A stretch of DNA of 63,456 bases, counting the filler, from Hausera hauseri (lineage: Eukaryota), in assembly GCA_046269625.1 (NCBI GenBank). It is 10 parts of 10 records of this genome, joined end to end, with 100 filler letters (N's around TTAATTAATTAA, not from the genome) between each part and the next. Parts side by side here need not be neighbours in the genome. Positions count along the whole stretch, not along the records: positions 37,550 to 44,132 come from JBJURY010084324.1; 9 more parts are not named here. The stretch is one strand, 5' to 3'. Both the position numbers and the translations under genes were made by a program. Positions 1 to 63,456 of the stretch are shown here, one piece after another. Numbering within the stretch: position 1 is the stretch's first letter; the number at the start of each line of letters is the position of its first letter. Under the pieces are notes generated by a model. That model was not told the DNA's origin. It searched no databases and saw only the letters and a list, made by a program, of their open reading frames with translations.

Positions 1-139
1 TCTACCTACTGAGGTTAATTATTTTATGAAAGAAAACAAACGATCTGATCGTTATTTAATATTTAATGTGTTATTATAATATAGATTATCACTAGCATAT
101 ATCAAATCGATCTCTGCAATGCCAAAAGTTAGGCATATG

Positions 140-3078
140 ACCAGACAACTGTCATCATTTCCTGTATTCGGTTGTGTCCCTAACCTTATCGACAACATTC
201 TTCAAACGTATGAAAATATTATGAGACTCTATTTGCTTATTCAACTCAGATTAAAATCGGAAAGATGAAGCCAATATCCACTTGTAAAACAAATGTCTAA
301 ATTAGTTGCTCAGCGGGTTGGGAATTTATGGCACAAGGCTTCAGTTCCGATTGTCACTCAGAAAAGAATGTTCCAAAAAACTAAGCAGTACCATTATAAA
401 CGTCAGAAACTTATTAAACTGTCTAAAACAAGGCAGAATTGCGACAGTCACCATGAAAAACTGATGGCGTTTCAGGACGAGGCCAAAAATTGTGCATGTG
501 ACTCAGTTTGTCGTGTTCCACACGAGAAACAGAAGTTTCTTACTGATCAGCAAACTGTAACATTGATGTTCATTAGATCTATTGACAAACCTGAAACAGA
601 CTAACTTGAAAGAAAGGCAGAGAGGATATCAAAAGCAGCAGCCCGTACTGCAACTAACGATACTGCAACAGTTAACTGCGGAAAACTCATTTCTTAGTGA
701 GTCATCTGAAAGTACTGACCTCTCTGTTTCCTACACATCTAACTATGGCTATAATTTGCCACAGATATCCTCCTGTGACAAACAGTCAACGAGCAAAGTC
801 AAAGTGAAACGGAATAGACAATGATTTCAATGCCTGGCACAAACAGCAGCACATGTCAGCTGCAGCCATTACCTCATCTGTTTTTGAGGATTTTAGAACA
901 ATTGCCTGTGATAATATGTCAACAGTTGTAGATAAGTGCAAATTCAGGCGGAAGTGGATTAAAGTAAGAAACATTTTACGGTCTAAAACACAAACTAGCT
1001 TTTTATAAGGACTATATTTTGGTGGGCGTAATGTTAACACTTCGATGTCTCTAAAACTCGGATATAAGTATCATCTCAGAACAGTTCTGGAGAAGCATTA
1101 CATTTTAGTTCAGCAATCACAGGATCAGTACATAGGTCACGTCTGTCCCAAATCTAGCTCAGCACGACACATTACATTTGCTGTTACTGAATTTTTTACT
1201 TCCAACAATATTAATACAGGGTGGCCGAAAAGTTCTTTGGCATCGCGTACGATTCCTCCACAGACCATGACTCCTTTTACTTTTGGGTCCATTCGATGGT
1301 TCTGCCTTGTAGAGAAGGTGTTGGAGCCCAAATCATGTCATTCTGATGGTTGTTTTTAGCTCAGCGCTTAAAATCTTCTCTGAAAAAAGGATCCTTTGAT
1401 GGCATCCATTTGCGAATCGGCATTTTAGCCCTTTATATCTCGCGATTTTTGTGGCCTTTATCTGATCGGTGAGACGCTGAGCTTCTTGTTCTTTGTATGC
1501 TCTGTGTTTAAGCTTCTTCTTGAGAATCTTTTGGACAGGTGATCGAGCGATTCCGAGACTCAGAGCCAGCTTTCTTTGCAAAGTTCCTGTTTTGGTGTAC
1601 GATTTTGGTTCCGGTCGACGATTTTTTAAATTTTTTGCGGTTGACTGGAGTGTCCGTAGTTCTCGGGTGACCACTTCGAGGACAATCCTCATTGCTACCA
1701 GTCTTTTCAAATCGTTTGATGGCATGGTGAACTGTCGATTTGGGTGCACTGAGTATTCGCAACATCTTCCTTGAAGACTTCATCTTGCCAGATTTAAAAA
1801 GCGCTACTATTGCTTCTCGCTTTTCGGTCATTTGAAAAACTGAAAATCAATATGAGACGTTAACAGTATAATAAAGCGGAAGTCAAGAGGAGCAAAATAA
1901 ACAAAAAAATTAAATATGACATAATTTAAAGAAATTATGACTCCTAATAAAAACCGAAGAACTTTTCGGCCACCCTGTACTAAAGACTCCTTAGCAGTTG
2001 GATGCGATGGAACTGCGGTTAATACAGGACACAAAGGCGGAGGCGTCAGAATTTTAAAACAGCAACTTAAACGACCTGTAAAGTGCTTTTTCTGTCAACT
2101 ACACTCTAATGAATTTTTGCGGAAACACTTGATTTCACACATCCATGGCGCCGGAATAAGAGGACCATACACATTTTAGGTGCAATTGGCAAGCAACTAG
2201 AAATCTGCAAAAAGAAAGCTGTTCAAACATTTAAACCTTCTGAAATCATATTACGCGATATTGACGATAACGACCTCGGTACTGATTAGACGCATCTAAT
2301 GAATATGTGCAAAGCTATTAAATCCGGCAACTGTTCTGATGAACATTCAAAAACTAAACCTGGTAAAATATCACGTGCGATGGTTGACAGCTGAAAATCG
2401 TATACTTAGGTTGTACGTGGCCACCTCAGATCCAATCGATCAATTAGTTACACGGGTACAGTTTGTGGTAAAAGTTTACGCACGAGTATGGTTTTGTATC
2501 ACAACAAAGCTCTCATGCAAGTATGGTGGCTTACATGTATGGGAAATGATTGACTTTTCCCGGTATCTGGATGAGTCACTCAGAATAGAAATAGATCCTG
2601 TAATTCAATGATACCCGTTTTTCGCACATCCAGAAAATTTATTGCTGTGTGTGATGGTTGACGATTATCAGCATGTAATATAGTTTGTTCTTAGAAGAAT
2701 GTTAAAATCAAGGAAATCTACCAAGGCTATTTGCCAGTTCAAAGTACCACCTTTAAACTTTGCTGCATCAGATTACAACAATCTCATAGGCTGAAGCGTT
2801 TGTACTGTACTGTTCAACCTATTCTTTCAAAGATGTCAGAGACATAGCTGCAGACTCCCATTGCTGGTCACGTCCCGTCAGTGATAAATATTGACACATT
2901 TCCATGCTATACCCAGAGTATGGAAAGGTGCACAAAACGTGTGACGGAGGCTGCAGCTGTAGTTTGTGGTCCTGAGGCAAGAGATGGATACATCAAGTCA
3001 AAGTTACGGTCACGCGAAATAATGGCACCTTTTGATACGAAACGTGATTATCGCCAACAAAGCTTTGAATTTGAATAG
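140..3078 (+). pseudogene. Degenerate hAT-like (hATm-type) DDE transposase, interrupted by a maT/Tc1 insertion
   Basis: ORF fragments carry family motifs GCDGTAVNTG (catalytic D), CQLHSNE (CxxH), HVRWLTAENRILRLYV, FAHPENLL and FPCYTQSMERCTKRVTEAA; many stops and frameshifts; start approximate. Confidence 0.75.
1217..1977 (-). mobile_element. Internally deleted Tc1/mariner (maT/DD37D-like) transposon
   Basis: Perfect 21-bp TIR CAGGGTGGCCGAAAAGTTCTT at both ends; TA target-site duplication (1215-1216, 1978-1979); frameshifted transposase N-terminal half on the minus strand (paired-like HTH, RSGHPR, ILFSEK, VMVCGG) running straight into the TIR. Confidence 0.9.
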
Positions 3079-4816
3079 TTCTATAGTGACTAAACAGTTA
3101 TTAGACGATTTAACGTTTGCATACAATTCGCGCTTTGTTCCTCAAGTGCATACCATTTTTGGTGTATTTCAAAATCGTTTAGCTAGTTTAAGTTTTATGT
3201 CTGTTAGTTTGTTATATATTTAAGAGTGTTATACATTTTTAGATGCATATAGAACAAGCCTTTGGAGCACCAATATCATTTTCGACTATATTCTGAATAT
3301 ATTTAGCTGCAATTTATAAATCTTGAATTCTCTCCAAAAATTGAGATTTTTTCGAATTTTAGGCACCCTTGTGGTGACGGAAGACATCAATCAAATTTAG
3401 TCATATTTTGCACATTTATTATCTAGGTCAAGAAGAAACTTTTTTTCCCTATTCCATTTCGATATTCTAACTTTTCATTTTTTCGACCCACTTTTTTGTG
3501 AGTTTTGTGTGTAAATGTTAATGTTAATAGGATTTTCCACAGGGATGTATACGTACATTAACGTGGTTCTGACACTTAAAATAATGTCGAGCTAAACCCA
3601 CAAAGTACATTTGTTTAACTATGCAATGCATCAAATTCTTGCCAAACTGAATTTGTTAAAAAATAAAATACAAATTATAGAATTTGAAATTTAGTTATTA
3701 TACTGCCATGGTGTACACGTTAATACAAAAATATTTATAGAAAAGCGGGAAAATTTTTAAATTCATTTGGTTGCCGAGGTAAATGAACTATAAATTGGTC
3801 CTTAACATTATACGAACTTGTAGTTCCTATCACATGTAATTTTATTTTTGTGTTTTCCATTGTAAAGTTCATGTACATAATTTTATGAGATAAAGTGTTG
3901 TAAATTATTTGTTTGTGTGTAGCTTGTAAAATATTTCATGTCGCTAATTTGTTAGAAATTTACTTTTGTTCATAATTATTTCTCGCCTCAATATGTTTAT
4001 AAACTTATGTAATTTGCTTACGTTCAATAATGCCTATTAATAATACAAAGATTATTATACTAAACAACTGCTGGAGGCTCCTAGATAAAGCCGGATTCAA
4101 TTAAGTACCTGATTTTGATGTAAAAGACTTTGTTTAAAATACACGAAGCCAAAGAGCGAAAGTACAATAATTTTTTGAATGGTGATAATAAATGTTAATC
4201 GGACTAATTCGTTTTCTCTTTTCGATGATACGGTGGAAAACACTGGACAAAGTAACCAGTTATTGGTAACGATGAAATACAAAATGCCCATACTTCAATA
4301 CAATGATGTAATGTTGTTGGTGCAGAGAAATTTTACAAGTCACATTTCGATGCACCAACAAAACTTGGTTAAACTTTTTGAGTATTTTAACATTATTATT
4401 TACATCGAAGAACCAGCGGCCGATACATATATACTACCATCGTACTACAGAATTTATTTGAAAAATTATGTATATTCATTAAAAGGCTATCAAGTAATAT
4501 GATGGACAAAAATTTCGCAATTGTATTAAATAAGTAATTTTTTTACTTTTTCGTAAACTACAAATTCGAATTTTTCTTGCGCATTACCCAATATTCTCAA
4601 ATATTTTTTGATATATTTCTATGCATTTCTCTGTTTATATACATTTTTAAAAGAATTTCAATGGAATTTTAAACATTTAACCTTGGTTACACTTGTACAT
4701 AATTGTGTTATGATCTCTTAATTACCAAGAAATCAAAATTAGAAAGTCAAAAAATCAATCAAAATCCCAAACTGACATTTTTAAATTTGAAACATGTGAG
4801 AGAAATAACCATTTTT

Positions 4817-4916
4817 NNNNNNNNNNNNNNNNNNNNNNNNNNNNNNNNNNNNNNNNNNNNTTAATTAATTAANNNNNNNNNNNNNNNNNNNNNNNNNNNN
4901 NNNNNNNNNNNNNNNN
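4817..4916. other. Artificial contig-joining spacer (N44-TTAATTAATTAA-N44); identical spacers at 9193-9292, 16513-16612, 22161-22260, 27642-27741, 37450-37549, 44133-44232, 48182-48281, 54132-54231
   Basis: The same 100-nt structure with an all-frame-stop linker recurs nine times, and the sequence on either side is unrelated. Confidence 0.98.
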
Positions 4917-6240
4917 TTTTTACAAGTAATATAATAAGAATTTTCCATAGACCGATAGGAATTAATATAAAGGTAAAAAAAATAATACTGCTTACAAATT
5001 TAGCAGTAGTTTTAAGATTTCTATTAAAAATTAGTTAAATTTTGCATGAATTTGGAGGACTTTTTAACGCGATTTTTTCATATTTCTGAACATGCTAACT
5101 TGGTGGAGACAACGGAATCTTGTAGCCCGGTTTGTCCTCTATAAAAAATTTAAGTCGAAAGTTGTATATTTAAGTCATAAAATCGATTTGAATTAAGGTC
5201 TAAATGTGTAAAAATTTCTAAAATTAGTTAAATTTTACATGAATTTGGACTTTTTGAACTGAAAATTTACCCTAATTAAATATCTTTAATTGTTTAATAG
5301 TTTATAGTGTTGTAGTTCTGCTGGTAATGTTGACATTGGTTAAACGATAACAGAGTCAAGTTGAGGATGATAATTCCAAAAAATATATCCAAGTTTCCAA
5401 GAGAGCACCCCATGTACAAAGTTTATTTTCAACAGAGATAACGTGAATTGTTATGTACAGAAAGATTCAAAAAACTTATTTCGATCAATTCTAATTTCGA
5501 TCAATTGTTTTTTACATACAGTTATATAGATTCAAAGTTTCCATAGTGTAGCCGCGATATTTTGTTGAGGAAAATGGTGGCTAGTCGTGAGACATCAGCT
5601 CGAGAATTTCGCAATGACGAGTCATGAAAATTCGATGAATATCTTTGTTTTGGCAGAACAACGTAAATAAACAACAATTCATTTTGACAATTAGGACGTT
5701 AGTTTATGTATTTTAGAGTACCATTAAATAGCCATTTCCAAACGTAACAGTTAAATTTATTATAACTTCTTTATTTTGAGCAAAGAGATCAATAATATGT
5801 TTTCGACCGTAAACTCGATCGTTTTCGGAAATAAGATCGTCATTATTGTCATTGAATTTCAAATTTCTTCACTGGCGGTAGTCTAAAAATAGTTTCGGTA
5901 AGACCGCTGACTTCTGCAATTGAAGTAAACATTCTTTTACTGGTTTTCGATTGCACTCATTGATTGGTTGGGTTGTTGTAGTCCTAATGAGATGGCCCGG
6001 CACGACGAGGCAAAACAACAAAAGTGCATCAATTCGTCGGCAAGGCAATTCACAACAATTAAAAATATTTAAGTCCTTGTTGGGCACAACATCATCCCCC
6101 GTGGCAAAGAAGAGACTAAAGAGTAAAAAAGGAAAATGTGGTTGAACTGTGCAGGTTCTCTAGGAGGTTTTTGTGTGAATAAGACGTTGTACCCCTGTAA
6201 ACTTAATCTCCTTACTGTAGGTCCTGAATGACACGACTTT

Positions 6241-8340
6241 TCACTTTTTCTGTGTAATTGAATCTGGTTGACAAGTTGGTTGAGATAAAACAATTCCAGA
6301 CGTCGTCGTTGGAGGTGATGGGGGTAGAACAATGTCGTATTTCATCGTTGAAGGTGTTTTGTTGTTTGGGAGTAAAAAGGTAGCCGGGGAAGGGGATGTA
6401 GGAGGAAAGGAAGGAAAGGTTGGAAGGCTAGTAGAAAGGGAGTTTGGAGCAGTTTCTGGTAAAGGAGTAGAAGTAGGAGTCGGCGTGGGAAAGTGTGCAG
6501 GTGGTGGAAGGACTGGAGAAAGAAAAGGAGGAGGAGTAAGTAATAGGTTGGAAGCTTCAATTTGAGGGGTATCGTCTACGAAAAAGGTGGGTTTGACGTT
6601 GTTGGTATGAACCGCTAGTTCTTTGCCATCCTTGGAAATAATGGCATTGTGAGAATACAATCAAACGCGTTTGTAAAGTCCCAAATACCTTGGTTGAGAA
6701 CCACACGGTGTATGGTTTTTAGCCAGACGAACTTTACCGAATGTAAGTCGTTGGGTAAGTACGTTTTATTGTTATTTCAGATCCTGCAAAAGGAATCTTT
6801 ACTAACTGAGACAAAATGGTCCTGTGTCGTTCAGTTACTTTCATCCGTAGGTGTGTCTTTCAAGGCAGTTAACTTAAATAATGAACGTACAGGTGTTCCT
6901 GAAGGAGATTCTAAAGGCGAACAACCAGTAGAAGTAGAAGGCGTGTTACGCCAACCCAGAAGAACCAAAGGTAGAAGGGTAGTCCAACTGCTATTGGATT
7001 CTGCTAGTATTCTCAGTGACGTTTTTAGTGTTCTGTGGAATCTCTCTAAAAGATCGTCCGATTGGGGGTGATACGGTGATGTGTGAATATGGCTGATTCC
7101 TAATCGATTAACGAAAGATTTAAACAAATTAAACTCAAACTAAGTACCTTGGTCCGTAATAATGAATCTAGGGGATCCAAATCTGCTGATCCAAGTGCGT
7201 ACGAAAAGGTCGGCTAGTGTCCGTGTTAGTGTTTCGTAGTGAGACAACTTCTGGCCAACGTGGGGAACGATCCATCATGGTCAAAATGAACTGATGGCCA
7301 TTGTCAGGAGGAAGAGGGCCAACAAGATCAATGTGAACAGACTCAAAACGTGATGTGCAAGGGAAATGATAAAGTGGTGGTTTCAAGTGTTTGGTGATTT
7401 TAAATTTCTGGCAAGCCACGCACTCCTTAATCCACGCTTGCACATCAGAACGCATAGTCGGCCATACTACTTGCCGGTGGAGTAAGCGAAATGTTACCTT
7501 AGCGCCAGGATGGTGCAGTGAATGTACACTGTTAAACGCTTGCCGTTGTAAAGGTGGTGTGAGAATTATTACAGAATGACTTGGTTTGGAAGTGTCTAAA
7601 GCCACGCCGGCAACAATTGTGCAAGACTTAAAAAAATTAAGCATGTTCTGAGGTGGCTGATTTTGTTGTAGTTGTACTTGAGTAAAGATTTGTAAAAAAT
7701 TAATAGAACCAACCGTCCTAGATAAGAAATCGGCAACCAAATTATTGAAACCGTTAATATGGTTTATGTCGAAGTTGAATGTCGACAGATATGATATTTG
7801 TCGTTCTTGGCGTGAGGAAGGATGTTTCATTGACATAATATTGACTAAAGGTTTGTGATCAGTTTGGATAACAAAACTGCGAGCTGTGAGTAAGTCGGAG
7901 AAATGTTTTAAGGCCAAAACTATCGCCAGTAGTTCTCGATCGAATGTAGAATACTTAGTTTCTGGTGGTGTTAATTTTCTAGAAAAAAATTCGAGTGGTT
8001 GGTTTTCTCCTTTGTATAATTGATGTAACACAGTACCTACCGCCATGGTTAAGGCGTCTGTGGTGAAACTAATTTCAGCGTCCGGCTTAGGAAATGCCAG
8101 AATTTCTACGGTTTTGAGACCTTCTCGCAGTTTGTTAAACTTATCAAGCAAATCGGATGTCCATTGGATAGGTTGTTGTTTTTCTCCAATGCTCAAATGT
8201 GCAAAAGGCGCCGTGAGTTCCGAACAATATGGGACAAATTTGTGAACGAATTTTAAAGTCCTCAAGAAACTCCTCATTTTTGTGGTGGTTCTGTGTAGTT
8301 GTACGCTTTTGAGAGCTTCAACACATTCTGGCAGGGAAGA
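6241..8340 (-). mobile_element. Ty3/Gypsy pol fragment (end of RT, RNase H, integrase, Pro-rich tail), CsRn1-like, degenerate
   Basis: TTDA..AVG.VL.Q, FFSRKL..E.KYSTFDRELLAI, TDHKPL, HHCC zinc finger (HSLHHPG..CVAC), HIDLVGPLP, YHPQSD.LLERFHRTLK; closely related to the copy at 16613-20700. Confidence 0.92.
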
Positions 8341-9292
8341 ATGACAATTTGCTAAAATAATTTTTTAATTGCACACTGATTAAATGTTACACCATTATGT
8401 GAGAGGCTAATATTTGTTTTGCCAAAGGCTTTGCAGGTACATTTTAACACAACTGTTCCCCAGGTAACGTGGTAATTTCAGATTCAGAAACTGATTTGAT
8501 CAAACGGAGAGATGGGGGGGTGCTATAAACTCAAGAGAGAGCTTTTAATTGTTTCATTGGTATTAGGCTTGTGTAATGGTGCATTGACATGTGCATCACT
8601 TAAATCAGAAACTGCAGATGGAGTACACAATATATCCGCTGCCTTCAGATCGTTGTAATTAGATTTAAGTGCTTCAAGCAGAGTGCTACATGCTGGGAAT
8701 GAAATATGACGGGGAGAGTTTTGCATGAATAAAACACAATCTAGTAGATTTACCTTTTATTGTTTTAAGTATGTTTACTAAAGTGCAATGATCGTCTATG
8801 AGTTTATGTTCTTCTGTTCTAATAACAACAACTTGGAATTACTAAACCAATTAATATCTCACTTTTCTGTCAGACAAAGGAGTATGAGCCAAGTTATACA
8901 AAGATAATTGTTGATTAAAACTAAAGATCAATAGTTGAGTTTAACTGCCAGTTAATGTAACAACATGGATAATGTTTTTTTGGTTAAGAAAATAGTAAAT
9001 ATATATAACTGTTTCATCAAACAGTAATTATGCTTTTAAATATAGAGGGTGGCATTTGCTCAAATTACTAATTTATTTTTATCTTTGGTTTTTTGTATGC
9101 ATCAATTTCTTTGAAAAAACTTGTTTACATTTATTTTATTATCTCATTTTCAATAAATGCATCTTTTCAGTTCTATTTAATTTGACTGTACTNNNNNNNN
9201 NNNNNNNNNNNNNNNNNNNNNNNNNNNNNNNNNNNNTTAATTAATTAANNNNNNNNNNNNNNNNNNNNNNNNNNNNNNNNNNNNNNNNNNNN

Positions 9293-10836
9293 GCAGAGTT
9301 CATGGCAGCGGCCCGGAGAAGGATCCCTGAACTGCTACGTAAGTGGTGCCAGATTTAAATTGCCTAGTTTCCTCTTCCCCCGATAACTGCTCAGCATGTT
9401 TGTGTCGAATTGGTTGGCTTTGTAACTTACTCTGTGTATTTTTCAGAATACGTGGAGAAGCAGCAAAACAGAGTCCCCTTTCATAACAAGCTGATGGGAT
9501 ACATCCTGGGTTACCTGGCCACGCTCTCTGGACACCGGTCCGTGGTGTTGACCAGCATGACTAAGAACGACGTGGCCTCCGCAGAAAGCCGGGCGGACGG
9601 AACCGGGTTCCAGATTTTGGTGAGCTTTGTCTACCGTGTGTTGTCAGAACGAGGGCTCGAAATGACGTTTGTCTCTCGCTGTTGCGACAAAACAATCCAT
9701 ACTTTTTTCCAAGGTCGACGAGCAAAGGGCTGCCGGAGGCGGTGGACGAGCAGCCTTTCAGCTCAACGAGGAGGAGTATGGCTGGCTGGACCGACTGATC
9801 AAAGCCTCTTGCTGCCCCTGGACCTCCGAGTGCCAGTTTGTCTTCCACTCCGTCAACGGCAAACGCCTCTCCAAACCTGCCAATGTGCTGCAAGAGGCGT
9901 GGGCGGACGCCGGTATGAAGGGAACCGTGAGCTTCCGACAGATCCGGCCCGTCGTCTCGACCGCAGTAAGTCTTGTGGTTGGTAATGAAAAATCCTAAAA
10001 CCCTTTAAAATGAAATCAAACTCAAACGGAAACTGTTTTGTTTTTTGTTTTGTTTTTCTCTGCAGGCCGATACCTGTGTACCGGCCGCACAAGAATCTTC
10101 GGACGACAACATCAGGGATGAGGAGGAAGCCCGCGAGGAACACACCGATGATTCGTCGCTCCCCGATAACGCAATCCTCAGCAGAGACGATGTGGAAGAC
10201 CTTTTCCCCGTGACCTCCCGCTGGCTTCCTTTGGCATCATCACTATCGTCAGATAGTGAGCGTGAAGACGAATCCTTTACAAGTAAAAGAAAATTGCCAC
10301 GCTACAGAGGAACTGAAGTCCAAAGCAGCAGTAGGAAAAAGGTACGCAAAGCCCAACCAGCATCCATAGACACACAGATCCAAGATTGGACAGCACACCA
10401 GATTTCTCCACAGCCCTCATTACACCAGAGTCTTGGAAGTCTTCAGCCCGGCAGGACCCACCAGTCTTCTGCCAAAAGGCCTCCACTGCTCTTGAACTCA
10501 GTACGCTCCAGTAGTCTAAAACCCCGCAAGTTCCAACTGTCTTCTGGTCAGCAGGCTCCTCCAGTCTCTTCTGCTGGGCAGGCTCCTCCAGTCTCTTCTG
10601 CTGGGCAGGCTAAACCAGTCTCTTCTGCTGGGCAGGCTAAACCAGTCTCTTCTGCTGGGCAGGCTAAACCAGTCTCTTCTGCACAAAGGGCTCCAGTAGC
10701 CACTTCAGTGCGATCTAATCCACCAGTCTCTTCAGGGAGGGAGAATTGGGTTAGGGTGCTTCCACCACGTTATACTAAAGCAGACCATCCAAAGCTATCT
10801 GCTCCCTCTAATCGCGCTCGTAGTGACTCCATCTAG
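9293..10836 (+). CDS. 3' half of a spliced tyrosine-recombinase-like gene (teleost-type); exons ~9293-9338, 9447-9619, 9714-9965, 10066-10836
   Basis: GT-AG junctions keep the frame: EFMAAARRRIPELL / GYLATLSGHRSVVLTSMT / LNEEEYGWL..LQEAWADAGM..FRQIR.VVST; followed by a low-complexity Ser/Pro tail. Confidence 0.65.
10550..10700 (+). repeat. 27-bp coding tandem repeat (QAKPVSSAG x ~5)
   Basis: caggctaaaccagtctcttctgctggg units seen directly. Confidence 0.9.
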
Positions 10837-11564
10837 CTCCTGTCCCAGAACATATAGACATGGGCAACATCTGCAAGTGCTGGAGTGTTTGTAGAGTAGT
10901 GTTGGCCAGTTGCAGCCAGACTTTGATTCATTTTGTTTCTATTTTTCTGACTTGTTTGCCAATATTGTTTGAACATTTATACACATCTGTTGTTCATTTC
11001 CTTGTTTTTTGTACTGCGTTTGATTGTGTTGTATTTGGAAAAGAAAGCAGCAAGGAATGTAATTTTTGGAACTTTTGTCTGTGTTTTGTTGATTTTATCA
11101 TGTTCATGAAAAAAAGTTTATAATAAACATTGTTAGCAGCAAAATGTATTGGCTTAAGTCTTTTTTACTTGAACCTAACATTGTTACATAAAACACTACA
11201 TTTTTTACCATTAACAACTTCATAAAATTAATTGTTATTATGGTTTCACATTAATTCTTTTTTACCCACTAATTAGATTTTCAATGTCACACTTGATTCC
11301 AGGGTAGTCAGGCCTGTGCTTTTGAGTGTTGGTTGCAATTTGTAGGTATTGGGGTAATTAATCAGCAAATTATTAACAACAATTATAGCAGAAAGTGGGC
11401 TAAAAGAGGGAGAGATATGTTTTTTCCAACAGTCTACTGACTATCTCATGTGAAATATTAATCACCCAATAATTAAAATTCTAATGACAAAGACTCTGAA
11501 TTATTTAAAAGCTCAATGAACTAAGTTATATTAAAGAATCAAGAGTTGATTGGTTATAATGCAA

Positions 11565-13380
11565 ACAGCACTTCTAATGACGAATGAACAAAAGTATTTG
11601 ACTTAACCAACAGGTGATGCTACAAATGTGCAGTTGATTTTTCTCTCCACTAGATGGAGGCACCGAATCCTCACTCAGGGTGAGATCTGGTTGTGAGCAG
11701 CAGATCTGGTTCNNNNNNNNNNNNNNNNNNNNNNNNNNNNNNNNNNNNNNNNNNNNNNNNNNNNNNNNNNNNNNNNNNNNNNNNNNNNNNNNNNNNNNNN
11801 NNNNNNNNNNNNAAAGGTCACGATGATAGGATGAGGTCAAAGGTCATCAAACAGCAGCACTTCTAATGACCGATGAACACCGTTATTTGACACAACCGAC
11901 AGGTGAGAATGCACGCTACAAATGTGCAGTGGATTTTTCTCTCCACTAGATGGAGGCACCGAATCCTCACTCAGGGTGAGATCTGGTTGTGAGCAGCAGA
12001 TCTGGTTCTGAGCAGCTGCATGCCAGAGTAGGATATGGGATGAAAACCCACATGCTCAATTGAGCACTTGAAATAGCTCCTAAACTAAGAGCGTCAGGGG
12101 GGCCAAACTCGGCACAGAGAGTCAGCCGGGGGTCTGCCAGACGCCCAGGAAGTTTGACCCGCGTAGCACGTTCCCTTGGCACGGCTGCCATAGACTCCCA
12201 TTCGTTTGGCCGGGTGAGATCCGGTTATCCGAGCACTCGGGGCATCGCATGCGATCCCCACGGTTAGGGAGCCTGCGGCGCCCTGGCTCTCGTCCGGTTC
12301 GCCTTACCAGGGGCGCGGACGTCCCGGACCGGCGTGCCAAAGGGGTTTAGTCCGCGGGGGGGTGCTTAAGTGTGGGCTCCCAAGGACCGAGAGGTGCGCC
12401 GGGTGTCAATAGGTTAGGATTAGGGATGACCAGGAGCGGGTCAGGGATGACCAGGAGCGGGTCAGGGAGCGTGTGGGGGCAGAGTTAGGCCGTGCCAGAG
12501 ATGGGAGACCCCAGGTTAGGATGAGGCACAAAGAGAGAGGCGGGGCTAGGATGAGGAGGTCAAAGGTCACGATGATAGGATGAGGTCAAAGGTCATCAAA
12601 CAGCAGCACTTCTAATGACCGATGAACACCGTTATTTGTCAGATGTCGAGGTCGCCGTGGACACCCTTAACGGTGTCCCAGGGGGCCGTAACTCGCAGGG
12701 TCGGTTCGGAACCGTCCCCCGGACCGCGTGGCACCGTCGGTTTCCCCCGACAGGGCCCCCCGCCCGAGAACCGGACCCTGGGTCCCCAGACCGGAAGCTG
12801 CTGCGGACACCTAACCGTGACAGCTAGAGGCGTGAAACTCGGGGCGTTTATAGGGCCCGCGGTCCCCTCCGACGTGGCCAAAGCACGTGGAGATCGGACC
12901 CAGGGTCCAGCTCCAGGTGCGCTCCAAAGATTGGAAACCGCCCCATTCATTCCTATGGAGAGGCGTTTTCGTCAGGAGAAAAAACGACATATCGGGGTCT
13001 CCTGGACGAACGCGAGCCGCCAGAGGCGTCATCCTATATACTGGCAGAACCGGGAGAGTCCAAGGAACAAGCCGGCGCTGTCCGTTTGGCTCTAGGACGT
13101 TCCCCCGATTTTATACGAATTTAAAACCGGTCAAAACTCGGGAGGCCTCACGGCATCACTCACGGCATCACATGTGATTCCACTGTGGTTGAAATAACCA
13201 GATTTCACTCAGTTCGGGTGGTCACTCTCGACGCCCGAAAAAGTGGTCAAACCCGGGTCAAACATGGACATCCTATATACTGGCAAAACCGGGAGAGTCC
13301 AAGGAACAAGCTGGCGCCGTCTGTTTGGTTCTAGGACGTTCCCCCGAATTTTTATGAATTAAAAACCGTTCAAAACCACT
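11565..13380. repeat. GC-rich non-coding region with dispersed direct duplications
   Basis: ~11565-11712 matches ~11849-12009; 11813-11889 matches 12562-12638; ~13029-13135 matches ~13269-13375; 100-N scaffold gap at 11713-11812. Confidence 0.8.
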
Positions 13381-14669
13381 TGTGTGGCAAGTGAGTTTGA
13401 ATTCTTTGTGAGATCTTGTTATCTCAGGACTTAAGGCATCACATGTGATTCCATGTAGCCAACATTATGCTCTGAGGTTGTGGTGTTTGGTGTTCCTCCT
13501 TCTCTCCACAAGGGGGAGGCCTTAATCGAGCTAAAAGGTGAGATTTGGTTTTTCCACTCAGTGCTGATGGGATCGCATATGAGGCACGGTTGAGAGTTGG
13601 AGGTGTCGACGAAGTCTGCCGGTAGACACCTTGCTTCTATTTATTTCTTGTGCTTGGTTATATTTGCTACTTCCTTTGACCTTTGTGGCCTTATGGCGTG
13701 AATGTTTTTTTTTTTCTTTCATTTTGAGCTTCCTCTATATCTATTCTAAACTTGAATAAAATTTTCATATATCGTCCGTCCATCCATCCATCCATTTTCT
13801 GTTCACCCTCGTCCCTAACGAGCTCTGGAAGATTTCCACATACCGGAAAAGTGTTTTAGAATAAAACATTTACCCTGATTTAATTCACACTTGCTAGAGC
13901 TTTACACAATTTCTGAACCGTATTATCAACGTCTGCTTAAATTAGAAAAACAAACATTTTGAAAAACCAAATAGGATGTAGTAAAGATATTTATTTTTAG
14001 AAATCTTATTAATTTTACACCACCACTCGCCACTGAAGAAAGCTTTTTGTAAGCTTTCTTTAGGTTTCCTGTGCACTTTTTCACCTTTATTGCTCTTTAT
14101 TGTTTTCAAGAGAAAAAAACACCGTTATTTCATTTATTTATTTTTTGTGTGACAGTATTTCTAGTACTTTTTAATATATTTAGTCTTTTCAACCCATTAT
14201 GTTCTGTGCCATGAAATTAGGTAGGATTAGTACCCTGTGACCTAACCAGCTAGGCTTTCCAGCCCCACCCTATTCTTGGCAGAAGGAGTTAGGCAGTTCC
14301 TAGGTGCACCTGCAGAGCCAAAGGTGGTTATTCAGGGAAGGTCCAGCACTTCCAGAGGGTAAGTAAATACAAAAATAAGAGTTTTTTGAAAGTTGTATTA
14401 TGAATGTTTTCTATATGAGTGAAATGTGCTGCTTTTTGGTCTTTGTTTTTTTCTCTTTTTACAAAATTTTAACAAAATTGAATGAGAGGTGAAGACTTTG
14501 TGAGCAAATGCTGCCCTCTTTAATTTATATTACATTAGAATTTTATCTCGTTGAAATTCTTCAGGAAAGCTAAAATATTCAGTTCTCATAGGATCTTAGA
14601 TGAAAAATTACTTATACAAATGATGCCAATAGTGAGATCTGTGTGATAAAAGAGCTACATCATTTTTAT

Positions 14670-14727
14670 ATCTATCTATCTATCTATATCTATTTATCTA
14701 TCTATATATATCTATATATATATATCT
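14670..14727. repeat. ATCT/AT microsatellite
   Basis: Seen directly. Confidence 0.85.
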
Positions 14728-14987
14728 GTGTGAATATGATAAACAACTTGCTGTCGCTCTGTTACTCCAAAAGAGGGAGTCATTCCCAGAGACACAGAAA
14801 TGTGAGATCTGGTTTTTCCGAACCTCAGAGGATCACATTTGATCCCGGGTAATGTCAAGGAATTCTCTGTGCCAAAGTCTTCCGATTTGTATCCTTTCGT
14901 ACAGAATGCTTTTAAATGCATGCATGGAAATCCACCCAACTGAAATTGCTGTTTTTTAAGGCTCGTCTTATCCTTCTGCGTTCCTAG

Positions 14988-16512
14988 AACCGCATCCACA
15001 ACGAGCGACTTTCCCAAGACTTTCTTTTGAAGGAGATGGATGACACGCTGCCACCGAGCTGGAGAGGACTAATCAGCTCTTTGCCGATTGCAACGCCTGA
15101 ACCGGTGAGTGTACATGCAAGGCCTATTTTGTCGTACACATCGTAAACTAATTCTAATTTCTTTACTTCCTTATTGCCGGCGAAGCGTTTCAACCCGATG
15201 GAAACAATCGATTTTGAGGATTTAGACGACTCAGCTGTGCCCTGCGGTCAAGCGCGTGACACCGGGGCAGTGATGCAGCCCTCGGCCGACCCGGAAGTGT
15301 CCATTGACCCCAGAGGAGAGTCTCAGGATGTAAATATTAGTTTCAGCCAATACGAGGATCTCCTCGCTAGACTGAGCACACTAGAAGAAAGCGTCGCCAG
15401 CATTCAGAGCCAACAGTCGACGCCAGTAAAATCCAGCAACGAAACCCGGGTCTTTGGATCGGCTAAAAAAGGACAGACGGTGGATAAAAACGCACACAGC
15501 TCTGACCTCTACGGTAAGGTCACTCTAAAGACAAGTCCTTCCTCTGTGAGATTGTTGCCAACAAAATGAACGGTATGGATGTGGATGAATGGGATTATTT
15601 TGCAAGGGACTGCTATCATTTGGGCATCCAGAATAACTTTGACTATTGGCGATTCTTAAAATTTGCAAGTGAAGTCGATGGGAACTTTTTCCAAGTTAAA
15701 TGACCAAAACAAAGTAGTTCAAAATCAGACTGCCAGTTAATGAATCTAAACCAAACTCTCTTCCCTCAGAGGTCATTCTAAAAGATTTCGAACGGGCTTG
15801 TGTGGGAGCACGCACGGGAACGAGGGATTTAGACAACGCACACCAAGCTAGGAGTCACGCTAAGCGGTTCTGCCTGTACATGCTCGGTGGCATGCCGTCT
15901 CCCACCGGGCCGCTGGACCTGGGATTCTTGGACCAGAAGGACAAGCTGTGCAGGTGTGTGCTGCTGTGTCCACAAAAAAATCGCGTGCTATTCGACAGAA
16001 GCAGGTGGAATCAAATGTAAAGTGTAAAAGCGAATGAGAAGATTGACTGTCATTCCCTAGGTATCCAAAACACCTTGAAGACAAGGGGTACGCCCCGACT
16101 ACCGTGAAACACATGCTGTGCAATGTGGTGAAATTCCTGAAGCACATTGAATCGAACCATCAAAGAGCTGGCAAGCTGTCTCAGGAACAACTTTCTGAGC
16201 TCTTGCATGAGCTCAAGACGCTGCAGACTGGGGTGTCCAAAAAGGTGACGGTACACAAAGACAAGGTTCTGCGCACGAAAGCCGGTAAGAGCTTCCATCC
16301 TGCCATCTACGCGTTTCTTTTTCATCTGTTTTCTGGAAGAACGTTTGAATTTCTGATGTTTACACAGAGATGGACGCCCCTGCAGAGAAGGATGCCCCCG
16401 CAGAGAAGGATGCCCCTGCAGAGAAGGACGCCCCCGCAGAGAAGGACGCCCCCGCAGAGAAGGATGCCCCCGCAGAGAAGGCCGCCCCCGCAGCGAAGAT
16501 CGCCCACCCCAC
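14988..16512 (+). CDS. 5' half of the same tyrosine-recombinase-like gene family (core-binding region), multi-exon, truncated at contig end
   Basis: Exons with GT-AG bounds near 14989-15104, ~15186-15513, 15770-15953, 16061-16284 and 16368-end; peptides [57 protein letters not shown]. Confidence 0.6.
16373..16500 (+). repeat. 18-bp coding tandem repeat (DAPAEK x ~7)
   Basis: gacgcccccgcagagaag units seen directly. Confidence 0.9.
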
Positions 16513-16612
16513 NNNNNNNNNNNNNNNNNNNNNNNNNNNNNNNNNNNNNNNNNNNNTTAATTAATTAANNNNNNNNNNNNNNNNNNNNNNNNNNNNNNNN
16601 NNNNNNNNNNNN

Positions 16613-19600
16613 GAGTGGACACCGTGAAGGATTAAAATCATCAAGGGAATTATATGAAGGCTCGAGGGTAGAGAAGTTAGAGTTGGGATTTGAAACAATG
16701 CTGTTATCCTGGTCATTGTCAACAAAGAAAGCTGGCTTAAGATTAGAAATGCGTACGTTTTGATGTTTGTCCTTGCTTAAAATGGTAGCGGTGTGCGAAG
16801 AAAGGTTCAGTAATTTGTAAGGGCCAACGTATTGGGGCCAAAAACCAGAAAGTGACGGATCTTTCAGCCATACAAACTTGGCTGAGTATAAGTCCTCTAG
16901 AATATAGGATTTATTGTTGTTAGAGACGAAAGAATGAATCTGAGCTGACCTCGACGAAGTGAGATTGTGCTGCACGAATGTTTTCGTCTGTAAAGTTGTC
17001 TTTGAGATCAGAAAGTTCAATTAAGGCCCAAATTGGAGTCCCAAACAGTGCCTCAGCTGGAGCACAGCCCGTGGTGGTGGAGGAAGAATTGAACAAGAGG
17101 AAGAATTGAGTTCCGGTTATGTTTGTTGTTTGCCAGGATTTTAAGGAAATCTTCATGGTGCGATGAAATCTCTCGAGAAGACCATTTGCTTGGGGATGGT
17201 ACGGCGTCAGCTTCAAATTGCGGACCCTGGTCCGTTATGATATGACGTGGTGAGCCAAAACGGCTGACCCATATCTTGATAAATGCATCTGCTACTGAGT
17301 CGGTGTTTGTTGATGGAAGCGGAACGGCTTCAGGCCAGCGGGAAGCGCGATCCATTATGGATAAGATATATTGATAACCATTGTCGGAAGGTAGAGGACC
17401 CACAAGATCCAAATGCACGGTTTCAAAACAATAAGTGCAAGGGAAGTGGTAAAGTGGTGGTTTGAGGTGTTTGTGGATTTTATATTGCTGAAATGCTACA
17501 CATCCTTTACCCAGATCTGTACATCGGTACGCATAGTTGCCATACAACGTGGCGTTGCAAAAGATGAAATGGAGCTTTTGAATCCGGATGATGAAGAGAG
17601 TGAAAATGAGTGAAAGCTGTCTTCTGTAACGATGGAGCTGAATAGTTTTCTTGTTAGTCGAGTTGGAAGTGTCATAAGCAATGTCATCAATGATTTCAAC
17701 AGATTTAAAAGTTTTAAAATATCAGATGATGGCTGATTGCTTCTCAGGACCTCAGAGGATAAAATTGGCTGAACAGTAATTAAGTTAACCGACCGTGAAA
17801 GAAAGTCCTCTACTAAATTTTCGGTGCCTGAAATATATTTCATGGAAAAACTAAACGTCGACAGGTATGATATCTGTCTTTCTTGTCTGGGTGAGGGCTG
17901 TTTCACAGTCATTATGTGAAGTAAAGGCTTATGGTCGTTTTGGATGGTAAATTGGCGTGAAAGAAGCAAGTACTTGAAATGCTTTACCTTTAGAACTACA
18001 GCCAAGAGCTCACAATCGAATGTGGAGTATCGGCTTTCCGGTTGCGTAAGCTTTCAGGAATAGAATTCTAATGGTTCATCGATGCCACTATATATTTGGT
18101 GTAATATTGCACCAGTTGTTGTGGTTGAGGCATCGGTAGTTAATATTAGTTCAGCGTTTGGCTTTGGGAATGCCAAGAATTCCACAGTTTTCAGACCTTC
18201 ATGAAGGCGATCAAAATGATTTACTAGGTAGGAAGGCCAATGGATTAATTGTCTTTTCTTCCCAGATGAGAAGTGTGCGAAAAGTGCCGTTAGTTCGGAC
18301 CAGTGTGGGACGTATTTGTGTACGAAATGCAGTGTCCCTAGAAAACTCCTTATATCGGTAGTAGTAGTTGGCAACGTCACATTTTTTAATTATTGTAAGC
18401 GATCAGGCTGGGATGAATGCCCTTTGGGAGTATTTATGTGGCCTAAGAAGTTGACACGTTTCTGGAAGAAATTGTATTTGGCGAAATTAACTTGCAGGTT
18501 GTTTGATGCAATCTGTGGAAAATGATCCTAAGGTGCTCATAATGTTGTTTAATAGAGCTGGAAGCGATTAATATGTCATCTGTGTATGGATGAGCGAAAT
18601 TAAGACCAGAAATAACGGTGTAAATGTGGCGCTGAAAGGTCTGAGATGCACTACATAGGCCGAAAGGCATGACGATGTACTCGTAAAGGCCAAATGGTGT
18701 GATAACAGCAGTTTTTGAAATGTCCTCAGGTGCAACAGGAATTTGATAATAGACCTTGTGCAGATCAATGGTAGAATATGTATTGGTGTTGATTAAGCTA
18801 TAAAGTATATATTTAATGAGTGGTAGTGGATAGGCATCTGTAATAGTTAGATTGTTTAATTGTCGATAGTCGCCACATGGCCTATAGGTACCATCTTTCT
18901 TTACCACTACATGAAAAGGAGAAGCCCACGGTGAATTTGAAGTGCGAATGATGCTAGACCTTTCCAGTTCATTAAATTCCTGTTCTACAGCTTTACGTCT
19001 GCGTGGCGACAATGGTCTGACCTTTTGTTTGATAGGCCTCTGATACTCTGTTACTATGTCATGATAATTTGAGGATGAGAGCTTGAAGTTGATGTCTCTT
19101 TTAACTATGTGAAAGCATGACGTCGTGATGTACCATTTAAAATCGGAGTTTAGAGATAAGAATGAATAAGGCATATTATAAGAAAGAACAGCTTCAGTGA
19201 TTGGCGAAAAGCAGCTGGCATCGCTACTGTCGACGCCTAATTTGGATTTTTGCTTTAGAATAGATTTATGATTGTCGTTCACAATTGAAATATTACCGAC
19301 TTTATCGGAACTAATTTTTATAGATGACAAAGCGTTCAACATGTTCACAGATGAGTGCAATGAATTGCTCACTCAGTTGTCTACGAGACACATGTTTGGA
19401 GTTGCAACCGAGTTCCTGCTTAAAAGATAGCCGTATTTGCAATCGACCATTAGATCATGTGTGGCAAGGAAATCTGAGTCTATTATGGGAGATTTAATGT
19501 TGGCCACGTGGAACTTTCAGCCAAACTTATTTGGCAAGTTGGCGAATGTGAAAGTCAGTTCTGTGGTTCCTGCAGCAGGCAACGGTTGACCATGGCAGTG

Positions 19601-20700
19601 AAAGGCGGCAGACAGGAAATTATAGTAAATGTAGGAGTGAAGGACAAGGGAAGGAGAAAAAAGGCAGTTCCTGAGTCTATAACGTAGTTAATATGTGAAG
19701 TATCTTTGCATAACAGTGCAGCTTTCAATAGAAAGACTGCAAAGACGGTGTTGAAACGGCCAAAAGATTGAGCGATATTGCCTGCGCCAGAAAGTGCCGT
19801 AAAATCTGGCGGTATTATTAGGTATTTTGAAGGTTTTGGGGAACAGGACGAAGAAGAAGAATAGGGAGGAGATTTATCATTGTAATGGTTACAGCCAGGC
19901 ACGCATGATCTAGCCTGTGACTGGAAATTATTGTGGTAGACACAAACAGGATTGTCCACAGTGTACCGTTCGCTGTAGAACAGACAACCCAAAAAGCATT
20001 TCCTTGTATCTCTTCAAAATCACGTGTGATAAAAGCAAGCCATACGTCCGCCAGGTGATATGGATCGAGTAGATTGTCTTGACATGTTTCGTGCCCTTGA
20101 AGGTCTTGTTTCACTTCGTCGAGGCTTATTAAGATTATTTAGTTAGGAAGTAATAACCGAAATCGACTGCTGTAACTTATCAAACTGTTATGCATCATTT
20201 GCAATTGTTGAGTGAAAAATGTTGTGTCTGTAGTTAAAGCACATGTGGTGGCAGCCGCAATTGGGAGAGAACTGTTGGTGCGGAGAATCAAAAAGGATTT
20301 ACCAGCCATTATTGCCAGTTTTTCGATAGCAATAGATTCGTCGACAACGGTTAGTAAGGCTCTGATTGAGGTAGGCAGCGGTGACAAAAAATAAGGACGA
20401 ATTAAATGCGCGTTATTTGTAGGTGTCACTCCTAGCGCGCTGAGCTGCAAAATAGCCGTTTGGATAAAGTCGGATGGCTTTTGACTTCATATCGCGTGGT
20501 CGTTAAAATACTTTTGTATTATATTGTCAATCGAAAGATCCGTAACATGCAGTACAGCTTCGCAGAGTGTCTTGTAAGATGTCGAGGATTGGAGCAGCTC
20601 GGAGATGTTACTAATCTGGTGCTTGAGGTTGGCAGGCAGAAGAATTAAAAAACTATTAGCTCGCACATAAAAAACAGTAATGTTGTTTGATTTTAGCTAC
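16613..20700 (-). mobile_element. Ty3/Gypsy LTR retrotransposon internal region, CsRn1/Kabuki-like (gag-PR-RT-RH-IN), degenerate
   Basis: gag with CX2HX9CX3C motif(s); protease IDSG; RT SPWASP..RPCGDYRQLN..DAYPLP..MPFGL..YTDD; RH TTDAS; IN HLDLVGPLP, TDQGPQF, YHPQANGLLERFHR; GPY motif. Confidence 0.92.
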
Positions 20701-21339
20701 TGTTGGTGGAATTGGAGCCATGGTTTGCTGGACTTGTTTTTGTCGAGGAAAAATTCCACACAAGGTAAATTTAACGGATCTCGTGACTGTTGGGAGTGTG
20801 GCAAATGATAGATGTTGCCGGTATTTGTGGATTTATTATCCGAGAAGGATGTATTGGGATCCGATCCACCACAAAGATGAAAATGGAGCGTGAGATAGGT
20901 AACTGGACATTCGTGGTATACTAAAGACAATAGGGAGTCGACAGGATGTACAGCGATATCTCGATGTGTAAAATAGAAGTTAAGCATGTTGAGCTAGGAG
21001 GATAAAGAGGTGTATAGTAGCAGCGCTGTGGCGTTGAGTGGAGCTTTAATGGGTGTAGTGTGTTGATTATTGCTGAAGACAAGGAAGGAGAGGTTCAGCG
21101 AAATAATCTTAGGAGAATGGTGAAATGCATGGGGAGCTTGGGCGGTTTCTTTTGTTAACAAGAGGGATGGGCATGCAGCCGGGTTAGCGGTTGCAAGTGA
21201 TGAATGGGATAAATGAATATCCAAAGATATCGAGCATAAAACCCTTTAAAATGAAAAATGGTGTGAGCTATGAAGGATTTGTAAATGCGCAAAAGATGGC
21301 CGCACCGGTGGGAGCAAATTAGTAAATGAACTTCACCAA

Positions 21340-21880
21340 CCTGTGTTTGACTGTAATTTTGCTGAACTCCATGACAGTATCCTCATCATGACCAATCATT
21401 GACGATGTGATTTTGATATAGAATGATTGCGCTGAACAAGTTTCACCGGGACCGAATGCTTTTAAATTGAAATGGACACCGTGTGAACTGATCTGTCTTT
21501 GTGGTAAGAGGATATTAGTATATGCAATTTGAGGAGCCTTTCCTTAAATTCGAAAACTATTCGGATCACTATGGTCACTTTTGCCTGTCAACTTCTGGGA
21601 CCTGATTTTAGAAGTGAAATCTGAGGAACAAGTAACATTGTTCATATAAAACGTTCGAGCACTGTGTTCGACTGGTACAGATTTAAATTTGTTTGTATAC
21701 CGATTAGTCCAGTTCAAAATGAACCCAGTTATTGGTGCCGTACTGTCAGCTATGCCGCGAGATTTCCAGCTGATACAAACACCATTTTCCATCTTTCAAA
21801 TATCACTAATGCTTAGTGCTCGTGGCAAACCATTTCTTGATTCTTGGATGGTATCTGATGAAATCGGAAATTGTACTGCA
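21340..21880 (-). pseudogene. Dscam-like C-terminal fibronectin type III exon with two in-frame stops
   Basis: Read-through translation ISWKS..APITGFILNW..RTFYMNNVTCSSDF..IRS..GKSDHSD..*GKAP..VHFNLKAFGPGETC..FYIK follows the pattern of the last FN3 domain of Dscam and the segment after it; putative donor at ~21340. Confidence 0.55.
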
Positions 21881-22744
21881 CATATATGAGAACGTGGAAA
21901 ATTATTCGACGGACTTTATTAATAGCGAATTGTTTTTAAAAACATTCAAATTTGAATGGTCACTTAACTGACTTCCAATTTCGCAAATAATCAGTGACTT
22001 TTTTATAAAGTTGATAATCACCAAAAAGCATAGTTGCAAATAGTATGATACATGGTGTTAATAGAAATTTCATTCGTTCGATGATAAGTGCCAGTACCAA
22101 ACATGTAAATGACATGGCAAAATGATAAATAAGTTCCGGTCTGTTATTTAGTAGGTGGTCNNNNNNNNNNNNNNNNNNNNNNNNNNNNNNNNNNNNNNNN
22201 NNNNTTAATTAATTAANNNNNNNNNNNNNNNNNNNNNNNNNNNNNNNNNNNNNNNNNNNNCCAAACCTTTCCTTCCTTCCCGGGGGGGGGGGGGGCTTGA
22301 CGCCATGCACTCACATCTACCTACTGTCTGTATATAGACTTGGAATTCGGGATTAGTACGATTACGTACTGTTGTAGAAATTCGTCGATACTATGTCGGC
22401 TGGTCTTCATGTCGGTCTGAGTACTTACCAGTCTGAAAAAGAAAATGTAAAGGTTAATCTTAAAACAAAGTATGGCTTTAAACCAAAACCAATTCTTTGT
22501 CTGGTGATAGAATAACCTGATCTGTAGTTGTCAGGTTATTTTATCATATTGATCTACTGGGACGCCCGGCCGTGTGCAACCAAATGAACCACAGGGCGCC
22601 GGCCGCTGTGGGCACGACATCAGTCCCCCCCCCGTGGGAAAGAGAAAACTAAGGGGTAAAAGAGATGGAGAGAAAAAAATCGCAAAATGAAAAAGTGTCT
22701 GTATCAGCAGATCTTAGTGGGAACAAAACGTTGGATACCTTTTA

Positions 22745-25275
22745 TTAATTTTACCCTACTATACTTGCACCATATATAAATCATGTTCTGACATCAACAC
22801 TTCGGTTCGTAGACCCTTTCGAATAACTATCAGTTTCTTTCCTTTTCGTTCGTAATATAAAATGTCTCCCTTGTTTTTGTCATTTAAGACGCAGTATTTA
22901 TGTCCATGTCTGTGTAAATGTTTCTTAAATTGTCGTCACTTTGGTATGATACCCCTTTTAGCAAATTTTATAATCTGCTAAATAAATTTATCCTTTCTTT
23001 TTTCTGTGGAGATTTTAATTGCATTATCCATCTTTAAGGCGCGTTGGCGATCTACTATTGCTTCAAGTTGGCTTTTCCTCATTACCGTGATTGCTCTTGT
23101 TTTGGTCTTTAATCTCGATAACGCATCGGCGTCTACATGTTTATTTCCTGGTTTATACTGGAATTCTATATTGTATCTCGATATTTATTTGATCCGTCTA
23201 TTAAGCCTACATGTCAAGTTATTCGTTTGGACTTTTAAAGTCGTAACGGCTTTGTGATCAGTGACAATTATAACTTTCTACATGTATACGTAAACGTTGA
23301 AGTGTCGAAGTGCTTCTTTTACGGCTAGAGTTTCTAACTCGGTAACAGAATCATTTTTCTCGGCATTCTTTAAGGAACGTCCTCCATTAAGCTAATTCCT
23401 CATATTCTCTTTTCTGTGCTAATTCATATCCAATGCCTTCTTTACTGGCGTCCGTTTTGATTATGAAGGGTAAGTTAAAGTCTGGGTACCGAAAACAGGT
23501 TCGATTGTTAATATTTTCTTCATTTCATCGAAGGCCTTTTGTTTGATATGCATCCATTTCCATTTAATTCCTTTTTTAAGTAGACAATACAAAAGCGCAT
23601 TTATTTTTGAGTTGCCCGGCACATAGGTGGCGTAATAACCACAGAGTCCTAGACAGTGCCTTAACTCCTGGCTAGGATTGTGGTTCCATACAATCTGATA
23701 TTTTGTTTAATAACGACTTATTTGATTTCGATTCGCCTTCTCCAACTATATGGCCGAGGTATGATACTGCGTTCTAAGCCCATTTGCATTTCTTTGGATT
23801 TAATTTTAAGCCGGCTTGTTTTAGCCTCATTAATGTGTGTTCAATATCCCTTAAATGTTCCTCTTTGGTCCTTGATGCAATCATTACGTCATCCAAGTAC
23901 GCGAAAGCATGGTCCAATCCTATCAACATTTTGTTCATCATTCTCGTAAAAATAGCTGGTCCGGCAGTGATGCCGAATGGCATAACGTTAAATTCGTAAA
24001 CACCATCATGGGTCTTAAACGCTGTCGTGTATCGATCCTCATCCTCGATTTCCACCTGCCAGTATCAGGATTATAGATCCGGAGTGGTAAACCATTTTGC
24101 TCCTAAGAGTCTGTCTAAACTTTAGACTCTAAAGCCTCTTTTACTGATGGTAAGGGGAAGGAATCCTTCATCATAAGGTTGTTTAATGCTTTGTAGTCAA
24201 TATAAAATCGATGTTTTGTAGTGTCTTTCTTTTTATCCATGAGGATCGGTGAATACCAAGATCTACAACCAGGTCTAATTATATCGACCTTAAGCATTTG
24301 TTAGACTTCCTTCTTTATTTTAGGCCTTAGTGAATGTGGCGGAGGATACCATTTTGGCATCTTCTTTTCTTCTAAGTCTATTTCTTCGTTTGAACCAGGC
24401 TTTTTCTTGAGTGGAATATTCAGTTTCAATGCTTTCGCTCTACCGATATCTTTTTCGTCCTTAGCAATAACCGATTTATAGCGGCATAATAATTCATAGA
24501 ATCGACAATAAGACTCAGATGAAAACTTAGTTTCGACATGAGGTGGAAATTCGGCATACTTATAAGGCTTTTCTTCAATAGTTATAGACGACACTCTGTA
24601 CGTATCTCCTAGAGTAGTATAAGCATAAAGCTTTACGGGTTCCGGTGCGCTATTTGCTATCCTGATTGGTATATGACCGGAGTGTACTTTTGTCAGTACG
24701 TTGCTGAGCGTTATCTTTGGATTTAAGGTCTCCTTTGGTTCAAAATATACCGGTTGATCGTCATCTTTTTGAACTTGAGCATAGATTATTATCTCTGTTT
24801 GTGGCGGAATGTCTTCATCGACTGGTATCCACACTTATCCGAACTTCCAATCTTTAGCGTTTCTTATACCTTTATTTGGTCTGATTTCTATCAATTTTCC
24901 TGTTTGCAAGTAGATCGCTATATTTGGTAACCTTTTCAGTAGATCACACCCTAAAACTACGTCGTCGGTTAGCTGTTCCATAACTGCGAATTCATGACGA
25001 AAAAACTGTCCAACTATTTGAACTTCCGGGTTCCATTTGAACATCGGTTTCAACATTTGGCCAAAAGCTCCTGTACTTCCTGGATCTTTTGTAGACGGTG
25101 TGTATAATTGTCTCCTGAGCGTTTTAGGTACTGAATCATTTTTAATGTTAGACATCGCCGACCCTGTATCAATTAATGCATAAACTTCCCAGTCTTCAAT
25201 AATGATTTTAGCGAAAGGTCTTCCTTCTATTACTGTTCCGAAACAGTTTGATGCTACTTTTTGGCATTTAGTCAC
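22745..25275 (-). pseudogene. Gypsy pol (protease, spacer, RT, RNase H, start of integrase), copy A of the glycoprotein-bearing family
   Basis: ALIDTGSAMS protease motif; RFYIDYKALN, DSFPLP, TAFKT.DGVYEFNVMPFG, YLDD; IKTDAS and TDHKAV RNase H motifs; colinear with 58632-61200. Confidence 0.92.
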
Positions 25276-25859
25276 CGGTATTTTATGTCTATTGATTCGT
25301 ATTTTTGGGGAGGATACTATATTCTCTGCCAGTTGGGGTATAATTCATTGTTTTCGATGTTTAATTCTTCCGCTTCATGAGTACTAATTAATGTCTCTCG
25401 GTTGTTAGTGTGCGGTTCTATGTTTCGGAAAAGTTCTTAACTTCGAGTTTCCCCAGACAGGTGGTTTAGTCTCTATATTACGAGGTTCCCTCGGGAAATA
25501 CAACATTCTGGGATCATCTCCGGACTGTCGGTAGCACATTTTCCGTAAAAGGCCGTAACGTTTCGTTCTTTCGTAAGGGTCTTCTATATTAACCATCCTT
25601 TTATAGATTTCAGTCTGGTATAAACTCGTGGACCGGTTATCACAGTCTTCGTAGACTGGAGCGGTAGGGGATAGCATAGGCAATGATGCTTTAATGACCG
25701 AATACGTCTTATATCTGTTTGTTCCTGAAGGTACTTCTCCTCCCTTAGGCTCGTCGTCGTCTGAATTATTTCTTCGCTTATTAGGTTTTGTAAATTTCCA
25801 CTTGTACAAGAAGATAGGCCTTTCTTTTCGTTTACGATTATAATAACCGACATGACGTT

Positions 25860-27640
25860 CTGCGTCCTATTTCCCTCTATCTTCTTCATATGCTTTCAAA
25901 AACTTTCCAAAGAGCGTTATGATTTCAGTCAATATTTTACATGAAAACCAAATCAATGTAAATATTTCATACCCATTTATTACTGCTTGGATGGCTGCCT
26001 TAATCATTTGTATCAGGAAATATATCGCTAAGAATCCGGATGCGGCTTGGCCAAAAATCAAAAATCTTTCCGAAATTTTGTAGAGTATTTCCGTAGTTAC
26101 TCGCTGATAATGGTTTACACAAGTAAGGATTCCAATTTGGCCTGATATCGTGTATTGTCTACTACTGAGGCCATGGCTCGGTTTAATTCATGTGTTCGTT
26201 GGTGCGGAAAAGCGAGGAATTGTCTAAAAGCTTCGATATCCTTAAGCCTGTATATGCCTTTCGACGAGGTATCTTGAAATTTGTCGTTTGTAATTCCTTT
26301 CGCAAGATTTGTTCCTGTTAATTTATTTGGAGTGGTAGTAATACCTCCATTTGGTAAGCTAGCCCAGTCTTTTTCACTACGTCTAAACATAGGTTCCCCT
26401 AAGCTTGCCTTACAATCTTTAAGAATAGTTGGTTGGGTCGCATTATCCAATAAGACTGTCGTCAACGTTGTAGCTAATCTGGGAGTATTCTGATAAATAG
26501 CAAGGAGTTCCTGAATGCAACGTTTTTCTTCTACGTTGATGGGTACATCTCTCTTTTCGCATTCATAGGTTAGCAGTACCTCGCCCGTGACCCGACCGAA
26601 AATTCCCTCTCTCATAGGAATTATTAGAGAAGCCAATTTTGGGTTGGCATATATAAGAGCCACTTTCATCCTCATGATCTCGGTATCTAATTTACAATCA
26701 TTTGTTATCATTTGTGATATAATTCAGTTATTCCAACTTGCCCTTTGTAATAGAAGTAATCGTCTCTGTTTTTCAGATAGTCCTCGATTCGGACATCCTG
26801 CGTTTCTAGTTTGCAAGTCTTCACATTTATTTCCGTTTCTGCGACAAAAAATGTCTCATAATTAGTAGCAAACATCACTACGTCACAACGAGAGATAATC
26901 TCTTTTTTAATAAATTTCAGTCTATGCTGATCCAAGATTAATATAGTGTGTTTAGGATGTTCCGATACGTACTCGCGTGTCCTCGAGTTAGTATCCGATT
27001 TATCCACGTATCGCTTTCCGGTAGTTTCATTAGACTTCAGTTCTTTAATTTTAATAAAATTACAACTTCTTCCAGAGGGAGGTTCCCATATTGTACCAGA
27101 ACCTCCGAAAGCACAGGTTTCGTCTTGTAGATGACACTTTTGATTCTTGGTGTATAACTTGGTGACGCTATGGAATATTACTTTCTGTGATTGCATTTCC
27201 GATTCGTAGAAATCCACGACTACTACATTCGCTTGTAGTCCTTTTCCAGTGTCGTATTCTGCTCCGTAACAATGTCCGCTACGCATATCTAACCTTCCGA
27301 CCACTACTTTGTATACCCTAATTATCTTCCCTGGTTGCATTTCTAACTGCATACTGTCCCATTGTACTCTTCCAGTCTCCTTGGCTTGTTTGCAGTGCTG
27401 TTGTTCTAAGTTCATCGGAATTAGAGCAGTTGTTGGTTTGATTATTGAGGAATGCCCGTGTACTAACCCACATTGAAAAATGCTGCGGGATCGTCTCAGC
27501 ATACATTCCACTCCATCTAAAGATATCAGTTCTTGTTGTTGGTACAGGAAGTAATTCTTTTCTTTTGTTTCTAGCTTGTGCGAACTGGCGTCTTCGCATG
27601 CTTCTAAATCAGTTAAGGAATATCTCTTTCCTAGTTTGAA
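25860..27640 (-). pseudogene. Chuvirus-like (class III, gB/G-fold) envelope glycoprotein, copy A, upstream of the protease
   Basis: YSLTDL.AC, IFQCGLVHGHSS, CKQAKETG, CYGAEY, GEVLLTYEC, CIQEL..Y, KGIY and a C-terminal hydrophobic TM segment; 2 frameshifts; colinear with 56320-58110. Confidence 0.75.
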
Positions 27641-30159
27641 TNNNNNNNNNNNNNNNNNNNNNNNNNNNNNNNNNNNNNNNNNNNNTTAATTAATTAANNN
27701 NNNNNNNNNNNNNNNNNNNNNNNNNNNNNNNNNNNNNNNNNTTTTTCTTGTAATTAATCACTCATACGATAATAAAATCTAGATTAAAAAATAAATATAA
27801 AAAACAAACATTACCTGTGTAATGACTTTGGTCAAAATTCCTTTGATCTTGAACATGAGAAATACCAATAAGGCTTAACGGACTCGATGGCAAGGTGGAC
27901 AAATCCATTGGCAGAGGTGCAGCAGCTGTGAAAAAGTCATTTCAATATGGTTGTAAGTTTTTATTTGGACCAATAACTCAGGTGTTCTCAGTCACTTACA
28001 AAACATTTTGAACAAGTGCTGCATGCTTTTTAAAAATCGTATGTATTTTTCAATATATCATCCTTGTTAAAAAAAGTAAACCTTAAACAAGTCCTTGAAC
28101 AAAATAAAACGCCTTTAAGAACTACATTCAAACTTAGATAAAAATTCACAATAACCACTGCTTATATAAGGTTAACAATACATGATTACTGTATGTTGGA
28201 AATTTTCAAAATAAAATACTTTTTCCAGACTTGAATTCCTGCTATGTGGGTAGTATTGTTTTTTTCCCTTACAATATCTGAAAAAGATTTATTATATATG
28301 TTTATTATAAAAAGATGTTTACTATAAAAATAAAGGCCTTTAACATAAATGATAGATCTTGAATATGTTTGCCAACACTATGTGAGCTTAAAGCAAGATC
28401 GCAGCCAAGGATGCAGGCTGACACAAGGCGAAAAATAATAGGAGAAAATACTATTTTAAAAAGAGGCTGACGTGGAGGCAGAATAACAGAACTACAAAAC
28501 AGAGCAACTTAGGAAGGGAGCCAGGGTAAACTATAAAATGGACAGATGTGGACATAGAGAAAGAAAACCAGATAAATAGGGCAAAAAGAATATAAACAGG
28601 TGTGAGGAGAGACAAAGAATGATCAGGACAAGACAGAGTTGACTGAGGAAATGATAAGAATGAAACCAGAACACAAACACAAGAGGGAAACAAAGTATGA
28701 AACAGACTATGACACACTGTATGTTGTTAAATAACTTGTAAAAATATATATTTAATTTAAAACATAACACCTAACAGAATATTGGTCCAATACTACCACT
28801 TTTTATTAACAGAGTTTATTAGTTTGTTGCTGTTTACTTGTCTGTTGAGAGGCCAATACATGAATCTAAGATAAGGGATTAAGCCTGGAGGACTGGAATT
28901 GATGATCCCTGGTCTACATTTTCCAAAACAAAACAAAACATATCTTTTTATTCTTGCAGAATTCTTTATACTAGATATTTTATTAGTGGTTTTATCATTG
29001 CTAATCAGCGTTATTTGTGTTTTTTGTGCGTTGTCTAGAGTTTGTAAAGTAATTTTGTGTGTGAACCTCTGTATGGATGCTGCTGTGGCACCTGAATTTC
29101 CCCTTGTGGGACAATAAAGGCTATTCTATTTTTTTAAATTCTATTCTGTTAATCTATCTGAGCAGTAGGCTGTCATTCTACTGTAAAAACTGTTCATGAA
29201 ACCAAATTTTACCATTTTATATCAGCTAAAATGTATTTTTGATCTTGTTTTGAGATTGATGTACTGCACAAGAGCAGAATATGTTGGATTATTAATCTTG
29301 TTAACCTGACAAGATTTCTTTATTCTAAGGAATCTTACCAACTGCCGATTATTATTCATTATTCATCTGAAAAGATTCAGAGTATAATCTAGTTTATTAG
29401 TTTATTTAAGTGGAGACCCAGGCAAACTGGACCCNNNNNNNNNNTTTTGTTAATTTAAGATAACTTCCATTCAGTGGCACAAATTTTTTTGCTTTTATAT
29501 CTTTTAGAATTCAGTCAGTGTTTCACTTCATATGATTCATAATTAACCATTACACGACTGGACGAAGTGACACTCAGGTCTTACTGCGCATGTCTGATCA
29601 GGAAATCTGTGATCCATCTGTCGGGTCTAGTAATCAAACCCTGAATATGCATTAATCCTAAACCATTTATTGGCTTGAATAAACTGCCCTGATGGCGTGG
29701 CTTGGTGTTAGATCAACAGATTACAGGTGTTGACAAGTTGAAGGCTTGTTCAAGCTCAATTTTTCTGATATCCTGGATTTATAAATCTGACTGACTGAAG
29801 AAATTAGCCCCAGAAATGTTAAAAAGTAGCTGATTTTCTTATAACCTTGTGATGACATGTAGCATCTGTCTATTTTCTTTCCACTTTAAACATTTGTTTT
29901 GTATCTAGTTTAGGTATAGAGCATCTCAGGCAAACATTTTTGGCAGGTTGAGACACACACCCTTAGAAGTGGCCTTTTGAAATTACTTAACTGCCATACT
30001 TATTGTTTGTTTGCAGCCACATCAAACAAACCCAATGGTACCAAAGATCTGAAAAAACATTTTTTTCAGTTTTTTATTTTTATTAGGAACTGAAATTTCA
30101 ATAAATTAGATTTTAGAAATTTCTGTGCTGTAATAGAACCTTTAAACAATATATTATAC

Positions 30160-31113
30160 CTGTAAAAAAGGATTCTGTGGGCTCAAAATTTAGCTGAGGT
30201 CTGGCAGAGGTCTGGTCACCTTTGGTAGATACCATGTTCAGAAGAGGTGTTGGAATCTGAGGGGCTGGAGGAAAGGAGGAATTGTTGGGTCGCTTCCTTT
30301 TCTCCTCCTCTGTTTCGCTCTCTGAGTCAGAATCACCAAAGATGAGTCTACAGAACAGAATAAATCAAAACAAGCTTCTTACTTTTTATCATGGTTAACT
30401 GAAATATTTTTTTATTTATGGCAGCTCATCAATCAGTGTGGAAACTGCTAAAAAAGATGATACTGCAAATAAGAATTGCAGACATTCACAGGTCTAATAT
30501 TAGATGCTCTTTCTGATTTTACCTCAAAATCATGCCAGGAAAAAGTAGGCATAATTCAACATTCTAGCACTTTACAATATTAAAGTAAAATAATAGTTTT
30601 GGTATTCTAAACATGGAAGCTTTCCTGTCTTATACATATCTACTCTCATATTTTGGATACTTGTCACAGATCTCTAAAAATCAAACCTTGGCTTGATTTT
30701 TCTCTTCCTAACCACCTCTTCCTCCTCATCTGTCTGTAGCTCCGATGTGTTACAGGTCAGAGATGCCTTCAGTTTCTCTCTGGCTCTTAGGTAATCCCCT
30801 ACTCAGAATTAAAAGATTACAAAATTACTCAATTGCTGCCGCTCAAGAGACATAAATGTTCAAGTGTAGAGTTTACTTCAGTTTCTTGGAAGGGGTAGTG
30901 TGTGAGAAGACTCAAGCTAAATTTACCTGCTCTTGAGAGGACTCGAACATCGTACGATTTCCAGTCTTCTCCAGGCTCTTCATTTTTTTGAACTGCTCTG
31001 TTTATTCGATTATCAGAACTATAGCTTGGCCACCTCGTCATTCCATTATAAAACCAGGAATCTGGTATGATGTTTACAGCCTTGTTGTCGATAAATTCAA
31101 CGATCAAATACAT
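30160..31113 (-). CDS. Spliced accessory (ORF2/TnpA-like) gene of an EnSpm element; exons ~31113-30927, ~30799-30687, ~30348-30160, continuing downstream
   Basis: MYLIVEF..IPDSW..WP..RAV...EEP..DWK.YDVRVL is the typical N-terminus of animal EnSpm companion proteins; GT-AG junctions visible. Confidence 0.65.
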
Positions 31114-32485
31114 CTGAAAGAAAAAATGTTACATTTTGTAACATATGTTCCACATGTTAAAAACAGAAAACATTTATATATTGAGGATGTTTCTAAAAAT
31201 CTGAACCTATGGTGTTCAATATTCCTATTTCTTTTTTAATGTGACAGCACTTGTTACACTAGATTATGCAAAATACTTATGGGCCATGCACATTAAAATA
31301 TTCAATTCATAATACTAGAGATTCAGTGTAAAGTTCAAATGTCACCTAACTATAAAAGGACTACAATTATACAACACCACATTGTGCAAGGCACAGCAAT
31401 CACCTTACAGATGATCTTTTTTAATAAGACAGAATTTTCATGATATATTTAATGATCTACATTAGAGGAAAAGACTCAGTCAGTGCAAGAACTGAATGAG
31501 AACATAAACATTAGTTTCTCAGCTTTAAGAATATTAAGTTTACTACTTTATTAAAATTACTTGAACAACTAATTGATTAATTGATGCATGAAAAGTTACA
31601 ATATTGAGAGCAGTACTAAATTTGAAAGATGTTGCCAAGCTTATAACATCACCTCACATCTGTCTGGGCCATTATTTATCAAACTTCTTAAGACCCCTCA
31701 CATACTTGGGCATACTTTGCTCTGCGCGGACTTGAGGGGGATTCACTGGGGATTAGAAGCGACCATCCGCTGGATTGGTTTGCACAGAGATCAATTATTT
31801 ACGGTTGCAGTGTCACACAATAAATTACAATAGCTCTGATCCTGGGTAAGCAGTTATTTTCTTCTGTTGTTTTAAAGCTAAAATGCAAACTATCTCTTCC
31901 TCTTCGTCCTTGACATCGTGGGTGAAACTGCGAGAAATTAAAGAATTTGTAAAGGGGTTAACCATATCCATGTGATTAGGGCTTGTTATATCAAATGAGT
32001 AATAGAACAGCATTCTTAAGAGTAATTCCAAAAAATTTGATAAATATGGGTCCTAATTTACTAAGTTTTCATGGAGTGCAAAACATAGACATTAAACTGC
32101 AACATACAGTGTCAACTCTGAACCAAATCTCATTGTCTTTTTCATTTATTTCTTGAATTACTTTAAACATTATGCTGAACATGTATTTAGAAGTTCAAGA
32201 ATTACCATAACTACAAGCTTTTAGTATTAGCACATCTTTCATTTGTGCACGGGATTTTTTGTCTCTAATTTATAATCCTGGAAAAATTAACCCTGGTGGT
32301 GTTATTTAGGTTGCTTAATTTGAATACTCACATCATAAAAATCTCTCCAAAGCCTTTTGAAGAGTTAAATGTGATTTAGACTTGAATAGGAAAATCAGTC
32401 AATAAAGTCATTCTGGTTATATTGTCTGTCATGTTAGTGTCCAACCAGTCTCACTCATCTTATTCTCCCCAACTGGCTCTACACC

Positions 32486-34534
32486 CTAAACTTCCAATGT
32501 CTGGACATCACCAAGAGTATGCAAAAGTGGCATTATAACAAACCTATTTTTATAAGGCAGAAGCATACACTTATGAGACACCTGTGAGACTTTTGCCACC
32601 CTTAAGGGCCCTGTAGGCTCAGACACAATAAACACTCTGAGAAAGTCAGAGGACACTGGATACTTGTAGAAGTTTTCCATCTGTGTAAACATCTTATATA
32701 CTACATAAATTCCTTCTAAAGCCTGAACAATATTATGTATGACACAGAAATGTCCATCTATAATAAAAGCATTATCACCAGTAGAAACTTTCATGAACCA
32801 CTTTCCTGTCTTCAATCCTCTGTACTGTGCTACCGCTTGAAGGCCATCAGGAACAGGTCCAACATAATGTTGCATTCTTAACTCATTACAGGGCAACTCA
32901 AAGCTACAGATCTTTTCAACTTCTGACAATCATCTTATTATCTGTGCAAGAGGAAAATCTGGCTTTCTGACAAACCTTTTCAGTTTACATAGATAGTTTT
33001 CATATGGAAAAGCTGAGATACAGTCCAAAGAACCAAACCGTTGAGCATCTGCAGATAGGTGGACCAAGGCATGCACATTATAAACCAGAGCATCTTTGCC
33101 ATAAAGCTCTCCAAAATGACCAACAAATGTTTTGAGTAGTGTGTTTGCATAAGTACTATACAGGGAACACAGCTGAGGACTGACAAGAATGCAAACACCT
33201 ACAGAAAATAACATAAAGTTGTTATATAAATGACTGTCTAAATATGGTGCCAGCACAACAGAACCAGTATACATCAAAAATTGCCACAGTTCAGTTGCTT
33301 TCCAACGGTCAAGCTCTCTTAGACACCTTGGCTTCCTTGCAAACTCAAGTGGTATATATTTGCGCATTTGAATCAAACTGTGAGAAATCTGATCAACAAT
33401 GCTAGAGGACAAACGAAATTTCAAAGGACCTCTAAGCCAGATATTCAACAACTTAAGTGCAACACCTAAACATGCAAGGTGCATGTAATCTAGAGGAAAT
33501 TTAGTTACCATGCCAACATCTAAACCAGACAATCCATGAGGTCCCTCGTGATGGTGGTACTCATCAGTCCTCTCTGAAAATGATGAATCAGTTCGTAACA
33601 CAAAATCATTTATGGGATATGTCATTCTGTTGTTCGTATAAACACCTGGCTGGCAACACTTGTCACATCCATGATATGCATTATGAGCCTTCACATTTTT
33701 CACAAAGGCTCTAGCAGGAGTATCACAGACAACTGAATCCACCTCAATAAAAAGTTGTTTTCCTTTAAAAAAAACTCCTTCCTGCAGCTGTTTCAACTCC
33801 TGGTTAAAATCTCTTAGAAATTCATCAGCAGAACTTGGCTTTTTGGAACCACAAAACAAGCCAATAACAGCAGGTTCTTTCATTGGAACACTTACCAAGA
33901 GTCCTAAGATGGGCCATAACTGTATATTTGTGCTTTTAAACAACTGCAAGCCATCAATATTTATTTGTAACCTAAAGCGACATACATCTGCTGTGTTTTC
34001 TATTAACTTGACTAAAGTCTTTTGAAGAGCTTTCAATATTCCTGTATAATAATACAAACCACCACATCTATGTTGAATTTCATATTCTGTGTTTGTTTTA
34101 AGAACTGTTCTGGCATCTTTTGGAAGTTGTGGATGGTACACTCTTAGTAAACTAAGGAGAGCTGTGAGGGCAACTAAAGACACACCAAACTGTAAAGCCC
34201 AATTGGCTAGGCTTTCAACAAGGCTCTCTGGCTCATCAGCAGACTGGGACTCTGATTCAGAGTCGGACTCTGAAACATAATGGATTTCTGCTTCTCCATT
34301 AGTATCATCTGGGCCAAGTTCATCTACATGGTCATTTATGAGAAAGTGTGTGGCTTCATTGCTGCTTTCAGGGCTACTTGTCATAGGTGTCCCAGTGTCA
34401 TGGACTGAAGGTAGTTCTGAGTCTATCAGACAGTCCTCTGCAATGTCAGAAAGTCGTTTTTCCAGAGCAAAGCGAGCCCTCCGTCTAATGCCAGAGTTTG
34501 TCAACGGATGTTCCCTCCTTTTCATTTTCTCCAA
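32486..34534 (-). pseudogene. EnSpm/CACTA (CMC) transposase with one in-frame stop at 32930-32932
   Basis: LPKDARTVL, INIDGL.LFKS..LWPILG, CDTPARAFVK..H...GCDKC, FPLDYMHL.CLGV, LDRWKATEL, YNVH.L.HL..FGSLD..SAFPYENYL; the two ORFs are in the same frame. Confidence 0.9.
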
Positions 34535-35469
34535 AAAAAAAGATGATGGAACACAACAAACTCCTTACTTAGTACTTTGATAAATTATTGATTTCTAGTG
34601 TAATAACAGCATGTCACTAGACTTTCTCTGTGAAAGGAAAAAGAATACTTACCCTTCTTTCTTGTTCTGACAGAATCTGAAAATAAATAAATAAAATGTT
34701 AATGCTAGTGCACAAGATCTTAAAAAGTTTGCTCACTTCGAGCATGCAACTTCTTGACACAAAATGTATTAAAATGCATGTTACAACAACAAATACAACA
34801 ACAATAACTTATCGTCATAATATCGATTATTATTATTACAGTTATCATAATTATAATAATGATATTATAAAAAACCTGCAGAATATTCACTGTTAAAGAG
34901 TGGAAACAAGGAAAATTTACATCATGTCAGTGATTAAAAAATTAAAGAGCAAAAATATAGCATTTTGGCACTGTTTATGGGGGTGGGACAAATTCACTAA
35001 TACAATTAATATCCCTTAGTTGCATGTTTATTTAGATAAGCACGGCTGAGTCGTGCTGTAATAGTAGTTGATGTAGTAGATATCAGTTGAATTTGGGGGA
35101 CCATTAAGAAAACCACCACTCTTTCCATCTTTGCATATTTGCATTTGAAAATGTTACTGATGTTTATTAGAGAGCATATCCATTTGAAATTAAAACAAAA
35201 CAAAATTCAAATGTCTAAACCTTATCCCCTCAACTAGGTTAATCATAAAACACTGACACAAGCCATTAAACTACTCTAAACAGTTTGGGGACCTGAGTTG
35301 AATCAAGACAGCTACCAGTAATTAAAGGTGCAACCCTCTTATAGACAGGTGTCAAACTAAACTGCACAGGGAAACAAAATTAAAACATTGGATCAGGGCA
35401 AAGGCTGTCTTAATGAACTTTTTACATGACATTTTAGATAAATATTGCTAGCTAAATTATCAATTAAGC

Positions 35470-35748
35470 CAGTGGTTCCCAAACGTTTTAGCTTTTGACC
35501 CACAAAACACCAGCAACAGAGACCTGTGACCCCAGCAGTTGGTGGTAAACATTGTTTTCACGTCAAATAAACAAGAGTGTATAACATTATTTATCATGTT
35601 ATTTTTTCCATTTTAAGTACACTAATCTTATGTTGTAACAACAAAGGTAAAAATATGTTAATGGTTGTCATTTTTTTAGTGTAATTAATTTAGAAAATAT
35701 TTTAAGGACCCCACCTTGATCTTTCAGGCCCCACATTGTGAACCACTG
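35470..35748. mobile_element. hAT-Charlie-type MITE
   Basis: Termini CAGTGGTTCCCAA ... TTGTGAACCACTG; flanking 8-mers aattaagc / aattaaat (6/8 match, decayed TSD). Confidence 0.7.
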
Positions 35749-36879
35749 AATTAAATAATAAATTCCTTCTTTTGATCAACTGTTCTCATCAACATCTGAT
35801 GAAATACTTATCTTAGGCCTTTCAACCCTCTAAAGTTTTCAAAGTGGAACTCCAAATCCAGCTACTAATCCAACAATGAAACTGCAGAAAAGCTGTGTCC
35901 AAATGCGAAACTTAGGACCCAGCATCTGATAAATGATTGAGAAGTAAAAGCTTAATCTTCCTATACTCTAGTTAGTTTTTCATCTGGATCCCTTGGTCTT
36001 TTCAATTTTAGGTAAAATTAAACCTTACGGCACTCGCTGGTTCTTTTACACATGTAATCAAACTAAAATGCCGTACAGGTAGTGAGACTCACTGATTTCC
36101 CAACTCACGTTGCGATAAAACACAAACTTCATCAAACAAGTCTTCGTCCCTGATATCTGTCGTCTCTTTAAACTAAACATAGACTTAAGTCAGAAAGAAA
36201 CGCCAAGTAAGATTGTGTTTTGCGGACGTAGCACACTGGCCTTTAAACTTTACCTGACTAGCAGCTAGCTAGCCTTGGTCTTGGACAGGGGTTACCTTTT
36301 CTAGTGCATTCTGGGAGTTGTAGTTTTAATTGATCGGTAAAAACTTGGATTATCTATACTACTTAGGATTCATAATCCCATACTAATGACATATATGCTC
36401 ATAGTTTAAAAATTTTAAATATTTTTTAAAACGATCTCGACATAATTACAGCTTGTAAGCTCACATAGCCAAAACCCCCAACAATGCTAACCACTAAGTT
36501 CTTAAATTTGTCCGTTTTTAGTCTAATTATGTAAATACTTTCGATTCTTTTTTCTTTGACCACAAACACAAACTCTCAACAGCGTTTCAGTGAACACAAC
36601 AATTTTAACTTATGACCTTAAATCGCGCTGCTAATACACAAATCTAACAAAGCTAGAACATTTTTTTCCTAACATGTTCTTGTGACTTACCTGAAGTAAA
36701 CTTCGAGTGAATTTAATAATAAAATTATTTACCTTAAATTATCTCCACTCCTTCTCCTGACGACTTCTGGAGGAAAAAGACGGGGGCGCTTCCGTTTCCC
36801 CGAGTCCAGCCCGTAAGTGAGGCGATTGTAACTCCCACCCTAGACCTGGGCGGCAGGCACTGAAACAGATGTGACTGAT

Positions 36880-36934
36880 GCGCGGATCTGCCGGTACGAA
36901 AACGGATCTGGCCCTGAGTCGCTTGCTATCTGGG
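36880..36934 (-). mobile_element. Putative 5' terminus of the EnSpm element (CCCAGATAGCA...) with subterminal CAGATCCG repeats
   Basis: A CCCAG..AGCA end is typical of fish EnSpm families; two CAGATCCG motifs lie within 55 bp; the partner terminus was not found in this contig. Confidence 0.5.
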
Positions 36935-37027
36935 TCCTTTCCTCTGTTTTATGCATTTCATGTTTCACCTCTATCCACCTTTTTTCAGTTCTGAATCCAC
37001 CTCTTCTTTCAACAATTCAATTTTGAA

Positions 37028-37449
37028 TTAATCGCTTTCATGGCTTTCATCTCTTTCAGCGGTCTCACCTTCAAGTGTTTTCAGGTTTGGGAGTATTTCA
37101 AGGGCAAAATTTAACCAGTTACTCCTGTTTGCCTTCTCCAGAGGGTTTCCCTTAAAAGCCAGGTCCACCAAATCCGGCAGTTTTTGAAGCTTCCTAAACT
37201 CTATAATATCGTCGATTTTATTGTACTGTATATCCAGGATTTTCAGTTTCTTACAGGCACAAATTCCTTCCAATTGTTTAATAAAATTATGAGAAATGCA
37301 CAGCCACTCTAATGTGTCTGCCACTTGTTCCAGCCCAACAAGTGAACTTATTCTATTGTCGTTTAAAATCAATTTCTTCAATGTCCGAAGAGGCCCAAGG
37401 TTTTGTATTTGAGAAATGCGGTTTGCGGGAATATGTTCCGAGAGCCTTT
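37028..37449 (-). CDS. Leucine-rich-repeat protein, divergent axonemal dynein light chain 1 (DNAL1)-like, 5'-truncated
   Basis: L.GLEQVADTLE.L.IS.NFI..L.GI...KKLKIL...N......EF.KL..LP.L.DL.F.GNPLE..NW....LP.LK.L.G follows the DNAL1/LC1 pattern. Confidence 0.7.
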
Positions 37450-37638
37450 NNNNNNNNNNNNNNNNNNNNNNNNNNNNNNNNNNNNNNNNNNNNTTAATTA
37501 ATTAANNNNNNNNNNNNNNNNNNNNNNNNNNNNNNNNNNNNNNNNNNNNCTGAACATGATTCACGATGTGAACTGAGGGTTAAAGATTGTTCGACTCGAA
37601 GGATTACAATACTTGACAGGGAAACCAATCGAGGAAAT

Positions 37639-40100
37639 TTAGAGCTCATTTATAACTTTTGAATCAGGGTCCATTGAATCCGATAATTTCTTTACGAACT
37701 TCTGTTCCTGAAAACTGAAATTTGGATCGTTTCCCATTTCTATCAATTTGGTATGGAAATTCTGGTCTGACCCGGCCATCCATTCTTTAGATTTGTGTAA
37801 AAACCTTATTTCATCCGTTAACGTGTCTCGGTATCCTGGACAAATGTCCAAGATTTCAATGTCTTGAACAGAAATTTCCTCGATTAATTTCCCTGTCAAG
37901 TATTGTAATCCTTCGAGTCGAACAATCTTTAACCCTGAGTTCACATCGTGAATCATGTTCAGTTTTTCCATAAAGTTCGTCTCTTCGATCAGTTTGTAGA
38001 TTTCCTCCATTATCAATGCTTCTCATTCCTTTTCCACAAATTTTAGTCGTCGTAGCGCTTCAAATTGAGTACGGATGTCTATTTCTATGTGCATTGTGGC
38101 TAAATCATGTGTACTTTCCTCTAGTTGTGTCTTTACCATTGGCTCGCTTTGCGGAAATTCTGTTTTGCGATCTTCTACCAATTTACTTAGTCGTGTTACT
38201 AATTCGGACCATTTCGACAGTTGATTTGCGATTACAGGTTTTGCCACTATGGCTTTATCTAGCATCTTATAGGCATCTTCTACTTATCGTCTGGTCCTTT
38301 TAGGAAACTCATAATTCGACCGACATAACTAAACTCGTCCCTATGCTCGTCCAATTCTACGATACAAGCCTCAATTGTATATTGAGTATCCTCGTTGTTT
38401 GGGAACATAGTTCGATTTCTCAAACTATAAATCTGTGCTCGTGTTTCATTTTCTATTTTATACGACTCTCTAAGTTCGTATATCGTCTAGGTACGGCGAA
38501 CGTGAGTTTAATCATCTCCATTAAGGGAGGAATATCTACTGGGTCTATACCCAATATTTCTAAATCGGTATTACTTCGATGGTTAACAGCTTTTCCTTAA
38601 GTCGTTTAAGCATTGCGTATAGAATTTCGTCCATCATACGTTTTAAATTACGGACTACTCTCTTCAGTTTTTGGTTTTCTTCCAAAGTCGATAATAGCGT
38701 TTGAGCCTTAGTAACTTTTACATCGACACTTTCTTCATTCTTATTTCATCCTTCCGAAAATTCTACTCAGCTTTTAATCCATGATTCCAATTATTGCTTC
38801 CATTTTAACAACGTTTTGGTTGAGACTTCTTCGGGTTGTTCTAAGTCGATTGCTTCCGAAAACTTCACTTCGCTACGCAGTTTCAAAATTTTATATAACT
38901 TCTTAGCGAATTGTTTTTATTTTCCGGATATGTCTACTTGTTCGCTAATCTGCTTGAGATTTTCCCAATTTTGTTGTAATATTTTGGGCTCTAGACATCT
39001 AATTCGCATTTTCTTTAGCTCATCGGCGTTTATCCATGAACGTCGGACTTTCCATTTCTTTGGATAGAAATCGTTACTGTTTGTTGTTTCTTCCTCACTA
39101 GAAGGAAGTGGGCAAATCTCGTTAATTTCATTAATTAACTCTATGGGTTCTGCTACTTCGGCGGGGGTGTGCGGACCAATTTCCGGTATACTCGAACTAT
39201 GCTCCGTGTCGCCTCCTACAACGACGTTTGGGTTTTCCGTTTCTTCATTCTTCTCTCTGGTTATTTTGGAGCGTAAACGGCTTCTACGTTTCTTTTTTAA
39301 TGAAGGACTATTGCCTCTATTTTTCGTAATTTTAAGTATCAGTGGCTCTATAAACTCTTTTTCCGCTGCGTCGTCTTCAGTAAGCTTAGCTTCTTTTTCA
39401 ACTGTAAACTCAGGCTCTGCGTCTAAGTCGACTGTATCGATGTGCCTTGTTTATCAGATGGCTTGTTGCTCGTCGGAACACTCTTCTTCCGTGTCATGTC
39501 CATTCGTTTTGGTGCTATCGTGTGCACGCATTCAGTTTCCGGTCCTACTAAGCCGTGATATACTTCTATTAATCTTAATTTATCGCCGTATTCTCTTCTA
39601 GCCATAAGAATTTGTACGTTAATGGTATCCGGCTGAGCATCTAAGAATTTTCTCAAATCGTGTATAACGATGATAGTGTCTGTATCTCTACGAACACCAT
39701 ACTTTGCTTATAGGTTCTAGTTGATTCTAATCATACTAGTCTTATTCGGTTCGGTAAATGAAACGCTATACGGATTTGTACATGACCTTAAAATATGTCC
39801 TTCTTTGCCACAAGTAAAACAAACCAAATTCCCGTTTCTGCCGACTCTCTGTCGACCGTCTTCGTTCACCCGTGACTTAGATCTATTTATACCCTTATTA
39901 TACTGGTTTGACAAACTGCACATTATCAGTGTTTCTTCTATCGTTATTTCGGTTATCGCCGTTTTGATTCGAGTAGTTAGAACCTTTATAATTTCCTCTA
40001 TTCCTATCCCAGTCTGATCTGTTCGTATTAGTATAATTACTACCTCTGCCATTTCTGTACCCGCCATTATTATATCTGTCCACTTTCCTCACCTCCACCT
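37639..40100 (-). pseudogene. Gag C-terminus with CCHC zinc knuckle followed by a long unknown region; 5' part of the glycoprotein-bearing Gypsy family
   Basis: N/R/G-rich segment then CFTCGKEGHILRSC (CX2CX4HX4C); the peptide at 37639-38016 aligns without gaps to the translation of 54235-54610. Confidence 0.7.
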
Positions 40101-41398
40101 TGACGATAAAATATCCTATTAAACTTGTTTTTAAACATGTCCAGCTATCTGGAATACTGCATTGTTATTAAGCTCCATTATTAATTACATGTCTGTATAT
40201 CAATTTTGTTTATAACAAGTAAGCATGTCAAAAACATTTATTAACGCATAACAAGTGATAAAAGTATTACAAGTGCACCTGTAAGAATACTACATCTAAG
40301 TAATACATTTCTCTGTCTTCTCTTAAATTTTTTCTTAATGTTTCTTATACATATTGTTCCAACTACAAATTCTATATAGTCTTCTTTTGTTATGGGATGA
40401 TACCGTTCTAATTCTTTCAGGAATTGAATTCAATCAATTTTTCCACCACAAATCTCATTTGTAAGTTTCTTAATTTCAGCTCATAAATCCATTTTTCTAT
40501 TTAAACTATGTATTTAACGTTTGTTTATCAAAAAGTCAAAAATAATAATAAGAAAATTTATGAACACAACACTTAACAAAACTTAATTTCAACCATTTTC
40601 CGGATGGATTGACTTTTCCTATCTTTTTCTTTTAATCCTTTGATATACACTTTAACATATGTCATTATGTATTGGTATAGATCCATTGCTTATATATCGG
40701 AGCCCATGAAATCTTTGAATTTTACTGAGTTTGACCCAAAATAATGCTGTCTCTTATCATTTAACTTATCAGGGCTTATTCTAAGTGCTTGTAATTCAGA
40801 AGCCAGTTTTATGTAGTTCTTATCCCTAATGTCCTTGACATGGTATCCAAACTGAGTCTGTCGAATACATACTGGATCCTGTAATTCTACTGTTTTTGCA
40901 CCCTTTAGGAAACTTATTTCGTATCCCATATAGTTTCTTGGAGCCTTCATTTGTGCTATCTTCACTTGAGCAATCTTCTACTCTTGGCTTTTGAACAATT
41001 GATTAGCTGTCATGGGCATCACACGTACCATTTTACCCTATCATCTCCATAAGGATATGTAATATCCAATTGCTCTTTCAGCTTTCTCATGGAATGGATC
41101 AAATATTTAATCTTTCTCTTACAGTTTGGAAAACCTAGAACCTCCTCTACCGCTCGGCCAAGTGATACATCAGTATTTTCAATGTTGCGATTCTAAAAAA
41201 ATGTAGATAAAGACAAGAGAGGAGCACAAAAACTCACCATTCGTGGACGTGAATTTTGAAATAATGAAAATTATAACCATGTCAACGCGTACTATCTTCT
41301 ACGCACAAATCAGATGTGAACAATTTGAATGAACCAATCAGATTTTTCCTATTTTAATGCGCTAAGTCAGTTGGAAAATACCTTTCATTTTTACAAAT

Positions 41399-41889
41399 AT
41401 GCTGAGCAACATCAACTACAGAGGTTTCACTACAGTTTTATTGGATGAATTAAAATTCGGATGTAGACCTAAACAATGTGTTTTACGATACCCCGAATAT
41501 ACGATTATATTCTCTTCCAATGGAAAATGTCAAATAATGGAGCGTAAAAAGCCCATTGATACATGCAGTTTGTCCTACAATGTTTCAATTGTGTGTATAT
41601 AATCAATTACAGTAATATTTAATTTTGTGAACCCATATATCTAAACACATTGGGAAAGAATAATCCAATTCTTTACGAACCAGGATTATTTCCTGCAATT
41701 AGATTAACTTGCTACAATCCTCTATGTGTAAATGTATTTCATACCTGGAAAATTGTTAATACCGGTTTGAAGGATTTAAATTATAGTGATATTGTTAGTT
41801 GTGTTTTAGACAATTTATTATTATCGGCTTATGTCTCTTTTCAAAAAGCAACATGTGTGTATACAACAACTTTATTAACACAACAATAA
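41399..41889 (+). pseudogene. Intronless TATA-binding-protein-like gene (stop plus frameshift near 41600-41650)
   Basis: Two TBP-like repeats: SNINY..TIIFSSNGKCQIM and I*SITV..PIYL..LYEPGLFPAIRL..P...NVFHTWKIVNTGLK (compare TBP YEPELFPGLIY..LIFVSGKVVLTGAK). Confidence 0.7.
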
Positions 41890-41918
41890 CAATCTGTTAT
41901 TGTACCACCTCTACATGA

Positions 41919-42179
41919 TCAATCATGAATATCACCCTCCTCTTTTTCTTCTTCTTCCTCAATAATAGCGATTTCAGTTTCATCATCGCCATACTCACTG
42001 TGTTTGCAATCTTCACAACATTCTTCAAACAATTCAGTATCTTCAGTTTGATTAGCTGCATCCACGTATTCATTTTCTCCATCAAGATCGCATTGAACAC
42101 ATCTACATTTTGAAACATCTTCAGAGGAAGCATTGCCCTCTTTGCTCATATCAGCTGCTAGATTATTAATAAAGTTCAT
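41919..42179 (-). CDS. Small acidic Cys-containing hypothetical protein
   Basis: 86-aa ORF with CRCVQC, CCEDC and an E/D-rich tail, lying between the TBP-like gene and the pPolB remnant. Confidence 0.3.
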   Translation of the reverse strand: MNFINNLAADMSKEGNASSEDVSKCRCVQCDLDGENEYVDAANQTEDTELFEECCEDCKHSEYGDDETEIAIIEEEEEKEEGDIHD

Positions 42180-42279
42180 TATCTAGGTCATATTCTATAT
42201 ATCAAATTTTGTTTATATCCCCGTCGTAAGTGATTCTGTACGTTTGTTTTAATGCATCAATTGCATACATTTTACAGCG

Positions 42280-44132
42280 CCATATTTAAAATTTGAATGA
42301 GGTTTTCATACATGGCAATCAAATGGAGTAATCAGATTATTCCAATAATTTATTCTTGACCTAATATTATAGAAATTTTCAATGTTTTATTCCTTTCGAG
42401 ACACTTGTAAATACTTTACGCCCCATATTTTTGGTATATAAAGGTTTCCAGACATGGTACTATCCGAATAGTACTATTCGAATATTTGAATTTGATCGAG
42501 AAATCGGATTTTTTATTTAAGCCTCTTTTCGAATATCTGGCGTCATATTCGGATTATCCATATACGGTTTTCTATCCATCTACGCTTTTACATTTTTCGA
42601 TTTTTGCTTCGGTTCGAATAGAAAATCAATTACTTGAAAAGTTCAACCTGGATTCGACTTTTAGAACAAGTGACACCTGATTTTGATTCCTCACATGTAG
42701 GTTCCTATCTACATACGCTTGCACATTTTCGATTTGCACTTGCTTGTGTGCTAAAATCAACTTTATATGTTTTATCGGAAAGAAGTTATTATTGATTAAA
42801 GCACACTTGCACATGTATTACACATCTGTAAAGTGTTATATAGATGCATTAAGACATGCGGAATCGACTGGCGCTCTCAGATTTCTCAACAATTTATGCT
42901 TGTCAAGATATTTGATACTATTCGGAAATCTGAGATGAAAGACCAGGGTTACAATATGGAAGTTCTTATCTGTTCCTGCTTAAATAATTGTCGAATTTTA
43001 CTTCCTTAGGGCCTAAAAAACCTATGCCCGTTCTCCTTCAGTTGAAATTGGCACGCACACTATTCGTAAACTATTTGATCGATTTAAATTCTAAGTGCAC
43101 AATGTTGTAGTCAATCAAAAACTCGTTTGAACTGACTCTCCAAATGTGCTAATCGTCAATATTAAAGTTATCGGAAAACCATTTTTATTGACTTTGCACA
43201 ATTGCCCTGTGTACTAATCGATGTGTCTAGACATGCTATATCGATTAGCACTTCGCCGCGATCGATTCGATCAATTGTGCTATGTGCCGAGATCGATTTG
43301 TGAAATGAGCAAAAGTTCTCATAGTAACGGTGCCAAACGGAACCATTGCCTATCACTTTACCGATCGATAATGTTCCATATGCACTATCGATTAGAACAG
43401 TGCATTATCGATTTTGCACTGTGCAGAACCCCAAGGGGGTTGAAGGAGAATCCGCATTTTCCACTACTCATATTTTCAGCCACATTTGCGATATGTTCCA
43501 ATCTCTTCATAAATAAATAATCCGCTCCGGAATCTCTGTACAAAAAAGGAGTCTCATCAAATCCTTTTGCATACATACAAAATAAAGACAGTTAATGCAA
43601 TTGATAAGCTGTTGTATGGGACTGTTGGGAATTTTCATAACATCCATATATTGGTTGTAATACTGAATCAAAGTGAGAATAAATGACTTGGTACTCCGAG
43701 CATTTTTTCATATTCCTTAAGCACTATGTAATTATCTTTGGAAAATCAACCCGTAAACACTCGTTTTCATTTCAATACTATTTGTGTTCTTTTATATACA
43801 TTTGATCAATATCATCATTGAAATGAGTCATGCATCTTTTCCATACTTCAATATTTCCACGGTTATTGGATACTTGTTTTAAGACCAGTCGTAAAAGGTT
43901 TCTGATTTATACGTAATGATTATTGTCCCTTTCGTTTAATAAAAGTAAATCCCTATGATCAGTTTTTTCACATATACATACTTTAAGGGGATAAATTTTC
44001 TTGGAATCAACGGTCACAAAAATATTGATTGACACTAATTTAATTTTTCAGATTTCTCAAAGTCATGAAATAATGGTGGTATGTTGATACACGAGAAATC
44101 ATAGTCATGCTGAAGGCATGTGTATAATTCCT
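42280..44132 (-). pseudogene. Highly degenerate Polinton/Maverick (adintovirus-like) protein-primed DNA polymerase B, N-terminal/exonuclease part
   Basis: Fragments in the expected order across frames: HYV*IRNLLRL, KRCMTHF, YEKMLGVP..FSHFDSVLQPI..C..NS..S.TTAYQLH..FCMY, RFPNSIKYL, AMYENL.HSNFKY. Confidence 0.55.
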
Positions 44133-44770
44133 NNNNNNNNNNNNNNNNNNNNNNNNNNNNNNNNNNNNNNNNNNNNTTAATTAATTAANNNNNNNNNNNN
44201 NNNNNNNNNNNNNNNNNNNNNNNNNNNNNNNNTCGACCTGTTTACCTATAGCACCCCTGCCCCTGGCCGACCACACAACCCACCCGGTAACCCCGAGCCC
44301 CCATCGTGACCCGCTGACCTCGATTCCCCATCGCCCGCCTCGCCTGGTGACCTTGCACCAGGCTTGCACCAGCCTGCACCAGGTTTTTTGTTCTTTGCGC
44401 TATATAAAATTATCGATCCATCAAGGGTAGTGGGGTATAGTTTTTATATAATGCCCCACTACCCAGATGCGACCTATTAGTTACGTGGTATACTACTCAC
44501 GTGAACACAAGCGGACATAAAACGGAGAGAGAAATCACATGGAATAAACAATCACAACTGTCAGCGAACAGTAACATCCGTCGGGACAGTTACTTAAATG
44601 TAGTTTGCTTGACGGACCATTGGGTGCCAAAAATCATCTACTTCGGTTAAATACAAATAGTTAAACGTTTGCATGGTAGCTAGAAGAAGCGTTTTACGGA
44701 AACTACTCAAAGACTTACCGAATGTCTTGGACATACATCCGGACAAAAGGGATGCAGTAAAAATATACCA

Positions 44771-44935
44771 AACCCGAAAAACGCGAAGCAGTAAAACTAG
44801 ACCAAACCCGGATACACAGGAATCAGTTAAACTAGACCAAACCCGTATAAACGGGAAGCAGTAAAACTAAACCAAACCCGGATAAACTTTAAACAATAGA
44901 ACTAAACCAAACCCAGACAAACGGAAGCAGTAAAC
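44771..44935. repeat. ~33-bp degenerate tandem repeat (accaaacccg..aaac.ggaagcagtaaaactag)
   Basis: About 5 units seen directly. Confidence 0.75.
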
Positions 44936-45419
44936 GATAGTAGTAATACATGTATAAAACATGTATCATTTGCCTGCCGCCGTTGCCGCCGTTAATATAG
45001 CGTAAAGAAGAAAAACCCCTGCCGCCGTTAATATAGCGCAAAGAAGAAAAAACCTTTTAGACACCGGCAATGTTTATGACGTCATTCTGTAGCGGTGGAT
45101 CGTTGACCTCGCGAAGCTGTAGGAGTCCATCATCACTAGTGGCCTTCTGATGAAGCGTCAAACCTATAGTGGTGGATCATCATCTTTGTCTATTAATGCC
45201 CAAGACCGGTTGTAGGAGCTCTGCCAGGTCTATATTCCCAGTCAATCAAGCCTTGTAATTATTGTAGCATCCCTCTGTGGAGCATGGGAGCTGTAGTGAT
45301 CGAGCCCTTCTTAGACTGTATTTCATAGTCGAAAGAGAGAAAAAGAGAGACAAACCATCATCACTTCCTAGAAGATTATACAGTGATCAAGACCTTCAGT
45401 GGTAGAGCGTAAGGGTGAA

Positions 45420-45525
45420 AGAGAGACAAACAGACAGACAGACAAACAGACAGAAAGAAAGAGAGACAAACAGAAAGAAAGAGACAACCAGAAAGAAACA
45501 GAGAGAGAGAGAGAAAGAGAAAGAG
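45420..45525. repeat. GA/CAGA microsatellite
   Basis: Seen directly. Confidence 0.85.
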
Positions 45526-45583
45526 CAACTTGCGGTTTAAGTACAAATTTATAAGGGTTTATACGATCACAACATTGACAATT

Positions 45584-46194
45584 ATGGATCCTAGGTGGAA
45601 ACATCCGTTTACTGCCCTTATCGCGGGACCGACCGGCTGCGGTAAGACCGTTTTCGTCCGCGAATTTTTGGCGTATCTTCCAGACATGGTCGTCCCCGTT
45701 CCAGAGGAGGTTATATGGTGCTACGGGGAGTGGCAAGTGACTTATGAAGACATGCAAAATATTCAATTTCACGAAGATCTCCAAGACGTAGAACAATGGC
45801 GAGGGGACAAGAGAAGATTGGTGATTATAGATGACCTAATGTCCAAAACCGACGACCGAGTAACCAAACTTTTTACAAAGGGAAGCTACCATCGGAACCT
45901 TAGTGTCATGTACATTGTTCAAAACCTATTTGAAAAAAATAAGGAACAACGGACCATATCTCTAAACTGGCATTACATCCTTTCTTTTCAAAAATCCCTG
46001 GGATGTTTCGCAAATTACCAATTTGGCCAAACAAATGTACCCGCAGTTCATACCTACAAGAAAGTTTTAAGGAAGCGACCACCAAGCCTCACGGTTATTT
46101 GCTACTCGATCTTCGCCAGGAAACACCTGAACACTTGCGAATACGAAGTTCCATATTTCCCCACGAGAGACCAGTCGTATACGTACCAAAGTAA
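45584..46194 (+). pseudogene. Polinton/Maverick A32-like packaging ATPase, frameshifted
   Basis: HPFT.LIAGPTGCGKT (Walker A), WCYGEWQ, LVIIDDLM (Walker B), LFTKGS.HRNLSV.YIVQNLF, RTISLN; C-terminus (EATTKPHGYLLLDL..TPEHLRIRSSIFP) is in another frame. Confidence 0.9.
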
Positions 46195-46195
46195 C

Positions 46196-46347
46196 ATGGC
46201 AGATAAAATGAAGCGACATGCAGAAATGTTGCGCTTCTTGATCGAGGCGAACCCGGCAGCCTTCAAGGCCGTCTTTAAATCGGCGTCCCCGAACCTTGTT
46301 CCGCGCTTTGTGAGTGTTGCTACAGCGTGTTAAAAGGTAACGTTCCG
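46196..46347 (+). pseudogene. Truncated Polinton small conserved ORF that follows the ATPase
   Basis: MKRHAEML..L..A.P....A..K.A...L...LCECCYSVLKGNVP motif (one frameshift); cut off by a tandem repeat. Confidence 0.6.
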
Positions 46348-46517
46348 CATCTAGTGTCAGTTGACATTATATCACACCTAGTGTCAGTTGACATTATATC
46401 ATATCTAGTGCCAGTTGATATTATATCACTTCTAGTCCAATTGACATTATATCACATCTAGTGCCAGTTGACATTATATCACATCTAGTGCCAGTTGGTA
46501 TTATATCACATCTAGTG
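46348..46517. repeat. 27-bp minisatellite (catctagtgccagttgacattatatca x ~6.3)
   Basis: Head-to-tail units with no spacers. Confidence 0.9.
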
Positions 46518-48281
46518 GAATTAACTTTACCTTGATTCATGATATACATTGACTGGATTAATTTCATCATCTGTTGTCTTTCTTCATGCTGATACTTGAC
46601 TTACGACCCGACTCTATCCATACGGGTTCCATTGTAGACTGTTCCTCTCTACTAAGTTTTAATTTTGAATGGTGTCAGACAATGGTGTCTGGTGTCTCTT
46701 ACCTGCGCACGTAGGGGGAGTTGCAAACGTTTATAGAAGTGAGCAGTTGTTTGTTGTATGGCGCGTAAATTCTGCACCTGTCAAAAGTTGCTGCTCGGAG
46801 ATATGACTCATGTTGACTCGGATATATGACTTAGAGATCATATACATACAGTTACAAGTTCATGCTTTGAAATCAACACGTTCCATTTTTCCGTTCCGTA
46901 ACTTAATAATGTGTCATTAGTCAAAGATAACTGGACATTAACATCACAATCCGAGTCACAATCCGCCCTGTGCTTGTAGGAGTCAGTGGATAACTTCAGT
47001 GTTTACTTTTATAAAAATTCGTGCTTAATTAACGTCGCTATTTGAAAGAACTGAGATCGATCTGTCATCACCATGGAGATTACATTCATAAGTTGTCCTT
47101 TCTTATGAAGAATGCGTCGTGTATTTGTGAATGCTACATGTGTACCATTAATCATAATAATTATTATTTTAGTTTAGTCGAAGGGTCAACATCTTCGCAC
47201 ACGGATATCTGTATCCATAAGTACTCCGCTCTAATCCATTCTGGAGGATCTCAGCTTCCTTGCACCGGCAAGAACCTCGTAGGTCTGGTAGATTTTCCTA
47301 TAATTTTTCGCTAACAGCGGCCATTAGGCCTACTCTTTTTCGATTTCCAACTGCCAAAGAATTTTGAACGTGCATCACAAAGTACACGGACATCCGATCT
47401 CACTACCCGGTGATCAGGGCAATTATCATATTATGTATGTGTTACATTAATTTATTTGTTTCTCAAACACGAATTGACATCAATGTACTCAATGACATGT
47501 TTGAGATCACACATGTAAAAACGCAACAATACATGTTTCGTTTAACTCGTAATATAAAGATTGGCATTCGTTCGTCTTTCATTTATTTCTTCTGTCTGAC
47601 AATATTTAACCTATCTAGATGCCGACCACTTGACCTCCTACAATACTCTTGTTATGTCCGTCCAGACTATTTGCACATCGTCCCACGACAGACAAGAACC
47701 AGTGCTTGTTCTGTTCCCCATTCAGTAGTTCTGTCGCTCTAATTTGTTGAAGGCGAATGATTGTATTATTCCAAATAAAGGGATATTCTTTCGTATTTTC
47801 TTGACATTATGCAACTCCATTTTCTCAATTACATTAACCTTTGCCTGATGTAATCTATGTGCCTCTATATTAGCTAATGTCATTCTTCATTCTCCGATTT
47901 ATTTAATTTTAATCGTATTATTGTCTCCCCAGCCAGACTCGTTCATTTGCTCGCTACTTAAACATTCGTTCGATAAAAGGTATACACGTGGTCAGTGCGC
48001 TCAACTCACGTCGTTCTCGGGTCAAATTTTCATTGTGAAGTTATTTAGTACATTTTTCAAATCTGGCTACGTGATTGTGAATTCCAACAAAGAAGAGCAC
48101 ATACCACACGCGTTTCTTTGTGAAAATAACATACATTTCTACCTTTTTTTTCCCCACCAAAATACAACCGTTCAATTTTACNNNNNNNNNNNNNNNNNNN
48201 NNNNNNNNNNNNNNNNNNNNNNNNNTTAATTAATTAANNNNNNNNNNNNNNNNNNNNNNNNNNNNNNNNNNNNNNNNNNNN

Positions 48282-48560
48282 GTGTCACATCTGCCATCTG
48301 ACGGTATAAGAGTTCCAAGGTATCTGAAGGTAATTTCAAAGGTAATTATTGTGTTTTTATCGCTTTTATTATTACATTGCACAACGGTGGCTCTTTCATC
48401 TTAGAGACTATCATCGTTACTGTTTTGTGTGTGTGTTTTTTTTTGGGTGCTGCATCCATTCTTTTCACGTTCAGTTATTGTAAATCCCCTTTGTTCGTTG
48501 CTATTAGTACGGTGTCGTCTGCATAGCGTAAATTATTTAAATTATATCCACAACTAGGAA
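48282..48560 (-). mobile_element. RTE-clade LINE reverse transcriptase fragment
   Basis: GYNLNNLRYADDTVLIA..LQ then F.YLG.L...DGRC; further RTE-like debris (WNVEIQAAFREK) near 49250-49290. Confidence 0.75.
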
Positions 48561-48929
48561 AGCAAAGATTTGGATCTTGCGGTATTTTGCTTAATAACAT
48601 TAATCTGGCAGCAAAAGCGTCAGAATTGGTGTGGGGGGGGGGGGGGGGGAAGGGGGGGGAGGGGGGGTGGGGACGCCCCCCCCCCCCCCCCCCCCAGAAA
48701 AAAAAACCGACCGTAATATGTATGTATAAGTGATTCCCTTGTCTTAATCTTAGCTCGTGGCAGGCACGCGCTGACACGAGTTTGCAGAAAAGTAAGAACT
48801 CACTATGCGGCAACGTCGTTTCATTGTACTAATCAGGACTGTGCTTGTTTTAATTTCGTGCACGAAGTTGGGATTTTTGGCCTATTTTTCCCAACCTCTG
48901 CATCTTGCAGTAGCACTTCTTGTCACATG

Positions 48930-49056
48930 GTAAGGGTGTCGATTTTTAGCTGTCGTCGACCCATAAATTTTCTTAATGGAACTATCGACCCCTAGAAAGT
49001 TAAAATCGACCCCTGGGGGTCGATATCGACCACTTTGGGAATGACTGAGCTAGAAC
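48930..49056 (-). mobile_element. hAT-Charlie-like terminal fragment
   Basis: Reverse complement begins CAGTCATTCCCAAAGTGGTCGATATCGACCCC, with repeated TCGACCC subterminal motifs. Confidence 0.5.
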
Positions 49057-52000
49057 ATTAAGGGGTTTGGGGTTGATATACTACTTCTCTTCTGATATTA
49101 TGGATTAACTTCCAAGCTTTATTATTTTCATTTTTGCCGTAGGTAATGTTTGCGACAGATTTCACATCACTTCTCCTTTTCGGCTGTTCTCATTATAAGT
49201 TTAACCTTTGCAAATCTCCTGTCAAATATGATTTTATCATTTTGCTCTACCCCTTTTCTCTGAATGCAGCTTGTATTTCAACATTCCATAAGTGACGATA
49301 ATTCCTTATAGAACCTCTTCGAATAGCTTTAGTTGTGGCACTGAGAATGGTGTGAGTTTTCAGTCTGTTACATGTCTCTGCTTCATTGGTGTCCATTGTT
49401 GTACTAATGGTCCACGGTCTCCTCGTACAGTTTCCAATCCGCTTTGTTGAAATTACACCTTGTTTGTGGATTAAGCTGTGTCTTCTTGGGTGTAGGAGAG
49501 TTTATGTTTACTGTCAATGTTATCAAATAACTATATGCAGCGAGAGTGTATGTCATCATATGAATATTTTATATATCAGATGAATAGTTTGTCAAATCGG
49601 ACCGACTTAATGAGAGGTGGGCTCTGCGTAGTAGAGTTGGTAGTGATGGTAAAACAGTCAGATTTGTTGTCTAGCATAGCTCTTCAATGGTCTTTCCTGT
49701 GGCATTAATCTTCGTAATCCCACTGAAGTGAATGCCCACTGAAATCACCAGCTATAATTGTGTTACGATGGTCTGTTTCATTCAGTTCAGGTATTAATGC
49801 ATGATGTTCCGAAGGTGGTGGTAAGGTGGGGTTGGGGGATATACGTTAATGATGGTATATTTGCGTCCCTCAAGGCAGACTGGAGCTTTCTTAGTTACGG
49901 TAGGTTCTGCTGTGTTTGCTTGCTTAACATCACCTTGACTATCACTTCAAATATATGTAATTATTCTTCTACAGTTGCTACACTTGCTTGCGTAGCCTGT
50001 TTATCCTGATTTACGTATATTTGAATTCTTATGCAGTGTTTCCTGTATTAAAGCTATGTGCACATGATGTACATGTCGTCCTTTGGTTAGTTGTGTTTTC
50101 GTGTTCTTGATATCACAAAGCTTTATCAGTAGCATGTTTGTGTTTCTTTCCTGACCTTTCTCACACATTTATTCTTGCGAGACCATTTTCAGTTTATGAA
50201 CTGACTGAGGTTGGTTTCTTGAAGTTTTTCCAGGCGCTCACTTTTCGCACATATTAGCATCGTTGCATGGTTGCTCACTAACTAGCGCGGATCTTGTTGA
50301 ACGAGTGACGTCCTAGCTCGCAAATTTTCTCCGCCATTATAGTCATTATAGTCACCAGTTTTGCAACTCCCTTCTTTCAGCCTTGGAGTCACGGAATGAT
50401 TCACATCTACCCATTCCCCGCTCTTTATTGTCTTCCGGGACGCTATTTCAATAGTTAGGCGTTAAGCACTTCAGCAATGCGACCATAAAGTTAGACAATG
50501 CGAACGGGTCGTCGCGTTCTGTGTCAATTCTATCTGTGCTAGTAGTCCACAGTACTGATGTTTGTAAGTTGCAGCTTCCAGCTCGATTCTTTGATATTCC
50601 TGGCCTTCCGATGTACATCCCAGGTGTTCAAATTAAAAGGGATTCTGGGAAATTATCCCATCCACATGGGGTTAATACATGAAGGAGTGAATGGAGCAAA
50701 TACCTGTTGATAAAAAGTAAAACCCAAGGGGAATGAGGCTGGAAATGGTGATGAATGTATCGTATACCATAAGCCCGTGGAATCTGCATACTGCATTTTA
50801 AGGGGGATAACCTCCTCCGTTTTCTAGTTATACCGCTGGACACGCGGTCGTCCCCAAAACCAACTTTGCAAAAATATGGGCACCTGGAGTAGATCTGGAT
50901 TTGGACACAGTAATGAAGGAGAGGCCGTAATATATTAGCTCGCAGTGTATTTAGTGTACGTACTGGCGCCAGAACAGTCACTACAAGTAGCGATGAAAGG
51001 CTATAGTAATCGCGTTACCACCTATTGGCAAGTTCACATTTTTAGTGTCTGCTCCACTACTATTTTGTTAAGATCATTACTATCCCTTTTGCAGCTCATA
51101 CTGAGGGTAAAGCATTTTTTATATTGTGTTGACATCCTCAATTTTAATGCATCTTGGTATAATTTAGAAAGGAAACTATTATAGAATATTAATCTCTTTT
51201 GCACTTGTTAAGATCAGTGTAACCCGTTCAAGGTTCATGATTTAAATTAAAGATGTCTTCAATTTTAACGGGACGTGGCGTTACGTTTAAAGCGAGTTAC
51301 ATGATGGAGTAATTTACGTTTTTGTTTCCAACAGTGGCGTGTCTTGAAAAAACATTGTAATGGGTGAACCAACAAAATGGTTCTTGGACATGAAGATTTG
51401 TCCTAACTGTGGAGATATCTGGATTAATCGATGATTCTGTACTTGCACTGAACATAAAAAACACACCACACTGCCCTCCGCTCCACTAATTAGTAACCAT
51501 GCATGCAGTCCTATGATGTACAGCTGTCGTAATTATCCGATGTCTAATCGGCTTGCCTCCTCCGCATCCTCCTACTACTGCTACTACTACTACTACTATT
51601 ACTATTACTATTAATACTACTAATATTTTTACTACTAAATCCTGTTGGTTCCAATAACGGAACACAGTGTTAATGTCACCATCACAGTAAATCTCATTTT
51701 CTAATGAATTTATCATTATCATCTTCAGTGATATCTTTGTTGTATTAATTTATTTATCTGGAGTCCGTTTCCATGTTGGTGTTGGTCTCCTGACGCTCGC
51801 CTTTCTCCAGGTTGGTGTTGGTCTCCCAACGCTCGCCTTTCTCAAGGTTGGTATTGGTCAGTAGTGTAAGGCGTGCATTTGGGTTATTATTTCTGGGTGA
51901 GCGATGGGTGAGAATATATACCGTATATAAGAAATACCAGCTCACCCATTATTTACCGTATATAAGAAACTCGCTCGCCCATCTGATGATAAGGGGGAAC

Positions 52001-52539
52001 TACTCTGTAAGGAAAATGTTTTAAGGGGGAGATAAATCTTGTATTTTTTTGTTTTTTATTTACGTAATTAATTAGCTAATTAGGTGTTTTGTAAAATTTA
52101 ATTTTTTTTATAATAATAATTATCTATAGGTGTAATAATTGATGTCGTCTGAAGGTGGTGGGGTCGGCCGCAGAGGCTGGGGTAGGTTGCTGTGAGGTCC
52201 CCTGAGCAGCCGGTAGATCGCCGGTAATTAATTAATTTTTTTAATTAGGTAATTATGGTATAATTATGTTTTGTAAGAGCGAGGCAGCCATCCTGTCGGG
52301 GTAAGGGGCGTGATTAAGACCGAATCAGCGGGTTTTTCTTCATCATCATTCTTTGTGATGACGTAATTTCTTTAATTACGTGCAGTAAGGGGTTGTGGTG
52401 GGGCCGTGTCTTTGTATCGGTAGTGTGTTTGGTATCGTCAGGTGCCGTGGGGCGTGGGTCAAGGCTATTTTCTTTTAATGTCGTGGTTCTCAAAGGGGTT
52501 GGGGGTGGTGTAGGTCGGTTTCTTTGTGTTTGGGGGTGA

Positions 52540-52960
52540 TATTTTCTGTTGCGGGCGTGTTTCTTAGGGGTATTGCCGGTGGTTTAGGGCGACTTCGTTG
52601 CGCTTGTGGATGTTTCTGGGAGCGAGTCGGGGTATGGGACGGTGAGATTTTCTGTTACGGGCGTGTTTCTTAAGGATACTGCTGCTGGTTTAGAGCGACT
52701 TTGTCGCGCTTGTGGACGTTTTTGAGAGCGAGTCGTGGCAAGGAACGGCGATACTTTCTGTTAAAGTCGCATTTCTTACGGTTGCGAGTGTGGTTTAGGG
52801 CAACGTTTACATGTTTAGGGACACGTAAGTGGGGCTATTTTTCTATTACAGTCGCTTTTCTTAGAGTGCTGCCGGTGGTTTTGGTCGACTTCCTCGTGCT
52901 TGTGCGAGTTTTTGCGAGTCGGGGCAAGGAACGGCGAGATTTGGTGGTAAAGTCGCATTT
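52540..52960. repeat. ~105-bp diverged tandem repeat (about 4 units)
   Basis: Units begin tttctgtt.c.g.cg..tttctta at ~52543, 52648, 52755 and 52840. Confidence 0.7.
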
Positions 52961-54231
52961 AATACAAAGACACGAGAAACTATTTATATACGGTAAACGT
53001 AATGAAAACAAATAAGCAATATTTAGATTTCTGTTTTCTTAATTATTGATAAATTTGTTTGTACAGTGTTATGTGGAGACATGTACCGAAATTACATCTT
53101 TGTAATAGTTCACAAAAAAGTGCAAGTAATGGAAGCTTGGCTAAAAGGTGTGGTAATGTAGCAAAGCAGACGCCACGTTTTTAATAATGATTACAGTGAG
53201 CACGGATTCGTCATTTGTCACGAATTGTCTGTTTCTGGAGTTACGACTTGTTTAAGTCTCGAAAACCAAATCTAGGTGTAGATTCGGCATTAAGTAGATA
53301 AGATTAAATTGTCAAAACAAAACTAGCAAGAAGGACAAGTTCTATCAGTTTGGCTGGACATACTGGCCAGAAACATACAGAAACAATATAGAAAAATTGT
53401 AAGATCTCATACCAGACAGTCATATTCCCGCAAGCCAATAAGGAGGTAGAATTGCTCTTCAGTAGTGAGTCCAAAAAAGGGAGAAGACTGTTGTGGATTT
53501 TGAGGTGAATGCCGCACAAACGAAGAGCCACGGGAAGTAGAGAAGGTAATTATATTGTCTAGCTACTGACTACATATGTAAAATCGATGTCACTGGTGTC
53601 ACTTAGATTCGCTGGTTTCAAGCATAGTCTGGACTAGGACTTCGAACACAACTGGCCACGCTTCATACGTCGAATGAACCATCAAGAACTGGCTAAGGAT
53701 ATGCTAATTTACTAGTACATTTTTCCTGCTACACACAAAATTGTTATTGCTTACTTGTTTTTTCCTGGAGTCCATGAGTCAGAGTCCGTCATGGCTGCGT
53801 ATGTGTATTTACTTAGAAATAACAGTTCGAGAGGAGGTGAAACTCTCCAGGCAGGAGGACACTGTCACTTTGCTTGAGCAGCCCGCATTACGAACTACGT
53901 TTCTTCAGCGTATGCTGATTCAAGAAAATTCATGGATTTCTCCGAATGTATAATATATGTAGTTGTCTAGCTAAATCACATTCAAGTACCCTTATGATAC
54001 CCAACCTAAACAGCAAATTTGACCCCTTTAATGAACCGACATGTCACTAAACATGAAGAAGACCCCTTGAATCGCCATCATCACCCTTAAGAAACACGAC
54101 CTTACTATAAAAATATGTCCCTTAAATGTTCNNNNNNNNNNNNNNNNNNNNNNNNNNNNNNNNNNNNNNNNNNNNTTAATTAATTAANNNNNNNNNNNNN
54201 NNNNNNNNNNNNNNNNNNNNNNNNNNNNNNN

Positions 54232-56320
54232 ACGATACTAAATGATATATATAAAATGATTGAAGAAACAAAATTTATGCGAAAGCGGAATGCGACTTGC
54301 GATTTCCATCCGCGGTTGAGAGATGTCCGCCTGGAAGGAATACGATGGTTGATATCTAAACCTATTGAATAAATATCGATCAGAGATCTTAAAACCTTAG
54401 ATTTTTGTCCCGAAAATCGGTCAATCGTTGAAGAAACGGTGAAATTCTTACACCAGCCACAAGGATAGATGGACGGAACGAATCAAAGGCATCATGCCGA
54501 ACTAATTAAAATAAAGAACGACCGCCAGCTTAATTTTGAAGAGACCAAATTTGTAAAGAAATTCTTAGACGCAATCGATCCGGATTTAAAGAGTATTAAC
54601 GAGATGTACGAATTAGCATTATTAATGGCGAAATTGTCAGAAATTAATGACGAAAAATTAAGACAATTGTTGCAACAAATACAACATGTCGAAGAAACTT
54701 GCATTATGACAAAACAGAGAGCGATGAGATTAAACGAACTAGCTAAAGAACTCGAAGCCTATAAAAGCAAATACGCCCTTACAGAAGCCGAAAAAGCTGA
54801 CAAGTTACAATTCATTCAAAGATGGCAAAGAGATGTCACATCTGAGCTAACGAAATATCAAGAAAAAGGGCTAATTTCACGCAAAGAATTATGTTCGTTG
54901 TTAACATTGCTCCACCAAACGTCCGCTAATGGACGATGTTTTCGAACGACGAAAATGATCTAAATACAACAAAAACTACAAGAACTCAGAAAAATTACGT
55001 GGACCGCAGGTGCAGACCGGTCAACTGGTACACCATTGAGGAGCTATCTACTGCCGGATAATGAAAATAAACTAGATTGGGAAGCCTATTTAGACACAAT
55101 AATTGCCGAGAATCCGAAAACCCCAATACGATTAGAGCAAATGGAGATATATTCTCCGGACCAAAGGTTCAACGTCGAAATGCTTCTGGACCCGGTACAG
55201 ACCGAGAAAGATTTAAATCAATTAATTGAAGTGAACCTCACCGAAAATCAACTAAGACACCTAGTTCCCACTTTAACTAAACTAGCTAGCAAAGGTACGA
55301 CTTCTAGTACGGTACCTAAGCTTTTACTGAAGGAATATGCTAAAATCTTAAAGCAAAGGCAGAGGAAATGATCCCAGTAAAGATAGTATCGGACTGGATA
55401 GACGAAAAGGAACAAGAGTTCACTACGCACTCCCTTGTAAAGGATGTATTACTGTGGATAAAGAATAACGGATACGCCCATGAGCTGAGCTATAGACTTT
55501 ATTTCCGAGGGAGGGTACTACACGAGTAGGAATTATTAATAAAAGTCGGAATTATCCCAGGTGAAATAAACCGGTTAGTGGTAATCACCACTATCGACGA
55601 AACAAAAGAAGAGGCCTTAAGGAAGGCTAAGGCCGAACAGCAGGTAGGACGAATAATAGGAGTCCGAAATGCAGCAGTATATTTCGAGTACCTACAAACG
55701 AATGAAGATAATGAGCAATGTGATAAAAATTTAGTACCGATCGATGGCAGTATACCTGTTGTAACAAAACAGAAGCGCCCTGTCGGTAGGCCACGGAAGA
55801 TATGAGAAGAAATCGACTATATTAGAGACTTAATTAGGGAATTGAAGCAGATGTCCATACCGACCGTTAGCGCGGATAATAAGGAACTAAACGAAATTAT
55901 GAAAAATTTGATACGAATAGTAAACCACTCTAACCTCGGTGGTGATATATTAGACGAGAAGGGGAAGGCCATAGCAGATGCCGCAAAGGCCATGAAGATC
56001 CTTCGGTGTAAATCGACCAAAAAGTACTTTAAGCGATGAAATGATAATCGAGAAAATTATGGTAGAAAATACCTTAAAGGAACTGAGAAAAGTGTTGCTA
56101 TATCTGGCCATCAAAACCAATCCGAATAGAGAAAATGAATTTAACAAGGCTATTAGTTTAACAAGAAAGGCTGACAGGAAAATACCTCGAGAAGTGAATT
56201 GGTCTACGTTATTCGAAAAAGAGGAAGAACATCAGAGTGGATTCTTCTTCCATAACAATAGATTCGGAGATCTGCTACGAAATATAACTGGAAATCGCAG
56301 AGGAAATGAGTCAAAGTGGT
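54232..56320 (+). pseudogene. Unknown polyprotein region upstream of the glycoprotein (helical/coiled-coil domain, ubiquitin-like domain, basic linker)
   Basis: Long reading frame broken by isolated stops and 2 frameshifts; homologous to 37639-38016 (minus strand). Confidence 0.6.
55368..55586 (+). pseudogene. Ubiquitin-like domain (one in-frame stop)
   Basis: LVKDVLLWIKNNGYAHELSYRLYFRGRVLHE*ELLIKVGIIPGEINRLVV aligns without gaps to ubiquitin residues 22-71. Confidence 0.55.
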
Positions 56321-58110
56321 TAATTAACTTTTTGACTCTGATGATGTTAATAAGACAAATGGGCCAAAAATATTCGTTAACGGACTTGGACATGTGCAAA
56401 GATGTGAGGCCCCACAGATTAGAAACAAAAGAGAAAAGTTATATATTATATCAACAACGCGAAATAGTTACCTTGGGTGGAGTACAATGTATGTTGTGGC
56501 GATCTAGCAGCATTTTTCATTGTGGACTGGTACATGGACACTCGTCAATAATTAAGCCAACAACCCCATTAATTACGATGAATTTAGAACGTCAGCATTG
56601 CAAGCAAGTTACAGAAACGGGGCGAATAAAATGGGACGGTATGGAACTGGAAATGCAGCAAGGGAAAATAATAAGAGTGTATAAAGTAGCTGCAGGAAAG
56701 CTGGACATGCAAACCGAACATTGTTATGGTGCGGAATACGATACCGGAAAGGGATTAGAGTCAAACGTCGTGGTAGTGGATTTTTACGAAACCGAAATGC
56801 GTATTCAGAAAGTGATGTTTCATAGCGTTACTAAACTTTACACCGAGAACCACAAGTGCCACATTCGGGATGGCACATGCATGTTTCGAAGTTCTGTAGT
56901 AATTTGTGAACCTCCAGCAAAGACCGATTGCAACTTTATCAGAATTAAAGATCTTAAGTTCAACGAGACGACAGGAAAACGATACATAAATAGCACGAAA
57001 ACTAACTCTAAAACACGAAAAGATGTAGCCGAACAGTCCACACCTACTATACTAATTTCTGATACTTATGGATTAAAATTTGTAAAGAAAGCTATGCTCA
57101 CAAGATGGGACGTCGTAATTTATGCTACCAACTACGAAGCATTTTTCGTAGCCGTGACAGAAATAAACGCCAGAACGTTCAAACTCGAGACTCAGGATAT
57201 CCGGATTGAAGACTATTTGAAGAACAGAGACGACTATTTCTACTATAAACGACAAGCCGGAATAGCCGTGTTATACCACAAAATGATAACAAAAGACTGC
57301 AAATTGGATTTGGAAATCATGAGAACTAAACTAGCTCTAATATACGCAAATTCGGAGTTGGAATCACCAATAATTCCGATGAAGGAAGGTGTTTATGGAC
57401 GAGTAACAGGAGAGGTCCTATTGACGTATGAGTGTAAGAAGAAAGACGTACCGATTAATGTGGAAGAGAAGAGGTGCATACAAGAACTTCCAGTAATATA
57501 TCAGGACGTACCGAGATTAGTAACACCAATTACAAGAGTAATATTGGCTAATGCTACTCAACCGAGGATTTTAAGAGACTGTAAAACCAGGTTAGGAGAG
57601 CCGATGTTCAGACGTAGCGAGACCGACTGGGTAAGTTTACCGAACGGTTGTATTATCGCAGCACCTACCAAACTGACAGGAACAAACCTCATAAAAGGAA
57701 TAACCGATGGTAAATTTCAAGATACAGCCGCAAAAGGTATTTACCGACCAAAAGAAGTAGAGGCGTTTAGACAATTTCTCGCTTTTCCCCTCCAACGTAC
57801 ATATGAATTAAACAGAGCGATGCATACAATATTAGAGGACTCGCGCTATTAGGCAAAATGGGAATCATTACTTGGCGTTGGTTATTACAAGAAGGTAACT
57901 ACAGAAATATTATACAAAATGTGTGGAAGATTCCTGATATTCGGACAAGCCGCGTCACGATTTCTAGCGATATATTTCTTAATTCAACTGGTAAAAGCTA
58001 TAATTCAAGCAATTATAAATGAATACGGGATATTCACCTTGGCTGGATTTTCGTGCAAAATTTTAGCTACTATTATTACTCCTTTTGGAAAATTCTTAAA
58101 AGCTTATGAA
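56320..58110 (+). pseudogene. Chuvirus-like class III fusion glycoprotein, copy B (within ORF 56041-57852 plus in-frame 57853-58270)
   Basis: Internal hydrophobic signal WLINFLTLMMLI, Cys-rich ectodomain (IFHCGLVHGHSS, GEVLLTYEC, CIQELPVIY..LVTPITRVI, KGIY), N-x-T sequons, C-terminal TM; single stop at 57850 where copy A has Gln. Confidence 0.78.
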
Positions 58111-58631
58111 GAGAGTAAATGGAAAACGGATGTGGAGCGACATGTTGGCTACCATAATCGAAAACGTAAAAGACACATATTCGATTATAGACAGAAATTC
58201 ATAGTCAGTAAGACACGAAGAAATAATTCCGATGACGACGAGCCTAAGGGAGGAGATGTCATCCCAGGCCAAGCAGGCACAAAAACTACTATGTTATGAA
58301 ACTACCATTATCAATATTCCCGCCAACGGCACTTATATATAAAGACTGCGACAAACAGTCTATGAGCTCGTACCAGGCAGACATTTATCGGAAGCCGTTT
58401 AGTTTAGAGGATCCTTACAAAGGAACAAAACGCTACGGGATATTACGCAAAATCCACGAAACATAGAGGACCTCGGCTCCACGCCATAAATCAGCGGTCG
58501 ACGACCACGATATAATTTACTCACCTAGAATATCTAAGCCAAACGAAACGCAATTTACGCGAAGCTGTGAGGCACGAATTCTTCGAAACCCAGATGTTCA
58601 GCCGCCAGTTAGAAACCAAAGAGTAAAAAAG

Positions 58632-61600
58632 GTGAATAAAACGAATAACGAACTATACCCAATTGGAGAGTTAAGACAATTAGTCGATCATCCAGTTAGA
58701 ACCACTGAAGTTACCATCAACGGCTACAAAGTGTCTACGATACGACAACCCAAGATAGCACCAAGCTATTACGGTACAGTAATCGAAGGCAGATCCTTTC
58801 CAAAGATTCAGTTGGACGATTGGGAGGCTTATGCACTAATAGATATAAGTTCTGAAATATCACTGATAAAATTTGATTTGATACCACAATTCTTACGGAA
58901 ACAATTATATCCACCTACTACGACAGACCTAGGAAGCATTGGAGCTTTCGGACAATCCTCGAAGAGTAAATTCCGATAGAAACCAGAAATTCACATAATG
59001 GGACAATCTTTTCGTCATGAATTCTCAGTAATGGAGCAATTAGCAGATGATGTAGTGTTAGGATGTGACTTACTAAGACAATTACCCAATATAGCAATGG
59101 ATTTCAATGCAGGCAAGTTGATAGAAATTGGCCCAATAAAAGGAGTCAAAACTACCAAAGATAGAAAATTTGGAGAGATGTGGATTCCCGTAGACGAAAC
59201 CATATCACCCAGGACAGAAATTCTAATATATGCTCAGATACGTCAGGATGACGATCAGCCAATATATTTCGAACCAAAGGAATCGCTTGATCCAAACCTC
59301 GTGTTCAGCAATGTTTTGACAAAAGTACCAACAGGCCGTGTGCCAATCAGAATAGCAAATAACGCACCAACTCCGATTAAACTGTACGCCATTACCACTT
59401 TGGGACACACGTGTATAGTATCATCAATCACTATTGAGGAAAAACCGTATAAGGATGCCAAATTTCCGCCCCACGTGGAGACTAAGTTTTCAGCAGAATC
59501 ATATTGTCTATTTTACGAATTACTCTGTCGTTATAGTTCGATTATCGCGAGAGATGAAGAAGACATTGGCCGAGCCAAAACCTTTAGGCTTACAATTTCG
59601 CTTAAGAAAAAGCCCGGATCTAACGACGAAATAGACTTAGAGGATCAAAAGATGCCGAAATGGTACCCTCCTCTACATTCATTAAGGCCAGAAATGACCA
59701 AAGAGGTTGAACGGATGTTAAAAGCCGACATAATTAGACCAAGCTATAAATCTTGTTATTCACCGATACTGATGGTTAAGAAGAAAGGTACAGTAAACAC
59801 CGATTTTGTATCGACTATTGAGCGTTAAATACACTTATGATGAAGGACTCTTTTCCGTTACCATCGATAAAAGAAGCTTTAAACAGGCTTTCAAGAGCCA
59901 AATGGTTTACCACTCTAGATTTAATATCTGGATATTGGCAAGTAGAGATAGAGGAGGAAGATCGTTACAAAACGGCATTTAAGACACACGACGGTGTATA
60001 CGAATTTAATGTTATGCTATTTGGAATAACTACCGGACCAGCCATTTTTACGCCCATGATGAATAAGATGCTATCGGGACTGGAACACGCGTTCGCCTAT
60101 TTAGATGACGTTATGATTCCCTCGAAAACGGAAGACAAACATTTAAAGGATATTGAAGGTACACTCATGAGGCTGGAACAATCTGGATTAAAATTAAATC
60201 CAAAGAAATGCATAGAGACTCAGAATGTTGTATCTTACCTTGGACATATAGTCGGAGAAGGAGGATCGAAGCCGGATAAGTCATTATTAAGTAAGATATC
60301 GGATTGTATGGAACCTCAGAATTAGAAGAAATTAAGACACTGGTTAGGGTTGTGTGCGTATTATGCTACTTACGTGCCAGACAATGCGAAGATAAACGCA
60401 CCTCTGTATCATTTACTTAAAAAAGGGATCAAATGGAAATGGACCGATATAGAACAAAAAGCTTTTGACGAAATGAAAAAAATTCTGACTAGTGAACATG
60501 TTTTAAGATATTCTGACTTCGACCTACCATTCATAATCAAAACAGACGCCAGTAAGGAAGGTATCGGATATAAATTAGCTCAGAAACGATAGTATGAGGA
60601 CGTTCTCTAAAGAAAGCTGAGAAGAATTATTCCGTAACAGAGTTGGAAACATTGGCAGTAAAAGAAGAACTGCGACATTTTAACGTATACGTCTATGGAC
60701 AATATTATAATCCTTACTGATCATAAAGCAGTTACGACTTTGAAAGGTAGAGCAAAAATCCAACGTGTAGACTAAACAGATGGATAGATGAAATTTCACG
60801 TTATAATATTGAATTCCAATGCAAGCCCGGAAATAAACACATCGACGCCGTTGCCTTATCGAAATTTGAAACTAAAACAAGCGCAGTTACTGTAATGAGG
60901 AAAACACACCTCGAAGAATTAGTAGATAGACAGCGGACTCTCGTGTTGGATAAAGCATTAAAGATTGCTGTCAAACAGAGTAAAGACAAAGTTATGCAGC
61001 AAATTATCAAGTACGTTGATACCAACGTAACACCAAAGGGTCATCAGTTACGGAAACACCTACGACGATATGGTCACAGGTACTGCGTCACTGGAGATTT
61101 GAACCACGAAAATGTGTTATACTACGAACGAAAAAGACGAAAATTTTTAGTCATACCAAAAGGATTGCGTTCAGAAGTATTAATGGCTGAACACGATTCG
61201 TATTTAGCCGGACACATGTCGTGGAAAAAGACCTAGAAAGAATCTTGAATAAATATTATTGGCCAAGCATTTACATTGATGTGAGAAATTGGGTAAATGT
61301 TTGCGATGTATGCGCAACCAAACAAAGGAAAGTGAAAAACTACGTCGCCTAACTTAAACCTATCGACGTTCCCGATAGACCAATGCAAGCAATGTCTATG
61401 GATATTGTAGAGCCATTACATACAACTCATATGATCAACAAATACATTTTGACCTGTGTAGATCGATTGACTCATTTCGTCGAGCGTATAGCGTTATTAG
61501 ACCAAAAGGCCAAGACCTTGGCAGAAGCCGTAGTCCGGAAAATCATTTGCACATACGGCCACCCGAAAAAATCTTGACAGATCGCGGAAGAAACTTTACA

Positions 61601-62163
61601 AGCGAATTGTTCGATAACATTACCAAAATTTTTGAGATTGAACGATTAACTATCACAGATTATCATCCAAAATGTAATGGAATGGTCGAACGAATGAACG
61701 CGACAGTTATACAAATCTTATCGACAGTAGTCGCAAAAGACCAGAAAGATTGGGATGAGTTCTTAGAAGATGCACAGTTTGCTATTAGTACTACTCCACA
61801 TCGTGCGACAGGATTCACTCCATTTTTATGATGTACGGAAGAGAAGCTGCGCTTCCTACAGATCTAGGACTCATTCCATATACAACACAAACGGAGGATT
61901 TAGAGCAAAATTTTGTCGAAGTATTACAATCAAGATTGCACAAGTGTTGGGAGATAGCCAAGGAATTATCTAAAGAATACCAGGAACAATTCAAGAAGCA
62001 ATACGATAAGACAGCTAAACCTCACGATTTAGAACCCAGAAACTGGGTTTATGTACACTATCCAGTAGCAAAGAAAGGCACATCTCTGATGCTTACTAGG
62101 ACAGACAGAGGATCTTATAAGGTTACTAAGGTTACACCAACCAGTTTACATAAAGAAAAGTAA
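58632..62163 (+). pseudogene. Gypsy pol (PR, spacer, RT, RNase H, integrase), copy B
   Basis: ALIDISSEIS (decayed DTG), LDLISGYWQ, YLDD, IKTDAS, HDS..AGH..CDVC, MDIVEP, TDRGRNF, YHPKCNGMVERMN; RT-RH-IN order is Gypsy-type. Confidence 0.93.
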
Positions 62164-62230
62164 CATGGAATAGTTCATATCAATTCAGTGAGTAGTTAAG
62201 ACGGAAATAAGACCAGATAAACGCTATAAT

Positions 62231-63456
62231 TTGCGTTCGAATAAGGTTAATAAGGAAAGGAAAACATCGTCAATCGTAACCAGACAGATATTATATGTAC
62301 AAATAATTCTCGCCCTATCGCTAATCGCTTCTTATATACCCAAGGTGAAATCAATAACTAGAACTGAAAAACTACGATACTCAATGAAAAACAGGGATAT
62401 CCAGAACATGCAACCACTTAGAGTACACGATATGGATTGGAGCAAACCATGTGCATGGTTTGAAGCAAGCAAAGCCGTACAGAGCTATGTAAAATTTCAA
62501 ATAATATTTGTAACTAGATATACGATGGGAACATGTGATTTTCCGTACGGACATCACAAAAGATGTGGTGATTCGGATTTTGGACAAGCCTACGGATACA
62601 GATTTCAAATGTTTTATTCTAATCAGTTTGGAGCTCAAGCTTATATAATTGCAGAACTCGTAATTAGAATGCCCCAACGAAAGGACGTAAGCCAAGCCAA
62701 GACGGACGAAATAATCCGAAGCTCTGACCCGTTTAAAAGACTCTTAGATTATAACATTATGGGGATTTACAGGGAATTAAAGAATCAATGTATACGGATT
62801 GAAATCAAAATAGAGCTGCATGGAGACAGACAAACATCTGTCCGATTTATAGCATTAAATGCTTCGATCCCTACTCTGGTGTATTGTTATCTGGCCAAAC
62901 GCCGATCTACTACCTGTTGTGTAATAAAACTAGGACAAGAGTATCAGTTGCAACTTGATTTGTTTAATACGTACCCCGGAGAGCAAAGCACTTATTTAAG
63001 AGGATATCGTCCGAAAAACGTAATATGAAAACTTCCATCCCCAACCACTACGAGAAAACTGTCCACTGCTCCGAGTACAACTCGCACTACTACGATCGTC
63101 ACTTCAGACGAAATGTCAGGTAGCATACCTATTAAAATTTTGGCAAAAAGCTATAAAATTCTATTTTTCGCTGAAGAGACGTTAAATCAAGACGTCAAAA
63201 TTGAATGTCGCACCCTGCACACTAACCAAGTTATGATCCTGAGGAAGAGTATCCAGGAAACTGAATGTAGATCATTACGATTGCAACACGATTATATAGT
63301 CAGAATCACAGCAAAGGGTAAGAACCCAAAACTTATACAGTGCGGAATCTAGACGACAAGATCGAAGTAATGCAGTATGGAGATCTTAGTACGCAAAATG
63401 CTTTTACCACAAAAGGTTCTATTGAACCAAGCAGTTTACCGACGATAGCCATATTG
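62231..63456 (+). CDS. Putative second surface/env-position protein downstream of integrase (signal peptide, Cys-containing, Thr-rich stalk, FN3-like); internal stops, truncated at window end
   Basis: Hydrophobic ILYVQIILALSLIASYI segment; ORFs 62231-63028 and 63113-63352 share a frame and are joined by PSPTTTRKLSTAPSTTRTTT. Confidence 0.5.

Follow-up and report, generated by a model that had tools for sequence, protein, structure and literature searches.

How the pieces of retroelement coding sequence found on separate contigs of Hausera hauseri belong together is the question raised by this locus. The window, by which the whole analysed stretch of 63,456 nucleotides is meant, is made up of ten unrelated contigs and the spacers between them. 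Three of the contigs are of concern here, namely contig 7 (37550-44132), contig 10 (54232-63456) and contig 5 (22261-27641). The preliminary description treated the end of contig 7 and the start of contig 10 as an overlap and reconstructed from them a giant element with the order gag, uncharacterised region, ubiquitin-like domain (UBL), glycoprotein (G), protease (PR), reverse transcriptase (RT), RNase H (RH) and integrase (IN). Comparison of contigs 7, 10 and 5 points to at least three families in the window. It is likely that the three contigs are remnants of defunct elements belonging to related but distinct Ty3/Gypsy families, with a helical domain common to contigs 7 and 10 and with G and pol common to contigs 5 and 10, and that the intact form was one long open reading frame (ORF) encoding gag, accessory domains, G, PR, RT, RNase H, IN and a predicted second membrane protein. 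The features are listed in Table 1.

Table 1. Retroelement features of contigs 5, 7 and 10; positions count along the whole window.
Feature	Position	Strand	Evidence or remark
Contig 5: sister family, G to start of integrase	22770..27640	-	~70% nucleotide identity to contig 10
Contig 7: fold-back arm, inverted copy of 37872-37962	37550..37640	+	reverse complement, 88/91 bases
Contig 7: copy of shared 124-aa domain	37642..38013	-	46% identity to contig 10, E 2e-37; without Pfam or Atlas label
Contig 7: decayed coding sequence, acidic/basic low-complexity, then helical-looking part	38014..39773	-	several stops and frame switches
Contig 7: gag nucleocapsid CCHC zinc knuckle	39774..39824	-	PF00098 (zf-CCHC) E 1.5e-5
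Contig 7: Asn/Arg/Gly-rich segment preceding zinc knuckle	39900..40098	-	sequence; base composition
Contig 10: copy of shared 124-aa domain	54235..54606	+	two stops; predicted all-helical
Contig 10: long predicted helices	54607..55182	+	one database homologue, P0032 (150 aa), over 54622-54933
Contig 10: small helical domain preceding UBL	55183..55366	+	profile of 4 relatives, E 0.006
Contig 10: probable ubiquitin-like domain, other frame, one stop	55362..55598	+	relatives' profile E 0.47; UBX E 0.2
Contig 10: AT-hook-like motif	55773..55802	+	PF02178 E 0.28, below cut-off
Contig 10: Monjiviricetes/chuvirus-type fusion glycoprotein G	56371..58104	+	PF24664 E 5.9e-49; one stop
Contig 10: protease (catalytic motif altered) and PR-RT linker	58770..59795	+	tblastn with P0008, P0009
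Contig 10: RT, RNase H, start of integrase zinc-binding domain, several frames	59801..61233	+	PF00078 E 4.9e-29; tblastn
Contig 10: integrase core and C-terminal part	61221..62184	+	PF00665 E 0.0013; tblastn
Contig 10: post-integrase reading frame, cut by contig end	62192..63454	+	predicted second surface protein

The series G-PR-RT-RH-IN previously read on contig 10 was confirmed, G, RT and IN by Pfam, and PR and RNase H by searching with intact relatives in tblastn. The order PR-RT-RNase H-IN is that of a Ty3/Gypsy pol, and upstream of it, before PR, both contig 10 and contig 5 encode a chuvirus/gB-like glycoprotein (PF24664). The genes for G, PR, RT, RNase H and IN of contig 10 are all broken by stops or frame switches. 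A transmembrane segment (TM) of G is predicted from hydropathy at 57949-58005; the start of G seems to be shorter than in the relatives, and the segment before it lies below the hydropathy threshold. A PDB sequence search with G gave no match at E≤1, the word-based homologue search for G returned none of 5,736 candidates, and no close relatives of G were found by DNA scans of viral contigs and metagenomes. The protease region alone matched nothing in Pfam or PDB. A dUTPase-like reading of the linker was tried and rejected, as no match was obtained.

When contigs 5 and 10 are compared with the intact proteins P0008 and P0009, their frame switches differ in place, none being common to both over the region from G to RNase H, and in contig 5 the end of G and PR share one frame. 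Taken together, these two observations fit one ancestral ORF. At 22261-22770 of contig 5 (minus strand) the homology to contig 10 ends at the start of the integrase; about 150 nt beyond this point there is a G run, followed by TG and unrelated DNA, which is possibly a polypurine tract and LTR remaining after an internal deletion. The window contains neither an LTR pair nor a primer site nor a target duplication, and the ends of these contigs have no repeat in common. A search for tRNA genes was negative. Further Gypsy pol fragments lie on contigs 2 (7168-8364) and 4 (17200-19372); their DNA is 65% alike, and the RT of contig 4 is far from that of contig 10 (36%).

The relatives of G were sought by a phmmer search of 1.84 billion protein representatives with positions 54250-57849 of contig 10, stops being replaced by X. 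The search gave 291 matches at E≤0.001, and the best 150 of the 291 were examined. Among these 150, the top matches are long polyproteins containing G, 25-31% identical over G, and a single one (P0032) matches outside G. Nineteen matches, chosen because they were top or long, were scanned with Pfam. The protease follows G in the same ORF in 11 of the 19, with RT and RNase H also present in five; a gag marker precedes G in four, and one has a Bcl-2 match. In P0012, P0020, P0021 and P0023, gag lies upstream of pol in the same element. In P0009 and P0023, CCHC knuckle, G, PR, RT, RH and IN are encoded in one natural ORF. A TM after G is predicted in all 13 relatives reaching that point, and a hydrophobic segment before G exceeds the threshold in 7 of 13.

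Some of these proteins have peculiarities of their own. P0157 (4,844 aa) has, besides G and pol, ankyrin and no fewer than seven stretches resembling a protease, and repeated protease-like stretches also occur in P0014 (three) and P0008 (two). In P0099, immunoglobulin domains are fused in front of the Monjiviricetes-type glycoprotein. The sources of ten relatives are ENA assemblies in nine cases and a bacterial MAG in one; P0009, a eukaryotic-type retroelement polyprotein, stands in the database as a hypothetical protein from a Flavobacteriaceae MAG, probably owing to bin contamination.

The region of contig 10 between the shared domain and G can be labelled in part with the help of the relatives. 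P0009, P0014, P0021 and P0022 contain a helical stretch and a UBL before G, the small helical domain preceding the UBL in them as on contig 10. A profile of the helical domain plus UBL, built from these four proteins and searched in 60 frames of the window, has both its best match (55183-55360, E 0.006) and its second-best match (55503-55584, E 0.47) on contig 10, and the two are collinear. An alignment of five UBL candidates, that of contig 10 included, gave six PDB matches with E from 0.14 to 0.98, five of which we take to be UBL domains. In single-sequence searches one relative matches ubiquitin (E 0.0038) and contig 10 matches UBX (E 0.2). The AlphaFold model of the contig 10 UBL has the order strand-strand-helix-strand with pLDDT 43, and Foldseek found no match to it at E≤0.001. 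A UBL before G on contig 10 is probable as judged from these comparisons: the profile, PDB and UBX matches agree with the UBL proposed earlier, but all E-values of contig 10 for the UBL itself exceed 0.1 and the pLDDT is low.

Structure prediction of the pieces before G, recommended in the preliminary description, gave no confident fold: besides the UBL, a 379-aa helical region was modelled with pLDDT 50, its best hits being generic helical bundles (Z 7.4). For the small helical domain, a TFIIS-LW-like fold appeared at VIA rank 41 (Z 5.7, rmsd 3.5, 69 residues aligned), which may be regarded as a weak lead; its identity as TFIIS-N was rejected for want of Pfam or PDB sequence support. A GRP motif similar to an AT-hook precedes G in P0008, P0014 and P0021 and, by eye, in P0011 and P0157. 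A Bcl-2 profile of four relatives, one with a Pfam Bcl-2 match at E 0.00096, found nothing in contig 10, and a profile of four sequences against a frameshifted target is too weak to exclude the domain. MATH, BIR and ankyrin had no Pfam match in the pieces scanned. The helix and UBL module of L002, one of the metagenome loci discussed below, did not match contig 10.

Contig 7 supplies the knuckle. As had been noted before, it lies about 1.8 kb upstream of the shared domain; the distance is 1,811 nt, on the same strand, and the path between the two crosses several frame switches and stops. Two pieces of the intervening 38014..39773 were scanned and have no Pfam family at E≤1. The minus strand from 37641 to about 40130 is A-rich and CpG-rich and has the composition of contig 10 (A.388 and T.228 at 37641-40100 versus.386 and.228), and the DNA upstream of about 40130 has T.309, GC 26-27% and 1-3 CpG per 250 nt. 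Upstream of the knuckle on contig 7 no capsid domain and no 5' LTR were found, and a capsid profile of four relatives had no match in 60 window frames (best E 5.6), so the word gag is used for contig 7 on the strength of the knuckle. What contig 7 retains is thus a single element-like block of about 2.5 kb, truncated on either side. The stop of the ORF at 37641-37639 is explained by the junction of an apparent 91-bp fold-back, which forms the end of contig 7.

Decayed coding-like stretches also lie upstream of the element on contig 7 (43000-44132 and 40600-41000, minus strand), the former resembling, by eye, a DNA-transposon or Polinton protein. Elsewhere in the window, an ORF on contig 8 (45419-46333, plus strand) matches Adeno_IVa2 (E 7.8e-5) and Pox_A32 (E 2.1e-4) and is packaging-ATPase-like; we assume it to be of Polinton type. 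On contig 6 a 544-aa ORF (32930-34564, minus strand) has a weak match to DUF4218 (E 0.0013), a domain presumably associated with CACTA-type transposases. Another ORF of contig 6 (37031-37447, minus strand) is similar to axonemal dynein light chain 1 (best PDB E 1.6e-26) and is probably a host exon of a ciliated eukaryote; its word-based homologue search gave 0 of 21 candidates.

The ungapped match between the peptides of contigs 7 and 10 reported in the preliminary description is genuine. It comprises 57 identical residues of 124, with 69% similarity, and its score of 298 compares with 38 ± 6 for shuffled sequences, the maximum being 65 (n=2,000). This segment is the sole similarity between contigs 7 and 10 among all six-frame pairs. 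No further homologue of the domain was found by the word-based search (0 of 490 candidates), among the best 150 of the 291 phmmer matches, in the relatives compared directly or in 80 metagenome loci, and the Atlas gave no usable match. An unlabelled helical domain of 124 aa has been retained in two families, with a divergence that looks purifying.

What the shared domain means for the linkage of gag to G can be read in another way, which we regard as unlikely. It could be a mobile accessory module; the contig 7 family need not then continue into UBL, G and pol, or the knuckle could come from a nested Gypsy piece, and both the join of gag to G and the 4-kb spacer would be stitching artefacts. 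Accessory modules do move among the relatives, the UBL with its helical stretch standing before G in P0009, P0014, P0021 and P0022 but, in L002, behind pol in an ORF of its own, and contig 7 is cut by the apparent inversion directly after the shared segment. In addition, the knuckle is 240-632 aa from G in six relatives versus about 1,311 aa in the composite, so that the spacers of the relatives are half as long or less; P0022, with 1,374 aa before G, is the only relative as long, and no knuckle was found in it. According to PMC6431247, the accessory ORFs of Burro may alternatively be subdomains of the polyprotein. On the other hand, the knuckle and the shared domain of contig 7 stand on the same strand within a single block of uniform composition. 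A CCHC knuckle occurs before G in 6 of the 13 relatives with pre-G sequence, and in every knuckle-bearing relative it lies upstream of G. Finally, contig 10 calls for a gag ahead of it, and the order on contig 7 is the expected one. For these families we infer the linkage of gag to G and the single ORF.

It would also be conceivable that G reached an ordinary Gypsy element as a stray RNA-virus insertion and at no time belonged to it, since G matches a Monjiviricetes family and many stand-alone glycoproteins of about 650 aa. This is highly improbable, as two families that are 70% alike both have G before pol and as the phylogenetic analysis places G and RT with the same polyproteins. In the G tree (FastTree, 113 rows, of which 111 are those of the best 150 matches with a G match of 380-750 aa and two are from the window), contigs 10 and 5 fall into a group of 19 rows with the polyproteins and not with the glycoproteins of about 650 aa; the stem is long (1.3), and the support of 92 is below the 95 mark of the tool. 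The RT tree has 90 rows, 80 of them metagenome loci. In it, contigs 10 and 5 group with P0008, P0009, P0018, P0157, P0158 and the loci L001 and L002 (SH-aLRT 95), and P0017 and P0023 lie outside this group. None of the 80 metagenome loci matches G or the unlabelled regions, and L001 and L002 start too near RT to show G or the regions before it.

As for the overlap itself, the DNA does not bear it out. The codon-aligned nucleotide identity over the segment is 60% (65, 74 and 41% at the three codon positions), different codons encode 35 of the 57 identical residues, and blastn of contig 7 against contig 10 gave no match. The low identity together with the different codons indicates an old divergence of a coding domain and not an overlap, and the reconstructed element is a composite of two families. 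An overlap of the two contigs within a single element or family, for which the position of the aligned segment at the end of contig 7 and the start of contig 10 might speak, has next to no probability, their 60% being below even the ~70% by which contigs 5 and 10 resemble each other.

Behind the integrase, contig 10 has a reading frame with a hydrophobic signal-like segment (62273-62329), a Cys-containing region and a Thr-rich stretch; no TM is predicted before the contig end, and the frame has no sequence match with the tails of the relatives. All four protein relatives that run past IN end in a tail with two hydrophobic segments, 200-450 residues apart. The same arrangement is seen in L001 and L002, which among 48 closed Gypsy post-IN tails are the only two with two or more such segments (an IN match was present in 55 of the 80 loci, and decayed controls may have shortened tails). 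A second membrane protein behind the integrase is thus predicted for the group of relatives, and it is likely that contig 10 encodes one too. For this frame the Atlas gave only sub-threshold lipocalin leads (0.83), and an FN3-like reading of the tails, made by eye, was abandoned, the profile match on contig 10 having E 3.4. Four of six complete post-IN tails (P0009, P0157, L001 and L002) end in valine, which we take to be PDZ-ligand-like. In the literature searched, with most subscription papers and Repbase outside its scope, nothing relevant was found on the cargo module or on a TM protein downstream of the integrase.

The two loci encode more behind the pol polyprotein, in same-strand ORFs at 7268-11517 of L002 and 5011-6528 of L001. 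They include an exonuclease of the RNase_T family in L002 (E 1.5e-11), similar-looking ORFs without a Pfam match, and a helical stretch with UBL. The polyprotein of L002 also has ankyrins and a second protease. No LTR was found, and the ORFs may or may not belong to the element.

The order gag, uncharacterised region, UBL, G and pol proposed for the reconstructed element is supported by the intact relatives P0009 and P0023 and by Burro, although here it is drawn from two families and its UBL is weakly supported. The arithmetic behind the 4 kb between gag and G is sound (3,947 nt), but the figure belongs to the composite and is confirmed by no single sequence, since none carries the knuckle, the shared domain and G together; part of this spacer is tentatively labelled as helical domain, UBL and AT-hook-like motif. 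Likewise, the internal region does exceed 11 kb, 11,032 nt from the knuckle to the end of the contig being a composite minimum with both ends missing. Such a size is not giant, because the published internal regions of GAG-ENV-POL elements measure 8.6-12.9 kb (PMC13524379, by our own subtraction for the 14 of 30 supplement rows considered that give LTR coordinates) and those of Burro reach 25 kb (PMC6431247).

The likeness to the giant single-ORF Gypsy elements of flatworms, also put forward at the outset, holds: P0009 and P0023 are single ORFs, and Burro/GYPSM1 of planarians has the same order. According to PMC6431247, Burro combines gag with CCHC knuckles, accessory domains including a ubiquitin/SUMO-like one (Ubi2) and BCL-2, an in-frame env with mononegavirus matches, presented there as the first case of an env in frame between these genes, gag and pol, and PR, RT, RH and IN. 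The comparison is by description and not by sequence, and there are differences. The same text gives Burro an ORF1 of 4,873-5,140 aa within an internal region as long as 25 kb, with two or three knuckles and, besides BCL-2, the domains MATH, BIR and ankyrin, whereas the contigs described here amount to a composite minimum of about 11 kb with one knuckle and an unlabelled helical domain, all copies being decayed.

Chary and Hayashi (PMC13524379) describe GAG-ENV-POL errantiviruses with an ENV of the HSV/gB type in Platyhelminthes, Nematoda and Bryozoa, which, like contigs 10 and 5, have a Gypsy pol with a chuvirus/gB-like glycoprotein before it; their planarian C1a ENV rows resemble the G of contig 10, by eye only. 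Their text contains none of the terms ubiquitin, Bcl, single ORF and Burro and, in the parts consulted, describes no membrane protein behind the integrase, and their elements are intact, unlike contigs 7, 10 and 5. Judged by the position of G before pol in their sequences, contigs 10 and 5 can be assigned to the GAG-ENV-POL kind. Anakin (PMC7642597; mentioned also in PMC12440569) has the same class of captured chuvirus glycoprotein but is a BEL/Pao element, whereas here G precedes a pol that groups in the RT tree with G-first Gypsy-type polyproteins; PMC10309623 provides background only. The layout is thus already published, for Burro and for the GAG-ENV-POL errantiviruses, and the contigs are a decayed addition to a known group. 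By analogy, their intact form may be considered to function like such elements as far as the layout is concerned; the decayed copies themselves are unable to function.

The topology and every function of the intact form we infer by comparison with the intact relatives and with what is generally known of LTR retroelements. A polyprotein would be translated from one RNA under the control of the LTR, and its capsid, nucleocapsid and accessory domains would remain cytosolic. The hydrophobic segment before G would direct G into the ER and the TM would anchor it, the enzymes behind G being cytosolic and released by the protease. Behind the integrase, another signal and TM would put a second ectodomain on the membrane, and the polyprotein would in this way pass through the ER membrane at two points. 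Fusion of the particle with a new cell would be the task of G, and attachment to that cell perhaps that of the second protein; the helical domain, the UBL and the AT-hook-like motif would act on host chromatin or ubiquitin pathways.

A bolder reading goes further, and we hold it to be rather doubtful. According to it, the contigs would represent a separate, long-branched lineage of Gypsy elements with G before pol, whose cargo of about 1,300 residues (an uncatalogued helical domain, a TFIIS-N-like bundle, a UBL and an AT-hook) would be a captured kit for docking to both the transcription-elongation and the ubiquitin machinery of the host, and which would enter cells by two proteins, a fusogen encoded before pol and an attachment protein encoded behind the integrase. 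Decayed and truncated copies are poor material for questions of cargo or entry. What the contigs add to the published group is one divergent lineage, whose G is 25-31% identical to the best long relatives. The finding would matter more if the cargo is a TFIIS-N/UBL/AT-hook module, and if the protein behind the integrase is the attachment partner of G, the entry route of invertebrate retrovirus-like elements would become testable.

Follow-up and report, generated by a model that had tools for sequence, protein, structure and literature searches.

The window analysed here, a stretch of 63,456 nucleotides from the Hausera hauseri assembly GCA_046269625.1, contains Gypsy-type retroelement copies in which a viral-type fusion glycoprotein (Env) precedes the protease (PR). 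This raises the question of whether Env and Pol once formed a single reading frame, and whether such an arrangement is new. The window consists of ten contigs with N-spacers between them, and three copies of one family were compared:

Contig 54232-63456, + strand: copy B, with Env, TM, linker, PR, RT, RH and IN, then a post-IN region
Contig 22261-27641, element at 22774..27636, - strand: copy A, with Env ectodomain, TM, linker, PR, post-PR domain, RT, RH and the start of IN, and with several breaks
37640..39923, - strand: copy C, belonging to the same family and covering its 5' part, in which a CCHC knuckle of the gag type is followed by a long accessory region that overlaps, at its end, the start of the contig of copy B

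With a probability of roughly 0.88, these copies are dead members of a Ty3/Gypsy family that is large, present in high copy number and of the Burro-like GAG-ENV-POL kind; its ancestor was likely expressed as one polyprotein.

Element copies and their breaks

Every copy in the window is broken, and the contigs end inside the element; neither an LTR nor a capsid domain could be identified in these copies. The family is abundant, as 23,268 contigs match the contig of copy B and cover 30 of 30 bins, and no related DNA loci were found among the metagenome, viral and genome contigs searched. The Pfam matches of copy B follow the order PF24664 fusion glycoprotein, RVP, RVT_1, RT_RNaseH, Integrase_H2C2 and rve, and those of copy A, whose Env is cut at its 5' side by the contig end, comprise PF24664, RVP, RVT_1 and RT_RNaseH. 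The order from glycoprotein to RH claimed for both copies in the original prediction is thereby confirmed, with IN in copy B only. The two copies are 71% identical over 4,794 columns, and their alignment extends only to the start of IN. The limits first proposed for the element in copy B were abandoned, since coding homology extends further upstream of the ATG at 56041 and runs on 3' of 62163.

Copy B is interrupted by a stop at 57850, a frame change near 58260 and a stop at 58464, and copy A by frame changes near 26713 and 26120, a stop at 25869 and an out-of-frame patch at ~25405-25330. All the breaks listed previously are present (the frame change of B had been placed at ~58270) and, as had been claimed for the interval from Env to PR, they differ between copies: where A and B align, no break is common to both. 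The stop at 58464, earlier contrasted with copy A, does exist, but no strictly homologous codon can be named in A, 58460-58750 being poorly aligned. Moreover, copy B is ~15 residues shorter than all eight compared relatives at the junction of signal and ectodomain (~56360), and it lacks the first conserved Env cysteine, a feature missed in the original prediction.

A class III fusogen upstream of the protease

56317..56352, + strand: predicted internal signal peptide, hydrophobic core (mean hydropathy 2.14 over 12 aa)
56356..57960, + strand: class III (gB/chuvirus-type) Env ectodomain, PF24664, containing the stop at 57850
57961..58074, + strand: predicted Env TM anchor (57961-58017), then a weaker amphipathic segment (hydropathy 2.18-2.27 and 1.75)

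The modelled Env has the class III fold of the gB/G type. Copy B matches PF24664 with an E-value of 5.9e-49, and the AF2 monomer model (pLDDT 88.9) recovered the similarity for which comparison with chuvirus G and herpesvirus gB had been suggested: chu-like virus glycoproteins are the best structural matches (E 2.4e-29 for chu-like virus G), and HSV gB is matched at Z 9.4 (rmsd 12.2, 423 aligned). In addition, an Env profile matches herpes gB (E 0.004), and the top 13 solved structures matched belong without exception to gB, rhabdovirus G or thogotovirus GP; a single-sequence search of the PDB with Env gave 0 matches. Eight cysteines are nearly invariant across the 118 rows of the Env alignment. 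The label of chuvirus-like glycoprotein can thus be kept for the class III fusogen but not for a close relationship to free chuvirus G, as identity is 13-18% to the top 8 viral models and ~10% to gB. In comparison with Chuviridae G and herpesvirus gB, Env here has the same fold at low identity and is embedded in a retroelement polyprotein. The signal core lies at the same place in all eight compared relatives, and the second hydrophobic segment 3' of the Env TM makes the topology ambiguous.

The linker and the Env-Pol reading frame

58075..58790, + strand: Env cytoplasmic tail and linker to PR, with the frame change near 58260 and the stop at 58464

Mismatches between A and B concentrate at third codon positions in every long block, including 58260-58459 (p 1.2e-3). 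In-frame pN/pS between the copies is 0.14-0.36; the linker shows 0.36 in the Env-PR joining frame versus 0.92 and 1.37 out of frame. In copy A, TM, linker, PR and the start of RT fall into one frame class. Judged by these substitution patterns, the linker evolved as a protein-coding sequence in the frame that connects Env with PR.

An alternative is that Env and Pol were neighbours whose connection depended on recoding within the linker, by a programmed frameshift or by read-through of a stop, so that most translation ended after Env. The linker of B does contain a frame change and a stop, that of A an out-of-frame patch, and the region aligns poorly between the two; however, the breaks lie at different places, and of X XXY YYZ heptamers there are 0 in B 58101-58800 and 4 in A, none of the latter having a match in B. 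The relatives bear on this alternative from both sides.

These relatives were obtained by a HMMER search with Env against a library of 1.84 billion proteins, which gave 355 matches, the best 17 of which were examined. Their Env is 23-32% identical to that of the window, and no near-full-length library match exceeds ~32%; word-based protein searches returned no match for Env among longer or similar-length proteins, or for the PR region among longer proteins. PF24664 is followed by PR in one ORF in 10 of the best 17 of 355 matches (4 of them continuing through IN and 1 through RH). The same succession occurs in a cluster member, P0151, within a single ORF of 4,844 aa that has ankyrin repeats; its cluster mates P0005 and P0152, for which the longest contig is of equal length, are separate ORFs. 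In P0006, P0008, P0014, P0015 and P0017, the ORF that contains Env also has a gag-like N-terminus ahead of it, recognised by Retrotrans_gag, by CCHC or by similarity to these. Six of the best 17 end in or just after Env, and P0006 has at its end a PR-like motif not called by Pfam. Some relatives, known as proteins without their DNA, may therefore stop after Env, as recoding would have it, whereas Env runs straight into PR in those 10 of 17; overall, recoding appears improbable. The continuous Env-Pol frame of the consensus, as originally proposed, agrees with the coding constraint on the linker, the non-shared breaks and the single-ORF relatives.

In a FastTree phylogeny of Env, which kept 104 of 118 rows (P0010 and P0015 being among those dropped), the window Env belongs to a clade of 16 rows (SH-like 98) that also includes all single-ORF or gag-bearing relatives kept in the tree. 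Canonical layouts were seen in P0062 (Env after DUF5641), which lies outside this clade, and in P0070 (Env after IN), which is absent from the tree. In-frame Env-Pol polyproteins thus form a broad clade in metagenome data. Such proteins are at risk of mislabelling, P0003 being filed as a Flavobacteriaceae hypothetical protein.

The best structural matches, being chu-like virus glycoproteins, could also suggest that a chuvirus G gene or the env of another element was inserted into an ordinary Gypsy element (a nested insertion or EVE) and fused by chance. Yet Env and Pol accumulated their differences between A and B jointly, with purifying selection acting on both, the linker is coding, exact repeats of at least 10 nt number only 3 and 1 in the two linkers, and no long repeat involves either linker. 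Unlike a chuvirus endogenous element, Env here is flanked by retroelement domains and groups with retroelement polyproteins, the nearest Envs (other tree rows being unnamed). The single-ORF relatives largely refute such an origin, and both the nested insertion and the chuvirus EVE were rejected as hardly credible.

A Ty3/Gypsy-type Pol

58791..59790, + strand: aspartic protease and post-PR domain, aligning to P0002/P0003
59791..60804, + strand: RT and RNase H, broken (RVT_1 E 1.6e-28; RT_RNaseH)
61153..62236, + strand: integrase, broken, with H2C2 zinc domain, core and a C-terminal part ending in a RYNLR motif

Assignment of Pol to the Ty3/Gypsy type is supported by its order of PR, RT, RH and IN, as in Ty3/Gypsy (Metaviridae), and by the RT, whose best solved match is the Ty3 RT 4OL8 (E 1.8e-44), followed by 8r0s 'Enzymatic polyprotein' (3e-35), Pr125Pol (1e-22) and p80 RT (2e-16); the RT assignment is a best match rather than a tree placement, among 12 matches that include no BEL or Copia reference. 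RVP is matched weakly in B (E 0.014), where the active-site motif of PR is degenerate, and at 1.4e-4 in A. The post-PR domain is conserved and located where planarian Burro elements have a dUTPase-like domain, which was found between PR and RT with HHpred (PMC6431247); Pfam gave no dUTPase match here.

Gag and accessory domains upstream of Env

54232..55053, + strand: accessory region of copy B, lying between gag and env, helical/coiled-coil-looking, homologous to copy C
55054..55610, + strand: helical block and ubiquitin-like domain, broken near 55352, common to P0008, P0015 and P0016
55773..55802, + strand: AT-hook-like GRPRK motif (Pfam AT_hook E 0.054)

The original prediction spoke of a gag-env-pol polyprotein, and no gag lies within its interval, 56041-62163; a gag-type knuckle is present in the overlapping copy C, and gag-like N-termini occur in relatives. 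This CCHC knuckle lies at ~39825-39774 (Pfam zf-CCHC E 1.2e-4), and a gag profile of four relatives matches copy C at 39923-39774 (iE 4e-4); the capsid part upstream of the knuckle is decayed and matched by neither Pfam nor the gag profile. Copies C and B are connected through their accessory regions (38013-37642 versus 54235-54606; 46% aa identity, E 4e-40), and 54232..55053 has a sub-threshold DUF6306 match only. The ubiquitin-like region of B scores 12.4 bits against a profile of three relatives, a value reached by 0 of 281 reported shuffles (300 made), and Pfam ubiquitin is matched weakly in P0015 only (E 0.03). Visual inspection showed a motif similar to the AT-hook-like one on the 5' side of env in P0002, P0008, P0015 and P0151. 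A Bcl-2-like domain was not detected in copy B, the candidate being rejected because 85 of 297 shuffles score as high; Pfam Bcl-2 matches in relatives are weak (P0004 E 1e-3, P0015 0.055, P0001 0.2).

Relation to known elements

The architecture had been put forward as non-canonical, a claim of novelty that fails because env in frame between gag and pol has already been described for Burro (PMC6431247), and gB-type Gypsy elements of the order GAG-ENV-POL are catalogued in three phyla (PMC13524379); prior cataloguing was one of the refuting conditions named with the original prediction. Burro (GYPSM1), a giant planarian Gypsy element of over 25 kb, is reported by Arkhipova and Yushenova (2019, PMC6431247) to carry env in frame between gag and pol within one ORF of 4,873-5,140 aa, with a CCHC gag, an Env matching mononegavirus fusion glycoproteins, and thousands of copies. 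Compared by description rather than by sequence, the present family shares the CCHC gag, the ubiquitin/SUMO-like domain before Env (whose counterpart in copy B is the weak 12.4-bit match), the extra domain between PR and RT, and Env in frame between gag and PR, which is direct in intact relatives and inferred in the window copies. P0151 resembles Burro in size and content. In contrast to Burro, copy B gave no BCL2-like match (P0001, P0004 and P0015 have weak ones), and there is no MATH, BIR or ankyrin match in the window copies.

According to Chary and Hayashi (2026, PMC13524379; with Sacco et al. 2022 as cited there), errantiviruses with HSV/gB-type GAG-ENV-POL occur in Nematoda, Bryozoa and Platyhelminthes, and 10 bryozoan and 9 flatworm elements with up to 215 copies are listed. 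These resemble the present elements in their Gypsy Pol, in a gB-type Env upstream of pol and in an ectodomain between signal/TM and TM; the main text does not use 'fused', 'in-frame' or 'polyprotein' and does not say if env is in the same frame as pol. The mosquito BEL/Pao element Anakin, reported to carry chuvirus G (Dezordi 2020), and the canonical gB-type errantiviruses have the same Env family (PF24664) but a different gene order. Burro and env are absent as whole words from PMC8532177. The window elements therefore have the GAG-ENV-POL layout already known, and the finding mainly adds a divergent family to it.

The region beyond the integrase

62273..63352, + strand: post-IN continuation, with a signal-like hydrophobic segment (62273-62332), a Cys-containing domain and a Thr/Ser-rich stretch at ~63035

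This region is predicted to encode a second membrane protein; the contig stops before an anchor is reached. All four relatives that pass the end of IN (P0002, P0003, P0011 and P0151) run in frame into a signal-like segment, an extracellular-looking domain and a final hydrophobic segment. By eye, an FN3-like motif was noted in the post-IN part of three relatives, and a Thr-rich stalk in B, P0002 and P0151. A likeness to tick lipocalin (Atlas first match 0.83) was too weak to use.

In copy B, a stop and a frame change separate this region from the IN frame, as might be expected of a separate accessory ORF3 or unrelated sequence outside the polyprotein. Likewise, the region has no Pfam family and no detectable similarity to the tails of relatives (best E 2.4), its single-sequence model is unusable (pLDDT 30.5), and small TM-bearing ORF3s are described in rotifer Gypsy elements (in passages of PMC5408684). 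On the other hand, the C-terminal VHxN and RYxLR motifs of IN flank the break in B at a spacing of ~16 residues, as in P0002 and P0151 (13 in P0003), and the in-frame tails of all four relatives also argue against a separate ORF3, which is considered unlikely.

Proposed expression and significance

The model of expression is based on the domain order, the class III Env fold, the intact single-ORF relatives and the signs that the linker was constrained as coding sequence in the joining frame. While active, the ancestral element probably encoded a single polyprotein, at least ~4,000 residues long, in the order Gag, accessory domains, Env, PR, RT, RH, IN and the predicted second membrane protein. 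The membrane topology is a prediction from hydropathy, modelled on the processing of RNA-virus polyproteins. An internal signal would direct the Env ectodomain through the membrane to the ER lumen, and cleavage by signal peptidase would release its N-terminus, leaving the Gag/accessory part membrane-tethered. Translocation would halt at the Env TM, so that the next part of the chain would lie in the cytosol and PR could release itself, RT-RH and IN by cleavage. Beyond IN, another signal would bring about the membrane insertion of one more surface protein. Such a polyprotein would yield Gag, Env and Pol in equal quantity, and budding particles would carry a gB-type trimer and might pass from cell to cell.

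In herpesviruses and paramyxoviruses, binding and fusion reside on separate proteins. By this analogy, it is possible, if still tentative, that the family represents a two-glycoprotein retroelement, in which one polyprotein crosses the ER membrane in two places: the gB-type fusogen would lie upstream of PR, and a rapidly evolving second surface protein, positioned after IN, would be the attachment partner of the fusogen. A post-IN membrane protein is not mentioned in the section 7 text of PMC6431247 or in passages of PMC13524379. If real and unreported, it would be a candidate for the protein that binds receptors on behalf of gB-type retroelement fusogens, and the family would offer a testable model for making Gag, Env and Pol from one ORF. 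The recurrent post-IN membrane protein is thus the part most worth following.

Organization of the retroelement copies

The ten contigs of the window, each 4-10 kb in length, are joined by spacers (N44-TTAATTAATTAA-N44) and resemble a metagenome bin of animal repeat DNA that was concatenated, so contigs that adjoin here are no true neighbours. Eukaryotic repeats are abundant among them, including three broken copies of one Gypsy retroelement family:

22261-27641, minus strand, copy A
37640-39923, minus strand, copy C, with a gag-type knuckle and accessory region (contig 37550-44132)
54232-63456, plus strand, copy B

All these copies are dead. In run X1, 23,268 contigs were spread across all 30 bins of copy B's contig, most of them less than 95% alike, a coverage that fits a large diverged repeat family and whose depth does not equal copy number. 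Given the range in which such elements are known, the host is probably an invertebrate animal.

By Pfam, the fusion glycoprotein (Env) of copy B was assigned to PF24664 (Monjiviricetes fusion glycoprotein; E 5.9e-49, span 55996-58299), followed by RVP (weak), RVT_1, RT_RNaseH, Integrase_H2C2 and rve; copy A carries the same series through RNase H (RH). The two copies are colinear, with 71% identity across 4,794 columns. At the junction of signal and ectodomain, copy B is approximately 15 residues shorter than all eight of eight relatives.

Joining of Env and Pol

The breaks listed in the original prediction were all found, and none is common to copies A and B in alignable sequence. Third codon positions account for most mismatches between the copies in Env, the transmembrane segment (TM), the linker, the protease (PR) and the reverse transcriptase (RT), with two short blocks non-significant; the codon-by-codon comparison excludes 58460-58750, where alignment is poor. 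In the linker at 58260-58459 this third-position bias reached p 1.2e-3. In-frame pN/pS was 0.19 for Env, 0.22 for TM and tail, 0.36 for the linker, 0.23 for PR and 0.14 for RT-RH, versus 0.92-1.61 in shifted frames. Moreover, one frame class is common to TM, linker, PR and the start of RT in copy A, and neither a long repeat nor a shared slippery site was found in the linkers of A and B.

A phmmer search with Env against 1.84 billion proteins gave 355 matches (numbered P0001 onwards), and 20 of the 150 matches listed, chosen by rank or length, were scanned with Pfam. Among the 17 best matches of the 355, PF24664 is followed by PR within one ORF in 10 (P0001, P0002, P0003, P0005, P0008, P0010, P0011, P0012, P0014 and P0017), four of which extend through the integrase (IN). 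P0006 terminates in a PR-like motif, and the six others terminate in or just past Env, as judged from the proteins alone. The same order occurs in one 4,844-aa ORF of P0151, whose cluster mates P0005 and P0152 are separate ORFs. The coding linker, the frame-specific pN/pS and the single-ORF relatives thus bear out the biological interpretation first proposed, an in-frame Env-Pol element.

Several relatives show additional features. Between Env and RT, P0001, P0002, P0008, P0014 and P0151 contain from two to at least four repeated aspartic-protease-like domains, which also occur past IN in P0002 and P0151; P0151 further carries ankyrin repeats and a C2H2 finger. The hypothetical protein P0003 (HBK71150.1) of a Flavobacteriaceae MAG is in fact an intact Env-Pol polyprotein, present there likely through eukaryotic contamination.

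Identity and origin of Env

The Env model (AF2, 98-row alignment) had a pLDDT of 88.9. Its best matches among viral models were chu-like virus glycoproteins (E 2.4e-29, 17% identity), and among 48,161 solved chains herpes gB took first place (Z 9.4, rmsd 12.2, 423 aligned), with class III fusogens in every one of the 13 highest rows; a profile search also recovered gB at E 0.004. In a FastTree analysis of 104 of 118 rows, the window's Env lies on a long end branch within a 16-row clade (SH-like 98) with env-before-PR polyproteins, and stand-alone glycoproteins of about 650 aa fall outside this clade. A fresh chuvirus insert as the source was rejected because Env clades with retroelement polyproteins. 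Env of this family is old and retroelement-borne.

Regions flanking Env-Pol

Copy C overlaps the start of copy B (46% aa, E 4e-40) and has a CCHC knuckle approximately 1.8 kb farther upstream than this overlap. Upstream of Env, copy B contains an AT-hook-like motif and a helical and ubiquitin-like block common to P0008, P0015 and P0016 (12.4 bits; 0 of 281 shuffles reached this score). A Bcl-2-like domain, weak in three relatives, was searched for in copy B and not detected. In P0001, P0004, P0015 and P0016 such a domain immediately precedes the signal peptide of Env, and this peptide might also serve to anchor the domain in the membrane.

On the downstream side, IN C-terminal motifs lie on both sides of a break near 62185 in copy B, spaced as in relatives, and are followed by a signal-like segment, then by a Cys-containing domain and a stretch rich in Thr and Ser, before the contig ends. 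All four relatives that reach this region (P0002, P0003, P0011 and P0151) have a signal-like and a later hydrophobic segment. Three of the four, and not copy B, contain an L-x-P-x-T-x-Y motif, which we take to be FN3-like; a Thr-rich stretch is clear only in copy B, P0002 and P0151. The copy B domain showed no sequence similarity to the relatives' tails, no Pfam family, only a weak Atlas lead and an unusable structure model. A second membrane protein is a tentative prediction for this region, somewhat less probable than its absence. No report of such a segment was found in the literature text available, in a search not aimed at it by name, and figures may show it.

Other sequences in the window

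Two further decayed Gypsy pol regions (RT/RH/IN) lie at 6912-8364 and 17053-19372 (both minus strand), and tblastn found no env homology beside them. A packaging ATPase remnant of A32/IVa2 type at 45419-46333 (plus strand; Adeno_IVa2 E 7.8e-5, Pox_A32 2e-4) adjoins 27-nt and 35-nt tandem arrays and is likely Polinton/adintovirus-like. A 544-aa ORF at 32930-34564 (minus strand; DUF4218 weak, E 1.3e-3) resembles a CACTA/EnSpm-type transposase. The minus strand also carries a leucine-rich-repeat fragment at 37028-37449 (LRR_4 E 1e-10), probably of a host gene, and decayed LINE-like endonuclease/RT remnants at 48282-51500, recognized by eye from translations.

Proposed polyprotein and relation to known elements

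The active element was most likely translated into a single polyprotein at least some 4,000 residues long, as estimated by summing the spans of copies C and B. An internal signal would translocate Env, after which signal peptidase would cut and TM would bring the chain back to the cytosol. A second hydrophobic segment follows the Env TM; since another crossing would place PR in the lumen, this segment is taken to lie along the membrane as a helix. PR would then free itself, RT-RH and IN, a second signal would insert the post-IN protein, and particles would bud carrying Env.

Contrary to what had been claimed, the layout is not novel: PMC13524379, citing Sacco 2022, lists gB-type elements with the GAG-ENV-POL order from Nematoda, Bryozoa and Platyhelminthes. 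This family is a further example of that known layout, and it would work like Burro, the giant planarian Gypsy elements with env in frame between gag and pol (PMC6431247), a likeness in working that makes no claim of membership in Burro proper.

Follow-up and report, generated by a model that had tools for sequence, protein, structure and literature searches.

A candidate integral ubiquitin-like domain in a decayed, env-carrying Ty3/gypsy element from Hausera hauseri

A preliminary description of a 63,456-nucleotide stretch of the Hausera hauseri genome assembly GCA_046269625.1 (hereafter, the window) proposed that a retroelement near its end conceals, behind a premature stop, a ubiquitin-like (UBL) domain within its polyprotein. 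The locus therefore raises the question of whether this stretch is a UBL at all, whether it belonged to a polyprotein or to a gene of its own, and what such a domain might have done for the element. Ten contigs make up the window, set end to end with an identical N-padded linker at each of the nine junctions. The last of them, which starts at 54232, is one decayed retroelement, read on the + strand. The reading that we favor, with a probability of roughly 55%, is that this contig holds a decayed segment of an env-carrying Ty3/gypsy element, which likely encoded one giant Gag-accessory-Env-Pol polyprotein, and that an integral, non-conjugatable UBL within that polyprotein would have offered a docking surface for host proteins of the ubiquitin or SUMO pathway.

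Judged from its sequence, the element is a decayed member of Ty3/gypsy with a chuvirus-like env placed ahead of protease, reverse transcriptase (RT) and integrase (Table 1). The Pfam matches to protease and integrase are sub-threshold and fall in Ty3/gypsy order, and the element as a whole has the protease-RT-RNase H-integrase succession of that group, although the RT-integrase part of this copy (copy 1) is broken by stops and five frame switches. The hydrophobic, signal-like stretch of Env is internal (~56317-56352, located by eye), lying behind ~105 residues of non-signal sequence, and hydropathy places a transmembrane segment near 57961. The long spacer between protease and RT, which gave no Pfam match at E 1, may resemble a degenerate dUTPase. 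Beyond the integrase there are ~400 coding-like codons, which open with sequence of hydrophobic, signal-like character near 62285; this extension had no match in Pfam or the PDB and possibly represents a second surface protein. The CpG observed/expected ratio of the contigs carrying the element is 1.0-1.2.

Table 1. Features of the element in the window and of its two further copies
Feature	Position	Strand	Remarks
Upstream helical/charged segment, same coding track	54256..55371	+	No family; truncated by contig start at 54232
Frame holding the candidate domain	55344..56040	+	Interrupted by two stops; switches of frame at either end (near 55360 and 56000), probably from decay
Candidate ubiquitin-like (beta-grasp) domain, ~73 residues	55368..55586	+	One premature stop, 55527-55529; without C-terminal GG; sub-threshold
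AT-hook-like basic motif	55773..55802	+	Pfam PF02178, E 0.065, 13.6 bits, under the 17.4 cut-off
Env, Monjiviricetes/chuvirus-like fusion glycoprotein	55996..58299	+	Pfam PF24664 at 55996-58296, E 9.8e-33 and 1.3e-12
Linker, retropepsin-type protease, protease-RT spacer	58290..59810	+	Pfam RVP, E 0.0089 (copy 2: E 1.1e-4)
RT, RNase H region, integrase	59822..62163	+	RVT_1, E 4.9e-29 at 59822-60322; Integrase_H2C2, E 4e-4; rve, E 1.3e-3
Coding extension 3' of integrase	62192..63456	+	No family; ends at window edge
Copy 2 (env through integrase), on another contig	22779..27641	-	70-72% nucleotide identity
Copy 3, separate contig, Gag region	37550..41300	-	One CCHC knuckle and a long charged/helical segment

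Two further copies occur on other contigs of the window. In copy 2, the tail of env and the protease share one frame. In copy 3, the charged/helical segment behind the Gag knuckle runs into a homolog of 54256-54606, the upstream segment of copy 1 being 45% identical to copy 3 across 117 aa (E 2e-29). Both contigs stop short of the candidate domain, and tblastn with the frame that holds it located no further occurrence anywhere in the window (lowest E 2.7). At the extreme end of the copy 3 contig is a 91-base inverted repeat (37550-37640 and 37872-37962, 97% complementary), which looks like a fold-back artefact of assembly or library preparation.

The translation of 55368-55586 on the + strand stood up as originally read, with its single stop at 55527-55529. 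The ATG at 55368, which had been taken as the start, is present but is improbable as the real one, given that the frame is open from 55344 and overlaps the end of the frame upstream. The candidate frame runs on to 56040, with its second stop at 55803-55805. A codon model, for which env and pol supplied 2,011 training codons, gave it +11.7 bits, the remaining + frames receiving -12.4 and -5.4, and on account of this score we regard it as real coding sequence of the element. The absence of a C-terminal GG was likewise borne out; the sole GG of the frame is at residue 191, with none following on the domain.

The comparison with ubiquitin used a reference of 96 distinct 76-mers drawn from 117 places in viral contigs. 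All 11 identities of the preliminary description were reproduced exactly in the ungapped register, the 13 other offsets tried giving 1-6, and the identity of the domain to ubiquitin is 15%. Among 126,482 six-frame windows, however, 225 attain eleven identities, as do 76 of the 19,687 that carry no more than a single stop or N, and 18% of 20,000 shuffles attain that number too. By itself, the identity count is no evidence for a UBL and, on the measure used in the preliminary description, is compatible with chance. The core is hydrophobic at 15 of 18 positions, with 13, 15 and 67 being polar, a tally found in 47 of 19,680 six-frame windows and in two of the 2,278 windows along the element's own coding track. 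In the same ungapped register, the positions of the L8-I44-V70 patch of ubiquitin are occupied by Asp, Tyr and Val, and position 68 is Arg. From the stop density, at 13-17.5 missense changes per nonsense change, we estimate that 7-10% of the residues (~5-7 of 74) were altered after the death of the element; part, and only part, of the misfit to a UBL can thus be excused by decay.

A profile match over threshold to a family of the ubiquitin clan was not found. UBX, which we take to be a ubiquitin-fold family, was the only one of 24,736 Pfam families to be reported for the 75 residues searched, at E 0.18 and 12.4 bits versus a cut-off of 21, and the domain had no match among PDB sequences at E 10 or in NCBIfam. 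We also assembled a UBL profile of our own from 41 sequences, namely three ubiquitins and 38 divergent UBLs found by PF00240 searches in archaeal and bacterial genomes (28 of the 29 places in one result list, from which canonical ubiquitin was omitted, plus 10 places from others). The archaeal UBL family that served as profile material came from a PF00240 search in which 26 of 301 genomes had a match; as an observation in its own right, archaeal genomes of one phylum encode a family of ~15 small, stand-alone ubiquitin-like proteins, most of which end in or near GG.

With a hidden Markov model of ubiquitin only, the candidate tile scored -1.0 bits. A local model of the diverse UBLs gave 4.0 bits, making it the second region of 5,058 tiles, and whole-domain scoring gave 2.1 bits, which placed it second by region among 6,318 tiles and at the top of the 971 that contain no more than two stops; this whole-domain score was reached by 48 of 5,000 shuffles. 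True UBLs that had been held out scored 23-79 bits, versus ~2 for the candidate, these controls being Pfam-selected and hence easier cases. When aligned by hhalign to the 41-sequence profile, the candidate obtained P 9e-4 and a probability of 22.8% over 53 ungapped columns, and came out on top of the 483 tiles that contain one stop or none (the next unrelated tile had P 0.005). Corrected for ~480 tiles, the hhalign result corresponds to an E of about 0.4, and the candidate had in addition been picked beforehand as the best-looking stretch. Taken as profile scores, these values suggest that the candidate is, overall, the most UBL-like part of the window, although no single value is significant.

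Structure prediction was of limited help. An unguided AlphaFold model had a pLDDT of 44 and was uninformative, with a helix at residues 20-34 and no recognisable fold. Searched with this low-confidence model, Foldseek found no match at E 0.001, and VIA-align gave a best Z of 3.9, with no ubiquitin-fold entry among the best 50. A second model, guided by the UBL alignment, reached a pLDDT of 86 with the beta-grasp order of elements, a result that is circular and was run without a control; this guided, and hence circular, model had a TM score of 0.72-0.87 to ubiquitin-family chains, with FAT10, ubiquitin, NEDD8 and SUMO fitting about equally well.

Searches for homologs likewise came back empty. 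A word-indexed search with the 223-residue frame yielded none among 447 candidates, and a full HMMER search over 1.84 billion representative sequences gave two matches, both to repetitive, unrelated proteins and both outside the domain. Searches with env, at near and at longer lengths, found 0 of 5,736 and 0 of 4,250, and scans of loci gave 0 of 9 for RT in viral contigs and 0 of 433 for env in metagenomes. The collections searched thus contain no detectable relative of the whole element, so their blank is uninformative with respect to the domain. The one hit of a domain scan in metagenomes (1 of 217) was rejected, since it covers 21 residues of an unrelated protein of bacterial type, 790 residues long, and is put down to chance; matches to ClpX and other PDB sequences (E 0.05-1.6) were similarly dismissed as chance.

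Whether the candidate frame was joined to its neighbours can be judged from the pattern of decay. Across the 3,066 codons of copy 1, a best-path analysis counted 17 stops and 10 frame switches, and five of the 10 switches fall within RT-integrase, a region that has to be read in a single frame. The two switches bordering the candidate frame, near 55360 and 56000, are no more frequent than this background, and the segments that flank the frame lie in the same frame as each other. Because the switch rate matches that inside RT-integrase, the two switches flanking the domain fit decay. The switch between env and protease in copy 1 is absent from copy 2. From the background-rate switches, the env-protease frame of copy 2 and the internal position of the env signal, we infer that the ancestral layout was likely one polyprotein of >4,000 residues, running from Gag (this end being drawn from copy 3) through the helical segment, the candidate UBL, the AT-hook-like motif, Env, protease, RT, RNase H and integrase to the 3' extension. 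The earlier placement of the domain inside a polyprotein is accordingly likely, and is supported by the continuous coding track, the pol-like frequency of switches and the shared env-protease frame of copy 2.

The best precedent for such a layout is Burro/GYPSM1, the giant Ty3/gypsy elements of planarians, as described in a review (PMC6431247). Their polyprotein of 4,873 residues combines knuckles in Gag with an Smc-like region, a Ubi2/SUMO-like domain (PF11976) placed between the Gag-side domains and env, and BCL-2; env precedes the protease in the same frame, and RT is preceded by a dUTPase-like domain. Burro/GYPSM1 elements exceed 25 kb in total, and the copies in the window are contig fragments. 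The H. hauseri element resembles them in having a CCHC Gag, a long charged/helical region, a candidate UBL, env between gag and protease, and the protease-RT-RNase H-integrase order, and also in the size of its polyprotein (>4,000 residues, as pieced together from copies 1 and 3). The in-frame placement of env between gag and protease in Burro/GYPSM1 may have its counterpart here, in the env-protease frame of copy 2 and a gag-to-env connection pieced together across copies 1 and 3. The two differ in that Burro/GYPSM1 has two or three CCHC knuckles, whereas one was found here (in the decayed copy 3), and in that the AT-hook-like motif and the post-integrase extension are not mentioned in the review's account of Burro. 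The MATH, BCL-2, BIR and ankyrin cargo of Burro had no Pfam match in the scanned segments of our incomplete element, the published assignments being partly HHpred-based. Judged by the slot that it occupies, the candidate is probably cargo of the type represented there by the Ubi2/SUMO-like domain. We do not claim membership of Burro proper; the probable likeness is one of Burro-type cargo, for which the precedent is already published.

It is this match in position that tips the balance toward a UBL. That the top UBL-like tile of the window should have fallen by chance in the right frame of the Burro slot is unlikely, at a few per cent by our own estimate, and we consider that the candidate stretch probably is a UBL; the integral UBL domain of the preliminary description is thus upheld as probable by rank and slot, whereas its profile scores remain sub-threshold. 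The alternative that deserves most weight, which we regard as appreciable but the less probable, is that the stretch is real coding sequence of the element with a non-ubiquitin fold (a small alpha/beta domain or a linker), its likeness to ubiquitin being the strongest that chance would offer in 63 kb of sequence. Such a match is what the identity count would allow; moreover, all profile scores lie far under those of held-out UBLs, core positions in strand 2 and the last strand are polar, and the estimated decay accounts for part of the misfit only. Set against this are the first rank among near-open tiles by two whole-domain methods, the true coding frame, the gap-free alignment, and a slot in which Burro carries such a domain. 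An improbable arrangement is that 55368-56040 was a separate accessory gene for a protein with UBL and AT-hook-like motif, expressed by stop-restart or by a programmed frameshift. It would fit the overlap of the ATG with the upstream stop, the presence of another ATG just after the stop at 56040, and the occurrence of Burro cargo as either a subdomain or a separate ORF (PMC6431247). It is at odds with the single frame shared by both neighbours, with switches at the decay background of 10 in 3,066 codons, with the loss of the analogous env-protease border switch in copy 2, and with an env signal-like stretch that lies ~105 residues inside the env frame rather than at its start.

The functions suggested in the preliminary description, a processing signal of the pestivirus type or a built-in ubiquitin mimic recruiting ESCRT, both appear very unlikely for this domain. 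According to PMC8310069, host hydrolases cut behind the ubiquitin inserted in BVDV and CSFV, and these cytopathic inserts share with our candidate the placing of a ubiquitin-shaped unit within a viral polyprotein; they are, however, near-identical captured copies cleaved at the C-terminus of ubiquitin, whereas the domain here is 15% identical and has no GG behind it at which a hydrolase could cut. Ubiquitin fused to Gag drives budding even without GG (PMC2958808), and a role of this kind would suit an element that has an env and whose candidate frame contains no PTAP, PPxY or YPxL motif. The same text ties budding to L8 and I44, which here are Asp and Tyr, with Arg at 68, and the domain would lie at least ~1,000 residues behind the Gag knuckle, as estimated by comparing copies 1 and 3.

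We therefore return to the docking surface of the favored reading. Type II UBLs are integral binding surfaces. What can be read directly is the position of the domain between the Gag-side helical segment and env, and beyond position we infer each step of the mechanism. The accessory block of helical segment, UBL and AT-hook-like motif would have been cytosolic, between Gag and env, and would have been freed on one side by the element's protease and on the other by host signal peptidase acting at the internal signal of env. The UBL would have acted by binding, neither cut nor attached, as an integral type II UBL and uncleaved docking module, and would most likely have recruited partners of the p97/proteasome or SUMO type, so as to manage the accessory block or to blunt host responses. 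A host-response role has been proposed in outline for the Burro cargo (PMC6431247), and no function of UBL cargo is described for any retrotransposon in the literature searched.

The sub-threshold AT-hook-like motif hints that the accessory block reached the nucleus. It would be a rather bold extension, and a doubtful one, to suppose that a true UBL with an AT-hook-like motif 60 residues downstream made up a released nuclear protein, tethering host ubiquitin/SUMO machinery to AT-rich chromatin, for example that of the element's own LTRs, as a defense against silencing. A module of UBL plus AT-hook was not found in the literature searched.

The element also invites comparison with the GAG-ENV-POL elements with gB-type fusogens, known from Platyhelminthes, Nematoda and Bryozoa according to PMC13524379. 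It shares with these errantiviruses an env before pol and a chuvirus-like/gB-type fusogen, and by eye its env ectodomain follows the rows of S. mediterranea in the alignment of that report, both in cysteine spacing and in an insert before the end of domain II. The main text of PMC13524379 differs from the present description in never mentioning "ubiquitin", "AT-hook", "polyprotein" or "Burro". In our search for UBL domains in gypsy polyproteins, which covered few of the subscription journals, PMC6431247 was the only relevant match. If the fold is real, ubiquitin-like cargo of the Burro type extends to a further, distant lineage, which would suggest that GAG-ENV-POL elements of the flatworm type keep this UBL slot as a lasting trait and that it is no peculiarity of planarians. 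The surprise is small, as this copy is itself dead and the precedent is published.

Several observations concern other contigs of the window. The contig at 27742-37449 has a CpG observed/expected ratio of 0.33, versus 0.74-1.17 in the other nine, so that DNA from two organisms may be combined in this assembly; leucine-rich repeats are located at 37028-37498, at the end of this contig. Weak matches to packaging ATPases at 45419-46330 on the + strand (Adeno IVa2, E 7.8e-5; Pox A32, E 2e-4) mark a possible Polinton-like relic. Finally, two Ty3/gypsy pol fragments of another family, with RNase H, integrase and RT, are found on the - strand at 7168-8361 and 17053-19369, and have a 211-base stretch in common at 72%.
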